Assembly: GCF_036370855.1 (NCBI RefSeq)
Contig: NC_088128.1
Span: 356,899 to 420,898, forward strand
Reading direction: 5' to 3'
Source: Dromaius novaehollandiae
Taxonomy: Eukaryota
DNA: 64,000 nucleotides
Shown: positions 1 through 64,000 of the stretch, in pieces
How the letters are laid out: the number at the start of each line of letters is the position of its first letter
Position numbering within the stretch: the stretch's first letter is position 1
Notes under the pieces: generated by a model
What the model was told of the DNA's origin: nothing
Database searches by the model: none
What the model saw: only the letters and a program-made list of their open reading frames with translations
Made by a program: the position numbers and the translations under genes

Positions 1-1080
1 CGGGGGGGCAATTTAGGGTCCCGGGGGGGGATTTGGGGTCCCGGGGGGTATTTGGGGGGGTCGGAAGTATTTTGGGAGGGTCCTGGGGGGTATTTGGGGT
101 CCTGGGGGGGGGGATTTGGTGGTGCCGGGGGGGTGTTTGGGATCCTGGGGGGTATTTGGGGGTGCTGGGGGCTATTTTGGGGGGGGTATCAGGGTCCCAA
201 CGGGGTTATTTGGGGTGCCAGGGGGGTATTTGGGGTGAGGGGTGTATTTGGGGGGGGGGTCTCGAGGGTATTGGAGGTCCCGGGTGGTATTTGGGGTCCC
301 TGGGGGGGGCTGGGGGGTATTTGGGGGGGCCTGGGGGGTATTTGGGGGTACCGGGAGCTATTTTGGGGGGGGTATCAGGGTCCCAACGGGGTTATTTGGG
401 GTGCCAGGGGGGTATTTGGGGTGAGGGGTGTATTTGGGGGGGGGGGTCTCGAGGGTATTGGAGGTCCCGGGGGGTATTTGGGGTTCCTGGGGGGGCCTGG
501 GGGGTATCTGGGGGGGGCTGGGGGGTATTTGGGGGTACCGGGGGCTATTTTTGGGGGGGGTATCAGGGTCCCAGGGGGGTTATTTGGGGTGCCAGGGGGG
601 TATTTGGGGTGAGGGGTGTATTTGGGGGGGGTCTCGAGGGTATTGGAGGTCCCGGGGGGGTATTTGGGGTATCTGGGGGAGGCTGGGGGGTATTTGGGGG
701 CACTGGGGGCTATTTTGGGGGGGTATCAGGGGTCCCAAGGGGGTTATTTGGGGTGCCAGGGGGGTATTTGGGGTCCCGGAGGGGTATGTAGGGTGCCGGG
801 GGGGTATGTAGGGTTTGGGGGGGGGTATATGTGTGCTGGGGGGGGAATATAGGGTGCCGGGGGGGGAATATAGGGTGCCTGGGGGATATTTTGGGTGGTG
901 GTGGGGGGTGTTTGGGTCCCAGGGGGGTATTTAGAGCGCCTGGGGGGGGTATAGGGGTCCCGGGGGGGGGTATTTAGGGTGCCTTGGGGGGGTATTCTGG
1001 GTCCCTGGGGGGGATATGGGTGCTGGGGGGGGGGCTGTTTGGGTCCCAGGGGGATATAGGGGTGCTGGGGGGGGTATCCA
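1..1080. repeat. G-rich minisatellite (GGGGGGTATTTGGGGTCCC-like units, about 180-bp higher-order repeat)
   Basis: The 'gtgaggggtgtatttggggggggggtctcgagggtattggaggtcccgg' landmark recurs at 235, 415 and 600. Confidence 0.9.
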
Positions 1081-1399
1081 CAAGGGTGGGGGGGGCAGGG
1101 CAGCACCCCCCCACCCCAGGGCGCCCCGCACCCCCCCCCCGACTCACCGTGGGGCAACACCGGCTCCCGCTGCCCCCCCGGCCCCGGGGCCGCCCCTTAT
1201 CTAGGGCCTCCCCCCCCCCCCGCTGCGACCTTTCCGCCGACCCCTGGCCTTTTCGGGGGGCTAAAAATAGCCCCCCCCGCCCCCGCCGGCCCCTGACATT
1301 CAGCCGGGGGAGGGGCCCAGCCTGGGCGGCCATTTTGCCCCCCGTCCGCCATTTTGCCCCCCCCCCCCCCCACTGCCGGCAGGCTCTGGGTAACCGTGG

Positions 1400-1830
1400 A
1401 AACGGGCTAGGCCCCGTGGGGGCCTCGTTGGGGGGGTGGTTGCCATGGCGACTGAGGGGGTAGGTACAGGTCACCACGGTGACGGGGTAGTTCCCCTCCT
1501 GCGGTTTCTGGGGTGGTGGTTGCTGTGGCAACAGCCTGCGGGTGTAGGCCTTGGAGCGGGTTGACAGTCACCATGGCAACCAGCCTGCATGGAGGGGTAG
1601 GTCCCGGTTTCCATGGCAACGGGGTAGGCCTGAGACTGTTGTGACAGTCACCACGGCAACCGGGAAGGACCCTTGGTCTCCATGGCAACGGGGTAGGCCG
1701 CAAACCACTGTGACAGTCGCCACGGCAACCGGGAAGGGCCCCCTCGGTCTCCATGGTGACGGGACAGGCCCCGGTTTCCATGGCGACGGGGTTGGCCCTG
1801 AAGAACCCGGGGGGGTAATGAGGTGCCCTC
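1400..1830. repeat. About 68-bp tandem repeat carrying RFX X-box-like palindromic half-sites (CCATGGCAAC / GTTGCCATGGCGAC)
   Basis: GTTGCCATGGCGAC at 1438. GTTGCTGTGGCAAC at 1520. CCATGGCAACGGGGTAGGCC units at 1610, 1680 and 1750. Confidence 0.8.
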
Positions 1831-1840
1831 ATTAATATTC

Positions 1841-1884
1841 ATGAGCTGTTGTGTACGTCATGAATATTAATATTTCCTGCGCAT
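1841..1884. repeat. Perfect 14-bp inverted repeat ATTAATATTCATGA / TCATGAATATTAAT with a 13-bp spacer. It is the only AT-rich island in the window.
   Basis: The two arms are exact reverse complements. It lies immediately 5' of an NRF1 palindrome tgcgcatgcgca. Confidence 0.8.
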
Positions 1885-2490
1885 GCGCAGTGGCTGCGCT
1901 GCCCCCCCCTTCGCCAGCGCGGCGGCGCTGAGGTAGGACCCGGAAGCGGCCGTGCAGGTGCCATGGAAACCGCGCGTCGCGGCTTTCTATTGGCCGGGGG
2001 AAGAGGGGGGCGTGGCTCACGCTGTGGGGGGGGGGCTACTTCCGGCGAGGGCCAATCAGCGAGGCGCGCGGCGCGGCGGCGCCCCGCCTCAGGCGCCGGC
2101 CGCCTGCACCAATCACAGACCGCTGCCCTTTCGGCAGACTCTGCCTGGCAACGCGCCCGCGGCGCCGCCTTCCATTGGCTGCCACCGCGGCCAATGGGGA
2201 GGGGAGCTGCTGGCGGGGCGCCGCGCATGCGTGGAGCAGCCGGTGGCGGCGGCGGCCGTTGCCGTGGCAACGCGCGGCGCCCTCGGGGGGGCGGGGCGCG
2301 CAAGCGCATGCAAATATGGGCGAAAATATGCAAATTTATGCTGATTTATGCAAATGAATGTAAATGCGTGGAAACATCGGCGCGTGCTGACTGTATCCGC
2401 ACGGAGGACATGACCCGGCTCCCCCCCACTGACCCCGCCCCCTCCCAGTGGGGGGGGCTTACGAATGAGATGCAAATGTATGCAAATGAG
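1870..2490. promoter_or_regulatory. Dense promoter-like module with 5 CCAAT boxes, 6 octamer (ATGCAAAT) motifs, 3 NRF1 (GCGCATGCG) sites and an X-box palindrome. Target transcript unknown.
   Basis: CCAAT or ATTGG at about 1988, 2051, 2109, 2171 and 2190. ATGCAAAT at 2308, 2328, 2348, 2469 and 2479, plus ATGTAAAT at 2358. tgcgcatgcgca at 1879. gcgcatgcg at 2224. GTTGCCGTGGCAAC at 2258-2271. Confidence 0.5.
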
Positions 2491-2689
2491 GGCGGCCCGT
2501 GGGGGCGGAGCCTGGGAAAGCTCGGGGGGGCACCTGGACACCTGGGTCCCTCGTCCCTGCCTTCATGGGGGGGGCACCCCAAGCCCCTCCCCCTCAAGCC
2601 CCGCCCCCATGCTGCCAGTAGGGCTGGGATGGTATCCCCTCGTGGCCCCGCCCCCTCGTGGCCCCGCCCCCGAGGCCCCGCCCCCTCAT

Positions 2690-3990
2690 CGCTCCCCCAC
2701 CCCCACCTGATTGCAGCTCCCTCTACTCATGACCCCGCCCCCACAAAGCCCCGCCCCCACAAAGCCCCGCCCCCGGAAGCCCCGCCCCCGGAAGCCCCGC
2801 CCCCGTGAAGCCCTGCCCCTGCTGGCCCAGCCCGGCGCTGCCCCCCCCGGGGGGGAATCGCGCCCCCCCAAGCCCCGCCCCCGGCAGCCCCTCCTCCCCG
2901 GACGCCCCGCCCCCGCGAGGCCCCGCCCCAGAAGCAGCGGCAGGTGATGGCGGCCCCCCATGACCCCTCGCCCGGAAGCCCCTCCTCCCTGGAAGCCCCG
3001 CCTCCCCGGCAGCCCCTCCTCCCGGAAGCCCCGCCCCCATGAAGCCCCGCCCCCATTAAGCCCCGCCCCTGCTGGCTGCTGGCCCAGCCTGGCGCTGCCC
3101 CCCCCGGGGGGCAATTGCGCCCCCCGGCAGCCCCGCCCCCCAAGCCCCTCCTCCCCGGCAGCCCCGCCCCCATGAAGCCCCGCCCCCATGAAGCCCCGCC
3201 CCCACGTTGGTGCCGGCAGGGCGGCCCGTCGCTGCCCCCCCCCGGGGGGGGGCAATCGCGCCCCCCACAGGCCCCGCCCCCGGCCGCCCCGCCCCCGGGA
3301 AGCCCCGCCCCGGAAGCCCCCCTTCTGCGAGGCCCCGCAGAAGCGGCCCCCCCCATGACCCCTCCCCTGGCAGCCCCTCCTCCCTGGAAGCCCCACCTCC
3401 CCGGAAGCCCCGCCTCCCCGGATGCCCCGCCCCCATGAAGCCCCGCCCCCAATGAAGCCCCGCCCCCATGAAGCCCCGCCCCCATGAAGCCCCGCCTCAA
3501 CTAAGCCCCGCCCCCATTAAGCCCCGCCCCTGCTGGCTGCCGGCCCAGCCCCGTGCTGCCCCCCCCCCGGGGGGGACTCACGCCCCCCCCCAAGCCCCGC
3601 CCCCGGCAGCCCCTCCTCCCCGGCCGCCCCGCCTCCCCGGAAGCCCCGCCCCCATGAAGCCCCGCCTCCATGAAGCCCCGCCCCTGCTGGCTGCCGGCCC
3701 GGCCCGGCGCTGCCCCCCCCCCCCCCGGTGGGAATCGCCCCTCCGGATGCCGCGCCCCAATGAAGCCCCGCCCCCACTAAGCCCCGCCCCCATGAAGCCC
3801 CGCCCCCATGAAGCCCCGCCCCCACGTTGGTGCCAGCAGGGCGGCTCGTCGCTGCCCCCCCCCAGGGGGGGCAATTGCGCCCCCCACAGGCCCCGCCCCC
3901 GGCCGCCCCGCCTCCCCGGCCGCCCCGCCCCCGGGAAGCCCCGCCCCGGAAGCCCCCCTCCCGCCAGGCCCCGCCCCGGAAGCGGCGGCG
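2690..3990. repeat. GC-box minisatellite (about 14-bp unit GAAGCCCCGCCCCCAT, about 330-bp higher-order period). It holds roughly 80 or more Sp1-type CCCCGCCCC motifs immediately upstream of the TLCD3B ATG.
   Basis: Repeated ccccgcccc cores. The higher-order marker gctggctgctggcccagcctggcgctgcccccccggggggcaattgcgcccc recurs at 3070, 3530, 3690 and 3830. Confidence 0.9.
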
Positions 3991-3994
3991 GGCG

Positions 3995-4131
3995 ATGGCG
4001 GCCCCCCCGGGCGCGCTGCTGGCCGGCGGCGCCGCCTTCTTCCCGGGGCTCTTCGTGGCGGCGCGCGCGGCGCTGCGGCGGCTGCCGGGGCTGCGCTGGC
4101 CCGAGCCCGACGCCGTCATCGTGGCCGCCCG
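3995..4131 (+). CDS. TLCD3B: TLC-domain protein (FAM57/TLCD3 family), coding exon 1: MAAPPGALLAGGAAFFPGLFVAARAALRRLPGLRWPEPDAVIVAA-R(split codon). Donor GTAACG at 4132.
   Basis: ATG at 3995 in GC-rich context. The N-terminus matches my recollection of the FAM57 motif 'GGALFFPGLFA...R'. The exon ends CG|gtaacg (phase 2), and the first G of exon 2 completes Arg. It lies downstream of a GC-box array promoter. Confidence 0.7.
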
Positions 4132-4139
4132 GTAACGGC

Positions 4140-6540
4140 GGGGGGGGCGGACACCGGGGGGGGGGGGACACCGGGGGGGGGGACACCGGCGGGGGGGGGA
4201 CAGTGAGGGGACAGCGAGGGGACAGCGGGGATGGGGACAGTGAGGGGACAATGAGGGGACAGTGAAGGGACACCGGGGATGGGGACAGTGAGGGGACATT
4301 GACACCATGGGGACAGCGAGGGGTCACTGAGGGGACACTGAGGGGACACCGGGGGGGGACAGCGGGGATGGGGACAGTGAGGGGACAATGAGGGGACAGC
4401 GAGGGGACACCGGGGGGGGACAGTGAGGAGACAGCGAGGGGACAGCGGGGACGGCGAGGGGACAGTGAGGGGACAGTGAGGGGACAGCGAGGACACCAAG
4501 GGGACAGGGACGGGGATGGGGACAATGAGGGGACATTGACACCATGGAGACAGGGACAACGAGGGGACACCGGGGATGGGGACAGTGAGGGGACATTGAG
4601 GGGACAGTGAGGGGACACCGGGGGGGGGACACTGAGGGGACAGCGAGGGGACAGCGGGGATGGGGACAGTGAGGGGACACCGGGGATGGGGACAGTGAGG
4701 AGACAGCGAGGGGACAGCGAGGGGACAGCGGGGGGACATTGACACCAAGGGGACAGCGAGGGGACACCAGGGATGGGGACAGTGAGGGGACAGTGAGGGG
4801 ACACTGAGGGGACAGTGAGGGGACACCGGGAGGGGGGACAGCGAGGGGACACCGGGGATGGGGACAGTGAGGGGACAGTGAAGGGACAGCGAGGACACCA
4901 AGGGGACAGGGACGGGGATGGGGACAATGAGGGGACGTTGACACCATGGAGACAGGGACAACGAGGGGACACCGGGGATGGGGACAGTGAGGGGATAATG
5001 AGGGGACAGTGAGGGGACACCGGGAGGGGGGACAGTGAGGGGACAGGGATGGGGACAACGAGGGGACATTGACACCATGGGGACAGGGGCAACAAGGGGA
5101 CACCGGGGACAGAAAGGGGACAGTGAGGGGACACCAGGAGGGGGGACAGCGAGGGGACACTGGGGATGGGGACAGTGAGGGGACAGCGAGGGGACACCAG
5201 GGATGGGGACAGCGAGGGGACAGCGAGGGGACAGTGAGGGGACAGTGAGGGGACACCAGGGACAGTGAGGGGACAACGAGGGGACATTGACACCATGGGG
5301 ACGGGGACAACGAGGGGACACTGGGGACGGTGAGGGGACACCGGGGATGGGGACAGTGAGCAGACACCGGGGGGGGACACTGGGGACAATGAGGGGACAC
5401 CATGGGGATGGGGACAATGAGGGGACACTGAGGGGACGAGGGAGCATTGACACCATGGGGACAGGGACAACGAGGGGACACCGGGGATGGGGACAATGAG
5501 GGGACAGGGACGGTGAGGGGACAACAAGGGGACACCGGGGACAGTGAGGGGACACCGGGGGGGGTCACCAGGGACACCATGGGGACGGGGGCGGTGTGGG
5601 GACAACGAGGGGACACCGGGGACACTATGAGGACGGGGATGGGGACACGAAGGGGATGGGGACACTGTGGGGACAATGAGGGGACGACAGGGACACCGTG
5701 GGGATGGGGATGGTGTGGGGACAACAAGGGGACAGGGACACCAAGGGGACGTTGACACCATGGGGACGGGGATGGGGACAATGAGGGGACATTGATACCA
5801 TGGGGACAGGGACGGGGACAACGAGGGGACGGGGACAACGCGAGGACAGGGACATCCTCGGGACAGGGACGCCATGGGGACAGGGACAACGGGGACATGG
5901 GGACATCATGGGGACAGGGACACCACAGGGATGGGGACAGGGACAATGAGGGGACAGGGCCACTGTGGGGACAGGGACAGCATGGGGATGGGGACAGGGA
6001 CGGGGACAACAAGGGGACAGGGACATCATGGGGATGGGGACAACAAGGGGATGGGGACGGGGACCCCATGGGGATGGGGACAACGAGGGGACAGGGATGG
6101 GGACACCGTGGCGACGGGGACACCCTGGGGTTGGGGACACCTTGGGGACAGGGATGGCAGCAGCCGGGGGGGGGACGGGGCGGCTGCCGGTGGCCTTGTC
6201 CCCCCGTGTCCCCTCCTGTCCCCTGTGTCCCCTCCTGCCCCCGGCGTCCCCATCCCCCGCTGTCCTTTGACATCGATGTCCCCGACGTCCCTTGGTGTCC
6301 TCGTCCCTGTCCCTAGATGTCCACCCCCGTGTCCCGGGTGTCCCCAGCGTCACCGGCCTTGATGTCCCCATCCTTGTCCCCATCCCTGATGTCCCCAATG
6401 TCCCCAACGTCCGTGTCTGTGTCCCTTTGTGTCCCCAACGTCCGTGTCCCTCAGTGTCCCCGGTGTCCCCGAGGTCCCTGTCCCCGTCCCCGGTGTCCCC
6501 GGTGTCCCCCGCCCCCCCTGACGTCCCCAATGTCCCCCCC
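4140..6540. repeat. (GGGGACAGTGA / GGGGACACCGG)n minisatellite filling TLCD3B intron 1. The orientation flips at about 6170-6190 to (TGTCCCC)n, which forms the polypyrimidine tract of the exon 2 acceptor.
   Basis: Direct reading of the sequence. The six-frame 'ORFs' of 765 and 649 aa on the minus strand here are repeat translations. Confidence 0.9.
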
Positions 6541-6544
6541 CCAG

Positions 6545-6628
6545 GCTGGTGTCCTCGGTGCAGGCCATCATGGCCTCCACGGCCGGTTACATCATCTCCA
6601 GCTCCTGCCACCACGTCATCGATGACCA
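6545..6628 (+). CDS. TLCD3B: TLCD3-family coding exon 2: (R)LVSSVQAIMASTAGYIISSSCHHVIDD-Q(split)
   Basis: Acceptor ccccccccag|G at 6543-6544, preceded by a long (TGTCCCC)n pyrimidine tract. Donor CA|gtgagt at 6629. Phase is consistent with exons 1 and 3. Resembles FAM57 '[28 protein letters not shown]'. Confidence 0.7.
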
Positions 6629-6639
6629 GTGAGTCACCG

Positions 6640-8800
6640 GGGGGGACACCGGGGCCTGGGGGGGACACCGGGACCCATAGGTGCCACCACGAGCCATGGG
6701 TGTCACCAGGACCCGTAGGTGTCACCGGGACCCATAGGTGCCACCACGAGCCATGGGTGTCACCAGGACCCGTAGGTGTCACCGGGACCCATAGGTGCCA
6801 CCACGAGCCATAGGTGTCACCGGGACCCGCAGGTGTCACCAGGACCCATAGATGCCACCATGAGCCATGGGTGTCACCGGGACCCATAGGTGTCACCGGG
6901 ACCTGGGGGTGTCACCGGGACCCATAGGTGTCACCATGACTTGTGGGTGTCACTGGGACCCATAGATGCCTCCATGACCCCTGGGTGCCACCGGGACCCA
7001 TAGATGCCACCATGACCCATGGGTGTCACCATGACCCATAGATGCCACCATGACTTGTGGGTGTCACTGAGACCCATAGATGCCACCAAGACCTGTGGGT
7101 GCCACCAGGACCCATAGATGCCACCATGAGCCACGGGTGTCACCAGGACCCATAGGTGCCACCGGGACCCATAGGTGCCACCAGGACCCATGGGTGCTGC
7201 TAAGACCAACAGGGCACCCCGTCCTGCCCCATAGCACCCATAGGGCCCCATAGGACCCCGGTCCTGCCCCATAGCACCTATAGGGCACCCACAGGGTCCC
7301 AGCCCTGCCCCATAGCACCCATAGGGTCCCAGTCCTGCCCCATAGCACCCATAGGGCCCCATAGGACCCCGGTCCTGCCCCATAGCACCTATAGGGCACC
7401 CACAGGGTCCCAGTCCTGCCCCATAGCACCCACAGGACCCCGGTCCTGCCCCATAGCACCCATAGGACCCCGGTCCTGCCCCATAGCACCTATAGGGCCC
7501 TGCCCTGCCCCATAGCACCCATAGGGCCCCATAGGGCACCCAGCCCTTCCCCATAGCACCCATAGGACCCCGGTCCGGCCCCATAGCACCCATAGGACGC
7601 CAGTCCTGCCCTATAGCACCCATAGGGTCCCAGTCCTGCCCCATAGCACCCAAAGGCCCCATAGAGCACCCTGCCCTGCCCCATAGCACCCACAGGACTC
7701 CCAGCCCTGCCCCATAGCACCCACAGGGCCCCATAGGGCACCCAGTCCTGCCCCGTAGCACCCATAGGGCCCCGGTCCTGCCCCATAGCACCCATAGGGC
7801 CCCGGTCTTGCCCCATAGCACCCAAAGGCCCCATAGAGCACCCAGTCCGGCCCCATAGCACCCATAGGGCCCCCACAGGGTCCCTGCCCCCCCCCCCCGT
7901 CCCCGGCGCCGGCCGCGGTTCAGCACTGGACAGCGCCCGGACGCCTGGGCCCTTCCGAGCGGGGGGAGGGGCAGCGCCCGGACGCCTGGGCCCCGGGAGC
8001 GGCGGCGGCGGGAGGGGGAAGGGCAGCGCCCGGACGCCTGGGCCCCCCTCGGCCTTGCCCTTGGCGGGGATTAGCCCGGCTCGCCCGGACGCCTGGGCCC
8101 TTCCGAGCAGGGGGGAGGGGCAGCGCCCGGACGCCTGGGCTCTTGGAGCGGGGGGAGGGGCAGCGCCCGGACGCCTGGGCCCCCTCGGCCCTGCCCTTGG
8201 CGGGGATTTAGCCCTGAGCAGATGGGGATTAGCCCGGCCCCCCGCCCCCCCCCCCGGACGCCTGGGCCCTTGGCGGGGGCGGTGGGGGGAAGGGGGGGGG
8301 GGGGCCGGACACCTGGGCCCTCTCAGCCTTTTGCCCTTGAGCGGGGGAGGGGATTAGCCTGGCTCCGCCGGACGCCTGGGCCCATGGAACGGGGGAGGGG
8401 CAGCGCCCGGACGCCTGGGCCCCTCCTGGACACCTGGGCCCCTTGGGAGGGGGAGGGGAGCTGCCCGGACACCTGGGCCCCTTCCGGACACCTGGGCCCC
8501 CCGGGAGGGGGAGGGGAGCTGCCCAGACGCCTGGGCCCCACCTGGACATCGGGCCCCTCCCGGACACCTGGGCCCCCCCAGATGCCTCTCCCCCACCCGG
8601 ACGCCTGGGCCCCGCCCGGACACCTGGACCCCCTGGGAGGGGGAGGGGAGGGGCCGCCCGGACGCCTGGGCCCTTCAGGATCATCCAGATCATAGAGTGA
8701 AATTGGGGAGGGGGGATGGGACCACCTGGACGCCTGGGCCCCTTCTGGCCACCTGGGCCCCTCCCGGACACCTGGGCCCTCCCGGACGCCTGGGCCCTCC
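6640..8800. repeat. Consecutive minisatellites in TLCD3B intron 2: (GGTGTCACCGGGACCCATAG)n, (CCCCATAGCACCCATAGGGCCCCGGTCCTG)n, (CAGCGCCCGGACGCCTGGGCCC...)n
   Basis: Direct reading of the sequence. Confidence 0.9.
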
Positions 8801-8843
8801 CTGCACCCCCGCCGAGACGAAGCCCCGCCCCCTCCCCGCGCAG

Positions 8844-9063
8844 GCATTGGCTGGCGGGCGCCTACCCGGCCTTCGCGGTGCCCTACTTCGTCTACGACGT
8901 CTACGCCATGTTCCTCTGCCACTGGCACCGGGGCCGCGTCAAGGGCCACGAGGCCGGGCCACCGCCCTCGCTGCGGGCCGCCGCCGCCGCCTACCTCCGC
9001 AAGGACCTGCTCATGGTGCTCCACCACGCCGCCATGGTGCTCGTCTGCTTCCCCGTGGCCGCC
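8844..9063 (+). CDS. TLCD3B: TLCD3-family coding exon 3 (TLC domain core): (Q)HWLAGAYPAFAVPYFVYDVYAMFLCHWHRGRVKGHEAGPPPSLRAAAAAYLRKDLLMVLHHAAMVLVCFPVAA
   Basis: Acceptor cgcgcag|G at 8842-8843. Donor GCC|gtgagt at 9064. Conserved TLC-domain motifs are present (YDxYAM, HW, LxxHHAxxL). Confidence 0.8.
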
Positions 9064-10790
9064 GTGAGTGGGGACGGGGCGCGGGGACACGTTGGGGACG
9101 TGGGAACGGCTTGGGGACATGGGGACGTCTTGGGGACGTGGGATGGGGGGCCACCACCATGGGGGAGAGGTTCTCATGGTGGCTGCCATGGTTCCCGTTG
9201 GCCATCATGAGTGGGGACAGGGCTTGGGGACACCTTGGGGACATGGGGACATCTTGGGGACGTGGGATGGGGGGCCACCACCTTGGCGGAGATGTTCCCG
9301 TGGTGGCCGCCATGGTGGTTGTCTACTTCTCTTTGGCCACTATGAGTGGGGACAGGGCTTGGGGACACCTTGGGGACATGGAAATGGCCTGGGGACATTT
9401 GGAACATCTTGGGGACGTGGGATGGGGGGCCACCACCATGGGGGAGATGTTCTCGTGGGGGCCGCCATGGTGCTCATCTGCTTCCCTGTGGCCGCCGTGA
9501 GTGGGGACGGGGCTTGGGGACACGTTGGGGACGTGGGAACGGCTTGGGGACATGGGGACGTCTTGGGGACGTGGGATGGGGGGCCACCACCATGACGGAG
9601 ATGTTCTCGTGGGGGCCGCCATGGTGGTTGTCTACTTCTCTTTGGCCATCATGAGTGGGGACAGGGCTTGGGGACACCTTGGGGACGTGGAAACGGCTTG
9701 GGGACATGGGGACGTCTTGGGGACGTGGGATGGGGGGCCACCACCATGGGGGAGAGGTTCTCGTGGTGGCCGCCATGGTGCTCGTCTGCTTCCCCGTGGC
9801 TGCCGTGAGTGGGGACGGGGCTTGGGGACACGTTGGGGACGTGGAAGTGGCTTGGGGACATTGGGAACGTCTTGGGGACGTGGGATGGGGGGCCACCACC
9901 ATGGGGGAGAGGTTCTCATGGTGGCCGCCATGGTTCTCCTTTGGCCACTATGAGTGGGGACAGGGCTTGGGGACACCTTGGGGACATGGGGACGTCTTGG
10001 GGACGTGGGATGGGGGGCCACCACCTTGGCGGGGAGGTTCTCGTGGTGGCCACCATGGTGGTTGTCTACTTCTCTTTGGCCATCATGAGTGGGGACAGGG
10101 CTTGGGGACATCTTGGGGACGTGGAAATGGCTTGGGGACATTGGAACGTCTTGGGGACATGGGATGGGGGCCACCACCTTGGCCGGGAGGTTCTCATGGT
10201 GGCCGCCATGGTGCTCATCTGCTTCCCCGTGGCCGCCGTGAGTGGGGACGGGGCGCGGGGACACGTTGGGGACATGGAAACAGCCTGGGGACATGGGGAC
10301 GTCTTGGGGACACCAAGATGGCTCAGGGGTGGAGGAACGTCTTGGGGACGTGGGATGGGGGGCCACCACCATGGGGGAGATGTTCCCATGGTGGCTGCCA
10401 TGGTTCTCCTTTGGCCACTATGAGTGGGGACGGGGCTTGGGGACACCTTGGGGACATGGAAACGGCTTGGGGACATGGGGATGTCTTGGTGACATGGGAT
10501 GGGGGGCCACCACCATGGGGGAGAGGTTCTCATGGTGGCCGCCATGGTGGTTGTCTACGTCTCTTTGGCTGCCGTGAGTGGGGACGGGGCTTGGGGACAC
10601 CTTGGGGACATGGAAATGGCTTGGGGACATGGGGACGTCTTGGGGACATGGGATGGGGGGCCACCACCATGGCGGAGATGTTCCCATGGTGGCCACCACG
10701 GTTCCCCTTGGCCACCACGAGTGGGGACAGGGATCGGGGCCACCGTGGGGGTTGGGGCCCCCCCGGGTTGGCCCCCCCGGGCCCTCGTGT
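9064..10790. repeat. Array with about 140-bp unit and about 425-bp higher-order repeat in TLCD3B intron 3. Each higher-order copy contains a copy of the last 40 or so nt of exon 3 plus its GTGAGT donor.
   Basis: 'gccgccatggtgctcatctgcttcccYgtggcYgccgtgagtggggacgggg' at 9455-9500, 9765-9812 and 10197-10245. Degenerate copies (ATGAGT) at 9215, 9340, 9645 and 10075. Confidence 0.85.
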
Positions 10791-10832
10791 CCCCGTGTCA
10801 CCCCGTGTCCCCCCCCCCCCCCGTGTCCCCAG

Positions 10833-10928
10833 CTGTGGCGCCAGGGCAAGGGCGACTTCTTCCTGGGCTGCCTGCTCATGGCGGAGCTCAGCACCCCCTT
10901 CGTCTGCCTCGGCAAGGTGCTCGTCCTG
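10833..10928 (+). CDS. TLCD3B: TLCD3-family coding exon 4: LWRQGKGDFFLGCLLMAELSTPFVCLGKVLVL
   Basis: Acceptor ccccag|CTG at 10831-10832. Donor CTG|gtgagc at 10929. Phase 0 to 0. Conserved 'GDFFxGC...AELSTPFVxLG' motif. Confidence 0.8.
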
Positions 10929-10929
10929 G

Positions 10930-11960
10930 TGAGCCGGACGCCGGGGCCCCTCGGGGGCGGGGCCGGGACGCCGGGGCCCCTCGGGGGGACGGGAGGGCCC
11001 CCGGACGCCTGGGTCCCTCGGGAGGACGTGGGTGGGGTGGGAGGAACCTGGGACGCCTGGGCCCCTCGGGAGGACGTAGGGGTGAATTGGGGCCCCCACC
11101 CACCCGGACACCTGGGCCCCCGGACGCCTGGGCCCCTCGGGAGGACGTAGGGGTGAATTGGGGTCCCCGGACGCCTGGGCCCTTCGGGAGGACGTAGGGG
11201 TGAACCAAGGCCCCCACCCACCCGGACACCTGGGCCCCTGGGTGCTTGGACACTTGGGCCCCCCACGCTGTTGGCCGCCCGGACGCCTGGGCCCCTGCAC
11301 ACTTGGGTCCCCGGACACCTGGGCCCCCGCTCTCTTGGCCACCCGGACACCTGGGCCCCTTGGGAGGCCATAGGGGTGAACCAGGGCCCCTGGACACCTG
11401 GGTGCCCGGACGCCTGGGCCCCTGCATGCTTGGGTCCCCGGACACCTGGGCCCCTTGGGAGGTCATAGGGGTGAACCAGGGCCCCCGGACGCCTGGGCGC
11501 CCGGACGCCTGGGTCCCCGGACACCTGGGCCCCTTGGGAGAACATACGGGTGAACCAGGGCCCCTGGAACCTTGGGTCCCCGGACGCCTGGGCCCCTGGG
11601 TGCTTGGACACTTGGGCCCTCTCTCTCTTGGCCACCTGCTCCCCCGGAACCTGGGGTGCCCGGACGCCTGGGCCCCCCGCGCCGTTGCCTGCCCGGACAC
11701 CTGGGCCCCTTGGGAGGCCAGAGGGGTGAATCAGGGCCCCCGGACACCTGGGCCCCCGGACACCTGGGCCCCTTGGGAGGTCATAGGGGTGAACCAGGGC
11801 CCCTGGAACCTTGGGTGCCCGGACACCTGGGCCCCTGGGTGCTTGGACACTTGGGCTCCCTCTCTCTTGGCCACCTGCTCCCCCGGAACCTGGGGTGCCC
11901 GGACGCCTGGGCCCCCCGCGCCGTTGCCCGCCCGGACGCCTGGGCCCTCCCCCCCTCCCC
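10930..11960. repeat. About 60-bp minisatellite (CCGGACGCCTGGGCCCCTCGGGAGGACGTAGGGGTGAATTGGGGCCCC) in TLCD3B intron 4
   Basis: Direct reading. It shares the 'cggacgcctgggccc' core with the 7900-8800 array. Confidence 0.9.
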
Positions 11961-11971
11961 GCCCCGGCTAA

Positions 11972-12256
<285 letters not shown>

Positions 12257-12289
12257 CGGCGGGGGGGGGCGGGGGGCACCCTTGGGTGC

Positions 12290-13300
12290 GGGGGGTGGTG
12301 TCCTGGGAGCATCCTTGGGTGGCCCCAAGATGGCGGTTGCGGCGTAGGAGCACCCTTGGGTGGCCTCAAGATGGTGGCCATCGCCTAGAAGCGCTTTTGG
12401 GTGCTTTCAGGGTGGTGGCCATCTTCTAGGAGCACCCTTGGGTGTTCTCAAGATGGTGGTTGTGTCCTAGGAGCTCTTTTGGATGTTCTCAAGATGGTGG
12501 CCATCTCCTGGGAGCACTCTTGGGTGTCCCCAAGATGGCGGCCATCTCCTAGGAGCGCTCTTGGGTGTCTTCAAGATGGCGACCATCTCCTACAAGCACT
12601 TTTGGATGTTCTCAAGATGGTGGTCATGTCCTGGGAGCACCCTTGGGTGGCCTCAAGGTGATGGCCATCGCCTAGAAGCACTTTTGGATGTTCTCAAGAT
12701 GGTGGCCATGTCCTAGGAGCACCTTTGGGTGCTTTCAGGGTGCTGGCCATCTTCTAGGAGCGCCCTTGGGTGTCCTCAAGATGGTGGTCATCTTCTGGGA
12801 GCACCCTTGGGTGTCCTCAAGATGGCGGTTGTGTCATAGGAGCACGCTTGGGTGTTCTCAAGATGGTGGCCATCACCTAGAAGCGCTTTTGGGTGTCCTC
12901 AAGATGGTGGTCATCTTCTGGGAGCACTCTTGGGTGTCCCCAAGATGGTGGTCATGTCTTAGGAGCACCCTTGGGTGTTCTCAAAATGGCGGTTGTGTCG
13001 TAGGAGCACCCTTGGGTGGCCTCAAGATGGTGGCCATCTCCTGGGAGCACCTTTGGGTATTCTCAAGATAGTGGTCATCTTCTGGGAGCACCCTTGGGTG
13101 TCCTCAAGATGGTGGCTATCTCTTAGAAGCACTTTTAGATGTTTTCAAGATGGTGGCCATGTCCTGGGAGCACCCTTGGGTGTTGGGGGGCGTGGTGGGT
13201 GTCTCTTGGGAGCACCCTTGGGTGTCCCCAAGGTGGTGGCCATCTCCTAGAAGCACTTTTGGATGTTCTCAAGATGGTGGCCATGTCCTAGGAGCGCCCT
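12290..13300. repeat. 41-bp minisatellite of about 24 copies, each carrying a YY1-like AAGATGG(C/T)GGCCATC motif, in the TLCD3B 3' UTR
   Basis: Unit 'ctaggagcacccttgggtgttctcaagatggtggccatctc'. Exact AAGATGGCGGCC at about 12530 and 12330. Confidence 0.85.
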
Positions 13301-13475
13301 TGGGTGTCACCAGCCCCCCCCGGGTGCCCCCAGCGTCCCCAGGACCGTAGCAGCACCCAGGGGTGCCCTCGGGGTGGGGCCCCGGGCCAGTAGCAGCCCC
13401 CCGGGGACGCCTGGGCCCCCTGGGGACGCCTGGGCCCCCCCCGGGGCGGCGCCGCGCAGCAGCAATAACCTCAGT

Positions 13476-13481
13476 ATTAAA
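13476..13481 (+). terminator. TLCD3B: Candidate poly(A) signal ATTAAA for TLCD3B (3' UTR about 1.2 kb)
   Basis: This is the only AATAAA or ATTAAA hexamer on the + strand between the TLCD3B stop (12256) and the convergent MVP 3' end. It sits in a short AT-containing island (cagtattaaaggagcc). Confidence 0.3.
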
Positions 13482-13539
13482 GGAGCCTTCGGGAGCCCCC
13501 GGCCCCGCCTCCTGCTTGGGGCCCAGGCGTCCGGGCCCC

Positions 13540-14170
13540 CGCGCCGCCCCCGCGACCCCCCCCACCCAGTGACATCACGGCCCAACCTGGTGACATCACG
13601 CCCCCGCCAGGTGACATCACACCCCTTGCGCCGCCCCTGATATTGCGCCCCAGCCCGATGACATCACACCCCCAGCCCAGTGACGTCACGCCCCGGCCTG
13701 GTGACATCACTCCCTCACTTTGTGACATTGCGGCCCAGCCCGGTGATGTCACGCCCCCTGCGCCACCCCCTGACATCATGGCCCAGCCCGGTGACATCAT
13801 CATTCCCCCCCCCAGCGCTGCCTTGTGACATCACAGCTCCTGCCCCCTCCAGCCCTATGACATCACAGCCCCTGACGCCCAGCTCTTGTGACCTCACAGG
13901 CCCCAACACCCCCAGGGCTATGACATCACAGCCCAGGCCCCCCCCCGCCAGCCCAATGACATCACACCCAAGCGTCCCCCCCCGCGACCTCATTGGTCCC
14001 TACGCTCCCCCAGCCATGACATCATACTCAAGAACCCCCCCCGCTGTGACCTCACAGGCCCCAACACCCCCCAAGGGGTTATGACGTCACAGCTGCCCGC
14101 ACCCCACCTTAATGACATCACAGCACCCCCATGACATCATCACCCCCCTGCTGACATCACCGCCATGACA
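13540..14170. repeat. About 33-bp minisatellite of about 19 copies built on CRE-like TGACATCA(C) / TGACGTCA motifs, between the convergent TLCD3B and MVP 3' ends
   Basis: gtgacatcac repeated. Canonical palindromic CRE gtgacgtcac at 13680 and 14083. Confidence 0.85.
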
Positions 14171-14191
14171 TCACTGCTGCTGAAAGCCGCC

Positions 14192-14197
14192 TTTATT
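14192..14197 (-). terminator. MVP: MVP poly(A) signal AATAAA (TTTATT on the + strand), about 77 nt after the stop
   Basis: The + strand reads gccgcctttattggcg, which is AATAAA on the minus strand. It is followed by a GT-rich stretch. Confidence 0.6.
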
Positions 14198-14273
14198 GGC
14201 GCGTGGAGTGCAGGGGGCGGAGCCCGAGGGTGGAGGGCGGAGCCCGGGGGTGGGGGGGGCGTGTCCCGGGCGC

Positions 14274-14405
14274 TCAGGGGGCGGGGCTGGGCGCAGGGGG
14301 CGGGGCCAGGCCCAGCAGCCCCCGGGCGGTGGCGAAGAGGTTGAGGGGGGCGGCGCCGTCGGTGATGAGCGTCGACTGCAGCCCCAGGCCCTGCAGCAGC
14401 TTCAC
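14274..14405 (-). CDS. MVP: Major vault protein, terminal coding exon (c16): [43 protein letters not shown]
   Basis: Read on the minus strand: acceptor gggcgcag|GTGAAG, stop TGA at complement(14274..14276). Matches the human MVP C-terminus '[33 protein letters not shown]'. Confidence 0.85.
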
Positions 14406-15068
14406 CTGCGCCCCCCCCGGGGCCACGCCCCCTCGTCAGGCCACGCCCCCGCCCCGCAGACCCCGCCCCCAAACCCAGGCCACGCCCCCACCCTGCAGGC
14501 CACGCCCCCACCCCACCCCAGCAGCTTCCCCCCTCCAGGAGGAGAGAATGAGCTGCCCCTGGCCCCGCCCCCTGCATAAGCCATGCCCCCCACAAAGCCA
14601 CGCCCACTCCTGGCCACACCCCCTGTGTGAGACCGCCCCCCTTTGAGCCCCGCCCACCCCCCCGGGAGGCCCCGCCCCCCTCATGGAGGTCCCGCCCCCC
14701 CGTGGGAGCCCGACTACCCCCTTGAGGCCCCGCCCACTGCCCCGGGGACCCCGCCCCTCCTCGAGGCCCCGCCCCCATGCGGCCCCGCCCACTCCCCACA
14801 AGGCCCCGCCCCCCAACCGGGAGGCCACCCGCCCCCTCGAGGCCCCGCCCACCCCGTTTTGGACCCCGCCCACTCCCATCAGAGCCCCGCCTTCCTCTAG
14901 ACCCCGCCCCCCACAGCGCCTGCCACAAGCCCCGCCCACCCCTCCCAGGCCACGCCCACCACCCCAGACGCCACGCCCCCGCAGCAGGGGTGGCCCCGCC
15001 CCCGGGAAGCCCCCCGCGCGGTTCCCGCCCCCAGGGGAAGCCCCGCCCCCCCCGGAGGCCCCGCCCAC

Positions 15069-15257
15069 CTGGAGCTCGGGCCCGGCGCGGGCGATGTCGC
15101 GGATGACGTCGGGGCCGAGGGCGGCGGCCACGTCGCGCACGCGCCCCCCCTCCACCTCGGCCAGCGCCTGCGCGTGCGCCGCCTCCGCCTCCGCCCGCGC
15201 CCGCTGCACGCGCAGCTCCTGCGCCTGCGCCCGCTCCCGCCGCGCCAGCTCCGCCTC
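15069..15257 (-). CDS. MVP: MVP coding exon c15: EAELARRERAQAQELRVQRARAEAEAAHAQALAEVEGGRVRDVAAALGPDVIRDIARAGPELQ
   Basis: Acceptor cccgcag|GAG. Donor CAG|gtgggc. Matches the human '...[35 protein letters not shown]' coiled-coil/cap region. Confidence 0.85.
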
Positions 15258-15289
15258 CTGCGGGGGGGCGCTGACGTCAGCCCCGCCCC

Positions 15290-16150
15290 GACTGCGCCTG
15301 CGCGCGCCCCCCCTTCCCCCACCACAGCCAGTGCGCATGCGCGTTCTCCTCCTCGGCCCCCCCCCCGCACTCCCGCCGCGGCTACCGCGCCTGCGCGCTC
15401 TCCTTCCACCCCCCCCCCACAAGGCTGCCGCGCCTGCGCTCTCTCCCCAACCCCCCCCCCCCGCCGCCGAGGCTACTGCGCCTGCGCGCTCCCTTTCTTC
15501 CCCCCCCCCGCGGCTACCGCGCCTGCGCGCTCTCCTTCCACCCCCCCCCACAAGGCTGCCGCGCCTGCGCTCTCTCCCCAACCCCCCCCCCCGCCGCCGA
15601 GGCTACTGCGCCTGCGCGCTCCCTTTCTTCCCCCCCCCCGCGGCTACCGCGCCTGCGCGCTCTCCTTCCACCCCCCCCACAAGGCTGCCGCGCCTGCGCT
15701 CTCTCCCCAACCCCCCCCCGCCGCGGCTACTGCGCCTGCGCGCTCCCTTTCTTTCCCCCCCCCCGCGGCTACCGCGCCTGCGCGCTCCCTTCTCCCCTCA
15801 CAACCCCCCCCGCGGCTACTGCGCATGCGCGCTCCCCTTCTCCCCCCTCCCGCCTCGGCTACTGTGCTTGTACGTCCCCCCCCCCCCGCCGCGGCTACTG
15901 CGCCTGCGCGCTCCCCTTCTCCCCCCCCCCCCCCCCCGGCCGCGGCTACCGCCCCTGCGCGCTCTCCCTTCGACTCCCCCCCCCCCCGCGCCGCGGCTAC
16001 CGCGCATGCGCGCTCCTCTTCCACCCCCCCCCCGGCTGGGTCTACTGCGCATGCGCGCTCCCCCTTCTCTCCCCTCCCCGCCGCGGCTACTGCGCATGCG
16101 CCCTCTTCCCCCCCCCCCCCCCGCGGCTACTGCGCCTGCGCCAGACATCC
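15290..16150. repeat. About 47-60-bp minisatellite in an MVP intron carrying NRF1-type GCGCATGCGC / GCGCCTGCGC palindromes
   Basis: 'cgcggctactgcgcatgcgcgctcc' at 15826, 16000, 16046 and 16093. ctgcgcctgcgcgctc variants throughout. Confidence 0.85.
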
Positions 16151-16209
16151 CGCCCTCAAGCCCCAGCCCCGCCCCCCGCGGCCCGGCCCCGCCACGCCCC
16201 GCCACGCAC

Positions 16210-16336
16210 CGCCTCGATGGCGGCGGCCTCGGCCTTGAGCTTGGCCTGCAAGATGGCGGCCTCGCCCTCGATGCGGGCGGCCTCGGCCCGCGCCTCCGCC
16301 TCAGCCCGCGCCGCCCCCGCGCTCTCCACCGCCGCG
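16210..16336 (-). CDS. MVP: MVP coding exon c14: (S)[42 protein letters not shown]
   Basis: Acceptor ccctgcag|C. Donor GCG|gtgcgt. Matches human '[45 protein letters not shown]'. Confidence 0.85.
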
Positions 16337-16699
16337 CTGCAGGGGGGGAAGGGGCGGGGTCACCGCGGGACACGCCCACCCCTGCCGCGCCCGGCCACGC
16401 CCACCTCGGGGGGGGCCCTCCCGCCCGCCAGGCCACGCCCCCCGTGCCAAGTCCCCTCTGCCCTGCCCTGGGGGGAAGCCACGCCCCCCGAGCTCCGGCC
16501 ACGCCCCCAGCCAAGTCACGCCCCCCCGGCGACAGATGTTCCCTGCCGGGCAAGCCACGCCCCCCCCGGGGCTCTGGCCACTCCCTCTGCCAAGCCACGC
16601 CCCCAGCGCTCTGGCCACGCCCCCTGCCATGCCCCCTGCCACGCCACGCCCTGACCACCTGCCTCCCCTCAGGCCACGCCCCCACGCCAAGCCACTCCC

Positions 16700-19600
16700 T
16701 CCCCCCCCCCGGCATCATGGAGGGCCCTGGGGCATGCTGGGAAGGTGGAGGACCCCCAGGATGAGCTGGGCCAGCGCAGGGGCCCCCCAGGAGAGTGGTT
16801 GCCCCGGGGCACTGTGGGATAGCAGAGGGCCCCAGGGCAGTGTGGGAAGGCAGAGGACCCCCCCCCCCCAGGATGGGCTGGGCCTGTGCAGGAGCCCCCT
16901 GGGAGGGCGGTTGCCCTGGGGCACTCTGGGCTAGCAGAGGGCCCCAGGGCATGCTGGGAAGGCGGAGGAGCCCCGGGGCATGCTGGGAAGGCGGAGGACA
17001 CCCAGGATGAGCTGGGCCAGTGCAGGGGCCCCCCAGGAGGGTGGTTGCCCCGGGGCACTGTGGGACAGTGGAGGGCCCCAGAGCACTGTGGGCTAGCGGA
17101 GGGCCCCAGGGCAGTGTGGGATGGCGGAGGGCCCCAGGGCATGCTGGGAAGGCAGAGGAACCCCAGGGCATGCTGGGAAGGCGGAGGACCCCTAGGATGA
17201 GCTGGGCCAGCACAGGGACCCCCGGGAGGGCGGTTGCCCCAGGGCACTGTGGGCTAGCGGAGGGCCCCAGGGCAGTGTGGGATGGCGGAGGGCCCTGGGG
17301 CATGCTGGGAAGGCAGAGGCGCCCCAGGGCATGCTGGGAAGGCGGAGGACCCCCAGGATGGGCCGGGCTCCCGCAGGGCCCCCCCAGGAGGGCAGTTGTC
17401 CCGGGGCACTGTGGGACAGTGGAGGGCCCCAGAGCACTGTGGGCTAGCGAAGGGCCCCGGGGCATGCTGGGAAGGCAGAGGGGCCCCAGGGCATGCTGGG
17501 AAGGCGGAGGACCCCTAGGATGAGCTGGGCCAGCGCAGGGGCCCCCCCGGGAGGGCGGTTGCCCCGGGGCACTCTGGGCTAGCGCAGGGCCCCAGGGCAG
17601 TGTGCGATGGCGGAGGGCCCCAGGGCATGCTGGGAAGGTGGAGGAGCCCCGGGGCATGCTGGGAAGGCGGAGGACCCCTAGGATAGGCTGGGATAGCCCA
17701 GGGGCCCCCCGGGAGGGCGGTTGCCCCGGGGCACTCTGGGCTAGCGGAAGGCCCCAGGGCACTGTGGGCTAGCAGAGGGCCCCAGGGCATGCTGGGAAGG
17801 CGGGGCAGCCCCGGGGCATGCTGGGAAGGCGGAGGACCCCTAGGATGAGCTGGGCCAGCGCAGGGGCCCCCCAGGAGGGCGGTTGCCCCGGGGCACTGTG
17901 GGACAGTGGAGGGCCCCAGGGCACTGTGGGCTAGCAGAGGGCCCCAGGGCATGCTGGGAAGGCGGGGCAGCCCCGGGGCATGCTGGGAAGGCTCACCTGA
18001 GGGCCTCGAGCTCCAGCAGGGTGCGTCGCGCCCGCTCGGCCTCGGCCTGGTCGAGGAGCCGCTGCCGCTCCAGGCGGCCCCGGGCCTCCTGCGCCCGCCG
18101 CTCCGCCTCCTGCCTGCGACCGGGGGGGGGGGACACGTGGGGACACGGGGGGGACACGGGGGACCCATGGGGACGTGGGCACCGGGACGCGTTGGGGGGG
18201 GCACGGGGATGAAGGGGGACATGGGGGGACGTGGGGTGCAGGGGGACACAGGGGAGAACAGGGACACAGGGACATGGGGGGGACATGGGGCAGGAGGGGA
18301 CATGCAGGGGGATGGGGACGGGGGGACACGGGGACATGGGGACAGACACAACGGGGGGACATGGGCATGAGAACAGGGACATGGAGGGATATGGGGGGAC
18401 ATGGGGCGCAGGGGGACACGGGGACAGGGACATGGGGACACGGTGGCACGTGGGGTGGGAAGGGACACGCAGGGGGATGGGGACATGGGGGGACACAGGG
18501 AGATACGGGGACGCAGGAGGACATGGGGTGCAAGGGGACACAGGGGGGACATGGATGCAGGGACACGTGGGCATGGGCACGGGGTCACGGGGGGGACACG
18601 ATGCGCGGGGGGACAGGGACATGGGACATGGGGACACGGGGCACGTGGGGACATGGGGGACACAGAGCATGGGGGCACCCGGGGGTCACAAGGGGGGACA
18701 TGAAGGCCACCCAAGGGACAGGAGGGGACATGTAAGGACAGGGGAACGCTGGGATATGGGTGACATGGAGGGTCTGATGGACTTGGGACCATGTGGGACG
18801 GACCCTGGTGGCCCATGGTGACATGGGGGTGACGTGTGAGGACACCAGGACGCTGGGATAGGGGTGGCACAGAGGGTCTGATGGACATGGGACCACGTGG
18901 GAGGGACCTGGTGGCCCATGGTGACATGGGGGCGACGTGAGGACACCAGGGCACTGGGATATGGGTGACACGGAGGGTCTGATGGACTTGGGACCATGTG
19001 GGAGGGACCCTGGTGACCCATGGTGACATGGAGGTGACATGTGAGGACACCAGGACGCTGGGATAGGGGTGGCACAGAGGGTCTGATGGACATGGGACCA
19101 CGTGGGAGGGACCTGGTGACCCATGGTGACATGGGGGCGACGTGAGGACACCAGGGCACTGGGATATGGGTGACACGGAGGGTCTGATGGACTTGGGACC
19201 ATGTGGGAGGGACCCTGGTGACCCATGGTGACATGGAGGTGACATGTGAGGACACCAGGATGCTGGGATAGGGGTGGCACAGAGGGTCTGATGGACATGG
19301 GACCACGTGGGAGGGACCTGGTGGCCCATGGTGACATGGGGGTGACGTGAGGACACCAGGGCACTGGGATATGGGTGACACGGAGGGTCTGATGGACTTG
19401 GGACCATGTGGGAGGGACCCTGGTGACCCATGGTGACATGGGGGTGACATGTGAGGACACCAGGACGCTGGGATAGGGGTGGCACAGAGGGTCTGATGGA
19501 GGTGGGACAACATGCGATGGACCCCGATGACCCATGGTGACATAGGGGTGACACGGGGGGGACACGAGGGCCACGGCAGGAGATGAGGGGACGCAGGAGG

Positions 19601-19870
19601 ACACGGGACCACCACGATATGGCCAAGGTGGTGGACACGGGAGAAGGTGGGACAACACGGGGGGTGACCCAGGGGACGCGTGGTGACACGTGGTGACCCA
19701 CGGTGACATGGGGGTGACACAGGGGACACAAGGGCCACCCAGGGGCCCTGGCAGGAGATAAGGGGACGCAGGAGGACATGGAACCACCACGATATGGCCA
19801 AGGTGGTGGACACGGGAGAAGGTGGGACAACACGGGGGGTGACCCGGGATGACCCGTGGGGACGCGTGGG
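16700..19870. repeat. Minisatellites in MVP introns: (GGCCCCAGGGCATGCTGGGAAGGCGGAGGA)n at 16700-17990, and (GGGGACACGGGGACATGG)n plus a 163-bp higher-order repeat at 18130-19870
   Basis: Direct reading of the sequence. Confidence 0.9.
17997..18113 (-). CDS. MVP: MVP coding exon c13: (R)[38 protein letters not shown]
   Basis: Acceptor ggtcgcag|G. Donor AG|gtgagc. Matches human '[38 protein letters not shown]'. Confidence 0.85.
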
Positions 19871-19880
19871 GACACGGGAC

Positions 19881-20092
19881 CTGGCGGCAGCCTCCTGGGA
19901 GTTGGTGGCGATCTCGATGGCCAGCTGGACGCTGCGCTGGAGGGCGTCGCGGGTGCGCTGGTCCACGGGCTCCACGCTCTGGATGTCCACGCTGGTCACC
20001 ACCAGCCCGTTGGGGGCGAAGCGGAGCCGCTCGCGCAGCCGCCCGCTCTCGTCGAAGCCGAACACGGCCGAGCAGATCACCCGGTTCGAGTT
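19881..20092 (-). CDS. MVP: MVP coding exon c12: [70 protein letters not shown]
   Basis: Acceptor gtccccag|AAC. Donor AG|gtcccg. Matches human 'NSARIIRTAVFGFE...[44 protein letters not shown]'. Confidence 0.9.
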
Positions 20093-20099
20093 CTGGGGA

Positions 20100-20650
20100 C
20101 AGCGGGGACATTATGGGACGTTGGGGACACGAGGCCTCGTCGAAGCTGAACATGGCCAAGCAGATCACCCGGTTTGAGTTCTGGGGACATCGGGAACGTC
20201 AGGGGACATTGGGGACGCAAGGCCTCATCAAAGCCAAACACAGATGAACAGATCATGGGGTTCGAGTTCTGGGGACTTCGGGGACATTGGGAACATCAGG
20301 TGACACTGGGGACACGAGGCCTCGTCAAAGCCAAACACAGACAAACAGATCACGGGGTTCAAGTTCTGGGGACACTGGGGACATGGAGCCCCATCAAGGC
20401 CAAACACGGCCGAGCAGATCACCCGGTTCAAGTTCTGGGGACACCAGGGACACTGGGGACATCAGGGACATTAGGGGACATTGGGGACACAGGGCGTCGT
20501 CAAGGCTGAACATGGCCGAGCAGATCACCCGGTTCAAGTTCTGGGGACGTTGGGGACATTGGGGACATCAGGGATGTGAGGGGACATCAGGGACATGGGG
20601 CCTCAACAAAGCCAAACACGGCTGAGCAGATGACGCCGTTCAAGTTCTAG
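20100..20650. repeat. About 90-105-bp tandem array immediately 5' (in gene orientation) of MVP exon c12. It contains 6 diverged copies of that exon's first 45 or so nt plus its AG acceptor.
   Basis: 'cagatcacccggttYRagttctggggac' at 20160, 20241, 20347, 20417, 20524 and 20620, versus the authentic exon start at 20073-20100. Confidence 0.85.
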
Positions 20651-22640
20651 GGACGTTGGGGACATCGGAGATGTCAGGGGCATTGGGGACATCGGGGACA
20701 TCAGGGATATTGGACGTGTTGGCACTGGGGACATTAGGAGACATTGGAGACACAGGGACATCAGGGGACACAAGGGCATTGGGGACAGCGGGAACACGGG
20801 GATGGTGGGGACACGGGGATGGTGGGGACACGGGGACATGCAGGAATGACATGGGCTGGCACAAGGTGTCATGGGGTGACGTGGGGACACATGGGGTGAC
20901 ACGGGGATGACATGCAGCGACACAGGCTGACGTGGATGAGACAGGGCGACACAGGGTGACACGGGGTGACCTGGGGTTGACACGAAGTCACATGGGGACA
21001 CACAACACAAGGTGACACAGGATGACATGGGATGACAGGGCATAGCCCCGGGTGACATGGGTTGACCTGGGGATGACATGGGACAATGGAATTGTACAGG
21101 GATGACACGGGGACACGAGAGGATGACACAGGATGACATGGGGATGACACAGAATGACCCAAGGTTAACATGAGATGACATGAGGACACCCAAAAATGAC
21201 ATGGGGTGACACAGGGTGACACGGGGTGACACGGGGTGACCCAAGGTTGACATGAGATAACACAAGGACCCAAAGGGACGACACCGGATGACATGCAGTG
21301 ACATGGGATGACCAGAGGATGACACGGGGTGACACAGGGTGACATGGGATGACATGCGGTGACATGGGGTGACCGGAGGATGGACATGAGATGACACAGG
21401 GTGACCCAAAGTTGACACAAGATGACACAGAGACCCAAAGGGATGACATGAGATGACATGCAGTGACATGGGGTGACTAGAGGATGACATGACGTGACAC
21501 AGGGTGACACTGGATGACCCAAGGTTGACATGAGATGACATGGGGACACATGGGGATGATGTGGGATGACACGCGGTGACATGGGATGACCGGAGGATGA
21601 CGTGGGGTGACACGGAAATGACACAGGACGATGTGTGGTGACACAGGGTGACTGGAGGATGACATGGGGTGATGGGGATGACATGAGGACACAGGCGGAT
21701 GACATGGGATGACGTGTAGTGACATGGGGTGACCAGAAGATGACATGGGGTGACATGGGGTGACATGGGGACACATGGGGATGACGCAAGATGACGTGCA
21801 GTGACAGGAAGTAACTGGAGGATGATGTGGGGTGACACGGGATGACCCAAGGCTGACATGAGATGACACAGGGACCCACAGGGATGACATGAGATGACAC
21901 GGGATGACACAGGATGACACAGATGACACAAGAATGACATGTGAATAGGTGAGGATGACACGGCATGACACAGGGTGACACATGATGACCCAAAGTTAAC
22001 ATGAGATGACATGGGGACACCGGGGGATGACGTGCAGTGACATGGGGTGACACGGGGATGACATGGTATGACATACAGTGACATGGGGTGACCAGAGGGG
22101 GACATAGGGTGACATGGGGACACATGGGGATGACATCAGATGACGTGTGGTGACACAGGGTGACCGGATGATGACATGGTGTGACATAGGGTGACATGGG
22201 GACACACAGGGATGACATGGGATGACGTATGGTGACCTGGGGTAACTGGACAATGACATGGGGTGACATGGGATGACCCAAGGTTGACATCAGATGACAC
22301 GGGGACACCCAGGGATGATAGGAGATGACGTGCGGTGACACGGGATGACCAGAAGATGACACGCGGTGACAGGGGGTGACACGGGGGCACACAGTGATGA
22401 CGTGGGATGACATACAGTGACATGGGGTGACCAGATGATGACCAGAGGGTGACACGGGGTGACACGGGGACACACGGGGATGACACGGGACGATGTACGG
22501 TGACCCGGGGTGACCCGGGGATGGCACGTAGTGACCTGGGAGGAGCTGGGATGGGCCGGGAGGACCTGGGGGGGGACCAGGATGCCGCAAGGTGACACGG
22601 CCGGGGGGAGGTGACAGGGGGGAGGGGACGGCGGTGGCAC

Positions 22641-22779
22641 CTTGTGGAAGTCGTCGAAGGAGACGGCGGCGACGGCGCCGCGCACGCGGGACGCCAGGGC
22701 CTTGCAGGCGTCGCCCACGAAGTCGGGGACGCTGAAGAGCCGCCCCAGCTCCGCCGGCGTCTCCGGCACCTCAAAGTGC
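22641..22779 (-). CDS. MVP: MVP coding exon c11: (W)[46 protein letters not shown]
   Basis: Acceptor ccggcag|G. Donor AAG|gtgcca. Matches human 'HFEV...[35 protein letters not shown]'. Confidence 0.9.
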
Positions 22780-22789
22780 CTGCCGGAGG

Positions 22790-24440
22790 GGGCGGGGCCA
22801 CGCTCAGGCCACGCCCCCTCATCCAGGCCACGCCCCCCAGCTGCCTAGACCCGCCCACGCCCCCTTCTTGCTCCTCCCCCCTCCCAGCTCGTCCCCTTTG
22901 CAGCAAGAAGAGCTCCAGCCACCTTGGCCACGCCCCCTCCACCCTGGCCACGCCCCCTCGTCCAGGCCACGCCCCCTCGTCCAGGCCACGCCCCTTCCCT
23001 CAGGCCACGCCCCCTTCCTGCTCCTCCCCTCCCAGCTCGGCCCCTTTGCAGCATGAAGAGCTCCAGGTGCCTTGGCCACGCCCCCTAGGCCACGCCCCCT
23101 ACCACCAGGCCACGCCCCCTCCTCCAGACCATGCCCCCTACTTCAAGGCCACGCCCTCTTCCCCAGGCCACGCCCCCTTCTTGCTCCTCCCCCCTCCCAG
23201 CTCTGCCCCTTTGCAGCAAGAAGACCTCCAGCCACTCTGGCCACGCCCCCCTCCACCCTGGCCACGCCCCCTCCTCCAGACCACGCCCCCAACACAGGCC
23301 CCACCTCTTCCCCAAGCCCCGCCCCCTCCCCAGGCTCCTCCTCCCTTTCTCTCCCCCCAGGAGCACCCCACCCCCATCCCACCCCCAAGCCCCACCCCCA
23401 TGACCAAGCCCCGCCCCCTTTTGGCCAATCCCCGCCCCCTGGGTCCAGGACACGCCCCCTCTGGCCAAGCCCCGCCCCCGGGTCCAGGCCACGCCCCCTC
23501 CCTGACCTCCCCTTCCCCTTCCCTGCCCCCCAGAGCGCCCCATCCCCATCCCACCCCCCAAGCCCCACCCCATGGGACCAGACCCCGCCCCCAGGACCAA
23601 GCCCCGCCCCCCTTTGGCCAAGCCCCGCCCCGGGTCCAGGCCACGCCCCCTCCCTGACCTCCCCTTCCCCTTCCCTGCCCCCCAGAGCACCCCATCCCCA
23701 TCCCACCCCAAGCTCCGCCCCCAGGACCAGGCCCCGCCCCCTCTGGCCAAACCACGCCCCTGGGTCCAGGCCACGCCCCCCTGTGTACAGGCCACGCCCT
23801 CTTTGGCCAAGCCCCGCCCCCTCCCCAGGCTCCTCCTCCCTTTCTCTCCCCCCAGGAGCACCCCACCCCCATCCCACCCCCCCAAGCCCCACCCCCTTTT
23901 GGCCAAGCCCCGCCCCCAGGGTCCAGGTCACGCCCCCTGGGTACAGGCCACGCCCCCTCTGGCCAAGCTCCGCCCCCTCCCAAGGCTCCCCCTCCCCTTC
24001 TCTCCCCCCAGGAGCACCCCACCCCCATCCCACCCCCAAGCCCCACCCCCATGACCAAGCCTCGCCCCCTTTTGGCCAATCCCCGCCCCCTGGGTCCAGG
24101 ACACGCCCCCTCTGGCCAAGCCCCGCCCCCGGGTCCAGGCCACGCCCCTCCCTGACCTCCCTTTCCCCTTCTCTGCCCCCCGGAGCGCCCCATCCCCATC
24201 CCACCCCAAGCTCCGCCCCCAGGACCAAGCCCCGCCCCCCTCTGGACAAACCACGCCCCCTGGGTCCAGGACACGCCCCTGGGTCCAGGACACGCCCCTT
24301 CTGGCCAAGCCCCGCCCCCTCCCCAGGCTCATCCTCCCCTTCTCTGCCCCCCGGAGCGCCCCATCCCCATCCCACCCCCCAAACCCCACCCCTTCTGGCC
24401 AAGCCCCGCCCCCCTCTGGCCAAGCCCCGCCCCCCGGGCC
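22790..24440. repeat. GC-box / GT-box (GGCCACGCCCC, AAGCCCCGCCCC) array with about 330-bp higher-order period in an MVP intron. A similar short array is at 14410-15060.
   Basis: Direct reading. Sp/KLF-type motifs on both strands. Confidence 0.85.
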
Positions 24441-24450
24441 CCCCGCCCAC

Positions 24451-24648
24451 CAGTTGTAGGCCAGCTGCAGCTGGAGGCGGGCGTGGTCGGCGGTCTCGAT
24501 GGCCACCAGGTCGGCGCAGAAGTCGGGGCCCAGGAGCAGGCAGAGGGCGCGGCGGGCGTGGGGGCGCTTGGGGCGGCCCCCCGACAGCGACAGCACCGTG
24601 GGCACCTCCCCCGGCGCCAGCAGCGCCAGCTCGGGGCCCAGCACCACC
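24451..24648 (-). CDS. MVP: MVP coding exon c10: (R)[65 protein letters not shown](W)
   Basis: Acceptor gtccccag|G. Donor TG|gtgggc. Near-identical to human '[66 protein letters not shown]'. Confidence 0.9.
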
Positions 24649-24649
24649 C

Positions 24650-27600
24650 TGGGGACGTCGCCAAGGTCTCCGTCACCGTCACCGTCATCACCGTGGCCAC
24701 CATGGCCACCAACCCGGCCACCGCCACGGCCCCCGCGGCCCCCGGATCCCCGCCAACCTCGAGGTGGACCCCCATCCCGGACGTCCTCAACGTCTCCAAC
24801 ATCCCTGATGTCCCCAACGTCCCCAATGGTCTCCAAGTCGCCCATCCCCGATGTCCCCAACACCCCCAACATTCCTCATATCTTCAATGTCCCCAATGTC
24901 CCCCGGATCCCTGCTATCCTCGAGGTGGACCCCCATCCCTGACATCCTCAACATCTCTGATGACCCCAATGTCCCCCATGTCTTCAATGGCCCCAACACC
25001 AACGTTCCTGATGGCCGTGACATCACCAATGTGCTCAATGTCCCCAATGTCCCCCAGATCCCCACCAACCTCGAGGTGGACCCCCATCCCGGACGTCCTC
25101 GACGTCTCCAACATCCCTGATGTCCCCAACGTCCCCAATGGTCTCCATGTTGCCCATCCCCGATGTCCCCAACACCCCCAACATTCCTCATATCTTCAAT
25201 GTCCCCAGTGTCCCCCGGATCCCTGCTATCCCCGAGGTGGCCCCCCATCCCTGACGTCCTCGACATCTCCAACATCCCTGATGTCCCCAACGTCCCCAAT
25301 GGTCTCCATGTTGACCATCCCCGATGTCCCCAACACCCCCAACATTCCTCATATCTTCAGTGTCCCCAATGTCCCCCGGATCCCCGCCAACCTCGAGGTG
25401 GACCCCCATCCCGGACATCCTCGACATCTCCAACATCCCTGATGTCCCCAACGTCCCCAATGGTCTCCATGTTGACCATCCCCAATGTCCCCAACACCCC
25501 CAACATCCCTGATGTCTTCAGTGTCCCCAGTGTCCCCCGGATCCCTGCTATCCTCGAGGTGGACCCCCATCCCGGACGTCCTCGACATCTCCAACATCCC
25601 TGATGTCCCCAACGTCCCCAATGGTCTCCATGTTGACCATCCCCGATGTCCCCAACACCCCCAACATTCCTCATATCTTCAATGTCCCCAATGTCCCCCG
25701 GATCCCTGCTATCCTCGAGGTGGACCCCCATCCCGGACATCCTCGATGTCTCCAACATCCCTGATGTCCCCCATGTCCCCAATGTCGCCCATCCCTGATG
25801 TCCCCAACACCCCCAACATCCCTGATGTCTTCAGTGTCCCCAATGTCCCCCGGATCCCTGCTATCCTCGAGGTGGACCCCCATCCCGGACGTCCTCGATG
25901 TCTCCAACATCCCTGATGTCCCCAAAGTCCTCAATGTCGCCCATCCCCGATGTCCCCAACACCCCCAACATCCCTGATGTCTTCAGTGTCCCCAATGTCC
26001 CCCGGATCCCTGCTATCCTCGAGGTGGACCTCCATCCCTGACATCCTCAACATCTCTGATGACCCCAATGTCCCCCATGTCTTCAATGGCCCCAACACCA
26101 ACGTTCCTGATGGCTGTGACATCACCAATGTGCTCAATGTCCCCAACGTCCCCCAGATCCCCACCAACCTCGAGGTGGACCCCCATCCCGGACGTCCTCG
26201 ACGTCTCCAACATCCCTGATGTCCCCAACGTCCCCAATGGTCTCCATGTTGACCATCCCCGATGTCCCCAACACCCCCAACATTCCTCATATCTTCAGTG
26301 TCCCCAATGTCCCCCGGATCCCTGCTATCCTCGAGGTGGACCCCATCCCTGACGTCCTCGACATCTCCAACATCCCTGATGTCTCCCATGTCCCCGATGT
26401 CCCCAACACCAATGTTCCTGATGGCCCCGACGTCACCAATGTGCTCTATGTCCCCAATGTCCCCCGGATCCCCGCCATCCCCGAGGTGGCCCCCAATCCC
26501 TGATGTCCTCAACACCTGTGACATCTCTGATGTCCCCCATGTCTCCCATGTCCCCCATGTCCCCAACACCAATGTTCCTGATGGCCCCGACATCACCAAC
26601 ATGCTCTATGTCCCCAATGTCCCCCAGGTCCCTGCCATCCCCGATGAAGCACCCCATCCCCGATGTCCCTGATGTCCCCAACCCCCCCGATGTCCCCAAC
26701 ATCCCCGGCGCCTCACCGGGCCTCAACACCTCCAACATCCCTGATGACCCTGATGCCCTCGATGTCCCCAATGTCCCCCACGTCTCCGCCATCCCCGAGG
26801 TGGCTCCCCATCCCCGACGTCCCCAATGTCCCCAACCCCCTCCATGTCCCCAACGTCCCTGGTGCCTCACTGGGCCTCAACACCCCTGACATCCCCGATG
26901 TCCCCGATGCCCTCAATGTCCCCAATGTCCCCCAGATCCCCACCATCCCTGAGGTGGCCCCCCATCCCCGACGTCCCCCCCGATGTCCCCAACGCTCCCA
27001 ACGTCCCCACTGTCCCTGGCGCCTCACCGGGCCTCAACAGCCCCGACATCTCCGATGTCCCTGACGCCCTCAATCTCCCCAATGTCCCCCAGGTCCCCGC
27101 CGTCCCCGAGGTGGCCCCCCATCCCTGCCATCCCCGCTGTCCCCAACATCCCCGCTGTCCCCAGCACCTCCCTGGGCCTCAACACCCCCGACATCCCCGA
27201 TGTCCCCAATGTCTCCGATGTCCCCCAGCTCCCTGCCATCCCCGAGGTGGCCCGCCATCCCCGATGTCCCCAACCCCCCCGATGTCCCCAATGTCCCCGG
27301 CGCCTCACCAGGCCTCAACACCTCCAACATCCCCGATGTCCCCGATGCCCCCAATGTCCCCCACGTCCCCACCGTCCCCGAGGTGGCCCCCCATCCCCAA
27401 CGTCCCCGCTGTCCCCCCCGCTGCCCCCAATGTCCCCGGTGCCTCACCGGGCCTCACCGGGCCTCAACACCCCCGACATCCCCAATGTCCCTGATGCCCT
27501 CAATGTCCCCGATGTCCCCCACGTCCCTGCCATCCCCGAGGTGGCTCCCCATCCCCGATGTCCCCGATGTCCCCAACCCCCCGATGTCCCCAACGTCCCC

Positions 27601-27760
27601 GGCGCCTCACCGGGCCTCAACACCTCCAATGTTCCTGATGTCCCCAATGTCCCCGATGTCCCCCAGCTCCCCGCCGTCCCCGAGGTGGCCCCCCATCCCC
27701 GACGTCCCCGTCCCCCCCGACGTCCCCGACGTCCCCGTTGTCCCCAACGTCCCCGGCGCC
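24650..27760. repeat. Minisatellite (CCCCAATGTCCCCGATGTCC, about 160-bp higher-order repeat) in an MVP intron
   Basis: Direct reading of the sequence. Confidence 0.9.
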
Positions 27761-27764
27761 TCAC

Positions 27765-28015
27765 CGGGCCCGCCGCTCGCGGTAGTCGTAGAGCTGCATG
27801 GCGGCGTTGTGGGGCACCCGGAAGGTGACGGCCCGCGTGCGGTCCCGCCGCGTCCCCGCGTCCCCGTGGTTGTCCCCGCTGTCCCCGAGGTCCCCGCGCT
27901 GGCCCAGGGGGTCGCGGGCGGCCGCCAGCAGAGCCTCCACCCCCGGCGGCAGCTCCTTCTCCCACAGCTCCTCCGTCGCCGTCAGCAGGTAGGTCTGGCC
28001 CACCACCGCCCGCAC
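27765..28015 (-). CDS. MVP: MVP coding exon c9: [83 protein letters not shown](R)
   Basis: Acceptor ccccgcag|GTG. Donor CG|gtgagg. Matches human '[30 protein letters not shown]...[24 protein letters not shown]'. Confidence 0.9.
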
Positions 28016-28029
28016 CTGCGGGGCGCCCG

Positions 28030-30800
28030 GCGCTGGGAGCACTGGGAGGCGCTGGGAGGCGCTGGGAGGGGGCTGGGAGCACTGGGAGGCACTGGGAGGG
28101 GGCTGGGAGGCACTGGGAGCGGGCTGGGAGGCACTGGGAGGGGGCTGGGGGGACTGGGAGGGGCCTGGGAGGCACTGGGAGCGGGCTGGGAGGCACTGGG
28201 AGGGGGCTGGGAGCACTGGGAGGGGACTGGGAGCACTGGGAGGGGACTGGGAGGCACTGGGAGCGGGCTGGGAGCAGGCTGGGGACACTGAGAGGGGGCT
28301 GGGAAGGGACTGGGAGGGGACTGGGAGCACTGGGAGGGGACTGGGGGCACTGGGAGGGGAAACGGAGGGGACTGGGAGCACTGGGAGGGGACTGAGAGGG
28401 GACTGGGAGCACTGGGAGGGGGCTGGGAGTGCTGGGAGGGGGCTGGGAGCATTGTGAGGGGACTGGGAAGGGACTGGGAGAGGGCTGGGAGGGGACTGGG
28501 AAGCACTGGGAGTGGGCTGGGAGCACTGGGAGGTGGACTGGGAGGGGACTGGGAAGGGACTGGGGGCACTGGGAGGGGACACAGAGGGGACTGGGAGCAT
28601 TGGGAGGGGACTGGGAAGGGGCTGGGAGGTGGACTGGGAGGGGACTGGGAAGGGACTGGGGGCACTGGGAGGGGACACAGAGGGAACTGGGAGGCACTGG
28701 GAGCGGGCTGGGAGCACTGGGAGGGGGCTGGGAGGGGACTGTGGAGGGGACTGGGAAGGGACTGGGGGCACTGGGAGGGGGCTGGGGGCACTGGGAGGGG
28801 CTGGGAGGGGGCTGGGAAGAGAGTGGGGGCACTGGGAGCACTGGGAGGGGGCTGGGAGCACTGGGAGGGGGCTGGGAGCATTGGGAGGGCACTGGGAAGG
28901 GACTGGGAAGGGACTGGGGGCACTGGGAGGGGACTGGGAGCACTGGGAGTGCTGGGGGGGACTGGGAGCACTGGGAGGGGACTGGGAGGGGACTGGGAGG
29001 ACTGGGAAGGGGGCTGGGGGCACTGGGAGAGGGGCTGGAGGGGCTGGAGGGGACTGGGAGCACTGGGAGGGGGCTGGGGGTGCTGGGAGCACTGGGACGG
29101 GAGTGGGAGCACTGGGAGGGGAGTGTGGGCACTACAGTGGGTTTGGGGGGGGTTGGAGGTCTATAGGGGCTCCAGGGGGTTGGGGGGCTCCATAGGGGCT
29201 CCAGGGGGTCTCCAGGGGGTTGGGGGGCTCCAGAGGGGCTCCAGAGGGGTCGGGGGCTCTATAGGGGCTCCATAGGGGACCGGGGCTCCATAGGGTCTCC
29301 AGGAGGTTCAGGAGATCTCCAGGGGGTTGGTGACTCTATAGGGGCTCCAGGGGGTTTGAGGGGTCTCCAGGGACTCGGGGGTCTCTATAAGGTCTCCAGG
29401 GGGGTCAGGATCTCTATAGGGGCTCCATAGGGGAGCAGGATAAGAGATCCAGAGGGTCTCCAGGGGGTTCAGGAGATCTCCAGGGGGTTGGTGACTCTAT
29501 AGGGGCTCCAGGAGGTTCAGGGGGTCTCCAGGGCCTTGGGGGTCTCTATAGGGTCTCTGGGGGGTCAGGGGTCTCTATAGGGGCTCCATAGGGGAGCGGG
29601 ATAGGAGCTCTAGAGGGTCTCCAGGAGGTTCAGGAGGTCTCCAGGGGGTTGGTGACTCTATAGGGGCTCCAGGAGGTTCAGGAGGTCTCCAGGGACTCGG
29701 GGGTCTCTATAGGGGCTCCAGGGGGGTCAGGGGGGCTCCATAGGGTCTCTGGGGGGTCAGGGGTCTCTATAGGGGCTCCATAGGGGAGCGGGATAGGAGC
29801 TCTAGAGGGTCTCCAGGAGGTTCAGGAGATCTCCAGGGGGTTGGTGACTCTATAGGGGCTCCAGGGGGCTTGAGGGGTCTCCAGGGACTCGGGGGTCTCT
29901 ATAGGGGCTCCAGGGGGGTCAGGGGTCTCTATAGAGGCTCCATAGGGGAGCAGGATAGGAGCTCTAGAGGGTCTCCAGGAGGTTCAGGAGGTCTCCAGGG
30001 GCTTGCAGAGCTCCATAGAGACTCCAGGGGGTTTGGAGGGTCTCCAGGGCCTTGGGGGTCTCTATAGGGTCTCCAGGGGGATGGGGGTCTCTATAGGGGC
30101 TCCATAGGGGAGCAGGATAAGAGATCCAGAGGGTCTCCAGGGGGTTCAGGAGATCTCCAGGGGGTTGGTGACTCTATAGGGGCTCCAGGAGGTTCAGGGG
30201 GTCTCCAGGGCCTTGGGGGTCTCTATAGGGTCTCTGGGGGGTCAGGGGTCTCTATAGGGGCTCCATAGGGGAGCGGGATAGGAGCTCTAGAGGGTCTCCA
30301 GGAGGTTCAGGAGATCTCCAGGGGGTTGGTGACTCTATAGGGGCTCCAGGAGGTTCAGGGGGTCTCCAGGGACTCGGGGGTCTCTATAGGGTCTCTGGGG
30401 GGTCGGGGGGCTCCATAGGGTCTCTGGGGGGTCAGGGGTCTCTATAGGGGCTCCATAGGGGAGCAGGATAGGAGCTCTAGAGGGTCTCCAGGAGGTTCAG
30501 GAGATCTCCAGGGGGTTGGTGACTCTATAGGGGCTCCAGGAGGTTCAGGGGGTCTCCAGGGACTCAGGGGTCTCTATAGGGGCTCCAGGGGGGTCGGGGG
30601 TCTCTATAGGGTCTCTGGGGGGTCAGGGGTCTCTATAGGGGCTCCATAGGGGAGCGGGATAGGAGCTCTAGAGGGTCTCCAAGAGGTTCAGGAGATCTCC
30701 AGGGGGTTGGTGACTCTATAGGGGCTCCAGGAGGTTCAGGGGGTCTCCAGGGACTCGGGGGTCTCTATAGGGGCTCCAGGGGGGTCGGGGGGCTCCATAG
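28030..30800. repeat. Two arrays in an MVP intron: (GGGAGCACTGGGAGGGGGCTG)n at 28030-29130, and a roughly 200-bp unit rich in CTATAGGGGCTCCAG at 29130-30800
   Basis: Direct reading of the sequence. Confidence 0.9.
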
Positions 30801-30824
30801 GGGCTCCATAGGGGGGGGTCGGAC

Positions 30825-30983
30825 CTTGCCGGTGCGGACGTCGCGCACGTAGATGCCCTCTCCGTCGCCCAGGGCCACGGCGCGGCGCCGCTCCAGCACG
30901 GCCACCTCGGCCGGCGGCACGTACTCGAGGGGGCCGCGGGCCAGCCAGCGCTCGCCCGCCCGCCGCGTCACCTCCGTCCCCCC
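30825..30983 (-). CDS. MVP: MVP coding exon c8: [53 protein letters not shown]
   Basis: Donor AAG|gtccga. Acceptor tgtccccaag|GGG (exact 5' edge within about 10 nt). Matches human '[47 protein letters not shown]'. Confidence 0.8.
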
Positions 30984-31189
30984 CTTGGGGACAGCGCCGC
31001 GTCACCTGGGTGGCCCCGACCCCCCCCGCGGAGGTGGCACCTTGTCCCATCCCCCTTGGTGGCACCTTGTCCCTCCGCCCTTGGTGGCACCTCATCCCCC
31101 ACCCCCCGGTGACGTGGTGGGACGCCATCGCGACGTCAACGCGGGGACACCGCCGCGTCACCTCTGTCCCCCCCCCGGCATGTCACCGT

Positions 31190-34100
31190 GGCCCCCCCCC
31201 ACCCTCCAGTTGCCCCCCTCCAAGCTCCCAGTTGCCCCCTCAAGCTCCCAGTTGCCCCTCCAGGCCTCCAGTTGCCCCCTCCAAGCTCCCAGTTGCCCCC
31301 CAGATCTCCAGTTGCCCCCTCCAAGCTCCCAGTTGCCCTCCCAAGCTCCCAGTTGCCCCCCCAGGCCTCCAGTTGGCCCCTCAAGGTCCCAGTTGCCCCC
31401 TCCAAGCTCCCAGTTGCCCTCCTAAGGTCCCAGTTGCCCCCTCCAGGCCTCCAGTTGCCCCCTCAAGGTCCCAGTTGCCCCCCCAGGCCCCCAGTTGCCC
31501 CCTGCAAGCTCCCGGTTGCCCCCCCAGACCCCTAGTTGCCCCCTCAAACTCCCAGTTGCCCCACCAAGCTCCCAGTTGCCCCTCTAGGCCTCCAGTTACC
31601 CCCTCAAGGTCCCAGTTGCCGACCCAGACCCCCGGTTGCCCCTCCAAGCTCCCAGTTGCCCCCTCCAAGGCCTCCAGCTGCCCTCCTAAGGTCCCAATTG
31701 CCCACACGGACCCCCAGTTGCCCCCTCCAACCTCCCAGTAGCCCCCAGGACCTCCAGTTGTCCCCCCAGGCCCCCAGTTGCCCCCTCAAGGCTTCCAGTC
31801 GCCCTCCCAAGCTCCCAGTTGCCCCTCCAAGCTCCCAGTTGCCCCCTCAAGGTCCCAGCTGCCCCCTCACACCCTTGGTTGCCCCCTCAAGATGTCCAGT
31901 TGCCCTCCCAAGCTCCCAGTTGCCCCCCCCAGGCCTCCAGTTGCCCTCCTAGGCCCCCAGTTGCCCCCTCCAAGCTCCCAGTTGCCCCCTCAAGGCCCCC
32001 AGTTGCCCTCCCAAGCTCCCAGTTGCCCCCCCAGGCTCCCAGTTGCCCCTCCAGGCCTCCAGTTGCCCCCTCAAGGTCCCAGTTGCCCCCAGGGCCCCCA
32101 GTTGCCCCCTCCAAGCTCCCAGTTGCCCTCACAAGCTCCCAGTTGCCCCCTCCAAGCTCCCAGTTGCTCCTCCAGGCCCCCAGTTGCCCCCACAAGGTCC
32201 CAGTTGCACCTTCAGACCCTTGGTTGCCCCCTCAAGACCTCCAGTTGCCCACCCAGACCCCCAGTTGCCCCCTCCAAGCTCCCAGTTGCCCCCTCAAGGT
32301 CCCAGTTGCCCCCAGGGCCTCCAGTTGCCCCCCCCCCAGGCTCCCAGTTGCCCCCAGTTGCCCCCCGGGCACCTCGTCGGGGTGGGTGAGGGTCTGCAGC
32401 GCCTGCAGCAGCAGCCCCTCGTCCTCGGCCAGCACGTAGACGTCCTGGATGCCGGCCTGGAGCCGCTCGCCCGGCTGCAGGAAGAAGGACTTCTCGCCCT
32501 GGGGACACGGCGGGGACACGTCAGCGGCACGGCGGGGACATGGGGACACCATGGGGACGTGTCGCCACCATGGTGGGGACACGGGGACGCCATGGGGACA
32601 CGTCAGCGGCACGGCGGGGACACCGCGGGGACGTCTCGGCGGCGCGGCGGGGACATGGGGACACCGTGGGGACATCTCAGCAGCATGGCGGGGACACGGG
32701 GAGGCCATGGGGACACGTCAACTGCATGGTGGTGGCACAGGGACACCACGGGGACACACTACTGATATGGTGGGGACATGGGGACACCACGGGGACACAT
32801 CACTGGCACAGCTAGGACACCATGGGGACGTGAGGCCACCTCACACCCCTCAGGGCCACCTTAGGGTCCCTCGGTGCCACCCTGAGACCCTCAGGAGCCC
32901 GTTGAGGTCCCTCAGGGCCACCTCATGTTCCCCAGGGCCACCTTAGGGTCCCTTGGGGCCACCAGGAGCCCGTTGAGGTCCCGCAGGGCCACCTCAAATC
33001 CCTCAAGAGCCCGTTGAGGTCCCTCAGGGCCACCCTGAGCCCCCCAGGAGCCTGTTGAGGTCTCTCAAGGCCACCTCACGTTGCCCAGGGCCACCTTAGG
33101 GTCCCTTGGTGCCACCCGGACCCCCTCAGGAGCCCATTGAGGTCCCTCAGGGCCACCTCATGTTCCCCAGGGCCACCTTAGGGTCCCTTGGGGCCACCAG
33201 GAGCCCGTTGAGGTCCCGCAGGGCCACCTCAAATCCCTCAAGAGCCCGTTGAGGTCCCTCAGGGCCACCCTGAGCCCCCCAGGAGCCTGTTGAGGTCTCT
33301 CAAGGCCACCTCACGTTGCCCAGGGCCACCTTAGGGTCCCTTGGTGCCACCCGGACCCCCTCAGGAGCCCGTTGAGGTCCCTCAGGGCCACCTCATGTTC
33401 CCCAGGGCCACCTTAGGGTCCCTTGGGGCCACCAGGAGCCCGTTGAGGTCCCGCAGGGCCACCTCAAATCCCTCAAGAGCCCGTTGAGGTCCCCCAGGGC
33501 CACCTCACATTCCCCAGGGCCACCTTAGGGTCCCTCAGTGCCATCTCACGTTCCCCAGGGCCACCTTAGGGTCCCTCGGTGCCACCAGGAGCCCCTCAGG
33601 GCCACTTTCGGGATCAACTGAGATCTCTCAAGGCCACCTCAAGGCCACCTCACACCCCTCAGGGCCACCTCAGGGTCTCAGTGTCACCAGGAGCCCGTTG
33701 AGGTCCCTCAGGGCCACCCTGAGCCCCCCAGGAGCCTGTTGAGGTCCCTCAGGGCCACCTCAACCTCCTCAGGGCCACCTCAGGGTCCCTTGGGGCCACC
33801 CTGAGCCCCCCAGGAGCCCGTTGAGGTCCCCCAAGGCCACCTCACACCCCTCAGGGCTACCTTAATGTCCCTTGGGGCCACCAGGAGCCCATTGAGGTCC
33901 CTCAGGGCCACCTCACGTTCCCCAGGGCCACCTCAGGGTCCCTCCGGGCCACCCCAAGCCCCTTAGGAGCCCGTTGAGGTCCCCCAGGGCCACCTCATGT
34001 TCCCCAGGGCCACCTTAGGGTCCCTTGGGGCCACCCCGAGCCCCTCAGGAGCCCACTGAGGTCCCTCAGGGCCACCTCAACCTCCTCAGGGCCACCTCAG

Positions 34101-34800
34101 GGTCCCTTGGGGCCACCCTGAGCCCCCCAGGAGCCCGCTGAGGTCCCCCAAGGCCACCTCACACCCCTCAGGGCTACCTTAATGTCCCTTGGGGCCACCA
34201 GGAGCCCATTGAGGTCCCTCAGGGCCACCTCACGTTCCCCAGGGCCACCTCAGGGTCCCTTGGGGCCACTCCAAGCCCCTCAGGAGCCCATCGAGGTCCC
34301 CCAGGGCCACCTCACACCCCTCACACCCACCTTAGGGTCCCTTGGTGCCACCCTGAGCCCCTCAGGAGCCCGTTGAGGTCCCCCAGGGCCACCCCAAGTC
34401 CCCCAGGACCCCGTCGAGGTCCCTCAGGGCCACCCTGAGCCCCTCAGGCCCACCTTAATGTCCCTGAGTGCCACCAGGAGCCCACTGAGGTCCCCAAGGG
34501 CCACCCCGAGCCCCCAGGAGCCCGTTGAGGTCCCTCAGGGCCACCCCACACCCCTCAGGGCCACCTTAGGGTCCCTTGGGGCCACCAGGAGCCCCTCAGG
34601 AGCCCGGTGAGGTCCCTTGGGGCCACCTCACATTCCCCAGGGCCACCTTAGGGTCCCTCAGTGCCACCAGGAGCCCCTCAGGAGCCCGTTGAGGTCCCCA
34701 AGGGCCACCCCGAGCCCCTCAGGAGCCTGTCAACGTCCCTGAGGGCCACCCTGAGCCGCCCAGGACCCCGTCGAGGTCCCCCAGGGCCACCTCCATGGAG
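31190..34800. repeat. Arrays in MVP introns: (CCAGTTGCCCCCTCCAAGCTC)n at 31190-32350, and a roughly 68-bp unit GGCCACCTCAGGGTCCCTTGGGGCCACCAGGAGCCCGTTGAGGTCCCTCAG at 32830-34800
   Basis: Direct reading of the sequence. Confidence 0.9.
32373..32498 (-). CDS. MVP: MVP coding exon c7: [42 protein letters not shown]
   Basis: Acceptor gtccccag|GGC. Donor GAG|gtgccc. Matches human '[43 protein letters not shown]'. Confidence 0.9.
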
Positions 34801-34830
34801 GTCCCCCCCACCCCAGGCAGCACCACCCAC

Positions 34831-35067
34831 CTTGACGACGCGCTGCTGGCCCAGCTGGGGCTTGCCGTCGGGCCCCACGGGGTCGAGGACCACGCAGTAC
34901 TGGCGGGGCCCCAGGGTGGTGACGGCCACCTGGGCCACCACCTCCTCGAAGACGTCGGGGACGTAGGCCTCGCTCTGCTCCTGCGTCACCAGCCACTCCT
35001 CGCCCGTGCGCCGCACCGTGCCCTGGGCGTCCCGGAAGGTCCGGGTGGCCCGGAGGTGCAGGGCTTT
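34831..35067 (-). CDS. MVP: MVP coding exon c6: [79 protein letters not shown]
   Basis: Acceptor cccgcag|AAA. Donor AAG|gtgggt. Matches human '[79 protein letters not shown]'. Confidence 0.9.
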
Positions 35068-35152
35068 CTGCGGGTGACAGGCGGCGTGTGGGTGACACCG
35101 CCGTCGCCGGTGCGGCAGTGCGGCGGGGACAACCCGCGGGTGCCGGCGGTAC

Positions 35153-35247
35153 CTTCTCGGTGAGGACGATGGCGTCCACCACGTCGACGACCTCCTCGTA
35201 GACGCCGGGCAGGTAGGCGCCCACCCGCCTCACCAGCCACTCCTCGC
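35153..35247 (-). CDS. MVP: MVP coding exon c5: (G)[31 protein letters not shown]
   Basis: Acceptor ttcccccag|GC. Donor AAG|gtaccg. Matches human '[31 protein letters not shown]'. Confidence 0.9.
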
Positions 35248-35259
35248 CTGGGGGAACAG

Positions 35260-38100
35260 GGTGCCGGGGGGCTTATGGGTGCTGGGGGGGGCCTATGGGT
35301 GCTGGGGGGGCCTAGGGGTGCTGGGGTGGGGGCCTATGGGTGCTGGGGGGGGTCTTACGGGTGGTGGGGACCTGGGGGTCTTCTGGGTGTTGGAGGTCCT
35401 ATGGGTGTTGGAGGTCCTACAGCTGTTGGAGGTCCTACGGGTGCTGGGGGGGTCTTGTGGGTGCTGGGGGGGGTTATGGGTGCTGGGGGGGCCTATGGGT
35501 GCTGGGGGGGGTCTTATGGGTGGTGGGGACCTGGGGGTCTTATGGGTGTTGGAGGTCCTACAGGTACTGGAGATCCTATGGGTGCTGGGGGAGGTCCTAT
35601 GGGTGCTGGGGGGGGCTATGGGTGCTGAGGTAGGTCTTATGGGTGCTGGGCGAGGTCTTATGGGTGCTGGGGGGGTTATGGGTGCTGGGGGGGTCTTACG
35701 GGTGCTGGGGGGGTCTTATGGGTGCTGGGGGGCCTAGGGGTGCTGGGGGGGATTTATGGGTGCTGGGGTGGGGGCCTATGGGTGGTGGGGACCTGGGGGT
35801 CTTCTGGGTGTTGGAGGTCCTATGGGTGTTGGAGGTCCTACGGGTGCTGGGGGGGTCTTATGGGTGCTGGGGGGGGACTTATGGGTGCTGGAGGGGGTTT
35901 ATGGGTGCTGGGGGGGGACTTATGGGTGTTGGGGAGGCCTTATGGGTGGTGGGGACCTGGGAGTCTTCTGGGTGTTGGAGGTCCTATGGGTGTTGGAGGT
36001 CCTACAGGTGTTGGAGGTCCTACGGGTTCTGGGGGGGTCTTATGGGTGCTGGGGGGGTTTATGGGTGCTGGGGGGGGACTTATGGGTGCTGGGGAGGCCT
36101 TATGGGTGGTGGGGACCTGGGGGTCTTCTGGGTGTTGGAGGTCCTACAGGTGCTGGGGGTCCTACGGGTGCTGGGGGGGGTCCTACGGGTGCTGGGGGTC
36201 CTACGGGTGCTGGGGGTCCCAAGGTGCTGAGGTGTTTTGGGTGCTGGTGGTCCCGTGGGTGCTAGGGGTGGGACAAGGGGGTCCCAGGGGTGCAGGGGGG
36301 GTCCCAGGGGGCTCCCAAGGGTGCTGGGTGGTCCCAGGGGCTCCCAGGGGTGCAGGTGGCTCCCACAGGCCCCAGGGGCTCCCGGGGGTCCCATGGGTGC
36401 AAGGGGGGTACCAGGAGGCTCCCAAGGGCTCCCATGGGTGCAGGGGGATCCCAAGAGGTCCCAGGGTCTCCCACGGGTCTCAGGGGCTCCCAAGGGCTCC
36501 CATGGGTGCAGGGGGATCCCAAGAGGTCCCAGGGTCTCCCACGGGTCTCAGGGGCTCCCAAGGGCTCCCATGGGTGCAGGGGGCTCCCGGGGGCACCCAC
36601 GGGTGCAGAGGGGTCCCAAGGGCTCCCATGGGTGCAGGGGGATCCCAGGGGCTCCCAGGGATGCAGGGGGGTCCCAAGAGGTCCCAGGGGCTCCCAAGGG
36701 TGCAGGGGGGTCCCAGAAGGTCCCAGGAGCTCCCACGGGTCTCAGGGGCTCCCAAGGGCTCCCATGGGTGCAGGGGGATCCCAAGAGGTCCCAGGGTCTC
36801 CCACGGGTCTCAGGGGCTCCCAAGGGCTCCCATGGGTGCAGGGGGATCCCAAGAGGTCCCAGGGTCTCCCACGGGTCTCAGGGGCTCCCAAGGGCTCCCA
36901 TGGGTGCAGGGGGCTCCCGGGGGCACCCACGGGTGCAGAGGGGTCCCAAGGGCTCCCATGGGTGCAGGGGGATCCCAGGGGCTCCCAGGGGTGCAGGGGG
37001 GTCCCAAGAGGTCCCAGGGGCTCCCATGGGTGCAGGGGGTTCCCAGGAGGTCCCAGGGGCTCCCAGATGCTCCCAGGAGCTCCCATGGGTGCAGGGGGGT
37101 CCCAAGAGCTCCCAGGAGCTCCCACGGGTCTCAGGGGCTCCCAGGGGCTCCCATGGGTGCAGAGGGGTCCCAAGGGCTCCCATGGGTGCAGAGGGGTCCC
37201 GGGGGCACCCACGGGTGCAGGAGGTCCCAGGTGCTCCCAGATGCTCCCAGGAGCTCCCACGGGTGCAGAGGGCTCCTAAGGGCACCCAGGGGTGCAGGGG
37301 GCTCCCGGGGGCTCCCAGGGGTGCAGGGGGGTCCCAAGAGGTCCCAGGGGCTCCCATGGGTGCAGGGGGTTCCCAGGAGGTCCCAGGGGCTCCCAGATGC
37401 TCCCAGGAGCTCCCATGGGTGCAGGGGGGTCCCAAGAGGTCCCAGGAGCTCCCACGGGTCTCAGGGGCTCCCAAGGGCTCCCACGGGTGCAGAGGGGTCC
37501 CAAGGGCTCCCATGGGTGCAGGGGGGTCCCAGGAGCTCCCATGGGTGCAGAGGGCTCCCGGGGGCACCCACGGGTGCAGAAGAGTCCCAAGGGCTCCCAT
37601 GGGTGCAGGGGGCTCCCGGGGGCACCCAAGGGTGCAGAGGGGTCCCAAGGGCTCCCAGGGGTGCAGGGGGGTCCCAAGAGGTCCCAGGGGCTCCCACGGG
37701 TCTCAGGGGCTCCCAAGGGCTCCCATGGGTGCAGAGGGGTCCCAGGGGCACCCACGGGTGCAGGAGGTCCCAGGTGCTCCCAGATGCTCCCAGGAGCTCC
37801 CACAGGTGCAGGGGGCTCCCAAGGGCACCCATGGGTGCAGGGGGCTCCCGGGGGCACCCAAGGGTGCAGAGGGGTCCCAAGGGCTCCCAGGGGTGCAGGG
37901 GGGTCCCAAGAGGTCCCAGGGGCTCCCACGGGTCTCAGGGGCTCCCAAGGGCTCCCATGGGTGCAGAGGGGTCCCAGGGGCACCCACGGGTGCAGGAGGT
38001 CCCAGGTGCTCCCAGATGCTCCCAGGAGCTCCCACAGGTGCAGGGGGCTCCCAAGGGCACCCAGGGGTGCAGGGGGCTCCCGGGGACACCCAGGGGCGCG
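35260..38100. repeat. Arrays in an MVP intron: (GGGTGCTGGGGGGGTCTTATGG)n, then (GGGTGCAGGGGGCTCCCAAGGGCTCCCATG)n with about 320-bp higher-order repeat
   Basis: Direct reading. These produce the 843-aa and 750-aa artefactual + strand ORFs. Confidence 0.9.
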
Positions 38101-38125
38101 GGGGGGGGACGCCGGGGGGTGGCAC

Positions 38126-38257
38126 CTGTGACGCGGCGGGTGCCCTGGCGGTCGGCGCACTCCTTGCGCGCCCGCAGCCGCACGGCCTGGTTGGGGCCGA
38201 CGACGGTGGCCTGCAGCGTCTCGACCACCTCCACCTCCTTGCGCGGGATGTAGGTGC
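38126..38257 (-). CDS. MVP: MVP coding exon c4: (G)[43 protein letters not shown](G)
   Basis: Acceptor cgccag|GC. Donor ACAG|gtgcca. Matches human '[44 protein letters not shown]'. Confidence 0.9.
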
Positions 38258-38337
38258 CTGGCGGAGGGGGACAGGCGGGGTGTCACCGCCGGGGGCGTCA
38301 CCGGTGTCCCCGAGGTCCCCCGCGTCCCCCCGCCTAC

Positions 38338-38461
38338 CGGGCCCCTCGAAGAGCCACTCGTCGCCGGCCACCACGCGGGTGCCGTCATCGGCCTCGAAGT
38401 CGAGCAGGGCGCGGAGGCGCAGCGCCGTGTCGGCCGGCAGCACCCGCAGCGGCGTCACGTC
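38338..38461 (-). CDS. MVP: MVP coding exon c3: [41 protein letters not shown](G)
   Basis: Acceptor ccccgcag|GAC. Donor CCG|gtaggc. Matches human '[42 protein letters not shown]'. Confidence 0.9.
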
Positions 38462-38499
38462 CTGCGGGGACACGGGGGGACGCGGGTGACGCCGGGCAC

Positions 38500-39960
38500 G
38501 GGGGGACATCGGGGGACGCGGGGGGACGCCGGGGACGGGGGACATTGGGGGATGTGGGGGGACACGGGGTGACACCAATGGGGTGACGTTGAGGGATGCA
38601 GGGATGCGTGGGGATGTGTGGGGACACCAGGGATGGAGGTGACACCAGGGGACATGGGGGGACACCAGGGATGAGGTGACACCAGGGGACACATGAGGAT
38701 GGTGGGTGACACCAAGGATGGAGGTGGCACCAGGAGACATGGGGGGACACCAGGGATGGAGGTGACACCAGGGGACATGGGGGGACACCAGGGATGAGGT
38801 GACACCAGGGGACACATGAGGATGGTGGGTGACACCAAGGATGGAGGTGGCACCAGGAGACATGGGGGGACACCAGGGATGGAGGTGACACCAGGAGACA
38901 TGGGGGGACACCGGGGATGGAGGTGACATCAAGGGACACACGGGGACGGTGGGTGACACCAGGGATGGAGGTGACACCAGGAGACATGGGGGGACACTGG
39001 GGATGGAGGTGACATCAAGGGACACACGGGGACGGTGGGTGACACCAGGGATGGAGGTGACACCAGGGGATATGGGGGGACACCAGGGATGGGGGGCGAC
39101 ACCAGGGATGGGGTGACATTGAGGGATGCAGGGATGCGTGGGGACGTGTGGGGACACCAGGGATGGAGGTGACACCAGGGGACATGGGGGGACACCGGGG
39201 ATGGGGGGCGACACCAGGGATGGGGTGACATTGAGGGATGCAGGGATGCGTGGGGACGTGTGGGGACACCAGGGATGGAGGTGACACCAGGGGATATGGG
39301 GGGACACCAGGGATGGGGGGCGACACCAGGGATGGGGTGACATTGAGGGATGCAGGGATGCGTGGGGACGTGTGGGGACACCAGGGATGGAGGTGACACC
39401 AGGGGACATGGGGGGGACATCAGGGATGGGGTGACATCAAGGGACACATGGGGACATGGGGGGACATCAGGGATGGAGATGACACCAGGGGACATGGGGT
39501 GACACCCTGGGGACATCGGGTGATGCCAGGGATGGGATGACATCAGGGGATGCAGGGACGCATGGGGACACGGGGGGACACCAGGCATGGGGGTGACACC
39601 AGGGAACATGGGGGGACACCAGGGATGGGGTGACATCAAGGGACACATGGGGACGGTGGTTGACACCAGGGATGGAGGTGACACCAGGGGACATGGGGGG
39701 ACACCGGGGATGGGGTGACATCAAGGGACGCATGGAGACATGGGGGTGACGCCAGGGATGGAGATGACACCAGGGGACACGGGGGGACACCAGGGGACAC
39801 AGTGGGACACCAGGGATGGGGTGACATCAAGGGACACATGGGGACAGCTGCGGTGACACCAGGGAGGGAGATGACACCAGGGGACACTGGGTGACACCCT
39901 GAGGACATCGAGTGACCCCAGGGATGGAGGTGACACCAGGGGACACCGGGTGACGCCCTG
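38500..39960. repeat. About 60-bp minisatellite (GGACACCAGGGATGGAGGTGACACCAGGGGACATGGGG) in an MVP intron
   Basis: Direct reading of the sequence. Confidence 0.9.
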
Positions 39961-40399
39961 AGCACCTATAGTAACCCAGAACTACCTAGAAGACCCCAGA
40001 GCCCCTATAGAGACCGTATAGAAACCATGACACTTTTATGAACCTTATAGAAAACCACGTGGAGACAACGTGCCCTATGGGCAACTCCAGACGTGCCATG
40101 GACCCTATAGGACCCATAAGACACTACGGGGTGCCCAGAAGAGCTATAGGGGACAACAGGACCTGGAGAAGCTATAGGAGCCCGGGGGGGGCTAGAGGGG
40201 CCATAGGGGCCCATAGGGGCTATGGGGCACCACGGAAGGTAACACGGGCAATAAGAATCGACAAGACCTATAGATCCTATAGGAGCGTTAAGAAACCACA
40301 GGCCCAAAAAGAGGTTATAGGGGCCATAGTTGGCTATAGGTGCTTGGGAAAACGATGAGCCCTATAGGGACTATAAGCGACAGGGCAAAGGGTGGCTAC

Positions 40400-43090
40400 A
40401 AGAACAACGAGCAGCCGCTGACCCTATAGGGACTATGGAAAAGCCCCTGCTGCAGAGCGGCTGAGGAGGTGGGGCTATAGGGGCCATGAAGGGCCCATAG
40501 GGGCCATGAGGGGACGCTGTAGGGGCTATAGGGGCTATAGGTACCTGCTGGAGCTGCTCGCCGGGGGAGAGGGGGAAGGGCTCCTGGGCCAGGCGCACCT
40601 CCAGGTCGCCGTGGCGCAGCCGCATAGGGGCTATAGGGACCACAAAGGGGCCATAGGGACCAGAAGAAGTGCTATAGGGGCCATAGGGGCTATAGGTACC
40701 TGCTGGAGCTGCTCGCCGGGGGAGAGGGGGAAGGGCTCCTGGGCCAGGCGCACCTCCAGGTCACCAGGGCGCAACCGCATAGGGGCTATAGGGACCACGA
40801 AGGGGCCATAGGGACCAGAAGAAGTGCTATAGGGGCCACAGGGGCTATAGGTACCTGCTGGAGCTGCTCGCCGGGGGAGAGGGGGAAGGGCTCCTGGGCC
40901 AGGCGCACCTCCAGGTCACCAGGGCGCAGCCGCATAGGGGCTATAGGGACCACAAAGGGGCCATAGGGACCAGAAGAAGTGCTATAGGGGCCATAGGGGC
41001 TATAGGTACCTGCTGGAGCTGCTCGCCGGGGGAGAGGGGGAAGGGCTCCTGGGCCAGGCGCACCTCCAGGTCACCAGGGCACAGCCGCATAGGGGCTATA
41101 GGGATCATGTGGGTGCCATAGGGACTGCGGGGGGAGGCTATAGGGGCCATAGGGGCTATAGGTACCTGCTGGAGCTGCTCGCCGGGGGAGAGGGGGAAGG
41201 GCTCCTGGGCCAGGCGCACCTCCAGGTCACCAGGGCGCAGCCGCATAGGGGCTATAGGGACCACAAAGGGGCCATAGGGACCAGAAGAAGTGCTATAGGG
41301 GCCATAGGGGCTATAGGTACCTGCTGGAGCTGCTCGCCGGGGGAGAGGGGGAAGGGCTCCTGGGCCAGGCGCACCTCGAGGTCACCGTGGCGCAGCCGCA
41401 TAGGGGCTATAGGGACCACGAAGGGGCCGTAGGGACCAGAAGAAGCGCTATAGGTGCTATAGGGGCTATAGGTACCTGCTGGAGCTGCTCGCCGGGGGAG
41501 AGGGGGAAGGGCTCCTGGGCCAGGTGCACCTCCAGGTCACCAGGGCACAGCCGCATAGGGGCTATAGGGACCACGAAGGGGCCGTAGGGACCAGAAGAAG
41601 TGCTATAGGTGCTATAGGGGCTATAGGTACCTGCTGGAGCTGCTCGCCGGGGGAGAGGGGGAAGGGCTCCTGGGCCAGGCGCACCTCCAGGTCACCAGGG
41701 CGCAGCCGCGTAGGGGCTATAGGGACCACGAAGGGGCCATAGGGACCAGAAGAAGTGCTATAGGTGCTATAGGGGCTATAGGTACCTGCTGGAGCTGCTC
41801 GCCGGGGTAGAGGGGGAAGGGCTCCTGGGCCAGGCGCACCTCCAGGCCGCCGTGGCGCAGCCGCATAGGGGCTATAGGGACCACGAAGGGGCCGTAGGGA
41901 CCAGAAGAAGTGCTATAGGGGCCATAGGGGCTATAGGTACCTGCTGGAGCTGCTCGCCGGGGGAGAGGGGGAAGGGCTCCTGGGCCAGGCGCACCTCGAG
42001 GTCACCGTGGCGCAGCCGCATAGGGGCTATAGGGACCACGAAGGGACCATAGGGACCAGAAGAAGTGCTATAGGGGCCATAGGGGCTATAGGTACCTGCT
42101 GGAGCTGCTCGCCGGGGTAGAGGGGGAAGGGCTCCTGGGCCAGGCGCACCTCCAGGTCACCGTGGCGCAGCCGCATAGGGGCTATAGGGACCACGAAGGG
42201 GCCGTAGGGACCAGAAGAAGTGCTATAGGTGCTATAGGGGCTATAGGTACCTGCTGGAGCTGCTCGCCGGGGTAGAGGGGGAAGGGCTCCTGGGCCAGGC
42301 GCACCTCCAGGTCACCAGGGCGCAGCCGCATAGGGGCTATAGGGACCACGAAGGGGCCATAGGGACCAGAAGAAGCGCTATAGGTGCTATAGGGGCTATA
42401 GGTACCTGCTGGAGCTGCTCGCCGGGGGAGAGGGGGAAGGGCTCCTGGGCCAGGCGCACCTCGAGGTCACCGTGGCGCAGCCGCATAGGGGCTATAGGGA
42501 CCACGAAGGGGCCATAGGGACCAGAAGAAGCGCTATAGGTGCTATAGGGGCTATAGGTACCTGCTGGAGCTGCTCGCCGGGAGAGAGGGGGAAGGGCTCC
42601 TGGGCCAGGCACACCTCCAGGTCACCGTGGCGCAGCCGCATAGGGGCTATAGGGACCACGAAGGGGCCATAGGGGACCAGAAGAAGTGCTATAGGGGCCA
42701 CAGGAGCTATAGGTACCTGCTGGAGCTGCTCGCCGGGGGAGAGGGGGAAGGGCTCCTGGGCCAGGCGCACCTCCAGGTCACCGTGGCGCAGCCGCATAGG
42801 GGCTATAGGGACCACGAAGGGGCCGTAGGGACCAGAAGAAGCGCTATAGGTGCTATAGGGGCTATAGGTACCTGCTGGAGCTGCTCGCCGGGGTAGAGGG
42901 GGAAGGGCTCCTGGGCCAGGCGCACCTCGAGGTCACCGTGGCGCAGCCGCATAGGGGCTATAGGGACCACGAAGGGGCCATAGGGACCAGAAGAAGTGCT
43001 ATAGGGGCCATAGGGGCTATAGGTACCTGCTGGAGCTGCTCGCCGGGGTAGAGGGGGAAGGGCTCCTGGGCCAGGCGCACCTCGAGGTCA
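40400..43090. repeat. 135-bp tandem array of about 19 copies in the MVP intron downstream of exon c2. Each unit is the last 85 or so nt of exon c2 ([26 protein letters not shown]) plus the CAGCAG|gtacct donor plus about 50 nt of intron.
   Basis: Unit 'gggctataggtacctgctggagctgctcgccgggggagagggggaagggctcctgggccaggcgcacctccaggtcaccgtggcgcagccgcatagg...'. The authentic exon is at 43027-43222. Confidence 0.9.
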
Positions 43091-43222
43091 CCGTGGCGCA
43101 GCCGGGCCTGGCCGGCGCCGTCGAGCAGCGTCTCCCCGCCGGGCGCCCGGGCGGCCGGGTGCAGCACCACGCAGTAGTGCCGCGCCGGCACCGTCACCAT
43201 GCGCGCCGGCGCGAACACCACC
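43027..43222 (-). CDS. MVP: MVP coding exon c2: (R)[65 protein letters not shown]
   Basis: Acceptor ctatag|G (the repeat motif ctatag serves as the 3' splice site). Donor CAGCAG|gtacct. Matches human '[20 protein letters not shown]...[28 protein letters not shown]'. Confidence 0.85.
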
Positions 43223-43229
43223 CTATAGC

Positions 43230-45800
43230 GGGGTGCTCTATAGGGTCCCGGCGACGGCCCCCGGGCCTCTGGGGAGCACGCCGAGCCCCCCCGGCACCCC
43301 CCGGGGCCCTATAGAGCCCCCACGGCCCTATAGAGCCCCCCAGTACCCCCCACACCGTATGAGCCCCTATGGCCCTATAGGGTCCTCCAGCACCCCCCAC
43401 ACTCCACAGAGCCCCCAGCACCCCCTAGGAACCTGTAGAGGCCCCACGGCCCTATAGAGCCCCCCAGCACCCCCCACACCTACAGAGCCCCCATGGCTCT
43501 ATAGGGTCCTCCAGCACCCCCCACACCCTATAGAGCCCCCATGGCTCTACAGGATCCTCCAGCACCCCCCACACCCTATAGAGCCCTCATGGTCCTATAG
43601 GGTCGCCCAGCACCCCCCACACCCTATAGAGCCCCCAGCACCCCCTATGGGCCTATAGAGACCCCCAGCACCCCTTGGGGCCCTATAGAGCCTCCATAGA
43701 CATATAAAGCCCCCAGCACCCCTACGGCCCTGTAGAGTTCTCCAGCACCCCTATGCACCCTATAGAGCCCCCAGCACCCCCCTAGGGACCTATAGAGCCC
43801 CCCAGCACCCTCCCACGCCCTATAGAGCCCTCATGGTCCTATAGGGTCCCCCAGCACCCCCTACGGCCCTGTAGAGCCCCCATGGTCCTATAGGGTCCCC
43901 CAGCACCCCCCACACCCTATAGAGCCCCCAGCACCCCCTACAGCCCTATAAAGCACGTAGCACCCCCTATGGATCTATAGAGCCTCCCAGCACCCCCTAT
44001 GGACCTGTAGAGCCTCCCAGCACCCCCCACACCCTACAAAGGCCCCAGCACCCCCTAAGGACCTATGAAGCGCCCAGCACACTCCCAGGCCCTATAGAGC
44101 TCTCATGGCCCTATAGAGCCCCCAGCACTCCCTATAGACATATAGAGCATCCCAGCACCCCCTGGAGCCCGATAGAGCCCCCACGGCCCTATAGAGCCCC
44201 CAGAACCCCCTATGGACATACAGAGCGTCCCAGCACCCCCTGAGGCCCTATAGAGCCTCCCAGCACCTCCTATGGACCTATAGAGCCCCCAGCACCCCCC
44301 ACGGACCTGTAGAGCCCCCCAGCACCCCCCACACCCTACAAAGCCCCCAGCACCCCCTATGGGCCTATAGAGCCTCCCAGCACCCCCTGGGGCCCTATAG
44401 AGCCCCCATGGACCCATAGAGCCCCCCATACCCTCTAGGGACCTATAGAGCCCCCCAGCACCCTCCCAGGCCCTATAGAACCCCCACAGCTTTACAGGGC
44501 CCCCAGCACCCGCTAGGGACCTGTAGAGCCCCCCAGCACCCCCCAGGGCCCTATAGAGCCCTCACAACCCTATAGGGCCCCCAGCACCCCCTATGGCCCT
44601 GTAGAGCCCTCCAGCACCCTCCCAGGGCCCTATAGAGCCCCCCACAGTTCTATAAGGCCCCCACCACTCCCTATGGACCTATAGAGCCCCCCAGCACCCC
44701 ACACCCTATAGAGCCTCCACAGCCCTATAGGGCCCCCAGCACCCCCATATGGACCTGTAGAGCCCCCCAGCACCCTCAACACCCTACAGAGCCCCCAGCA
44801 CCCCCTAGGGACCTATAGAGCCTCCCAGCATCCCCCGGGGCCCTATAGAGCCCCCACGGCCCTGCAGAGCCCCCCAGCACCCCCTACACCCTATAGAGCC
44901 CCCAGGACCCCCTATGGACCTATAGAGCTCCCCAGCACCCCTCGGGGCCCTATAGAGCCCCCACAGCCCCCCAGCACCCCCCACCCCCTATAGAGCCCCC
45001 AACACTCTCCTGGCCCTATACAGGCCCTACAGAGCCCCCTAGCACCCCCCATGGCCCTATAGAGCCCCCACAGCCCTACAGGCCCCCCAACAACTCCTAT
45101 AGCCCTACAGAGCCCCCCTAACACCCTCCAGGCTCTATAGGGACCCCACAGGCCTATACAGCCCTCAACACCTCCCACGGCCCTACAGAGCCCCCCAGCA
45201 CCCCCTACGGCCCTATAGAGCCCCCATGACCCTATAGGGTCCCCAACACCCCCCATGGCCCAATAGAGCCCCCACAGCCCTATAGAGACCCCACTCCCCC
45301 ATAGAGACCCCAACCCCCTCCTGGGCCCTATAGGGACCCCACAGCTCCATAGAGCTCCCCAACACCCCCCACAGCCCTATAGGGTGGCCACGGCCCTATA
45401 GAGCCCCCTCGGCCCCACAGAGCCCCCAACCCCCCCCAATGGCATCCCCACAGCCCTATAGAGCCCTATAGGAGCCCCACAGCCCCAAAGAATCCCTTAA
45501 CACCCCCAAAACCCTATAGAAACCCCAAACTCCTATAGAAGTACCTTATCATTATATAGTGTTCTATAGGGCCTACCCTCAGCCCCATAGAGTCCTATAT
45601 GGCCTCCTACAGCCCCCCATGGCCCTATAGAGCCCCCTATAGGGTCCCCCACAGCCCCACAGAGACCTTGCGGACGTCAGCGGGGGGGGGAAACCACGCT
45701 ATAGACCCGGCCCCCCTGTCCCCTATAGGCCTCCCTGTCCCCTATAGACCTCCCCCGTGTCCTAGAGACCTCCCCGTGCCCCATAGCCCCGCCCCGTGCC
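43230..45800. repeat. About 40-bp minisatellite (CCCTATAGAGCCCCCAGCACCCCC) in the MVP intron between c1 and c2
   Basis: Direct reading. The 'ctatag' motif is shared with arrays at 29130-30800, 40400-43090 and 53400-55500. Confidence 0.9.
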
Positions 45801-45835
45801 CTATAGCCCCGCGCCGGGGGCCCTATAGCACCCAC

Positions 45836-45959
45836 CTCTCGTGGTCCTGGCGGATGTAGGTGAGGGGCCCGACCTCCACGCGGGTGACGTTGGAGTTGAG
45901 GTCCAGCACGTGGATGTAGTGGTAGGGCGGGATGCGGATGACGGGGTCCTCCGTGGGGC
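45836..45959 (-). CDS. MVP: MVP first recognisable coding exon (c1, 5' edge and initiator unresolved): ...[40 protein letters not shown](R)
   Basis: Donor AG|gtgggt at complement 45835/45834. Matches the human N-terminus '[39 protein letters not shown]'. There is no in-frame ATG in or just upstream of this exon, so the start codon is probably in a short upstream exon. Confidence 0.7.
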
Positions 45960-45999
45960 AGCCGGGGGGCGGGCGGGCGCCCCGGGTGAACGGGAGGTC

Positions 46000-48900
46000 A
46001 CTATGGGGCGGAGGAGGGCGCCGTGGGGCGGAGGAGGCTGCCGTGGGGCGGGGGGGGGGGGTCACGGGGTGGGGGGCAGAACGTCTCCCGAGGGCCACGT
46101 GGACTCACTGGGCGATGGAGGAGCTCATCGTGGGGGCGGGTGAGGTCATCACTGGGGCGGGTGAGGTCACCGTGGGGCGGGCGAGGTCACTGTGGGGCAG
46201 AGGAGGCCGCCGTGGGGCAGATGAGGTCACCGTGGGGCAGATGATGTCAGCAGGCAGCAGATGAGGTCACTAGGGAGCAAAACACCTCATCAGGAGACAC
46301 ATGGACCCACCATGGGCCACAGGAGCCATCTGGGGGGCAGAGGAGCTCGCTATGGGGCAGAGGAGGTCACTGTGGGGCAGAGGAGATCGCTATGGGGCAG
46401 ATGAGGTCACCGTGGGGCAGATGATGTCAGCAGGCAGCAGATGAGGTCACTAGGGAGCAAAACATCTCATCAGGAGACACATGGACCCACCATGGGCCAC
46501 AGGAGCCATCTGGGGGGCAGAGGAGCTCGCTATGGGGCAGAGGAGGTCACTGTGGGGCAGAGGAGATCGCTATGGGGCAGATGAGGTCACCGTGGGGCAG
46601 ATGATGTCAGCAAGCAGCAGATGAGGTCACTAGGGAGCAAAACATCTCATCAGGAGACACATGGACCTACCATGGGCCACAGGAGCTATCTGGGGGGCAG
46701 AGGAGCTCGCTATGGGGCAGAGAAGGTCGCTATGGGGCAGATGAGGTCACCGTGGGGCAGATGATGTCAGCAGGCAGCAGATGAGGTCACTGGGGGACAA
46801 AACATCTCATCAGGAGACACATGGACCCACCATGGGCCACAAGAGCCGTCTGGGGGGCAGAGGAGCTCGCTATGGGGCAGAGGAGGTCACTGTGGGGCAG
46901 AGGAGGTCACCGTGGGGCAGATGATGTCAGCAGGCAGCAGATGAGGTCACTGGGGGACAAAACATCTCATCAGGAGACACATGGACCCACCATGGGCCAC
47001 AAGAGCCGTCTGGGGGGCAGGTGAGCTCACTATGGGGCAGAGGAGGCCACCGTGGGGCAGAGGAGCTTGCCGTGGGGCAGGAGAGCTCACTGTGGGGCAG
47101 GAGACCTTGCTGGGGGGGCAGAAGAGCTCGCTGTGGGGCAGACGAGGTCATCTGGGGACAAAACATCTTGTTGGGGGGCACAAGATGGGGGGTAGAAGAG
47201 CTCGCTGTGGGGCAGAAGATCTCACCATGGGGCAGGAGACCCTGACATGGAGCAGAAGAGCTCGCTGTGGGGCAGAAGAGCTCATCATGGAGGCAGATGG
47301 CCTTGCCATGGGGCAGATGAGCTCGCCGTGGGGCAGGAGACCCTGATGTGGGGCAGAGGAGCTTGCCGTGGGGCAGATGAGCTCGCTGTGGGGCAGGAGA
47401 CCCTGATGTGGGGCAGAAGAGCTCGCTGTGGGGCAGATGAGCTCGCCATAGGGCAGATGAACTCATCATGGAGGCAGATGGCCTCGCCGTGGGGCAGGAG
47501 AGCTCCCTAGGGGCAGATGAGCTTGCTGTGGGGCAGGACACCTTGCTGTGGGGCAGGAAATGTCACCGTGGGGCAGATGAGCTGGCCATGGGGCAGATCC
47601 CCCTCACCGTGGGACAGAGGGGCTTGCCGTCGGGCAGGAGAACGCACCGTGGGGCAGCAGACCTCGCCATGGGGCAGACTGGCTCCCTGTGGGGCAGATC
47701 CTCCTCACCGTGGGGCAGACCCACTTCGCTATGGGGCAGATTTGCTTGCCATGGGGCAGACCCCCTTTGCGGTGGGGCAGATCCGTCTTTCCATGGGGCA
47801 GATGGGCTCACCGGAGGGCAGACCCCCCTCACCGTGGGGCAGATCTCCTCGCCATGGGGTGGATCCCCCTCGCTATGGGGCAGATTTGCTCCCCGTGGGG
47901 CAGATCCCCTTCACCGTGGGGCAGGAGGCCTCACCATGGGGCTGATCCCCCTCACCATGGGGCAGATTTGCTCCCTGTGGGGCAGGAGGCCTCACTGGGG
48001 GGCAGATCCCCCTCGCCGTGGGGCAGGAGGCCTCGCCGTGGGGCAGATGCAGCTGCCATGGGGCAGGAGGCCTGGTCGTGGGGCAGATTTGCTCCCCATG
48101 GGGCGGATCCCCCTCACCGTGGGGCAGATTTGCTCCCCATGGGGCAGAAGGCCTCGCCATGGGGCAGATCCCCCTCGCCATGGGGCAGACCCCCCTCGCC
48201 GTGGGGCAGATTGGCTCCCCGTGGGGCAGACTGGCTCCCCGTGGGGCAGACCCCCCTCACCATGGGGCAGACCCCCCCTCGCCATGGGGCAGACCCCCCT
48301 CGCCGTGGGGCAGATTGGCTCCCCGTGGGGCAGACCCCCTCGCCATGGGGCAGACCCCCCTCGCCGTGGGGCAGATTGGCTCCCCGTGGGGCAGACTGGC
48401 TCCCCGTGGGGCAGACCCCCCTCGCCATGGGGCAGACCCCCCTCGCTGTGGGGCAGACTGGCTCCCCGTGGGGCAGACCCCCCCCTCGCTGTGGGGCAGA
48501 CTGGCTCCCCGTGGGGCAGACCCCCCTCGCCGTGGGGCAGACTGGCTCCCTGTGGGGCAGACCCCCCTCGCCATGGGGCAGACCCCCCCTCGCCGTGGGG
48601 CAGACTGGCTCCCCGTGGGGCAGACGCCCTCACCATGGGGCAGACCCCCCCTCGCCGTGGGGCAGACCCCCCTCGCCGTGGGGCAGATTGGCTCCCCGTG
48701 GGGCAGATCCCCCTCGCCGTGGGGCAGATTGGCTCACGAGGGAGGGGCAGGAGGCCTCGCCATGGGGCAGAGGCAGCTGCTGTGGGGCAGGAGGCCTCGC
48801 TGTGGGGCAGATGCAGCTGCCGTGGGGCAGGAGGCCTGGCCGTGGGGCAGATTTGCTCCCCATGGGGCGGATCCCCCTCGCCGTGGGGCAGATTTGCTCC

Positions 48901-49860
48901 CCATGGGGCAGAAGGCCTCACCATGGGGCAGATCCCCCTCGCCATGGGGCAGACCCCCCTCGCCGTGGGGCAGACTGGCTCCCCGTGGGGCAGACCCCCC
49001 CTCGCCGTGGGGCAGATTTGCTCCCCGTGGGGCAGAAGGCCTCGCCATGGGGCAGACCCCCCTCGCCATGGGGCAGACCCCCCTCGCTGTGGGGCAGATT
49101 GGCTCCCCGTGGGGCAGACCCCCCTCGCCATGGGGCAGACCCCCCTCGCCGTGGGGCAGACTGGCTCCCCGTGGGGCAGACCCCCTCGCCATGGGGCAGA
49201 CCCCCCTCGCCGTGGGGCAGACTGGCTCCCTGTGGGGCAGAAGGCCTCACCATGGGGCGGATCCCCCTCGCCATGGGGCAGACCCCCCTCACCGTGGGGC
49301 AGACTGGCTCCCCGTGGGGCAGACCCCCCTTGCCGTGGGGCAGACCCCCCTCACCGTGGGGCAGACTGGCTCCCCGTGGGGCAGACCCCCCTCGCCGTGG
49401 GGCAGACTGGCTCCCCATGGGGCAGACCCCCCTCACCGTGGGGCAGATTGGCTCCCCGTGGGGCAGATCCCCCTCGCCATGGGGCAGACCCCCCTCGCCG
49501 TGGGGCAGACTGGCTCCCCGTGGGGCAGAAGGCCTCACCATGGGGCAGACCCCCCTCGCCATGGGGCAGACCCCCCTCGCCGTGGGGCAGATTGGCTCCC
49601 CGTGGGGCAGACCCCCTCGCCATGGGGCAGACCCCCCTCGCCGTGGGGCAGATTGGCTCACCAGGGAGGGGCAGGAGGCCTCGCCGGGGGGGGGGCAGCT
49701 CCCCTCGCCGTGGGGCAGCCGCAGCCGCCGGGGGGGCAGGAGGCCTGGTTGGGGGGCAGCTCCCCTCGCCGTGGGGCAGGAGGCCTGGTTGGGGGGCAGC
49801 TCCCCTCGCCGTGGGGCAGGAGGCCTGGTTGGGGGGGGGGGGGGGCAGCTCCGGCCCCGG
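46000..49860. repeat. About 21-bp minisatellites upstream of MVP: (GGGGCAGAGGAGCTCGCTATG)n, then (CCCCCTCGCCGTGGGGCAGACTGGCTCCCCGTGGGGCAGA)n
   Basis: Direct reading. These give the 886-, 900- and 758-aa artefactual ORFs. Confidence 0.9.
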
Positions 49861-49999
49861 GGGCGGAAGCGGCGTCGCAGCCCTTTGCCCTGGCCCCGCC
49901 CCCCGCCGCGCCCGGCCCCGCCCCCATCGCGCCCGGCCCCGCCCCCGCCGCCCGGCCACGCCCCCGGCCACGCCCCCCGGGGCAGGACCAACCCCCCCC

Positions 50000-52900
50000 C
50001 CCCCTCACCCCCCTCCCCGCGGATTTATCCCCCCCCGCGGATTTATTCCCCCCCCCCGGGGATTTATTCAACCCCCCCAGGGGTTTACTTCCCCCCCCCG
50101 GGTTTATTCACCCCCCCGGGTTATTTAACCCCCCCGGGGATTTATTCACCCCCCCAGGGGTTTATTCCCCCCCCCAGGTTTATTTACCCCCCCAGGGGAT
50201 TTATTCACCCCCCCCGGGTTTATTCACCCCCCAGGTTTATTTCCCCCCCCAGGTTTATTTACCCCCCCGGGTTTCCCCCCCCCGGGTTATTTAACCCCCC
50301 CCGGGGATTTATTCACCCCCCCAGGGGTTTATTTCCCTCCCCGGGTTTATTTACCCTCCCCGGGTTTATTCACCCCCTCCGGGTTATTTAACCCCCCCGG
50401 GGATTTATTTACCCCCCCCGGGTTTATTTACCCCCCCCGGGGATTTATTCACCCCCCCAGGGGTTTATTTCCCCCCCGGGTTTATTTACCCTCCCCGGGT
50501 TTATTCACCCCCTCCGGGTTATTTAACCCCCCCGGGGATTTATTTACCCCCCCCGGGGATTTATTCACCCCCCCCGGGGATTTATTCACCCCCCCCGGGG
50601 TTTATTCCCCCCCCCGGGTTTATTTACCCCCCCCGGGTTTATTTACCCCCCCCGGGTTTATTCACCCCCTCCGGGTTATTTAACCCCCCCGGGGATTTAT
50701 TCACCCCCCCCGGGGTTTATTCCCCCCCCCGGGTTTATTCACCCCCCCCCGGGTTTATTCACCCCCCCCCGGGTTTATTCACCCCCTCCGGGTTATTTAA
50801 CCCCCCCGGGGATTTATTCACCCCCCCCGGGTTTATTCACCCCCCCCCGGGTTTATTCACCCCCCCCGGGTTTATTTACCCCCCCCGGGTTTATTCACCC
50901 CCTCCGGGTTATTCACCCCCCCCCGGCGATTTATTCACCCCCCCCGGGGTTTATTCACCCCCCCCGGGTTTATTTACCCCCCCCGGGTTTATTCACCCCC
51001 TCCGGGTTATTTAACCCCCCCGGGGATTTATTCACCCCCCCCGGGGTTTATTCCCCCCCCCGGGTTTATTCACCCCCCCCGGGTTTATTCACCCCCCCCG
51101 GGTTTATTTACCTCCCCCGGGTTTATTCGCCCCCCCCGGGTTATTTAACCCCCCCGGGGATTTATTCACCCCCCCAGGGGTTTATTCACCCCCCCCCGGG
51201 TTTATTTACCCCCCCCGGGTTTATTCACCCCCTCCGGGTTATTTAACCCCCCCGGGGATTTATTCACCCCCCCCGGGGTTTATTCCCCCCCCCGGGTTTA
51301 TTCACCCCCCCCCGGGTTTATTCACCCCCTCCGGGTTATTTAACCCCCCGGGGATTTATTCACCCCCCCCGGGTTTATTCACCCCCCCCGGGTTTATTCA
51401 CCCCCCCCGGGTTTATTTACCCCCCCCGGGTTTATTCACCCCCTCCGGGTTATTCACCCCCCCCCGGCGATTTATTCACCCCCCCCGGGGTTTATTCACC
51501 CCCCCCGGGTTTATTTACCCCCCCCGGGTTTATTCACCCCCTCCGGGTTATTTAACCCCCCCGGGGATTTATTCACCCCCCCCCGGGGTTTATTCCCCCC
51601 CCCGGGTTTATTCACCCCCCCCGGGTTTATTCACCCCCCCCGGGTTTATTTACCTCCCCCGGGTTTATTCGCCCCCCCCGGGTTATTTAACCCCCCCGGG
51701 GATTTATTCACCCCCCCAGGGGTTTATTCACCCCCCCCGGGTTTATTTACCCCCCCCGGGTTTATTCACCCCCTCCGGGTTATTTAACCCCCCCCGGGGA
51801 TTTATTCACCCCCCCAGGGGTTGATTCCCCCCCCAGGTTTATTTACCCCCCCGGGTTTATTCACCCCCTCTGGGTTATTTACCCCCCCGGGGATTTATTC
51901 ACCCCCCCCAGGGGTTTATTCCCCCCCCCAGGTTTATTTACCCCCCCAGGGGATTTATTCACCCCCCCAGGGGTTTATTCACCCCCCCGGGTTTATTTAC
52001 CCCCCCGGGTTTATTCACCCCCTCCGGGTTATTTAACCCCCCCCGGGGATTTATTCACCCCCCCAGGGGTTGATTTCCCCCCCCGGGTTTATTTACCCCC
52101 TCCGGGTTATTTAACCCCCCCCCCGGGGATTTATTCCCCCCCCTGGTTATTTAACACCCCCCAGGGATTTATTTCCCCCCCCGGGGGGTTATTCCCGCCC
52201 CCCCGGGTTTATTCACCCCCCCCGGGGATTTATCCCCCCCCCAGGTGGGTTATTTCCCCCCCTGGGATTTATCCCCCCCCCAGTTCATTAACCCCCCCGA
52301 GGCGGGTTATTTCCCCCCCCCGGGTGTTTATTCGCCCCCCGGGTGTTATCGCCCCCCCCCGCGTTATTCACACCCCCCAAGTTTATTTACCCCCCCAGGG
52401 GGGTTATTCGCCCCCGCCTGGGTTTATTCCCCCCCCGGGGTTATTCACCCCCCCCAGGGGATTTATTTCCCCCCCCGGGTTTATTCACCCCCTCCGGGTT
52501 ATTTAACCCCCCCCGGGGATTTATTCACCCCCCCAGGGGTTTATTTTCCCCCCCAGGTTTATTCACCCCCCCAGGGGGTTTATTCCCCCCCCGGGTTTAT
52601 TCGCCCCCCCCCGGGTTATTTAACCCCCCCGGGGATTTATTCCCCCCCCCGGGTTATTTAACACCCCCCAGGGATTTATTTCCCCCCCGGGGGGGTTATT
52701 CCCGCCCCGGGGTTTATTCACCCCCCCCGGAGTTATTCCCCCCCCCGGGTTTATTCACCCCCCCCGGGGATTTATCCCCCCCCCAGGTGGGTTATTTCCC
52801 CCCCGAGGTTTATCCCCCCCTGGGTTCATTAACCCCCCCCGAGGCGGGTTATTTCCCCCCCCCGGGTGTTTATTTGCCCCCCCGGGTGTTATCGCCCCCC

Positions 52901-53380
52901 CCCGCGTTATTCACACCCCCCAAGTTTATTTACCCCCCCAGGGGGGTTATTCGCCCCCCCCCCGGGTTTATTCCCCCCCCGGGTTTATTCCCCCCCCGGG
53001 GTTATTCACCCCCCCCAGGGGATTTATTCCCCCCCCCCGGGTTTATTCACCCCCTCCGGGTTATTTAACCCCCCCCGGGGATTTATTCACCCCCCCAGGG
53101 GTTTATTTCCCCCCCCAGGTTTATTTACCCCCCCGGGTTTATTCACCCCCTCCGGGTTATTTAACCCCCCCGGGGATTTATTCACACCCCCCCCGGGTTT
53201 ATTCACCCCCCCCAGGTTTATTTACCCCCCCCGGGGTTATTCACCCCCCCAGGGGATTTATTTCCCCCCCCCGGGTTTATTTGCCCCCCCGGGTTTATTT
53301 CCCCCCCCCGGGTGTTTATTCGCCCCCCCGGGTGTTATTGCCCCCCCCCGGGGTTATTCACCCCCCCCCCCCCGGGCGGC
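50000..53380. repeat. About 19-20-bp minisatellite (CCCCCCGGGTTTATTCA)n of about 170 copies. Every unit carries AATAAA on the minus strand.
   Basis: Direct reading. GGGTTTATT(C/T)A units. The reverse complement is TGAATAAACCC. Confidence 0.9.
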
Positions 53381-53399
53381 TCCCGGCGCCGCGGGGCAG

Positions 53400-55500
53400 A
53401 ACCGGAGCCGGCCCCGCCCGGGGGGGAGGGGCCCTATGGGGGCCATAGGGGCCGGGGGGGGGGCCATAGGGACTGGGGGGGCAGTGGGGGGGCTATAGCG
53501 GCTGGAGGACGGTGCGGGAGGGCTATAAGGGATGGGGAGGGGGGCGGTGGGGGGGCTATAGGGGCTGGAGGCTGGGGGCAGCTATAGGGGCCTGAGGGGG
53601 AAGGGAGGGGCTGTATGGGGGCCATAGGGGCTGGGGGGGGAGCAAGGGGGGCCATAGGGACCAAGGGGTGCCTGGGGGGCTATAGGGACCTGGGGGGGGG
53701 AGAGGACAGTATGGGGGCCATAGGGGCTGGGGGGGCTATAGAGGCCAAGGGTTGGCAGGGGGGCTATAAGGGCCAGGGAGGGGGGTGGTGGGGTCTATAG
53801 GGGCCAGGGACCAGTGGAGGGGGGGCTATAGCAGCTGGGGGGGGACAGTATGGGGGCTATAGGGACCAGGCAGGGACGGTATGGGCGTTATAGGGCCTGG
53901 GTGGGGGCGGTGGGGGGGGCTATAGGGCCCAGGGAGGGGAGGAGGGCAGTGGGGGGGGGGGCTATAGGGGCCGGAGGATGGCTTGGGGGGGGGCTATAGT
54001 GGCCAGGCGGGGGAGGGGGGCAGTGGGGGGGGCTATAGGGGCTGGAGGATGGCAGGGAGGCTATAGGGGCGGGGGGGGAGACAGTGTGGGGGCTGTAGGG
54101 GCTGGGGGGAGGGGCTATAGGGGCTGGAAAGGGCAGGGAGGAGGGTATGGGGGGCTATAGGGCCCAAAGGGGGGTGCTGTGGGGGTGGGGAAGGGGGTAT
54201 GGGGGCTATAGAGGCCGTGGGGGTGGGGAGGACAGTATGGGGACTATGGAGGTCGGGGTGGCAGTGGGGGAGGGGGGCATGGGGGCTGTAGGGGCCATGG
54301 GGGGGCTGAGGGGATGAGGAGAGAGGTATAGGGGCTATAGGTGCAGGGAGGGCCTGTGGGGGGGAGGAGGGGGGTATGGGGGCTATAGAGCCTGAGGAGG
54401 AGGGATATGGGGGGGTATGGGGGCTATAGGGGCAAAGGGGGGAGATGTGGGGGTGGGGAGGGTGGTATGAGGGCTATAGGAGGCAAGGGGGGGGCCTGTG
54501 TGGTTGGGGAGGTATGGCAGCTATAGGGACTGTGTGGGGGCTATGGGGGTGGGGGAGGGGGCATGGGCGCTATAGGGGCCAAGGGGGGAGATGTGGGGAT
54601 TGGGAGGGGGGTATGGGGACTATAGGGGCTGGGGGGGGGTTGTATGGGGGCTATGCAGGCTGGGGGGGGGGCTGTGGGAGTGGGGTGGGGTATATGAGGC
54701 TTTAGGGGCCCGGGGAGGGGCTGTAGGGGTGCGGAGGGGGGTGTAGGAGCTATAGGGCCCAAGAGGGGGAAATGTGGGTCTGGGGAGGGGGTTATAGGGG
54801 CCATGGGGTCAATAGGGGCCGAGGGGGGGGCTAGGAGGGTGGCAAGGGGGGTATGGGGGCTATAAGGGCCGGGGGGGGGCTATGAGGGTGACAAGGGGGT
54901 TATGGGGGCCATAGGGGCCAAGGGGGGGGCTAAGAGGGTGGCAGGGGGGGTATGGGGGCTATAGGGGCCAAGGAGGGGGCTCTGAGGGTGGAGTATGGAG
55001 CTATAGGGGCCAAGGAGGGGGCTAGAAAGGTGGTGAGGGGAGTATAGGCTCTATAGGGGCTGGGGGGGGCTATGAGGGTGACAAGGGGGTTATGGGGGCC
55101 ATAGGGGCCAAGGGGGGGCTAGGAGGGTGGCGAGGGGGGTATGGGGGCTATAGGGGCCAAGGAGGGGGCTCTGAGGGTGGAGTATGGGGCTATAGGGGCC
55201 AAGGAGGGGCTAGGAGGGTGGCGAAGGGGGTATGGGGGCTATAGGGGCCGAGGAGGGGGCTCTGAGGGTGGAGTATGGGGCTATAGGGGCCAAGGAGGGG
55301 CTAGGAGGGTGGCGAGGGGGGTATGGGGGCTATAGGGGCCGAGGGGGGGCTAGAAAGGTGGTGAGGGGGGTATAGGAACTATAGGGGCCAGGGGTGGCTA
55401 TAGGGCAGGGGACCTATAGGGGCCACAGGGCTGGGGGGGGCGGAACTATGGACCTATAGGGCCCATAGGGGCCCCAGGGCTGGGGGGGGCAGGAGCTACG
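53400..55500. repeat. G-rich roughly 60-bp minisatellite (GGGGGCTATAGGGGCC...)
   Basis: Direct reading of the sequence. Confidence 0.9.
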
Positions 55501-55739
55501 GCCCTATAGGGCCTATAGGTGCCCCAGGGCCGCGCCGGCCCCCCCCAGGCCCGTGAATCCCCTCAGGGCGGCGGCGCCGCTGGCGGCCATTTTCCCTCCC
55601 CCCCCCCGCCCACGTCTTCCCGCCTCGCCGTTGCTAGGCGACCGGCGCCGCCATTTTGCGCGCCCTGCCCGCCCCGGCGGCGCGCATGCGCCACGCGCCG
55701 CTCCTTTCCCCCCCCCCCTCCCCTCCGCACGCGGGCGCG

Positions 55740-55860
55740 GCGGCGCGCTGCCATTGGGCGGCGGGAGGGGCGGGGCGCGCTGCCATTGGGCGGCGGCGGC
55801 GCGGGGGGCGGGGCGGGGCGGCGGCGGGCGCCTCGTTCAAACGGTCGCGGCGGCGGCGCG
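55740..55860 (+). promoter_or_regulatory. KIF22: KIF22 core promoter with two inverted CCAAT boxes 32 bp apart and a CHR element, preceding a candidate ATG at 55861
   Basis: ccattgg at 55751-55757 and 55783-55789. TTCAAA (CHR, reverse of TTTGAA) at 55836-55841. NRF1 palindrome GCGCATGCGC at 55682-55691. 'gccattttg' YY1-like cores at 55586 and 55643. The gene sits in a CpG island. This is the canonical G2/M (NF-Y plus CHR) promoter architecture expected for a mitotic kinesin. Confidence 0.6.
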
Positions 55861-55949
55861 ATGGCGGCGGCAGGTCGCGGCGGCGGCGCCCGGGGGTGGG
55901 GGGGGGAAGACGGGGAGCGGGACGGGGGTGGCCCCGGGGGGGGGGGTGG

Positions 55950-56940
55950 CCCTGGGAGGGGACAAGCCCTGAGGGGACAAATGCTGGGGGGGGCGACGGG
56001 GGGGGGAACAACCCTTGGGGGGGGACAAGCCCTGGGGGGGGGGACAGCCCCGGAGGGGGGTCACAAGGGAGGGGACAAGCCCTGAGGGCGGGTGACAAGG
56101 AGGGGGACAAGTCCTGGGGGGAGGGGACAAGGAGGGGGAAGCCCCGGGTGGGGGGGACAAGCCCTGAGGGGGGAAAATGCCTTGGGGGGGGTGACAAGGG
56201 GGGTGACAAGCCCCAAAGGGGGGGACACAAGCCTTGGGGGGGTGACAAGGGAGGGGACAAGCGCTGAGGGGGGTGACAAGAGAGGGGACAAGCCCTGAGG
56301 GGGGTGACAAGGGGGAAGAAGCCCTGGGGGGGGAGACAAGCCCTGGGGGGGAGAACAAGCCCTGGGGGAGGGTGACAAGGGGGGGACAAGCCCTTGGGGG
56401 GGGACAAGCCCTGGGGGGGGACAAGGAGGGGGAAGCCCCGGGTGGGGGGGACAAGCCCTGAGGGGGGGGAAATGCCTTGGGGGGTTGGCAAGGGGGGTGA
56501 CACAAGCCTTGGGGGGGTGACAAGGGAGGGGACAAGCCCTGAGGGGGGTGGCAAGGGGGAAGAAGCTCTTGGGGGGGGGACAAGCCCTGGGGGAGGGTGA
56601 CAAGGGGGGGACAAGCTCTTGGGGGGGGGACCAGGTGGGGGGACAAGCCCCAAGGGGGAGTGACAACCCCTGAGAGGGGGACAAGGGAGGTGACAAGCCC
56701 TGAGGGGGGGGGACAGGCCTGAGGGGGGTGACAAGGCAGGTGACAAGCCCTGAGGGGGGGGACAGGCCTGAGGCGGGTGACAAGGCGGGTGACAAGCCCT
56801 GAGGGGGGTGACAAGGGAGGTGACAACCCCTGAGGGGGGGTGACAACCCCTGAGGGGGGGGTGACAACCCGAGGGGGGGTGACAAGCCCTGAGGGGGGGG
56901 ACAAGAGGGGGGACACCCCCAAGGGCCACACACCGGGGCT
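55950..56940. repeat. (GGGGACAAGCCCTGAGGGGGGTGACAAGGGAGG)n in KIF22 intron 1
   Basis: Direct reading of the sequence. Confidence 0.85.
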
Positions 56941-57012
56941 AACCGTGGGGGGGGGCTGTCACCCGCACCCACAGGCGACAGCACCCATGGGTGCCGGGGG
57001 CACCGGGTGCAG

Positions 57013-57119
57013 GTGTGCGTGCGGCTGCGGCCCGGCGCCGCCGGCGAGGAGCCCCGGGTGCTGCCCGTGGACGCCCGCACCCTCCGCCTCCTCCACGGCC
57101 CCGGCGCCACCGAGTACCG
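57013..57119 (+). CDS. KIF22: KIF22 coding exon (motor domain start): VCVRLRPGAAGEEPRVLPVDARTLRLLHGPGATEY(R)
   Basis: Acceptor gggtgcag|GTG at 57011-57012. Donor CG|gtaaaa at 57120. Matches human 'VRVAVRLRPF...' at the start of the kinesin motor domain. Confidence 0.75.
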
Positions 57120-57192
57120 GTAAAACAGGGTGACAAAGGCGCCGGGTGACACCCATGGGTGCCCCCCGCGTCACCCTTGTCGCCGGTTGTAG

Positions 57193-57320
57193 CTTCGACG
57201 CCGTCTACGGCCCCGGCGCCTCGCAGAGCGACGTCTACCTGGGCTCCGTGCGCCCGTTGTTGTCCCACCTGGCGCAGGGCCGCAACGTCACCGTCCTCGC
57301 CTACGGGCCCAGCGCCGCCG
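57193..57320 (+). CDS. KIF22: KIF22 coding exon: (R)FDAVYGPGASQSDVYLGSVRPLLSHLAQGRNVTVLAYGPSAA(G)
   Basis: Acceptor ttgtag|C. Donor G|gtgagt. Matches human '[43 protein letters not shown]' (first half of the P-loop). Confidence 0.85.
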
Positions 57321-57394
57321 GTGAGTCCCCCCCCCGCCGCACGACAGCACCCATGGGTGCCCCAGCACCCTGAGCACCCCGTTTGCGTCCCCAG

Positions 57395-57525
57395 GGAAGA
57401 CCTACACCATGCTGGGCAGCGCCGAGGAGCCGGGCGTCATCCCCCGGGCCGTGCGGGACCTGCTGGGGCTGGCGGGGCCCTGTGCCACTGTCACCGCGTC
57501 CTACCTGGAGATCTACCAGGAGCGG
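57395..57525 (+). CDS. KIF22: KIF22 coding exon: (G)[43 protein letters not shown]
   Basis: Acceptor gtccccag|GG. Donor CGG|gtgagg. Matches human '[24 protein letters not shown]...SYLEIYQEK' (P-loop GKT). Confidence 0.85.
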
Positions 57526-57589
57526 GTGAGGCGGGGGCACCCATGGGTGCTGCGCGGCGGGGGGTGCCACCACCCACCCTTTCTTTCCC

Positions 57590-59040
57590 ACCCAAATCTG
57601 GGTGTTTTTGCCTCAGGGTGACGCCCAGCGGGTGCCACCTCCCCGTCAGCCATTTTGTCCTCCTCAAATCTGGGTGTTTTCACCTCAGGTTGACGCCCAG
57701 TGGGTGCTGCCACCCATCACCCTTCGTTTCCCACCCAAATCTGGATATTTTTGCTTCAGGGTGCCACCCAGCGGGTGCCACCGCCCCATCAGCCATTTTG
57801 TCCCCTCAAAGCTGGGTGTTTTTACCTCAGGGTGACGCCCAGCGGGTGCCACCACCCCGTCAGCCATTTTGTTTCGCTCAAATCTGGGTGTTTTCACTTC
57901 AGGGTGACGCCCAGTGGGTGTTACCACCCCATCAGCCATTTTGTCTCCTCAGATCTGAGTGTTTTTGTCTCAGGGTGACACCCAGTTGGTGCCACCACCC
58001 TGTCAGCCATTTTGTCCCCCTTAAATCTGGGTGTTTTTACCTCAGGACGACACCCAGTGGGTGCTGCCACCCATCACCCTTCGTTTCCCCCCAAATCCAG
58101 GCTGTTTTCACCTCAGAGTGACACCCAGTGGGTGCCACCACCCTGTCAGCCATTTTGTCCCCCCAAATCTGTGCTTTTTCCACCCCGTCAGCCATTTTGT
58201 CCCCCTCAAATCTAGGTGTTTTCATCTCAGGGTGACACCCAGTGGGTGCTGCCACCCATCACCCTTCGTTTCCCATTTGAATCTGGGTGTTTTCACCTCA
58301 GGGTGACGCCCAGCGGGTGCCACCACCCTGTCAGCCATTTTGTCCCCCTCAAATCTGGGTGTTTTTACCTCAGGGTGACACCCAGCAGGTGCCACCACCC
58401 CATCAGCCATTTTGTCCCCCCAACCCGCACGTTTTCCACCCCGTCGGCCATTTTGTCCCCCCAAATCTGTGCGTTTTCCACCCTATCGGCCATTTTGTCC
58501 CCCAAACCCACACGTTTTCCACCCCGTCGGCCATTTTGTCCCCCAAACCTGTGTGTTTTCACCCCATCAGCCATTTTGTCCCCCAAACCCACACGTTTTC
58601 CACCCTGTCAGCCATTTTGTCCCCCAAATCCGTGCTTTTTCCACCCTGTCGGCCATTTTGTCCCCCAAACCTGCGCATTTTCCACCCCGTCGGCCATTTT
58701 GTCCCCCAAACCTGCGCATTTTCCACCCCGTCAGCCATTTTGTCCCCCCAACCCGCACGTTTTCCACCCCGTTGGCCATTTTGTCCCCCAAACCCACATG
58801 TTTTCCACCCTGTCAGCCATTGTGTCCCCCCAAACCCGTGCGTTTCTGCCCCGGGTGACCCCACAGCAGGTGCCACCATCTTGTCAGCCATTTTGTCCCC
58901 CAAATCCGTGCTTTTTCCACCCTGTCAACCATTTTGTCCCCCCAACCCGTGCGTTTTCCACCCCATCAGCCATTTGTCCCCCCAACCCACACGTTTTCCA
59001 CCCTGTCGGCCATTTTGTCCCCCAAACCCGCGCGTTCCCA
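57590..59040. repeat. About 59/118-bp minisatellite in KIF22 intron 4. Units carry CAGCCATTTTGTCC (YY1-like core) and acceptor-like TGTTTTTACCTCAG|GGTGAC.
   Basis: Direct reading. About 12 copies of 'atctgggtgtttt(t/c)acctcagggtgacgcccag'. Later copies read 'ccgtcggccattttgtcccccaaacc'. Confidence 0.9.
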
Positions 59041-59072
59041 CCCCGGCTGACCCCGTCCCCCACCCCGCGCAG

Positions 59073-59688
59073 CTCGTGGACCTGTTCGCCCCGCCGGGCC
59101 CCCCGCTACGCCTCCGCGACACCTCCCCGCCGGCGGTGCCGGGCTTGACCGAGGTGCCCGTGCGCGACGCCGCCGCCTTCGAGCGCCTCTTCGTCCCCGC
59201 CGCCCGCCGCCGCCGCCGCGCCGCCGCCACCCGCCTCAACGCCGCCTCCAGCCGGGGCCACGCGTTGCTGCTGCTCCGCCTGCGCCCCCCCGGCGTCACC
59301 TTGCTGCTGGGGGACCTGGCGGGCGCCGAGGACAACCGGCGCACGGGCAACGCCGGCCGGCGCCGCCTGCGCGAGAGCGGTGCCATCAACGCCTCCCTGG
59401 GGGCCTTGCGGCGGGTGGTGGCCGCCCTGGCGCGGGGTGACGGCCGCCGGCGGCGTCACCCGGTGCCGTACCGCGACAGTAAGTTGACGCGGGCGCTGCG
59501 CGACGCCCTGGGCGGCTCGGCCCGCGCTCTGCTGCTGGCCGCCGTGGCGCCGGGGCCCCGCGAGGCCGCCGCCGCTCGCGCCGCCCTCGACTTTGCCGCC
59601 GCTGCCGCCGGCGTCGTCAACCGCGACGTGGTGGTGGCTGCACCGCCGGAGCCACCGTCGGAGCCGGAGCCGGGTGACGGGGAGCAGG
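59073..59688 (+). CDS. KIF22: KIF22 large coding exon (switch I/II and neck): LVDLFAPPGPPLRLRDTSPPAVPGLTEVPVRDAAAFERLFVPAARRRRRAAATRLNAASSRGHALLLLRLRPPGVTLLLGDLAGAEDNRRTGNAGRRRLRESGAINASLGALRRVVAALARGDGRRRRHPVPYRDSKLTRALRDALGGSARALLLAAVAPGPREAAAARAALDFAAAAAGVVNRDVVVAAPPEPPSEPEPGDGEQ
   Basis: Acceptor ccgcgcag|CTC at 59071-59072. Kinesin signatures are present: SSRGH (SSRSH), DLAGAE (DLAGSE), VPYRDSKLTR. The first in-frame-compatible donor is CAGG|gtgagg at 59689. The same donor sequence is repeated about 14 times in the downstream array, so the 3' boundary could be a later copy. Confidence 0.75.
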
Positions 59689-59689
59689 G

Positions 59690-60560
59690 TGAGGCCAAAC
59701 GGGGACGTTGGGTGACGTTGGGGGACGTTGGGGGACATTGGGGACCACAGTGAGGCCAAGGGGGGGCGTTGGGGACCAGGGTGAGGTCACCGGGGGGACG
59801 TTGGGGGATGTTGGGGACAAGGGTGAGGCCAAGGGGAGACGTTGGGGACCAGGGTGAGGCCAAGGGGAGACGTTGGGGACCATGGTGAGGCCAAGTGGGG
59901 ACATTGGGGGACATTGAGGACAGGGATGAGGCCAAGGGGGGACGTTGCGGGACATTGGGGACAAGGATGAGGCCACCAGGAGGATGTTGGGGGACATTGG
60001 GGACCAGGGTGAGGCCAAGGGGAGGACATTGGGGACCACAGTGAGGCCAAGGGGAGACGCTGGGGACCAGGGTGAGGCCGAGCGGGGACATTGGGGGACG
60101 TTGGGGACCACAGTGAGGCCAAGGGGAGACGCTGGGGACCAGGGTGAGGCCAAGGGGGGACGTTGGAGACCAGGGGACATTGGGGACCAGGGTGAGGCCA
60201 CTGGGGAGACATTGGGAGATGTTGGGAGACATTGGGCGATGTTGGGGACAAGGATGAGGCGGGGGGGACACGTTGGGGGACATTGGGGACCAGGGTGAGG
60301 CCAAGGGGGATGTTGGGGACCAGGGTGAGGTCACCAGGGGGATGTTTGGAGATGTTGGGGGACGTTGGGGGACATTGGGGACCAGGATGAGGCCAAGCGA
60401 GGACATTGGGAGATGTTGGGGGACGTTGGGGACCGGGGTGAGGCCAAAGGGGGACATTGGGGACCCGGTGAGGACAGGGGGGCGCCGGGGACCTGTGGGG
60501 GTGACAAGGAGGGACATTGGGGACATGGGGGGACACTGGGGACACAGAGGGGACACTGGG
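59690..60560. repeat. About 60-bp minisatellite directly abutting KIF22 exon 5. It contains about 14 copies of that exon's donor context CCAGG|GTGAGGCCAAGG.
   Basis: Exon end 'ggagcagggtgaggccaaacgggg' versus repeats 'ggaccagggtgaggccaaggggagacgttgg'. Confidence 0.85.
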
Positions 60561-60600
60561 GGGACATTGGGGTCCCCTCACCCCCTCGCTCCCTCCGCAG

Positions 60601-60634
60601 GTGCCGCTGACGTCCCCGACACCCCGCAGGCCGG
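60601..60634 (+). CDS. KIF22: KIF22 small coding exon: (G)AADVPDTPQA(G)
   Basis: Acceptor ccctccgcag|GTG. Donor GG|gtaggc. Phase links exon 5 (phase 1) to the next exon. Weak conservation. Confidence 0.45.
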
Positions 60635-61273
60635 GTAGGCACCCATGGGTGGGGGGCCTGGGGGGTCCCCGGGGTGTCCCCAGGGTGCCCGAGGGGGGTT
60701 CCTAGGGTGGCACAGGGCCCCCAGAGTGTCCTCGAGGGTCCCTAGAGTGTCACAGGGTCCCCAGGGTGCTCCGGGGGGGTCCCTAGGGTGGCACAGGGTC
60801 CCCAGGGCGTCCCAGGGTGCTCTGGGGGGTCTCTAGGGTGTCAGAGGGTCCCCAGGGTGTCCCAGGGTGCCCTGGGGGGTCCCTAGGGTGGCAGAGGATC
60901 CCTGGGGGGGTCCCTAGGGTGGCGCAGGGTCCCCAGGGTGTCCCAGGGTGCCCTGGGGGGTCCCTAGGGTGGCAGAGGACCCCTGGGGGGGTCCCTAGGG
61001 TGGCGCAGGGTCCCCAGGGTGTCCCCATGGTGCCGGGGGGGGTCCCCAGGGTGTCCCCAGGATGCCCGGGGGGTCCCTAGGGTGTCCTGGGGTCTCTGGG
61101 GTGTCCCCAGGGTGCCTGGGGTGTTCTCTAGGGTGGCACGGGGTGCCCGGGGGGGTCCTGGGGGGTCCCTAGGGTGTCCTGGGGTCCCCGGGGTGCTTTG
61201 GGGGGTCCCTAGGGTGGCACAGGGTGCCCTGGGAGGTCCCCGGCTAACGGGTGCCCCCCCGCCGTGTCCCCAG

Positions 61274-61331
61274 GGCGCCGGCGTCCCCCTCGCTGCTGCG
61301 CCGCCTCGACGACGCCCAGGAGCTGCTGGAG
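61274..61331 (+). CDS. KIF22: KIF22 coding exon: (G)APASPSLLRRLDDAQELLE
   Basis: Acceptor gtccccag|G. Donor GAG|gtgagc. Resembles human 'DPAMLERLLSLDRLLAS'. Confidence 0.5.
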
Positions 61332-61888
61332 GTGAGCGCTGGCACCCGCGGGCGACGGGGACACCCATGGGTGCTGGGGACACCCGCAGGGGACCAGGGA
61401 CACCCTCGGGTGCTGGGGACACCCACCGGGTGCATGTGACACCCGCGGGCGAGGGGGACACCCATGGGTGCTGGGGACACCCACAGGTGCTGGTGACATC
61501 CACTGAGTGTTGGTGACACCCACGGGGGACCAGGGACACCCACGGGTGCCAGTGATACCCGTGGGGGACCAGGGACACCCGTGGGTGCCGTGACACCCAC
61601 CAGGTACCGGTGACACCAGTGGGTGGACAAATGATACCTGCCGGGTGGCAGTGACACCCATGGGTGACAAGGGACACCCACTGGGTGCTGGTGACACCCA
61701 CTGGGTGCCAGTGACACCCCTGGAGGGACAAGTGACACTCTCTGGGTGCCAGTGACACCCACCGGGCACTGGCAACACCCATGGGGGGACAAGTGACACC
61801 CACTGGGTGCCAGTGACACCCCTGGAGGGACAAGTGACACCCACCGGCTGCCGGTGACACCCATGGGTGCTCCCCTGCTCCTCCGCAG

Positions 61889-62023
61889 AAGCTGAAGGCC
61901 CGGCACCCGCCCACGCCGGCGGCACCCCGGGGGGCTCCCGGCACCCCGCCCCCCTCCCCGCCCCAGGGCCCAGGCGTCCGGGTGTCCCCGGCCGAGGCGC
62001 CCGTGGTGCTGCTGCGCAGGAAG
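61889..62023 (+). CDS. KIF22: KIF22 coding exon: KLKARHPPTPAAPRGAPGTPPPSPPQGPGVRVSPAEAPVVLLRRK
   Basis: Acceptor ctcctccgcag|AAG. Donor AAG|gtgggt. Phase 0 to 0. Basic and proline-rich linker. Weak conservation. Confidence 0.45.
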
Positions 62024-63212
62024 GTGGGTGCTGGCGGCGGCGGGGGGCACCCATGGGTGCTGGGGGGGCACCATGGGTGGTGGTGGGGGCACCCGTGGGT
62101 GCTGGGGGGGCACCATGGGTGATGGTGGGCACCCAAGGGTGGTGGTGGGGGCAGCCATGTTTGGGGGGTCACTCGTGGGTGCTGGTGGGGGGCACCCATG
62201 GGTCCTGGGGACAGCCGGGGTGCTAGTGGGGGGCACCCATGGGCACTGGGGACACCCAGGGGTGCTGGTGGAGACCCACGGGTGCTGGTGGGGGGCACCC
62301 ACAGGTGGTGGGGGGGCCCCATGGGCACTGGGGACACCCGTGGGTGCTGGTTGGGGTCACCTGTGGGCACTGGGGACACCCAGGAGCGGTGGTGGGGGGC
62401 ACCCATGGGTGCTGGTGGGGACCCATGGCTGGTGGGGGGGGCCCCCATGGGCACTGGGGACACCCTTGGGTGCTGGTGGGGACCTACGGGTGCTGGTTGG
62501 GGACACCTGTGGGTGGGGGGACCCATGGGTGCTGGTGGGGGGGCACCTGTGGGCCCTGGGGACACCCATGGGTGCTGGTGGGGACCCACAGGTGCTGGTT
62601 GGGGTCACCTGTGGGTGTTGGGGGGCCCCCATGGGCACTAGGGACACCCATGGGTGCTGGTTGGGGTCACCTGTGGGCACTGGGGACACCCAGGAGCGGT
62701 GGTGGGGGGCACCCATGGGTGCTGGTGGGAACCCATGGCTGGTGGGGGGGGCCCCCATGGGCACTGGGGACACCCATGGGTGCTGGTGGGGATCACCTGT
62801 GGGTGGGGGGACCCGTGGGTGCTGGTGGGGGGGCACCTATGGGCACTGGGGACACCCATGGGTGCTGGTGGGGACCTACAGGTGCTGGTTGGGGACACCC
62901 ATGGGTGTTGGGGGGCCCCCATGGGCACTGGGGACACCCATGGGTGCTGGTGGGGACCCACAGGTGCTGGTTGGGGTCACCTGTGGGCACTGGGGACACT
63001 CATGGGTGCTGGTGGGGACCCATGGGTGCTGGGGGGGGCACCTATGGGCCCTGGGGACACCCATGGGTGCTGGTGGGGACCCATGGGTGCTGGTGGGGGG
63101 GCACCTATGGGCCCTGGGGACACCCATGGGTGCTGGGGGGGGGTCACCTGTGGGTGGGGGCCCCCGTGGGTGCCGGGTAGCACCCATGGGTGCCACCACG
63201 GTGTCCCCGCAG

Positions 63213-63377
63213 GGCGGGGGGGGCTGGGAGGCGCGGCGTCGCCCCGAGCTGCTGGCGGCCGCCGGGCGCCGGGTGCTGCGGGGGCTCAACGGGGACCCGG
63301 GGGCCCTGCGGCGGGTGGGCACCCGCCGGGCCCGGCGCCTCCTGGCCTGGCGCCGCCACCGCGGCCCCTTCGCCCGC
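63213..63377 (+). CDS. KIF22: KIF22 coding exon (helix-hairpin-helix DNA-binding region): GGGWEARRRPELLAAAGRRVLRGLNGDPGALRRVGTRRARRLLAWRRHRGPFAR
   Basis: Acceptor gtccccgcag|GGC. Donor CGC|gtgagt. Matches human '[43 protein letters not shown]'. The gene continues past the window end. Confidence 0.7.
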
Positions 63378-64000
63378 GTGAGTGTCACCCGCGCGTGTCC
63401 CCCCGCGTCACCCCGCGTCACCCTACGTCGCCCCATGGGTTCCCTCGCGCACCCGTCACCTCCCCTGGTGGCACCCGTGGGTCCCTGCCACCTCCCTGTG
63501 TCACCTAAGTGTCACCTCTGGGTCCCCTGTCACCCCCCCATGTCACCTAGTGACACCCATGGGTCTCCTGTCACCCCCCCCGTGCCACCCATGGGACCCT
63601 CATAACCCCCCCGGGTCACCCCAGTGTCACCCTTGGGTCTCCTGTCACCCCCCCATGTCACCTAGTGCCACCCCTGGGTCCCCATCACCCCCCTTGTGTC
63701 ACCCCTGGGTCCCCTGACACCCCCCAGGTCACCTCAGTGTCACCCTTGGGTCTCCTGTCACCCCCCCATGTCACCTAGTGCCATGTGGGTTCCTGTCACC
63801 CCCCAGTGTCACCCAGTGTCACCCCTGGGTCTCCCATCACCCCCCAGTGCCACTCCTGGGCTCCCATCACCCCCCCGTCACCCAGTGTCACCTCTGGGTC
63901 CCCGTCACCCTCCCAGTGCCACCCTTGGGTCTCCATCACCCCCCAGTGCCACTCCTGGGCTCCCGTCACCCCCCCGTCACCCAGTGTCACCTATGGGTCC

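Follow-up and report, generated by a model that had tools for sequence, protein, structure and literature searches.

The window (the whole stretch of 64,000 nucleotides analysed here) contains the genes TLCD3B and MVP, the latter with its sense orientation on the minus strand. Judging from homologues, the DNA is avian. All 16 coding exons of MVP are present, spanning human aa 3-851 with no in-frame stops within the tblastn alignments to human MVP. Exon 2 can be aligned from end to end with MVP of birds, turtle and human (60% identity to the human protein over aa 37-107 by tblastn), bird MVP proteins found by protein search are 77-83% identical to the window's MVP, and splicing of exons 2, 3 and 4 yields an open, homologous reading frame. 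The TLCD3B protein is 82% identical to that of chicken and 79% identical to that of zebra finch, with no match above 91%. In crane and falcon, TLCD3B is adjoined by ALDOA and PPP4C, which are located on dot chromosome 38 in chicken (Hron et al., 2026; PMC12954441), and the region probably belongs to a dot microchromosome of a bird genome. A search of the 10 kb downstream of TLCD3B in crane, swan and falcon revealed no MVP exon, and a Pfam scan of 10 long open reading frames between 46 and 64 kb gave no match.

Tandem repeats account for 82% of the window (84% within the MVP span), GC content is 57-77%, and G4 motifs occur at a density of 3-5.5 per kb. In zebra finch, tandem repeats make up more than 70% of dot-chromosome intron sequence. 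Three arrays in the window lie at exon borders, namely at the MVP exon 2 donor, on the donor side of a TLCD3B exon and on the acceptor side of MVP exon 12; the first of these, which the preliminary description had treated as an isolated curiosity, is one case of a process that acts across the whole region. The list of repeats also gives the impression that periods cluster near 155-165 bp and multiples thereof.

Table 1. Positions of MVP features, array units and splice sites, numbered from the first base of the window
Feature	Position	Strand	Remarks
MVP coding exon 2 (196 nt)	43027..43222	-	Encodes (R) and 65 further residues; acceptor cgctatag|G
MVP intron 2 (4,565 nt)	38462..43026	-	Holds the 155-bp array
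MVP coding exon 3 (124 nt)	38338..38461	-	Encodes 41 residues and (G); acceptor tccccgcag|G
Unit 1	42950..43104	-	Real exon tail 43104-43027 (78 nt) and first 77 nt of intron 2
Units 2-17	40468..42949	-	16 copies within the intron, each with exon tail, donor and proximal intron
Authentic 5′ splice site CAG|GTACCT	43021..43029	-	G of GT at 43026, last exon base 43027
Decoy donor G, units 2-9	42871, 42716, 42560, 42405, 42250, 42095, 41940, 41785	-	
Decoy donor G, units 10-17	41630, 41475, 41320, 41165, 41009, 40854, 40699, 40544	-	
First TATAG| pseudo-acceptor	42958..42962	-	Bounds a potential 86-nt pseudo-exon

The array at the exon 2/intron 2 border

A large tandem array made of the 3′ end of MVP exon 2, its donor and the proximal intron had been described at this place, and the description was borne out in outline: TRF reports an array at 40471-43104 with 17.0 copies, 95% matches, 0% indels and a score of 4637, the highest in the window, and CAGCAG|GTACCT follows the exon tail in each unit. 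The dimensions required correction. The period is 155 bp (156 bp in two units) rather than 135 bp, there are 17 units in all (one authentic and 16 decoys) rather than about 19, and each unit joins the last 78 nt of coding exon 2, instead of about 85 nt, to 77 nt of proximal intron. The units lie head-to-tail on the minus strand, span about 2.6 kb at 66% GC and meet at the junction CCCCTATG|CGGCTGCGCC; their exon part encodes 18 residues followed by (Y/S)PGEQLQQ. The 155-bp unit is confined to MVP intron 2, starting in exon 2, and is found nowhere else in the window. Exon 2 passes without a break into unit 1, which leaves the coding sequence intact. The exon parts of units 2-17 are 92-100% identical to the real exon; divergence is seen in the intronic portion of unit 13 and at the end of unit 17, which leads into sequence resembling the ancestral proximal intron. 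In the rest of intron 2, sequence with fewer repeats (about 0.5 kb) is followed by a second, purely intronic minisatellite block (39954-38466). Canonical G4 motifs within the array number 19 on the template strand and 0 on the sense strand.

The copied exon stretch stops exactly at the exon 2 border, and every copy retains the donor CAG|GTACCT. This donor agrees with the consensus CAG|GTAAGT in 7 of 9 bases, departing from it at +4 and +5, and is also found in tinamou, Ibidorhyncha, gull and rail, while sunbittern has GTATCT and turtle GTAACG. Position 43027, given earlier as the real donor, is the last exon base. Decoy donors in correct orientation downstream of it do exist as claimed, although there are 16 instead of about 19, the first at 155 nt from the authentic site. 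The 16-mer CAGCAG|GTACCTATAG is unchanged in 17 of 17 units, giving one authentic donor and 16 exact decoys; the only other CAGCAG in the region, at 40452 (CAGCAGGG), lies outside the array. The reported CAG|GCCGC variant is thus absent, and so is the reported loss of GT from some copies, which is instead a property of the TLCD3B array, where 7 of 11 copies carry ATGAGT or ACGAGT. The two arrays do represent the same phenomenon, as had been proposed, that of MVP intron 2 being larger and more uniform. Since the 9-mer and the 78 nt of exon before it are shared, the decoy donors are by sequence as good as the real one.

Orthologous introns and variation among units

Intron 2 was compared with orthologous loci in tinamou, in four neoavian birds (Ibidorhyncha, gull, rail and sunbittern) and in one turtle. 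The intron measures 76 bp in the turtle, about 630 bp in sunbittern and 684-709 bp in the other three neoavian birds, against 4,565 bp here. The four neoavian loci and the turtle contain one exon tail each, with no copy of it in intron 2. In the tinamou locus the exon tail recurs 80 nt past the donor, and this second copy enters a gap of 1,950 N. One explanation would be an array that predated the split between palaeognaths and neognaths, was kept here and in tinamou and was lost in the sampled neoavian species. Exon-tail copies do follow the same donor in both birds, and proximal intron motifs of the CCCTATAG type and distal motifs of the GGTGTCACCTCCATCCC type are common to the two loci. However, the breakpoints and periods differ (66+80 = 146 bp in tinamou, 78+77 = 155 bp here), exon 2 of the window is no closer in DNA sequence to tinamou (75% identity) than to Neoaves (76-81%), and the units are about 95% alike as against 75% for orthologous exon DNA between the window and tinamou. 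Independent expansion of orthologous introns in related species has moreover been reported (Hron et al., 2026; PMC12954441), and four neoavian loci are free of any copy. An ancient array is on these grounds very improbable, a common origin with the tinamou copy was judged unlikely, and, by comparison of these loci, the origin of the array is lineage-specific. A more remote possibility is that the CTATAG-rich, G4-rich local sequence makes the exon 2 border a recurrent hotspot, with separate hits in tinamou and the present bird.

The 17 units are all distinct, with a mean pairwise identity of 95.3% and a maximum of 99.4%. Identity is independent of distance along the array, remaining flat at 95.8-96.8% for lags 1-8, and no higher-order repeat structure was found. 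Unit 1 shares 99% identity with units 7, 8 and 12, and by the four-gamete test, exon column 56 occurs in all four allele combinations with each of columns 11, 12, 15 and 21. The units are mosaics of shared variants under concerted evolution, and the real exon tail also exchanges sequence with intronic copies, most of which carry Tyr->Ser or His->Pro.

This pattern also bears on the possibility that misassembly of repetitive reads turned one exon border, or a short duplication, into 17 units. The copy number was taken from one assembly only, dot-chromosome repeats are hard to sequence, and the short-read assembly of tinamou breaks into its gap at the same place. However, the units all differ from one another through structured, shared variants, two are 156 bp long and one has a divergent intron part, the window contains no N, the array is shorter than typical long reads, and comparable arrays in chicken were verified by raw nanopore reads (Hron et al., 2026; PMC12954441). 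We therefore regard an assembly artefact as highly improbable; array copy number probably varies among individuals.

Variation is spread over both halves of the unit, 11 of 78 columns being variable in the exon part and 8 of 77 in the intron part, and 7 of the 11 exon-part changes affect the first or second base of a codon. Two amino-acid variants noted earlier do occur among the units, namely Y->S (TAC->TCC) and H->P (CAC->CCT). The Tyr codon is kept in unit 1, while 12 of 16 decoys have Ser, and a CTC Leu codon common to unit 1 and the neoavian loci is likewise changed in most decoys. Neither the invariance of the donor window among the 17 units (P about 0.3) nor the longest invariant run, 36 nt around the donor (P = 0.11), is significant; the invariance is compatible with chance and was rejected as a sign of selection on the decoy donors and hence of function. 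The decoy units show no detectable coding or splice-site constraint.

If MVP itself were being lost, the array could reflect relaxed selection on a pseudogene. Dot chromosomes have undergone extensive gene loss (Hron et al., 2026; PMC12954441), and the gull has a truncated "MVP-like" copy with many R->W/C/H changes. The full set of coding exons and the open exon 2-3-4 junctions speak against decay, as does the retention in unit 1 of the conserved Tyr and CTC Leu codons that most decoys have changed, and make it the least probable of the explanations considered, one to which we give hardly any credence.

It is instead likely that the array is a minisatellite formed by exon stuttering, as described for avian dot chromosomes (Hron et al., Genome Biol Evol 2026; PMC12954441; bioRxiv 10.1101/2025.09.16.676548), in which a tandem-duplicated segment of the exon 2/intron 2 border was amplified to 17 units. 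A 155-bp segment across the border would have been duplicated in tandem, and the duplicate would then have grown by unequal exchange, gene conversion or replication slippage, in a GC-rich, G4-dense and repeat-saturated region where nearly every intron carries such arrays. The 16 intronic units would evolve free of coding and splice-site constraint while still swapping sequence with unit 1, and this offers stuttering a plausible way of introducing amino-acid changes into dot-chromosome genes.

Predicted consequences for splicing

Each unit also contains a TATAG| pseudo-acceptor, 16 in all, located 8 nt upstream of an exon-tail copy and reading ...TCCCTATAG|CCCCTA(T/C)GCGG in every case. The motif resembles the acceptor of real exon 2 and looks no weaker. 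Since the pseudo-acceptors look no weaker than the real site and the donors are equal by sequence, silence of the decoys cannot be assumed. If exon 2 were joined after a decoy CAG, CAG|GTACCT would regenerate a donor. The unit consensus has a run of pyrimidines (CCCTTCCCCCTCTCCCCC) 19-36 nt before each CAG|GT, and the 12 nt immediately upstream are purine-rich with three competing AGs.

Productive use of the decoys, yielding repeats in the protein, was considered and rejected. By translation of the sequence, extension of exon 2 to any decoy reaches a TAG 66 nt beyond the real donor. The candidate pseudo-exons are 86, 127 and 145 nt long, none a multiple of 3, and inclusion of one, two or three copies of the 86-nt pseudo-exon leads to a premature stop each time. 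Protein searches with MVP and TLCD3B found no near-identical transcript-derived protein. We infer that the authentic donor is the one normally used, as it is the only donor that pairs with the exon 2 acceptor at the normal 196-nt exon length. Transcripts arising from occasional use of a decoy would be out-of-frame and removed by nonsense-mediated decay (NMD), and the array would therefore be neutral or mildly deleterious rather than functional.

A different outcome would follow if the decoys had been recruited, their donors serving as a sink or platform for U1 snRNP, as an NMD switch that tunes MVP or as ratchet-like splice points. The same donor and 78-nt exon context across 17 units would fit such a role, as would the pseudo-acceptor and the pyrimidine run that recur with every unit. 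[quoted passage not shown] However, donor invariance does not exceed chance, exon and intron parts vary equally, and every tested outcome is out of frame. Four neoavian loci and the turtle lack the array, which is thus not a conserved MVP feature, the older TLCD3B array has lost most of its donors, as expected of unmaintained copies, and an intron of 4.6 kb is too short to need recursive splicing. A functional decoy array is accordingly quite improbable. It is also improbable, if marginally less so, that the decoys are really used in vivo, with their copy number determining how much MVP pre-mRNA goes into unproductive splicing and NMD or is removed in steps by way of regenerated donors. Vault protein expression would in that event be tuned, heritably, by a hypervariable minisatellite. 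The array is best seen as a young minisatellite, probably neutral or slightly harmful.

Comparison with known systems

[quoted passage not shown] The MVP array resembles these in being a local tandem repeat within one intron, with a unit made of a lateral exon part and its splice site, a source at the exon border and a coding exon left intact. It also shares the GC-rich, repeat-saturated surroundings, the presence of several arrays per gene and the independent expansion in orthologous introns. It differs in host, as the published study concerns chicken and the window comes from another bird (given the divergence of TLCD3B noted above), and in scale, with 16 copies against a published median of 4, an exon part of 78 nt against 36 nt and a span of 2.6 kb against 1.75 kb. 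It is also unusually regular (95%, no indels), while those in the published set are described as imperfect, departing from their consensus by an edit distance of up to 20%. The text-form supplementary files of that study do not name MVP or TLCD3B (Hron et al., 2026; PMC12954441).

GC-rich minisatellites (VNTRs) offer a second parallel, as they too are head-to-tail, with interspersed variant units, no higher-order periodicity and exchange between units, and the MVP array lies in a region with likely high recombination. However, its 155-bp unit is at the long end of their range and is defined by an exon-intron border rather than a short core motif. Tandem exon duplication, which gives rise to cassette or mutually exclusive exons, similarly repeats exon-derived sequence and a donor within a gene. 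Here only 78 of 196 exon nt are copied, the 86-nt pseudo-exon shifts the frame and ends in a stop, and the MVP array is not a whole-exon duplication with both splice sites and a preserved frame. Recursive (ratchet) splice sites combine a 3′ splice site (pyrimidine tract plus AG) with an adjoining, regenerated 5′ splice site, typically in very long introns. The MVP units have the CAG|GTACCT that would regenerate a donor, with the pyrimidine run 19-36 nt away and an intron of only 4.6 kb.

Minigene experiments with duplicated sites are the classical case of competition between duplicated 5′ splice sites. The MVP array likewise places identical donors in tandem after an authentic one, with the first decoy inside the 250-nt zone where 87% of human cryptic donors are found (Dawes et al., 2022; PMC8964760), but it is a natural, 16-fold, exact duplication with 78 nt of exon context, whereas human genes have scattered weak GT sites. 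It can be regarded as a natural experiment, in which 17 donors with an identical 9-mer, 78 nt of upstream exon and 155-nt spacing are lined up and productive mRNA would come from the first only. Since the units are distinguishable by a handful of variants, they could reveal how a vertebrate spliceosome chooses between them, by exon definition or by acceptor proximity, and what share of MVP expression is lost to decoys. Overall, the MVP array is a clear example of exon stuttering, already described in 2025-26 and not a new phenomenon, to which it adds a well-resolved case from a bird other than chicken.

The tandem array at the MVP exon 2 border

A tblastn search with human MVP places 16 coding exons of the gene on the minus strand of the window (45954 to ~14300); they span human residues 3-851, with no stops within the alignments. 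Exons 2, 3 and 4 join into an open frame encoding a homologous protein, and the best database matches, at 77-83% identity, are the MVPs of other birds (tinamou, ibisbill, gull, rail). TLCD3B, the plus-strand neighbour, shares 90-91% identity with its falcon, crane and skua counterparts but only 82% with chicken and 79% with zebra finch, which sets the source bird apart from the last two; TLCD3B and MVP lie tail to tail, ~2 kb apart (12350-14300). GC content is 57-77% and there are no Ns. Tandem repeats make up 82% of the window, and 84% within the MVP span (Tandem Repeats Finder, TRF), and many top-scoring arrays have periods of ~154-166 bp or approximate multiples (154, 155, 161, 165, 165, 310, 317, 325, 330, 463, 498). 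No gene was identified in 46000-64000, where none of 10 long ORFs had a Pfam match; this part holds large arrays with 19/38-bp (50015-53368) and 41-bp periods (47662-49652, 58395-59045).

Across the border of MVP exon 2 and intron 2 runs a single array (40471-43104) with a period of 155, 17.0 copies, 95% matches and no indels; its score of 4637 is the highest of all arrays in the window (TRF). Each unit joins 78 nt of exon to 77 nt of intron, unit 1 being the authentic exon 2 tail with the real donor and units 2-17 intronic decoys. On the minus strand CAGCAG|GT occurs 17 times at steps of 155 nt (156 nt in two cases), and every unit (17/17) reads CAGCAG|GTACCTATAG. The preliminary description had proposed a period of 135, some 19 copies and an exon share of ~85 nt per unit, which these counts replace; it had also described loss of GT in some copies, whereas CAGCAG|GT is intact in all 17, and a CAG|GCCGC variant, wrongly. 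The peptide of the exon-tail copies, the orientation, and the Tyr-to-Ser and His-to-Pro variants were as it claimed. The array itself is confirmed, with greater regularity than had been supposed.

Exon-border features in the window and MVP intron 2 in other species (window coordinates)
Feature	Position	Strand	Length	Detail
TLCD3B exon end	9063	plus		
TLCD3B real donor	9064	plus		GTGAGT
MVP exon 12 acceptor-side copies (n=5)	20186-20546	minus		real acceptor ~20098
MVP exon 3	38461-38338	minus		
MVP intron 2	43026-38462	minus	4,565 nt	
MVP exon 2	43222-43027	minus	196 nt	
MVP authentic donor G	43026	minus		CAGCAG|GT
Decoy donor G, units 2-9	42871, 42716, 42560, 42405, 42250, 42095, 41940, 41785	minus		CAGCAG|GT
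Decoy donor G, units 10-17	41630, 41475, 41320, 41165, 41009, 40854, 40699, 40544	minus		CAGCAG|GT
Box turtle MVP intron 2			76 bp	no exon-tail copies
Sunbittern MVP intron 2			~630 bp	no exon-tail copies
Rail MVP intron 2			684 bp	no exon-tail copies
Gull MVP intron 2			698 bp	no exon-tail copies; gap-free locus, 3.2-Mb contig
Ibisbill MVP intron 2			709 bp	no exon-tail copies

Variation among units and predicted splicing

All 17 units are distinct, with a maximum pairwise identity of 99.4% and a mean of 95.3% (units 1-16). Identity is flat with distance along the array (95.8-96.8%, lags 1-8), and unit 1 reaches 99% identity with units 7, 8 and 12, none of which adjoins it. In a four-gamete test, exon column 56 (Tyr/Ser) forms all four allele combinations with each of columns 11, 12, 15 and 21, a sign of inter-unit exchange or of recurrent mutation. 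The exon part resembles the real exon slightly less in units farther down the array (Spearman -0.57, P = 0.02). In the set of fourteen 155-nt units, variation is seen at 19 of 155 columns (exon part 11/78, intron part 8/77), and codon positions 1 or 2 hold 7 of the 11 variable exon columns. The 9-nt donor window is invariant (P about 0.3 under random placement), as is a longest run of 36 nt that includes the donor (P = 0.11). Because exon and intron parts vary similarly and the invariance is not significant, column variability and the invariance tests give no evidence of selection maintaining the decoy coding sequence or decoy donors. Unit 1 retains the Tyr conserved in human, turtle and 4/5 other bird loci (His in tinamou) and 12/16 decoys carry Ser instead, a pattern consistent with purifying selection on unit 1 only.

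Measured against the general donor consensus, CAG|GTACCT agrees at 7/9 positions and departs at +4 and +5. Extension of exon 2 to any decoy runs into an in-frame TAG 66 nt past the real donor, and each extra unit adds 155 nt (2 modulo 3). A TATAG| pseudo-acceptor lies 8 nt ahead of each exon copy, delimiting a candidate 86-nt pseudo-exon, and inclusion of one, two or three of these also leads to stops. The real exon 2 acceptor, cgctatag|G, has a poor pyrimidine tract, and judged by sequence the pseudo-exons are not obviously inferior to the real exon. Only 69 nt separate a donor from the next pseudo-acceptor, about the lower limit of vertebrate intron length, so that serial splicing of adjacent pseudo-exons is unlikely. 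We infer that the first donor would be the one used, because no other donor lies at a usual exon length from the genuine acceptor (exon definition), and that decoy-derived transcripts, if any, would be cleared through nonsense-mediated decay. Decoy donors matching the real donor in strength seldom occur within 150 nt of it in human genes, and depletion of the most competitive ones extends into introns (PMC8964760). By that standard a series of 16 perfectly competitive decoys, the first at +155, is unusual and possibly costly.

Orthologous loci in other species

Intron 2 of turtle, sunbittern, rail, gull and ibisbill shows no visible repetition. Conservation among birds covers the donor CAG|GTACCT and the opening bases of the intron (TATAG/TGTAG), hence the array has copied the ancestral donor; at its tail, unit 17 merges into sequence resembling the ancestral proximal intron. 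In the tinamou (Nothoprocta perdicaria, locus L003) a second, identical copy of the exon 2 tail starts 80 nt past the donor (1064-1129 and 1210-1259) and is followed by a 1,950-N assembly gap, which probably hides an array at the same border with other breakpoints. Its junction combines 66 nt of exon with 80 nt of intron (period 146), and at the DNA level exon 2 of the window shares 75% identity with tinamou and 76-81% with Neoaves. As junction and period differ and exon 2 is no closer to tinamou, the tinamou duplication is read as an independent event at the same border; independent expansion of orthologous introns is reported for related species (Hron et al., PMC12954441). The tinamou exon 1 tail and donor are also duplicated, with a period of 162 (L003 80-133, 242-295).

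A gull (Chroicocephalus ridibundus) locus annotated as major vault protein-like (L002 11085-17677; protein P0002) ends near human residue 483, and no further MVP exons were found in the next 10 kb. Its product carries many R to W/C/H replacements, suggesting CpG decay, and the locus is probably a truncated pseudogene copy, not a functional orthologue. In crane, swan and falcon (L007, L008, L009), the 10 kb that follow TLCD3B on its downstream side yielded no MVP exon, which could reflect a difference in gene order, MVP loss or assembly gaps; the swan flank holds a kinesin gene, probably KIF22.

Other exon-border copies, origin and relation to published exon stuttering

The TLCD3B exon tail and donor recur in 11 further copies, to 10717 within the intron 9064-10730, with a period of ~154, 78-85% identity and higher-order periods of 309 and 463 bp; their donors read GTGAGT (4/11), ATGAGT (6/11) or ACGAGT (1/11). 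Crane and swan carry diverged copies of this exon tail in their orthologous intron (L007 12206-12751; L008 10955-11494), so the TLCD3B stutter is either old or recurrent; none were found in the 458-bp falcon intron. Upstream of the real MVP exon 12 acceptor lie copies of intron tail plus exon head (ccccag|AACT(C/T)(G/A)AACC...); in gtccccag|AACTYRAACCGGGTGATCTGCT... the AG is intact in 5/5, and the five would act as decoy 3′ splice sites. Donor and acceptor sides are therefore both affected, as in published exon stuttering. Part of MVP exon 15 (15066-15257) is weakly similar (70-72%) to a 130-bp-period array in the upstream intron 14 (15300-15403, 15878-15968), which may represent either the decayed remnant of an old exon stutter or merely shared GC-rich composition.

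The intron part of the MVP exon 2 unit consists of 9-10-bp CCCCTATRG motifs, and the canonical G4 motifs in 40471-43104, 19 in number, all lie on the template (+) strand, the sense strand having none; the window as a whole has 3-5.5 per kb. Just upstream, intron 1 (compared over 43288-45800) holds related CTATAG-containing motifs with opposite G/C skew, the skew flipping at exon 2. Hron et al. (PMC12954441) propose that G4/GC-rich DNA causes replication stress and error-prone repair, or that meiotic misalignment is coupled with gene conversion. The array could have arisen by either route; its motif make-up and G4 load fit both without favouring one.

Sequence stuttering and its subtype exon stuttering were defined in chicken (Hron et al., Genome Biol Evol 2026, PMC12954441; preprint September 2025) as local intronic expansion of blocks of tens to hundreds of bases, some of which take in the lateral portion of the neighbouring exon and its splice donor or acceptor, "creating potential alternatively spliced transcripts"; the potential for alternative transcripts from exon-border copies is thus their point. 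[quoted passage not shown] Their supplementary text includes ALDOA and PPP4C, on chromosome 38; MVP and TLCD3B were not found in it. In a zebra finch study, tandem repeats exceed 70% of dot-chromosome intron sequence. The array agrees with exon stuttering in all three structural respects, and a dot-chromosome location for it is supported only indirectly. It is a further example of what Hron et al. described, not a new phenomenon, and with its 16 exact decoy donors it is among the cleaner ones.

Follow-up and report, generated by a model that had tools for sequence, protein, structure and literature searches.

An old dyad-symmetric palindrome in avian KIF22 introns, probably under constraint, and its tandem amplification in the emu

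The KIF22 gene of the emu (Dromaius) carries repeated copies of a short palindrome, GCACCCATGGGTGC, which we regard, with somewhat more confidence than doubt, as an old avian dyad-symmetric element of this gene that was amplified by sequence stuttering, kept its symmetry, and is a candidate transcript hairpin. The analysed window, a 64,000-nt stretch of an emu dot chromosome represented by one haplotype, contains the genes TLCD3B, MVP, and KIF22; 82% of it is tandem repeat (TRF masking), and its GC content varies from 0.57 to 0.77. The sequence CACCCATGGGTG occurred 22 times in the window against 0.06 expected from dinucleotide shuffles, of which 0/100 contained more than one copy. All copies except one were located in KIF22 (21/22, positions 56982–63192), and about 10.8 kb of unique sequence apart from the KIF22 margins contained none. 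The 14-base palindrome in emu KIF22 is real and non-random.

The KIF22 gene model with eight exons and GT-AG introns yielded an uninterrupted reading frame of 458 amino acids, 100% identical to the emu RefSeq KIF22 protein; its closest PDB match was human KIF22 (6nje, E=2.5e-74). The coordinates of the relevant features are listed in Table 1. The initial annotation had placed an acceptor at 57013 and a copy near 56985 in the preceding intron, which was wrong on both counts. In the RefSeq protein (MAAAG-DSTHGCRGHRVQ-VCVRLRP; P0001 reads MAAAGDSTHGCRGHRVQVCVRLRP) exon 2 begins upstream. No AG separates the palindrome from the conserved RVQ codons, so the copy at 56982 is part of the coding sequence. 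HRVQ of this exon is common to emu and ostrich, and RVQ is common to the ducks as well. The exon 2 copy and the copy in intron 3 have 20 nt, CGACAGCACCCATGGGTGCC, in common.

Table 1. Features of the KIF22 locus and copies of the palindrome in the window
Feature	Coordinates	Strand	Description
Lone exact copy outside KIF22	37826..37837	.	In MVP intron array 36412-38024, ~290 nt from nearest exon
KIF22 promoter, upstream of exon 1	~55560-55850		Two CCAAT boxes, CHR-like TTCAAA, GCGCATGCGC
KIF22 exon 1	55861..55873	+	ATG...GCAG|GT; N-terminus of RefSeq protein P0001 maps here
KIF22 exon 2	56975..57119	+	Palindrome 56982-56993 inside, encodes S-T-H-G-C
Intron 2 (73 nt, non-repetitive)	57120..57192	+	Palindrome 57150-57161, +31 from donor; ancestral orthologous copy
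Intron 3 (74 nt)	57321..57394	+	Palindrome 57348-57359; emu-specific, absent from pintail intron 3
Intron 4, 5′ margin	57538..57549	+	Single copy in unique sequence, +13 from donor
Intron 6, 5′ margin	60640..60651	+	Single copy in unique sequence, +6 from donor
Intron 7 array	61343..61869	+	16 motif-like units, 4 perfect (61362, 61459, 61655, 61858)
Intron 8 array	62042..63193	+	49 degenerate motif-like units of ~20 nt, 12 perfect
Intron 9, running past window end	63378..64000	+	Array units carry CACCCCTGGGT; near-copies, e.g. CACCCATGGGTC at 63554

KIF22 was compared among three bird genera (emu, pintail, and goose) and with the alligator and tortoise genes. Two emu copies were orthologous to copies in the pintail and goose genes, one in the middle of intron 2 and the other in intron 7 before the acceptor at 61889. 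The offset of the intron 2 copy from the donor was +31 in emu, +30 in pintail, and +26 in goose; CACCCATGGGTGC was invariant among the three and the flanks had diverged. In none of the three birds is this intron repetitive, but the 13-mer is kept in the same place. Across the birds compared, the intron 7 copies sit 15–37 nt before the acceptor (K/RLK..PP exon), with ACCCATGGGTGCTC invariant in the alignment. The longest words shared by emu and pintail were 13 nt in intron 2 and 14 nt at the 3′ margin of intron 7 (p<0.002 each). Among 16 orthologous emu–pintail intron margins only these two had long words, the others reaching 5–9 nt (p≥0.018), and these two copies alone were conserved at orthologous positions close to splice sites. 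Flanks of the conserved copies barely align even between pintail and goose. Judged by these alignments, at least two copies are older than the emu/duck split and stayed intact while their surroundings were rewritten. The alligator and tortoise KIF22 loci contained no such element, even at 2 mismatches. In 141 kb of goose sequence only six copies were detected, all at three homologous sites of two paralogous loci; one is found at the margin of a probable TLCD3B 3′UTR array.

Variation among the copies preserves pairing. Goose has G..C as the outer pair where pintail has A..T, so that the two species have different 16-nt palindromes through one compensatory event. The pintail intron 7 variant TACCC..GGGTG forms a U·G wobble in RNA, by which the symmetry of the DNA is broken and RNA pairing is retained. 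The central A/T is retained at the conserved sites, and array copies show W-to-S changes there. Long shared words, barely alignable flanks, and the paired outer change make a function acting on the dyad symmetry likely, and the two conserved copies are probably under constraint.

The same data can be read without function, a possibility that we consider rather unlikely: the palindrome would be a minisatellite core, the single copies beside exons would be the last units of former arrays, and perfect symmetry would be upheld by mutational processes, either template switching in quasi-palindromes or conversion between copies. Template-switch mutation is known from quasi-palindromes (Ripley-type correction), and the classical GC-rich minisatellites (Jeffreys) have a Chi-like core. 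The KIF22 repeats resemble these systems in their perfect palindromes with symmetric changes and their GC-rich units of about 20 nt, with 17 occurrences of GCTGGTGG in the intron 8 array, and template-switch correction would yield symmetric double changes like that of the outer pair. Related CACCC-NN-GGGTG cores are found in the window in arrays at 6.6–7.2, 12.3–13.3, and 36.4–38.0 kb (the last being the MVP intron array, whose units contain CACCCAAGGGTG or CACCCAGGGGTG) and in KIF22 introns 4, 6, and 9; the intron 9 array and that of the orthologous pintail intron are of one family. Moreover, emu and pintail have other repeat words in common in their orthologous introns 1, 4, 5, and 9, which indicates some sequence memory without proven function. 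Nevertheless, the palindrome alone is conserved in unique margins, and in intron 2 the 13-mer persists at the same offset with no array in any of the three birds. The central CATG is invariant at the conserved sites, which arm-to-arm correction can neither maintain nor explain, and the Jeffreys core GGGCAGGAXG is absent. Flanks of the single emu copies resemble one another no more than shuffled sequences do, a poor fit to recent duplication of units of at least 20 nt. Palindromic cores are not a general trait of the arrays either: among 94 arrays no enrichment was observed, the mean longest palindrome being 5.30 nt vs. 5.27 nt in shuffled units.

For most copies, repeat expansion, which the initial annotation had offered as its alternative explanation, does hold. 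The arrays of introns 7 and 8 arose by emu-specific tandem amplification ("sequence stuttering"), that of intron 7 from the ancestral copy, which is its last unit (61858–61869, 19 nt before the 61889 acceptor). The orthologous intron 7 of pintail is only about 100–114 nt long, likewise in goose, with one or two units and one perfect or near-perfect copy; the orthologous pintail intron 8 (L001:8216-8309, 94 nt) has no copy. A motif-built array fills emu intron 8 as had been proposed, but not as a simple 19-mer repeat: its degenerate units are organised in higher-order periods of 82–310 bp, and it opens (62048) and closes (63181) with the 14-nt palindrome GCACCCATGGGTGC. Hairpin-seeded repeat expansion was rejected as a general rule because array palindromes match those of shuffled units.

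Sequence stuttering was described for introns of avian dot chromosomes, where arrays are confined to single introns and differ in both structure and sequence between related species (Hron et al. 2026, PMC12954441); dot-chromosome intronic minisatellites are also covered by the T2T papers on the zebra finch (10.1101/2025.10.14.682431; 10.1101/2025.10.17.683159). The emu locus is similar in that it lies in a GC-rich, gene-dense region of a dot chromosome and has intact exons, introns made mostly of local tandem repeats, which are imperfect and have units measuring tens to hundreds of bp, and arrays that vary by species. Copying of exon edges into the neighbouring intron (exon stuttering), which occurs occasionally in such introns, is present in MVP, where a fragment of an exon occurs in 16 copies with a 155-bp period (40545–42949). 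In KIF22 such copying is only suggested, by the 20 nt that exon 2 and intron 3 have in common and by the intron 8 donor GTGGGTGCTGG, which resembles the repeat unit. Unlike stuttering as described, one palindrome of 12–14 nt is common to seven introns or exons of KIF22, and two copies are conserved in position across the deepest split of living birds, for which we found no description.

The initial annotation held that the palindrome flanks almost every exon. The copies it named (56982, 57150, 57348, 57538, 60640, 61362, 62048, and 63181) all exist, not more than 3 nt from where it put them, and it had missed those at 61459, 61655, and 61858. An intronic copy lies within 36 nt at 10 of the 17 junction sides, but there is none at exons 1 and 5 or on the acceptor side of exon 6 or exon 7. 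Copies do sit by exons; the positional bias is largely structural. Arrays fill 91% of the KIF22 intron sequence, and the remaining 9% consists of margins of 11–86 nt. Copies stand beside exons mainly because these margins are the only unique sequence, and in the two introns of 73–74 nt no position is more than 45 nt away from a splice site. The array architecture thus largely forces such placement, as the function-free reading would have it. The copy in intron 4 is followed by unrelated arrays (57586–59045), the first with units containing CACCCAGTGGGTG, and that in intron 6 by an array at 60671–61240 with units containing CCCTAGGGTG. No copy at up to 2 mismatches was found within 100 nt of 15 mapped MVP exons, except for one variant array, so the palindrome is not a general splice-site signal. 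An intronic splicing regulator as a general rule is contradicted by these motif-free exons, by the coding copy in emu, and by the goose copy at the 3′UTR edge. Splicing is a plausible candidate function of the palindrome. G-run and C-run intronic splicing enhancers are degenerate triplets that occur genome-wide near splice sites of short GC-rich vertebrate introns, reportedly documented by McCullough and Berget and by Yeo et al. in 2004. Compared with them by sequence alone, the palindrome is similar in having CCC(A) and (U)GGG, short runs near splice sites of small GC-rich introns, and different in being one specific, gene-restricted 14-nt palindrome with conserved symmetry.

The symmetry could act in RNA or in DNA, and a perfect palindrome suits the DNA-level reading equally well. 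Hairpin z-scores against shuffles were weak (−0.2 to −2.5), compensatory support consists of one pair and one wobble, and the element had no Rfam match. As a DNA-level site, which we consider unlikely, the 14-bp dyad would be a candidate site for a homodimeric transcription or architectural factor in the gene body, multiplied by stuttering. The perfect dyad with its symmetrically co-varying outer pair is consistent with this, as is the presence of copies regardless of feature type (intron, exon, and probable 3′UTR). Other arrays of the window contain factor-like motifs: units of the array at 15876–16122 have the 12-nt palindrome CGCGCATGCGCG, which includes the NRF1 dimer site GCGCATGCGC, and intron 4 units contain GCCATTTTG, which is YY1-like. 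On the other hand, we know of no factor that matches the half-site GCACCCA, and the T..G copy in pintail intron 7 loses DNA symmetry while RNA pairing is retained. In the searchable literature the 12-mer was absent except as cloning primers.

In another RNA-level arrangement, copies at the ends of a long repeat-filled intron would pair in the pre-mRNA (12–14 bp, about −23 to −30 kcal/mol), loop out the array, and bring the donor near the branch site. Complementary elements bridging intron ends are known from teleost (GT)n/(AC)n introns and from yeast intron zippers. Emu introns 7 and 8 are similar in that each has a perfect self-complementary copy at either end (intron 7: at +31 and at 19 nt before the acceptor; intron 8: at +25 and at 20 nt before the acceptor), although this is not significant (~0.06 for intron 8). 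The 14-mer self-duplex reaches −29.8 kcal/mol, and the cognate margins of intron 8 are the strongest in the duplex matrix (−70.1). Nevertheless, the two ends of the same intron pair no more strongly than non-cognate ends (mean −49.4 vs. −51.1, sd 9.3), all interior units compete for the same pairing, and most introns have no pair: in introns 4 and 6 just one end has a copy, and intron 5 lacks the motif. The conserved copies of ducks lie in short introns, where no bridging is needed. We consider bridging very improbable.

In the emu lineage, local imperfect tandem amplification turned the ancestral copy of intron 7 into the 16-unit array; a related 49-unit array fills intron 8 next to it, and isolated copies are present in intron 3, in coding exon 2, and, at the 5′ margin, in introns 4 and 6. 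Under the favoured reading of an old element kept for its symmetry, what is preserved would be self-complementarity. Its most likely mode is a putative GC-rich transcript hairpin with CAUG as its loop and a stem of 5–8 bp (about −6 to −10 kcal/mol), situated either 10–25 nt ahead of likely branch sites or shortly after donors, which could help to define introns in pre-mRNA rich in G and C runs. A bolder version, which we regard as fairly improbable, is that a bird-specific self-complementary element of 14–16 nt originated in KIF22 after the split from crocodilians, has had its symmetry selected for about 100 million years, survives in introns whose remaining sequence is replaced over tens of millions of years, guards splice sites beside unstable arrays as a hairpin or acts as a protein site, and seeds the emu minisatellites. 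If true, this would be the first example of a constrained "anchor" element in stuttering introns.

Stuttering on avian dot chromosomes has only recently been described, and the locus bears on the questions of what seeds and limits the arrays and how splicing copes with them. The KIF22 locus provides a concrete case, with the same 14-mer conserved at two ancestral sites and the seed of an array visible in one lineage. It also indicates that placement of a motif beside exons means little where the exon margins alone are unique sequence. If the symmetry is non-functional, the locus calibrates the persistence of short words in stuttering introns; if functional, the palindrome would be a cis-element that birds evolved in an unusual genomic environment.

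The KIF22 coding sequence was assembled from eight GT-AG exons (57013-63377) into an uninterrupted ORF of 458 aa. It carries a kinesin motor domain (Pfam PF00225, E=1.3e-65), its top PDB match is human KIF22 (6nje, E=2.5e-74), and it shows 100% identity to RefSeq P0001, "kinesin-like protein KIF22 [Dromaius novaehollandiae]", so the window is emu DNA. Fifteen exons of MVP were mapped with partial MVP proteins, the only matches to a protein search with MVP fragments; this gene is ~32 kb long because of its tandem-repeat content. GC content varied from 0.57 to 0.77 along the window, and Tandem Repeats Finder (TRF) masked 82% of the 64 kb. The unmasked islands (1-64000) were mostly exons of the TLCD3B-like gene, MVP, and KIF22, together with promoters. 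This context is the one newly described for avian dot chromosomes, in which introns consist mostly of degenerate minisatellite, or "sequence stuttering" (Hron et al., 2026; PMC12954441). One MVP intron (40471-43104, minus strand) showed "exon stuttering" in textbook form, with 16 copies, at a 155-bp period, of a segment that encodes 26 aa at the 3' side of the neighbouring exon (TRF: period 155, 17 copies).

The 12-nt palindrome CACCCATGGGTG, extended to 14 nt at some copies, was by far the most frequent 12-nt palindrome of the window. It occurred 22 times vs. a mean of 0.06 in dinucleotide shuffles, and none of 100 shuffles contained more than one copy. All but one of the copies (21 of 22) lay within 56982-63192; the remaining one was at 37826. 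Every copy named in the initial annotation was present, within 3 nt of the position assigned to it. That annotation had the palindrome flanking almost every KIF22 exon; copies do occur in introns 2, 3, 4, 6, 7, and 8, but exons 1 and 5 have none, nor do exons 6 and 7 on their acceptor side. The copy at 56982, taken to precede an acceptor, is coding: P0001 starts with MAAAG-DSTHGCRGHRVQ-VCVRLRP. The N-terminal residues HRVQ are common to emu and ostrich, with RVQ also found in ducks, and since AG is absent between the palindrome and the HRVQ/RVQ codons, every in-frame model makes it part of the coding sequence. The proposed intron 8 array does exist; it is not a simple 19-mer repeat but a series of 49 degenerate units of ~20 nt, 12 of them perfect, arranged in higher-order periods of 82-310 bp.

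Genes of the window and placement of the palindrome in the KIF22 introns
Feature	Position	Strand	Basis
TLC-domain gene, TLCD3B-like	about 8.8-13.5 kb	plus	
MVP	15 exons mapped, 14307 to 45954	minus	
KIF22	from 55861	plus	
Palindrome, intron 2 (73 nt)	+31 from donor		exon model
Palindrome, intron 3 (74 nt)	+28 from donor		exon model
Palindrome, intron 4	+13 from donor		exon model
Palindrome, intron 6	+6 from donor		exon model
Palindrome, intron 7	+31, +128, +324 from donor; one more 19 nt 5' of acceptor		
Palindrome, intron 8	+25 from donor, ten interior, one 20 nt 5' of acceptor		

Exon proximity is mostly an architectural by-product. TRF arrays leave only 618 of the 6715 KIF22 intronic bases of the window uncovered (9%), and the unique exon-side margins of the introns measure 11-86 nt. 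Closeness to a splice site is therefore near-forced for anything outside the local array. No position in the two short introns is more than 45 nt from a splice site; the copies of introns 4 and 6 occupy the thin unique margin preceding unrelated arrays, and the exon-nearest copies of introns 7 and 8 are terminal units of arrays that end 11-19 nt from the splice sites. What is left to explain is the presence of one 12-14-mer in four unique-sequence introns and one exon.

Three controls, drawn from the window and the goose loci, show the exact palindrome to be rare and locus-restricted. No copy with up to two mismatches was found within 100 nt of the 15 mapped MVP exons, except for one variant array abutting an exon; the exact copy at 37826 lies inside this array, ~290 nt from the nearest exon. 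The other ~10.8 kb of non-repeat window sequence contained no copies. The 141 kb around the two KIF22 paralogues of the goose, of which 118 kb are intron 4 arrays, contained six copies, all at three homologous sites. A looser form, CACCC-NN-GGGTG, makes up the cores of arrays at 6.6-7.2, 12.3-13.3, and 36.4-38.0 kb and in KIF22 introns 4, 6, and 9. Matches to the 12-mer in the searchable literature were cloning primers only. The general phenomenon is known; we did not find a conserved palindromic seed described.

KIF22 loci of the pintail (Anas acuta, L001), swan goose (L003 and L004), American alligator (L005), and a tortoise (L002) were compared with that of the emu. The palindrome was not found at the alligator and tortoise loci, even at two mismatches. 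The pintail carries GCACCCATGGGTGC at +30 from the intron 2 donor, TACCCATGGGTGC 37 nt 5' of the RLKKRRPP-exon acceptor, and CACCCATGGGTGC 15 nt 5' of the VEDLAAVPGF-exon acceptor. Both goose loci have a copy in intron 2 (+26) and another before the RLKKRRPP exon; the third goose copy lies at the 3' edge of an array after the TLCD3B stop codon, ~35 nt before an ATTAAA signal. Emu 57150 (+31) and 61858 (before the KLKARHPP exon) are the orthologues of the intron 2 and pre-RLKKRRPP sites, respectively. Multiple alignments gave CACCCATGGGTGC in intron 2 and ACCCATGGGTGCTC in intron 7 as invariant blocks, with flanks scarcely alignable even between pintail and goose. In an unbiased comparison of 16 orthologous 50-nt intron margins of emu and pintail, the palindrome sites shared 13, 12, and 14 nt (p<0.002) vs. 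5-9 nt for the remaining margins (p>=0.018). The palindrome block also ranked first in an unbiased scan for shared 12-mers, which recovered repeat-family words common to orthologous introns 1, 4, 5, and 9 and thus indicated some sequence memory in the arrays.

The region 3' of the TLCD3B-like gene (window 12255-13480; L003 2037-3195) contains a ~1-kb array between the stop codon and ATTAAA in both emu and goose, with a 41-bp unit and core GCACCCTTGGGTG in the emu. Alignment-based orthology between the perfect goose CACCCATGGGTG at the 3' edge of this array and emu CACCCAGGGGTG at 13364 is ambiguous. Both swan goose KIF22 loci, at ~1.02 and 4.28 Mb of one 4.8-Mb chromosome, have a TLC-domain gene in front of them. 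Downstream of the EIYQE exon, the intron reaches ~79 kb in one (L003 5469-84493) and ~39 kb in the other (L004 6011-45158); the emu has 1.5 kb there and the pintail 2.2 kb. In the pintail, emu exon 8 (61889-62023) is represented by two exons (L001 7977-8028 and 8169-8215) with a 140-nt intron between them. This intron lies in a low-complexity P/A-rich linker and was either lost from the emu or acquired by ducks; the pintail annotation has KIF22 as two gene models (L001 3001-7983 and 8150-9522). Bird KIF22 proteins in the database were from emu, ostrich, and Anseriformes only.

At the conserved sites, the symmetry itself appears to have been kept. Next to the 14-mer of intron 2, the goose has the pair G..C (GGCACCCATGGGTGCC) and the pintail A..T (AGCACCCATGGGTGCT); both sides differ, and a 16-nt palindrome is preserved in each. 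The conserved sites show a single substitution: position 1 in pintail intron 7 is T instead of C, which would leave a U.G pair in RNA. The central CATG did not vary at these sites. In array copies, most of the variation falls on positions 6 and 7 and goes to G or C, the direction expected of GC-biased conversion. These patterns argue for constraint on self-complementarity and lean slightly to the RNA level. Folding predictions gave modest hairpins, at -6.4 kcal/mol for the 14-mer and -8 to -9.7 for the 16-mers. In intron 2 of emu, pintail, and goose, the hairpin is predicted to top a longer stem in which 5' flanking sequence rich in G pairs with 3' flanking sequence rich in C, with fold z-scores of only -0.2 to -2.5, and no Rfam family was matched. 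The palindrome may instead be a DNA-level dimer site, or its maintenance may be purely mutational. Its half-site is not known to fit any of the RFX, EBF, p53, T-box, KLF, MTF-1, GCM, and NRF1 consensus sites. Use of the palindrome A as a branch point is inconsistent with goose and pintail intron 2, where better sites lie downstream (CCUAAC, UUUUAAC). Specific bridging of 5' and 3' intron margins was rejected as well (cognate -49.4 vs. non-cognate -51.1 kcal/mol).

Intron 7 is about 100-114 nt long in pintail and goose and reads GTGACAC..., then GTGACA(A/C)CACCAGCACCCCA..., then the palindrome. It aligns with the final 45 nt of emu intron 7, and the units of the emu array (GTGACACCCAnnGGGTGCC...) can be recognised as duplicates of this stretch, which makes the array an emu-lineage expansion, or an anseriform contraction, of a one- or two-unit ancestral state. 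A related array in intron 8, without counterpart in the 94-nt pintail orthologue, indicates that the family also crossed exon 8. In the account of Hron et al. (PMC12954441), arrays are normally isolated within introns. Flanks of the emu single copies were no more alike than composition-matched shuffles, so these copies are not obviously recent duplicates of longer units; an exact extension of 20 nt common to exon 2 and intron 3 is suggestive. Palindromes as general array seeds were rejected: the longest averaged 5.30 nt in 94 arrays vs. 5.27 nt in shuffled units, and hairpin-driven slippage is thus no general explanation. Terminal units were not significantly more often perfect (~0.06 for both ends of intron 8). 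The intron 8 unit (62181-63096) contains GCTGGTGG, identical to the E. coli Chi octamer, with 17 of the 19 window copies (9 expected in the whole window); this is probably a coincidence, though reminiscent of the Chi-like core of classical minisatellites.

Other motifs were seen in arrays and the promoter. The 45-bp array at 15876-16122 contains CGCGCATGCGCG, a transcription-factor-like palindrome of NRF1 type. Emu intron 4 units (57586-59045) carry the YY1-like GCCATTTTG, and the orthologous pintail array (L001 4491-6481) has the related words CCATTTTG and CCCCCAAATC. In both emu and pintail, the KIF22 promoter (window 55560-55860; L001 2990-3065) combines CCAAT box(es) with a CHR-like TTCAAA and the NRF1-type palindrome GCGCATGCGC, the last of these immediately 5' of ATGGCGGCGG. 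The anseriform RefSeq KIF22 start lies 21 codons upstream (MRARRPPIGSRP...) and is probably mis-called because those codons read through the CCAAT and TTCAAA elements.

The observation of the initial annotation is real but was over-read. The best-supported reading combines a dyad-symmetric element ancestral in birds, constrained in at least two of its copies, with emu-specific amplification by sequence stuttering. For the constrained copies, the most likely mechanism would be a small pre-mRNA hairpin acting in splicing.

Follow-up and report, generated by a model that had tools for sequence, protein, structure and literature searches.

Intron 5 of the KIF22 gene analyzed here is filled by a compound minisatellite whose first member is the exon 5 junction itself (…GGGGAGCAGG/GTGAGGCC; a slash marks exon–intron boundaries throughout). 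The array is best explained, with a probability of roughly 80%, as a junction-spanning minisatellite and an instance of exon stuttering, produced by regional tandem duplication in combination with selection at the exon edges. "Sequence stuttering" and "exon stuttering" were described for chicken dot chromosomes by Hron et al. (Genome Biol Evol 2026; PMC12954441; preprint 10.1101/2025.09.16.676548), the latter being the copying of a lateral exon part and its splice site through the adjacent intron. Coordinates refer to the window, that is, the whole 64-kb stretch of DNA that was analyzed, and all KIF22 features lie on its + strand.

Gene Context

Segment 59073-59688 translates with no stop codon, and its product matches the Pfam kinesin motor domain (PF00225) with an E value of 7.8e-35. 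Its identity as KIF22 is given by the best solved structure, human KIF22 (6nje, E 6.8e-37, with the next kinesins at 1e-21 or worse), and by its closest database proteins, which are the KIF22 sequences of turtle, lemming, lamprey, and snake (42-53% identity; turtle 48%). The gene is very diverged and GC-rich, and its protein is rich in Ala, Arg, Gly, and Pro. A nine-exon model, built from tblastn with the KIF22 proteins of these same four animals and from inspected splice signals, matches the kinesin profile with an E value of 1.4e-65 and, when joined via the donor at 59689, forms a single open frame of 475 codons.

Exon 1 (55861-55873, with donor CAG/GT at 55873) is uncertain, as is the 5′ end of the model as a whole, and figures for intron 1 need caution; a boundary at 55895 was rejected because it breaks the frame that CAG/GT at 55873 keeps. 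Exons 2 (56975-57119), 3 (57193-57320), and 4 (57395-57525) are followed by the 616-nt exon 5 (59073-59688), which encodes the second half of the motor domain and a non-conserved linker, ends in phase 1, and lies between cag/ (59072) and /GTGAGG (59689). The putative exon 6 (34 nt, 60601-60634) has AG/…/GT signals and no homology of its own, and it is placed because it is needed to carry the frame, open across all nine exons, from exon 5 to exons 7-9. The putative exon 7 (58 nt, 61274-61331, …SPSLLRRLDDAQELLE) is likewise placed on splice signals and frame, and the model closes with exons 8 (61889-62023) and 9 (63213-63377). In the mRNA, the exon 5/exon 6 join predicted by this model reads GAGCAGG/GTGCCGCT. 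At its C-terminal end, the frame resembles the corresponding part of KIF22 from lamprey and fish (tblastn E 5e-4), while the stretch SPSLLRRL…LE/KL across the exon 7/8 join gives a match to fish KIF22 SEPSVMDRLIALEKL (E 13, BLASTP of the C-terminal tail) that is too weak to validate exons 6-8.

Two neighboring genes provide further exon edges for comparison. MVP occupies the minus strand between 45954 and 14307, and its 16 exons join into an open frame of 850 codons whose closest database relative is turtle MVP (83% identity). A TLC-domain gene (PF03798, E 5e-25) at approximately 8.8-12.3 kb is taken as TLCD3B. On the basis of its sequence character and gene content, the region appears to resemble a bird dot microchromosome. 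The gene ALDOA adjoins the MVP/KIF22/TLCD3B gene set in human 16p11.2. In chicken, ALDOA is found on chromosome 38 (PMC12954441).

Anatomy of the Intron 5 Array

Exon 5 ends with base 59688, and the donor GT begins at 59689. Intron 5 spans 59689-60600 (912 nt; 49% G, 17% C), and Tandem Repeats Finder (TRF) arrays cover 59701-60572 (~870 nt) with periods of 10, 31, 42, 72, 103, 133, and 187 nt. The first repeat unit (59679-59749) straddles the junction and consists of 10 exon nt (GGGGAGCAGG), GTGAGGCCAAACGGGGACGTT, and three 10-nt GGGKGACRTT subunits; it contains the authentic 5′ splice site GTGAGG (59689-59694) in the context AGG/GTGAGG. A motif scan with the core [G/A]TGAGG[C/T/A][C/G] detects 19 copies beyond the real donor, at 59750-60468 (15 GTGAGG and 4 ATGAGG), or 20 copies (16 GT, 4 AT) with the real junction included, which revises the roughly 14 copies counted in the preliminary description. 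The conservation of TGAGGCC among these copies is not readable as selection, because that motif was used to find them.

The 19 further core copies occupy 59740-60498 with the consensus GGGGACCAGG/GTGAGGCCAAGGGGGGACGTT, as delineated by motif scan, TRF, and consensus. Each unit comprises this 31-nt core and 0-3 additional 10-nt GGGGGACRTT subunits; repeat unit lengths are 10, 31, 41, 51, 61, and 72 nt, and the core copies are spaced 30-62 nt apart, with 31 and 41 being the commonest distances. Higher-order blocks of 72 and 187 nt are superimposed on this arrangement, and the copies are 60-90% similar to each other. The array ends in a degenerate tail (60499-60572; TRF rows 60503-60561 and 60519-60572) of 10-19-nt GGGGACAYTG-type subunits without a donor core. 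Beyond it lies the non-repetitive 3′ end of the intron (60573-60600, within a TRF gap at 60573-60662), which carries the pyrimidine tract and acceptor (ctcaccccctcgctccctccgcag/). In intron 5, the + strand carries seven non-overlapping G-quadruplex (G4) motifs, whereas the − strand has none. The intron belongs to the G-rich minisatellite class, since its unit of 10-100 bp, head-to-tail arrangement, extent of at least ~0.5 kb, and G/C strand asymmetry are the traits of that class. The array is confined to intron 5, and exons 5 and 6 are intact.

Exon 5 is adjoined by arrays on both sides. Intron 4 carries an array with the 41-nt unit CCACCCCGTCAGCCATTTTGTCCCCCAAACCCGCGCGTTTT at 58395-59072 (TRF 58395-59045, 16 copies), whose last, degenerate unit is the pyrimidine tract and acceptor of exon 5. 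Aligned to the 41-nt unit, the last 35 nt of intron 4 score 11, whereas shuffles reach 5.3±1.8 (p 0.008) and other KIF22 acceptors 0-6. An ungapped search of intron 4 with the exon 5 acceptor 16-mer returned no copies; it is the gapped alignment that revealed the degenerate last unit.

Exon Bases within the Repeat Unit

The claim that the real exon 5 donor is the first unit of the array is borne out by 20 copies in register. Compared with the column consensus, the real junction GGGGAGCAGG/GTGAGGCCAAACGGGGACGTTGGG matches at 9 of 10 positions on the exon side and at 22 of 24 over the first 24 intron nucleotides. The 9/10 match of the last 10 exon nucleotides to the unit consensus GGGGACCAGG has a p value of about 0.0009, and an equally good match is attained by only 0.085% of the 3520 10-mers in all KIF22 and MVP exons. 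An independent repeat-family search placed its reference copy (family D2, 22 members) at 59679-59733, starting 10 nt inside exon 5. In the 64-kb window, 2.7 occurrences of the donor 9-mer AGGGTGAGG are expected; 10 are present, all of them within 59686-60330. A gapped comparison extended to 20 exon nucleotides gives a p value of 0.027, which is suggestive only. At least the last 10 exon bases thus belong to the repeat unit, and 20 at most.

A resemblance arising by chance in G-rich sequence, or from an assembly error, would find some basis in the 49% G content of the intron and in the GGGGAC-type repeats that occur throughout the window. However, the exon match falls at a pre-specified position at a level that few exon 10-mers reach and is accompanied by the 22/24 match on the intron side, and the imperfect, structured copies are unlike collapse or duplication errors. 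An accidental or artefactual origin is accordingly extremely improbable.

Selection of the Exon 5 Donor

Nine downstream copies are identical to the real donor from −3 to +6 (AGG/GTGAGG). The remaining downstream GT copies read ACA/GT in three cases and ATG/GT, GGG/GT, and CCG/GT in one case each, while four copies have AT in place of GT. Reading through 59689 leads to a TGA at 59751-59753, the first in-frame stop when the real donor is skipped, which falls inside the second copy's GTGAGG. Each of the 15 GT copies downstream leads to a premature stop: use of the copy at 59750 as the donor shifts the frame and terminates two codons into the downstream exons, and the other 14 include the TGA. 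None of the 15 provides the frame-keeping alternative donor that characterizes an isoform-producing 5′ splice-site cluster. Skipping the 34-nt exon 6, as read from the sequence by eye, results in a stop in exon 8.

The 3′ boundary of exon 5 is therefore ambiguous at the level of splice motifs and unambiguous for coding, as an open frame into exons 6-9 is obtained from 59689 and from no other GT copy. The preliminary description had called this boundary ambiguous, which holds for a naive annotator confronted with nine identical 9-mers and fails for the coding sequence; its argument that the frame with the 34- and 58-nt exons favors 59689 is upheld by the 475-codon frame and by the stops from every downstream GT copy. 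Its statement that any copy is sequence-competent does not stand, given that four copies have AT, the −3 to −1 context is weakened in six, and no downstream copy is coding-competent. By this frame logic, splicing most likely uses the first donor at 59689. Exon definition works against donors that extend an exon already 616 nt long, and the downstream donors are probably disfavored on that ground too. Recursive splicing sites (AG/GT) inside the units were also considered, and none were seen by reading of the sequence, where the unit is CAGG/GT or CACA/GT.

Retention of nine copies with the 9-mer of the real donor, G-runs after every copy, and the coincidence of the G-rich strand with the KIF22 sense strand could be taken to indicate a role for the 5′ splice-site copies in splicing or binding, either as alternative donors for regulated unproductive splicing or as a docking platform for U1 snRNP. 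Such a function is very improbable in view of the premature stop that follows from every downstream donor, the similarity among copies of merely 60-90%, and the pattern of decay, in which GT is lost in four copies and the −1/−2 bases are weakened in others, as under neutrality. Similar arrays with unrelated units also occur in all other introns. As part of a junction-spanning minisatellite, the downstream pseudo-donors are more simply by-products, and transcripts using them would carry a premature stop.

Arrays and Junctions across the Window

The GC content of the window is 57-77% in each 2-kb bin. The 576 rows reported by TRF reduce to 87 merged arrays that take up 82% of the 64 kb; the TRF periods cluster at multiples of ~10.3, and the window holds 543 G4 motifs. 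Tandem repeats account for 92% of the 19 long MVP and KIF22 introns (557-4565 nt), while the four short introns (73-85 nt) are 0% repeat and have similarly GC-rich junctions. In every long intron, whatever the unit sequence, arrays start a median of 12 nt past the donor and end a median of 25 nt ahead of the acceptor. An array next door is the rule for every exon edge in the window.

Units that contain exon sequence are far fewer. They are found at only about 5 of the 38 long-intron junctions of MVP and KIF22 and, besides these, in TLCD3B; expressed per intron, junction-spanning arrays occur in 4 of 19 long MVP/KIF22 introns and in TLCD3B, for a total of five, four of which are on the donor side. 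At the KIF22 exon 5 donor, there are 19 copies with an exon share of at least 10 nt. The MVP exon 2 donor is represented by 16 copies that include up to 78 exon nt, consisting of conserved coding sequence that aligns to human MVP residues 81-107, along with CAG/GTACCT. The MVP exon 9 donor has 7 copies with ~6 exon nt, and the MVP exon 12 acceptor has at least 6 copies by 16-mer scan, 3 of which pass the BLAST screen described below, with up to 45 exon nt and TGTCCCCAG/. Near the TLCD3B donor at 9058, a degenerate 18-nt donor motif appears three times (9058, 9491, and 10232) alongside a TRF array of 154-nt period (5.1 copies, 9234-10009). The exon-edge arrays previously noted at the MVP exon 2 donor, the MVP exon 12 acceptor, and the TLCD3B donor are confirmed, and the earlier figure of four such arrays in 64 kb was about right, with the MVP exon 9 donor now bringing it to five.

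The published exon-stuttering screen compares each exon with the adjacent intron by blastn-short and requires matches that reach 20 nt in length and exceed 42.1 bits. When it was re-run on the KIF22 and MVP exons, only MVP exon 2 against intron 2 (16 matches, up to 155 bits) and MVP exon 12 against intron 11 (3 matches) were recovered, with a shuffled control reaching 24.3 bits at most. KIF22 exon 5 produced no match at these limits and is thus a sub-threshold case.

The MVP arrays bear on the direction of copying. In principle, the array could have come first and the end of exon 5 together with its donor could have been recruited from one of its units, leaving an exon tail that is repeat-derived. 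The exon tail encodes a non-conserved linker (…PEPGDGEQ) past the motor domain, which could have been recruited in this way, and weak similarity to the unit possibly extends 20-34 nt into the exon (the p value of 0.027 given above, and a copy of repeat family D3 at 59655-59713 with 64% identity). However, in the clear cases in the window, MVP exon 2 and exon 12, copying proceeded from the exon into the intron, as the copied parts are conserved coding sequence, and Hron et al. read the pattern in the same direction (PMC12954441). Moreover, the first unit lies exactly at the first position, as expected with selection anchoring the array. Capture of the donor from a pre-existing array is thus improbable, and copying from exon to intron is favored for KIF22 by its likeness to MVP exon 2.

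Seeding at Splice Junctions

The preliminary description proposed a locus-wide mechanism and not coincidence, namely slippage seeded at GC-rich splice junctions. The regional component is well founded, with 82% of the window in TRF arrays, whereas the junction-specific component, in which GC-rich splice junctions act as slippage hotspots and exon edges as the origins of repeats, is unlikely. In its favor are the five junction-spanning arrays in 64 kb, the start of arrays at a median of 12 nt from donors, and an asymmetry between intron ends: the first 16 intron nucleotides are repeated at least 5 times (with up to 3 mismatches) in 8 of 19 long introns, as opposed to 2 of 19 for the last 16. 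This contrast is not significant (Fisher p 0.06), and constraint would also yield it, considering that the fixed sequence amounts to ~6 nt at the donor and ~20-40 nt at the acceptor with its pyrimidine tract and branch point. Among the 8 amplified donor-proximal 16-mers are 5 with an exon-side match of only 5-28%.

Arrays occur throughout the window and its long introns regardless of unit, most of them have no junction sequence, and the four short introns with comparable junctions are repeat-free; a seeding role for the junction is therefore unneeded. Geometry points the same way. In an 80-nt ancestral intron, a 31-nt duplication could lie entirely within the intron in ~50 positions and overlap a junction in ~60, such that junction-spanning units would be expected often and, with about half of the tolerable duplications overlapping a junction, no special seeding would be required. 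The simplest reading is that the process is not junction-specific and that exon selection sets where arrays stop. Another reading, in which stuttering occurs preferentially at 5′ splice sites instead of wholly at random, draws on the same 8/19 versus 2/19 contrast and on the donor-side position of four of the five exon-containing arrays, and is unlikely.

Proposed History of the Array

Regional duplication with selection at exon edges suggests the following course of events. The setting would be a very GC-rich, G-quadruplex-laden region prone to local tandem duplication, in which intron 5 was at first probably short, ~70-100 nt. A short ancestral intron is suggested by the non-repetitive remainder of intron 5, which at ~73 nt (8% of 912) is the size of the unexpanded introns. 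Tandem duplication of a ~31-41-nt segment, made up of at least the 10 last bases of exon 5, GTGAGG, and the first ~20 intron bases, may then have founded the array, and slippage, unequal exchange, or gene conversion could have expanded it to ~20 imperfect copies. Addition of the 10-nt GGGGGACRTT subunits and the 72- and 187-nt blocks would have brought the intron to 912 nt. The G-rich sense strand with its G4 motifs fits models of replication stress or conversion.

A duplication across the donor would spare the exon and one upstream intact donor, and splicing at the first donor would remove every copy, making such events nearly neutral. Selection on the coding exon would set the upstream limit of the array, which is why the real donor appears as "unit 1".

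Implications

Gene predictors applied to bird dot-chromosome assemblies face strings of donors, nine of which are identical to the real one in the present case, and frame logic is needed to choose among them. It is required at the end of KIF22 exon 5 because homology does not settle the boundary in so diverged a gene (48% identity to its closest database protein). The array also extends exon stuttering to units with only ~10 exon bases, under the published detection limit, and the reported frequency of 3.4% of dot-chromosome introns (PMC12954441) is therefore likely an underestimate. No new mechanism is added by this case, and the evidence counts against seeding specific to splice junctions.

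Were a donor bias true genome-wide, beyond the constraint imposed by branch points and pyrimidine tracts, the birth of repeats would be tied to events near the donor, e.g., co-transcriptional U1 binding, R-loops, or G4 folding. The published screen would then have overlooked many sub-threshold junction copies like those of KIF22, and dot-chromosome genes would regularly be burdened or regulated by arrays of U1-competent decoy donors.

Comparison with Known Repeat Systems

The human loci CEB1 and MS32 are G-rich vertebrate minisatellites that are isolated and often subtelomeric. The KIF22 array shares with them a 10-100 bp unit, strong G/C strand asymmetry, G4-forming potential, and internal variants suggestive of slippage and conversion. 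In contrast to the KIF22 array, CEB1 and MS32 are not known to be anchored on an exon–intron junction or to fill every intron of a gene. In the Y-linked giant genes of Drosophila, introns contain megabase simple satellites in heterochromatin. As in these genes, tandem repeats inflate the KIF22 introns and leave the exons intact; the Drosophila satellites, however, are not known to be locally derived or to carry splice sites. Hron et al. cite Fingerhut and Yamashita 2022 in their discussion and reference list (PMC12954441).

A closer relative is the intronic minisatellite of avian dot chromosomes, as presented in the available passages of a study of zebra finch (T2T) and seven other birds (bioRxiv 10.1101/2025.10.17.683159). 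These passages report that more than 70% of dot-chromosome intron sequence is tandem repeat, with unit lengths in multiples of 10-11 bp and an excess of G4 motifs on the intron coding strand. The introns of the present window agree with them in being more than 70% repeat, in their ~10.3-multiple periods, and in their coding-strand G4s. Junction-containing units, on the other hand, are not discussed in those passages, nor are KIF22, MVP, or TLCD3B named there.

The closest match is exon stuttering in chicken, where introns are full of local imperfect repeats (median per-chromosome coverage up to 93%), more than 90% of the sources are located no farther than 1 nt from the exon border, the median is 4 copies, and individual chickens show strong length polymorphism; the proposed mechanisms are G4/replication stress or meiotic conversion (PMC12954441). 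KIF22, MVP, TLCD3B, and FAM57B are unnamed in the main text and two text-form supplementary files of that report, graphic Fig. S5 aside. As in those cases, KIF22 intron 5 is full of imperfect direct tandem copies of tens of bases, confined to one intron of a GC-rich gene; the unit holds a lateral exon part and its donor, the source is at the exon border, the exon is intact, and the neighboring introns are saturated with unrelated arrays. The KIF22 array, represented here by one haplotype, differs in its exon share of ~10 nt, 20 at most, which is below the limit of the screen. The phenomenon itself has thus already been described as exon stuttering, and what is new is the KIF22 case with its unusually short exon share.

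Junction-spanning arrays in MVP

Exon stuttering, described for chicken dot chromosomes, is the copying of an exon edge together with its splice site through the adjacent intron (Hron et al. 2026, PMC12954441). MVP, encoded on the minus strand, carries arrays of this kind at both donor and acceptor junctions. The last 27 codons of exon 2 and the donor CAG/GTACCT (slash, exon-intron boundary) are repeated in 16 copies with a period of approximately 155 nt through intron 2 (43027-40506, minus strand). These copies clear the published BLAST threshold (blastn-short, at least 20 nt and more than 42.1 bits), reaching up to 155 bits, and the array is a textbook case of exon stuttering.

In intron 11, the acceptor TGTCCCCAG and up to 45 nt of the exon 12 head (AACTTGAACCGGGTGATCTGCTC…) recur at least six times (20794-20093, minus strand), with all copies lying upstream of the real acceptor. 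This array is acceptor-side stuttering that makes upstream pseudo-acceptors. The exon 9 donor GTGAGGCGCCGGGGAC is repeated seven times through intron 9 at a spacing of approximately 150 nt (27764-26716, minus strand), and its unit includes about 6 exonic nucleotides (GGCCCG). Alongside the array at the KIF22 exon 5 donor (59689), it is the second junction-spanning array to fall below the published threshold.

TLCD3B

The plus-strand gene at approximately 8800-12300 encodes a TLC domain (Pfam PF03798, E 5e-25) and is taken as TLCD3B. One of its exons ends near 9058 with …GTGGCCGCC followed directly by GTGAGTGGGGAC, and a degenerate 18-nt pattern derived from this junction matches again at 9491 and 10232. 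TRF calls an array at 9234-10009 (period 154 nt, 5.1 copies), enclosed by larger arrays that reach 10702.

Repeat periods and short introns

The periods that TRF assigns to tandem repeats throughout the window are concentrated at 10, 20, 31, 41, 50, 61, 72, and 81 nt, that is, at multiples of approximately 10.3, with a vector strength of 0.52 at 10.25-10.33. Such clustering has previously been reported for dot-chromosome introns in a preprint (bioRxiv 10.1101/2025.10.17.683159). Four introns are only 73-85 nt long (57120-57192, 57321-57394, 38258-38337, and 35068-35152), and tandem repeats are absent from all of them; the neighboring introns measure 0.6-4.6 kb and are 66-99% repeat. The 73-85-nt introns probably show the ancestral intron size.

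KIF22 start and protein divergence

The start of KIF22 is uncertain within its 5′ end (55861-56974), where donors at 55873, 55927, and 55945 are all frame-compatible with exon 2 (56975-57119). Intron 1 is an array of units of the GGGGGACAAGCCCTGAGGGGGGTGACAAGG type. Farther upstream, approximately 7 kb (46121-53368) are called wholly as tandem arrays, with no exon recognized there; when translated, these repeats give proline-rich sequence (…PYGPH…/…SPQHP…), and the stretch may be either intergenic or a coding gene of repetitive sequence.

Compared with MVP, which also lies in the window, KIF22 has diverged much further: identity to turtle is 48% for KIF22 and 83% for MVP. The KIF22 model has a strong Ala/Arg/Gly/Pro bias, and a very short stretch separates its motor domain from the C-terminal domain. 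Switch I reads SSRGH, the motif being SSRSH in all five KIF22 homologues that cover it, and the P-loop reads GPSAAGKT, the equivalent being GPTGAGKT in the three homologues covering it (lemming, snake, and icefish).

A palindrome shared among KIF22 introns

The window holds 22 copies of a perfect 12-nt palindrome, CACCCATGGGTG, where 0.06 would be expected; one is at 37826, and the other 21 lie inside KIF22 (56982-63192). The sites include the 5′ end of exon 2, both short repeat-free KIF22 introns (57150 and 57348), positions 12 nt past the exon 4 donor (exon 57395-57525) and 5 nt past that of the putative exon 6 (60601-60634), approximately 20 nt upstream of the exon 8 (61889-62023) and exon 9 (63213-63377) acceptors, and the arrays of introns 7 and 8, whose core the palindrome forms. 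Among the occurrences across the window, none falls in intron 5 (59689-60600). If stuttering were strictly local, unrelated introns of a single gene would not be expected to share such a palindrome.
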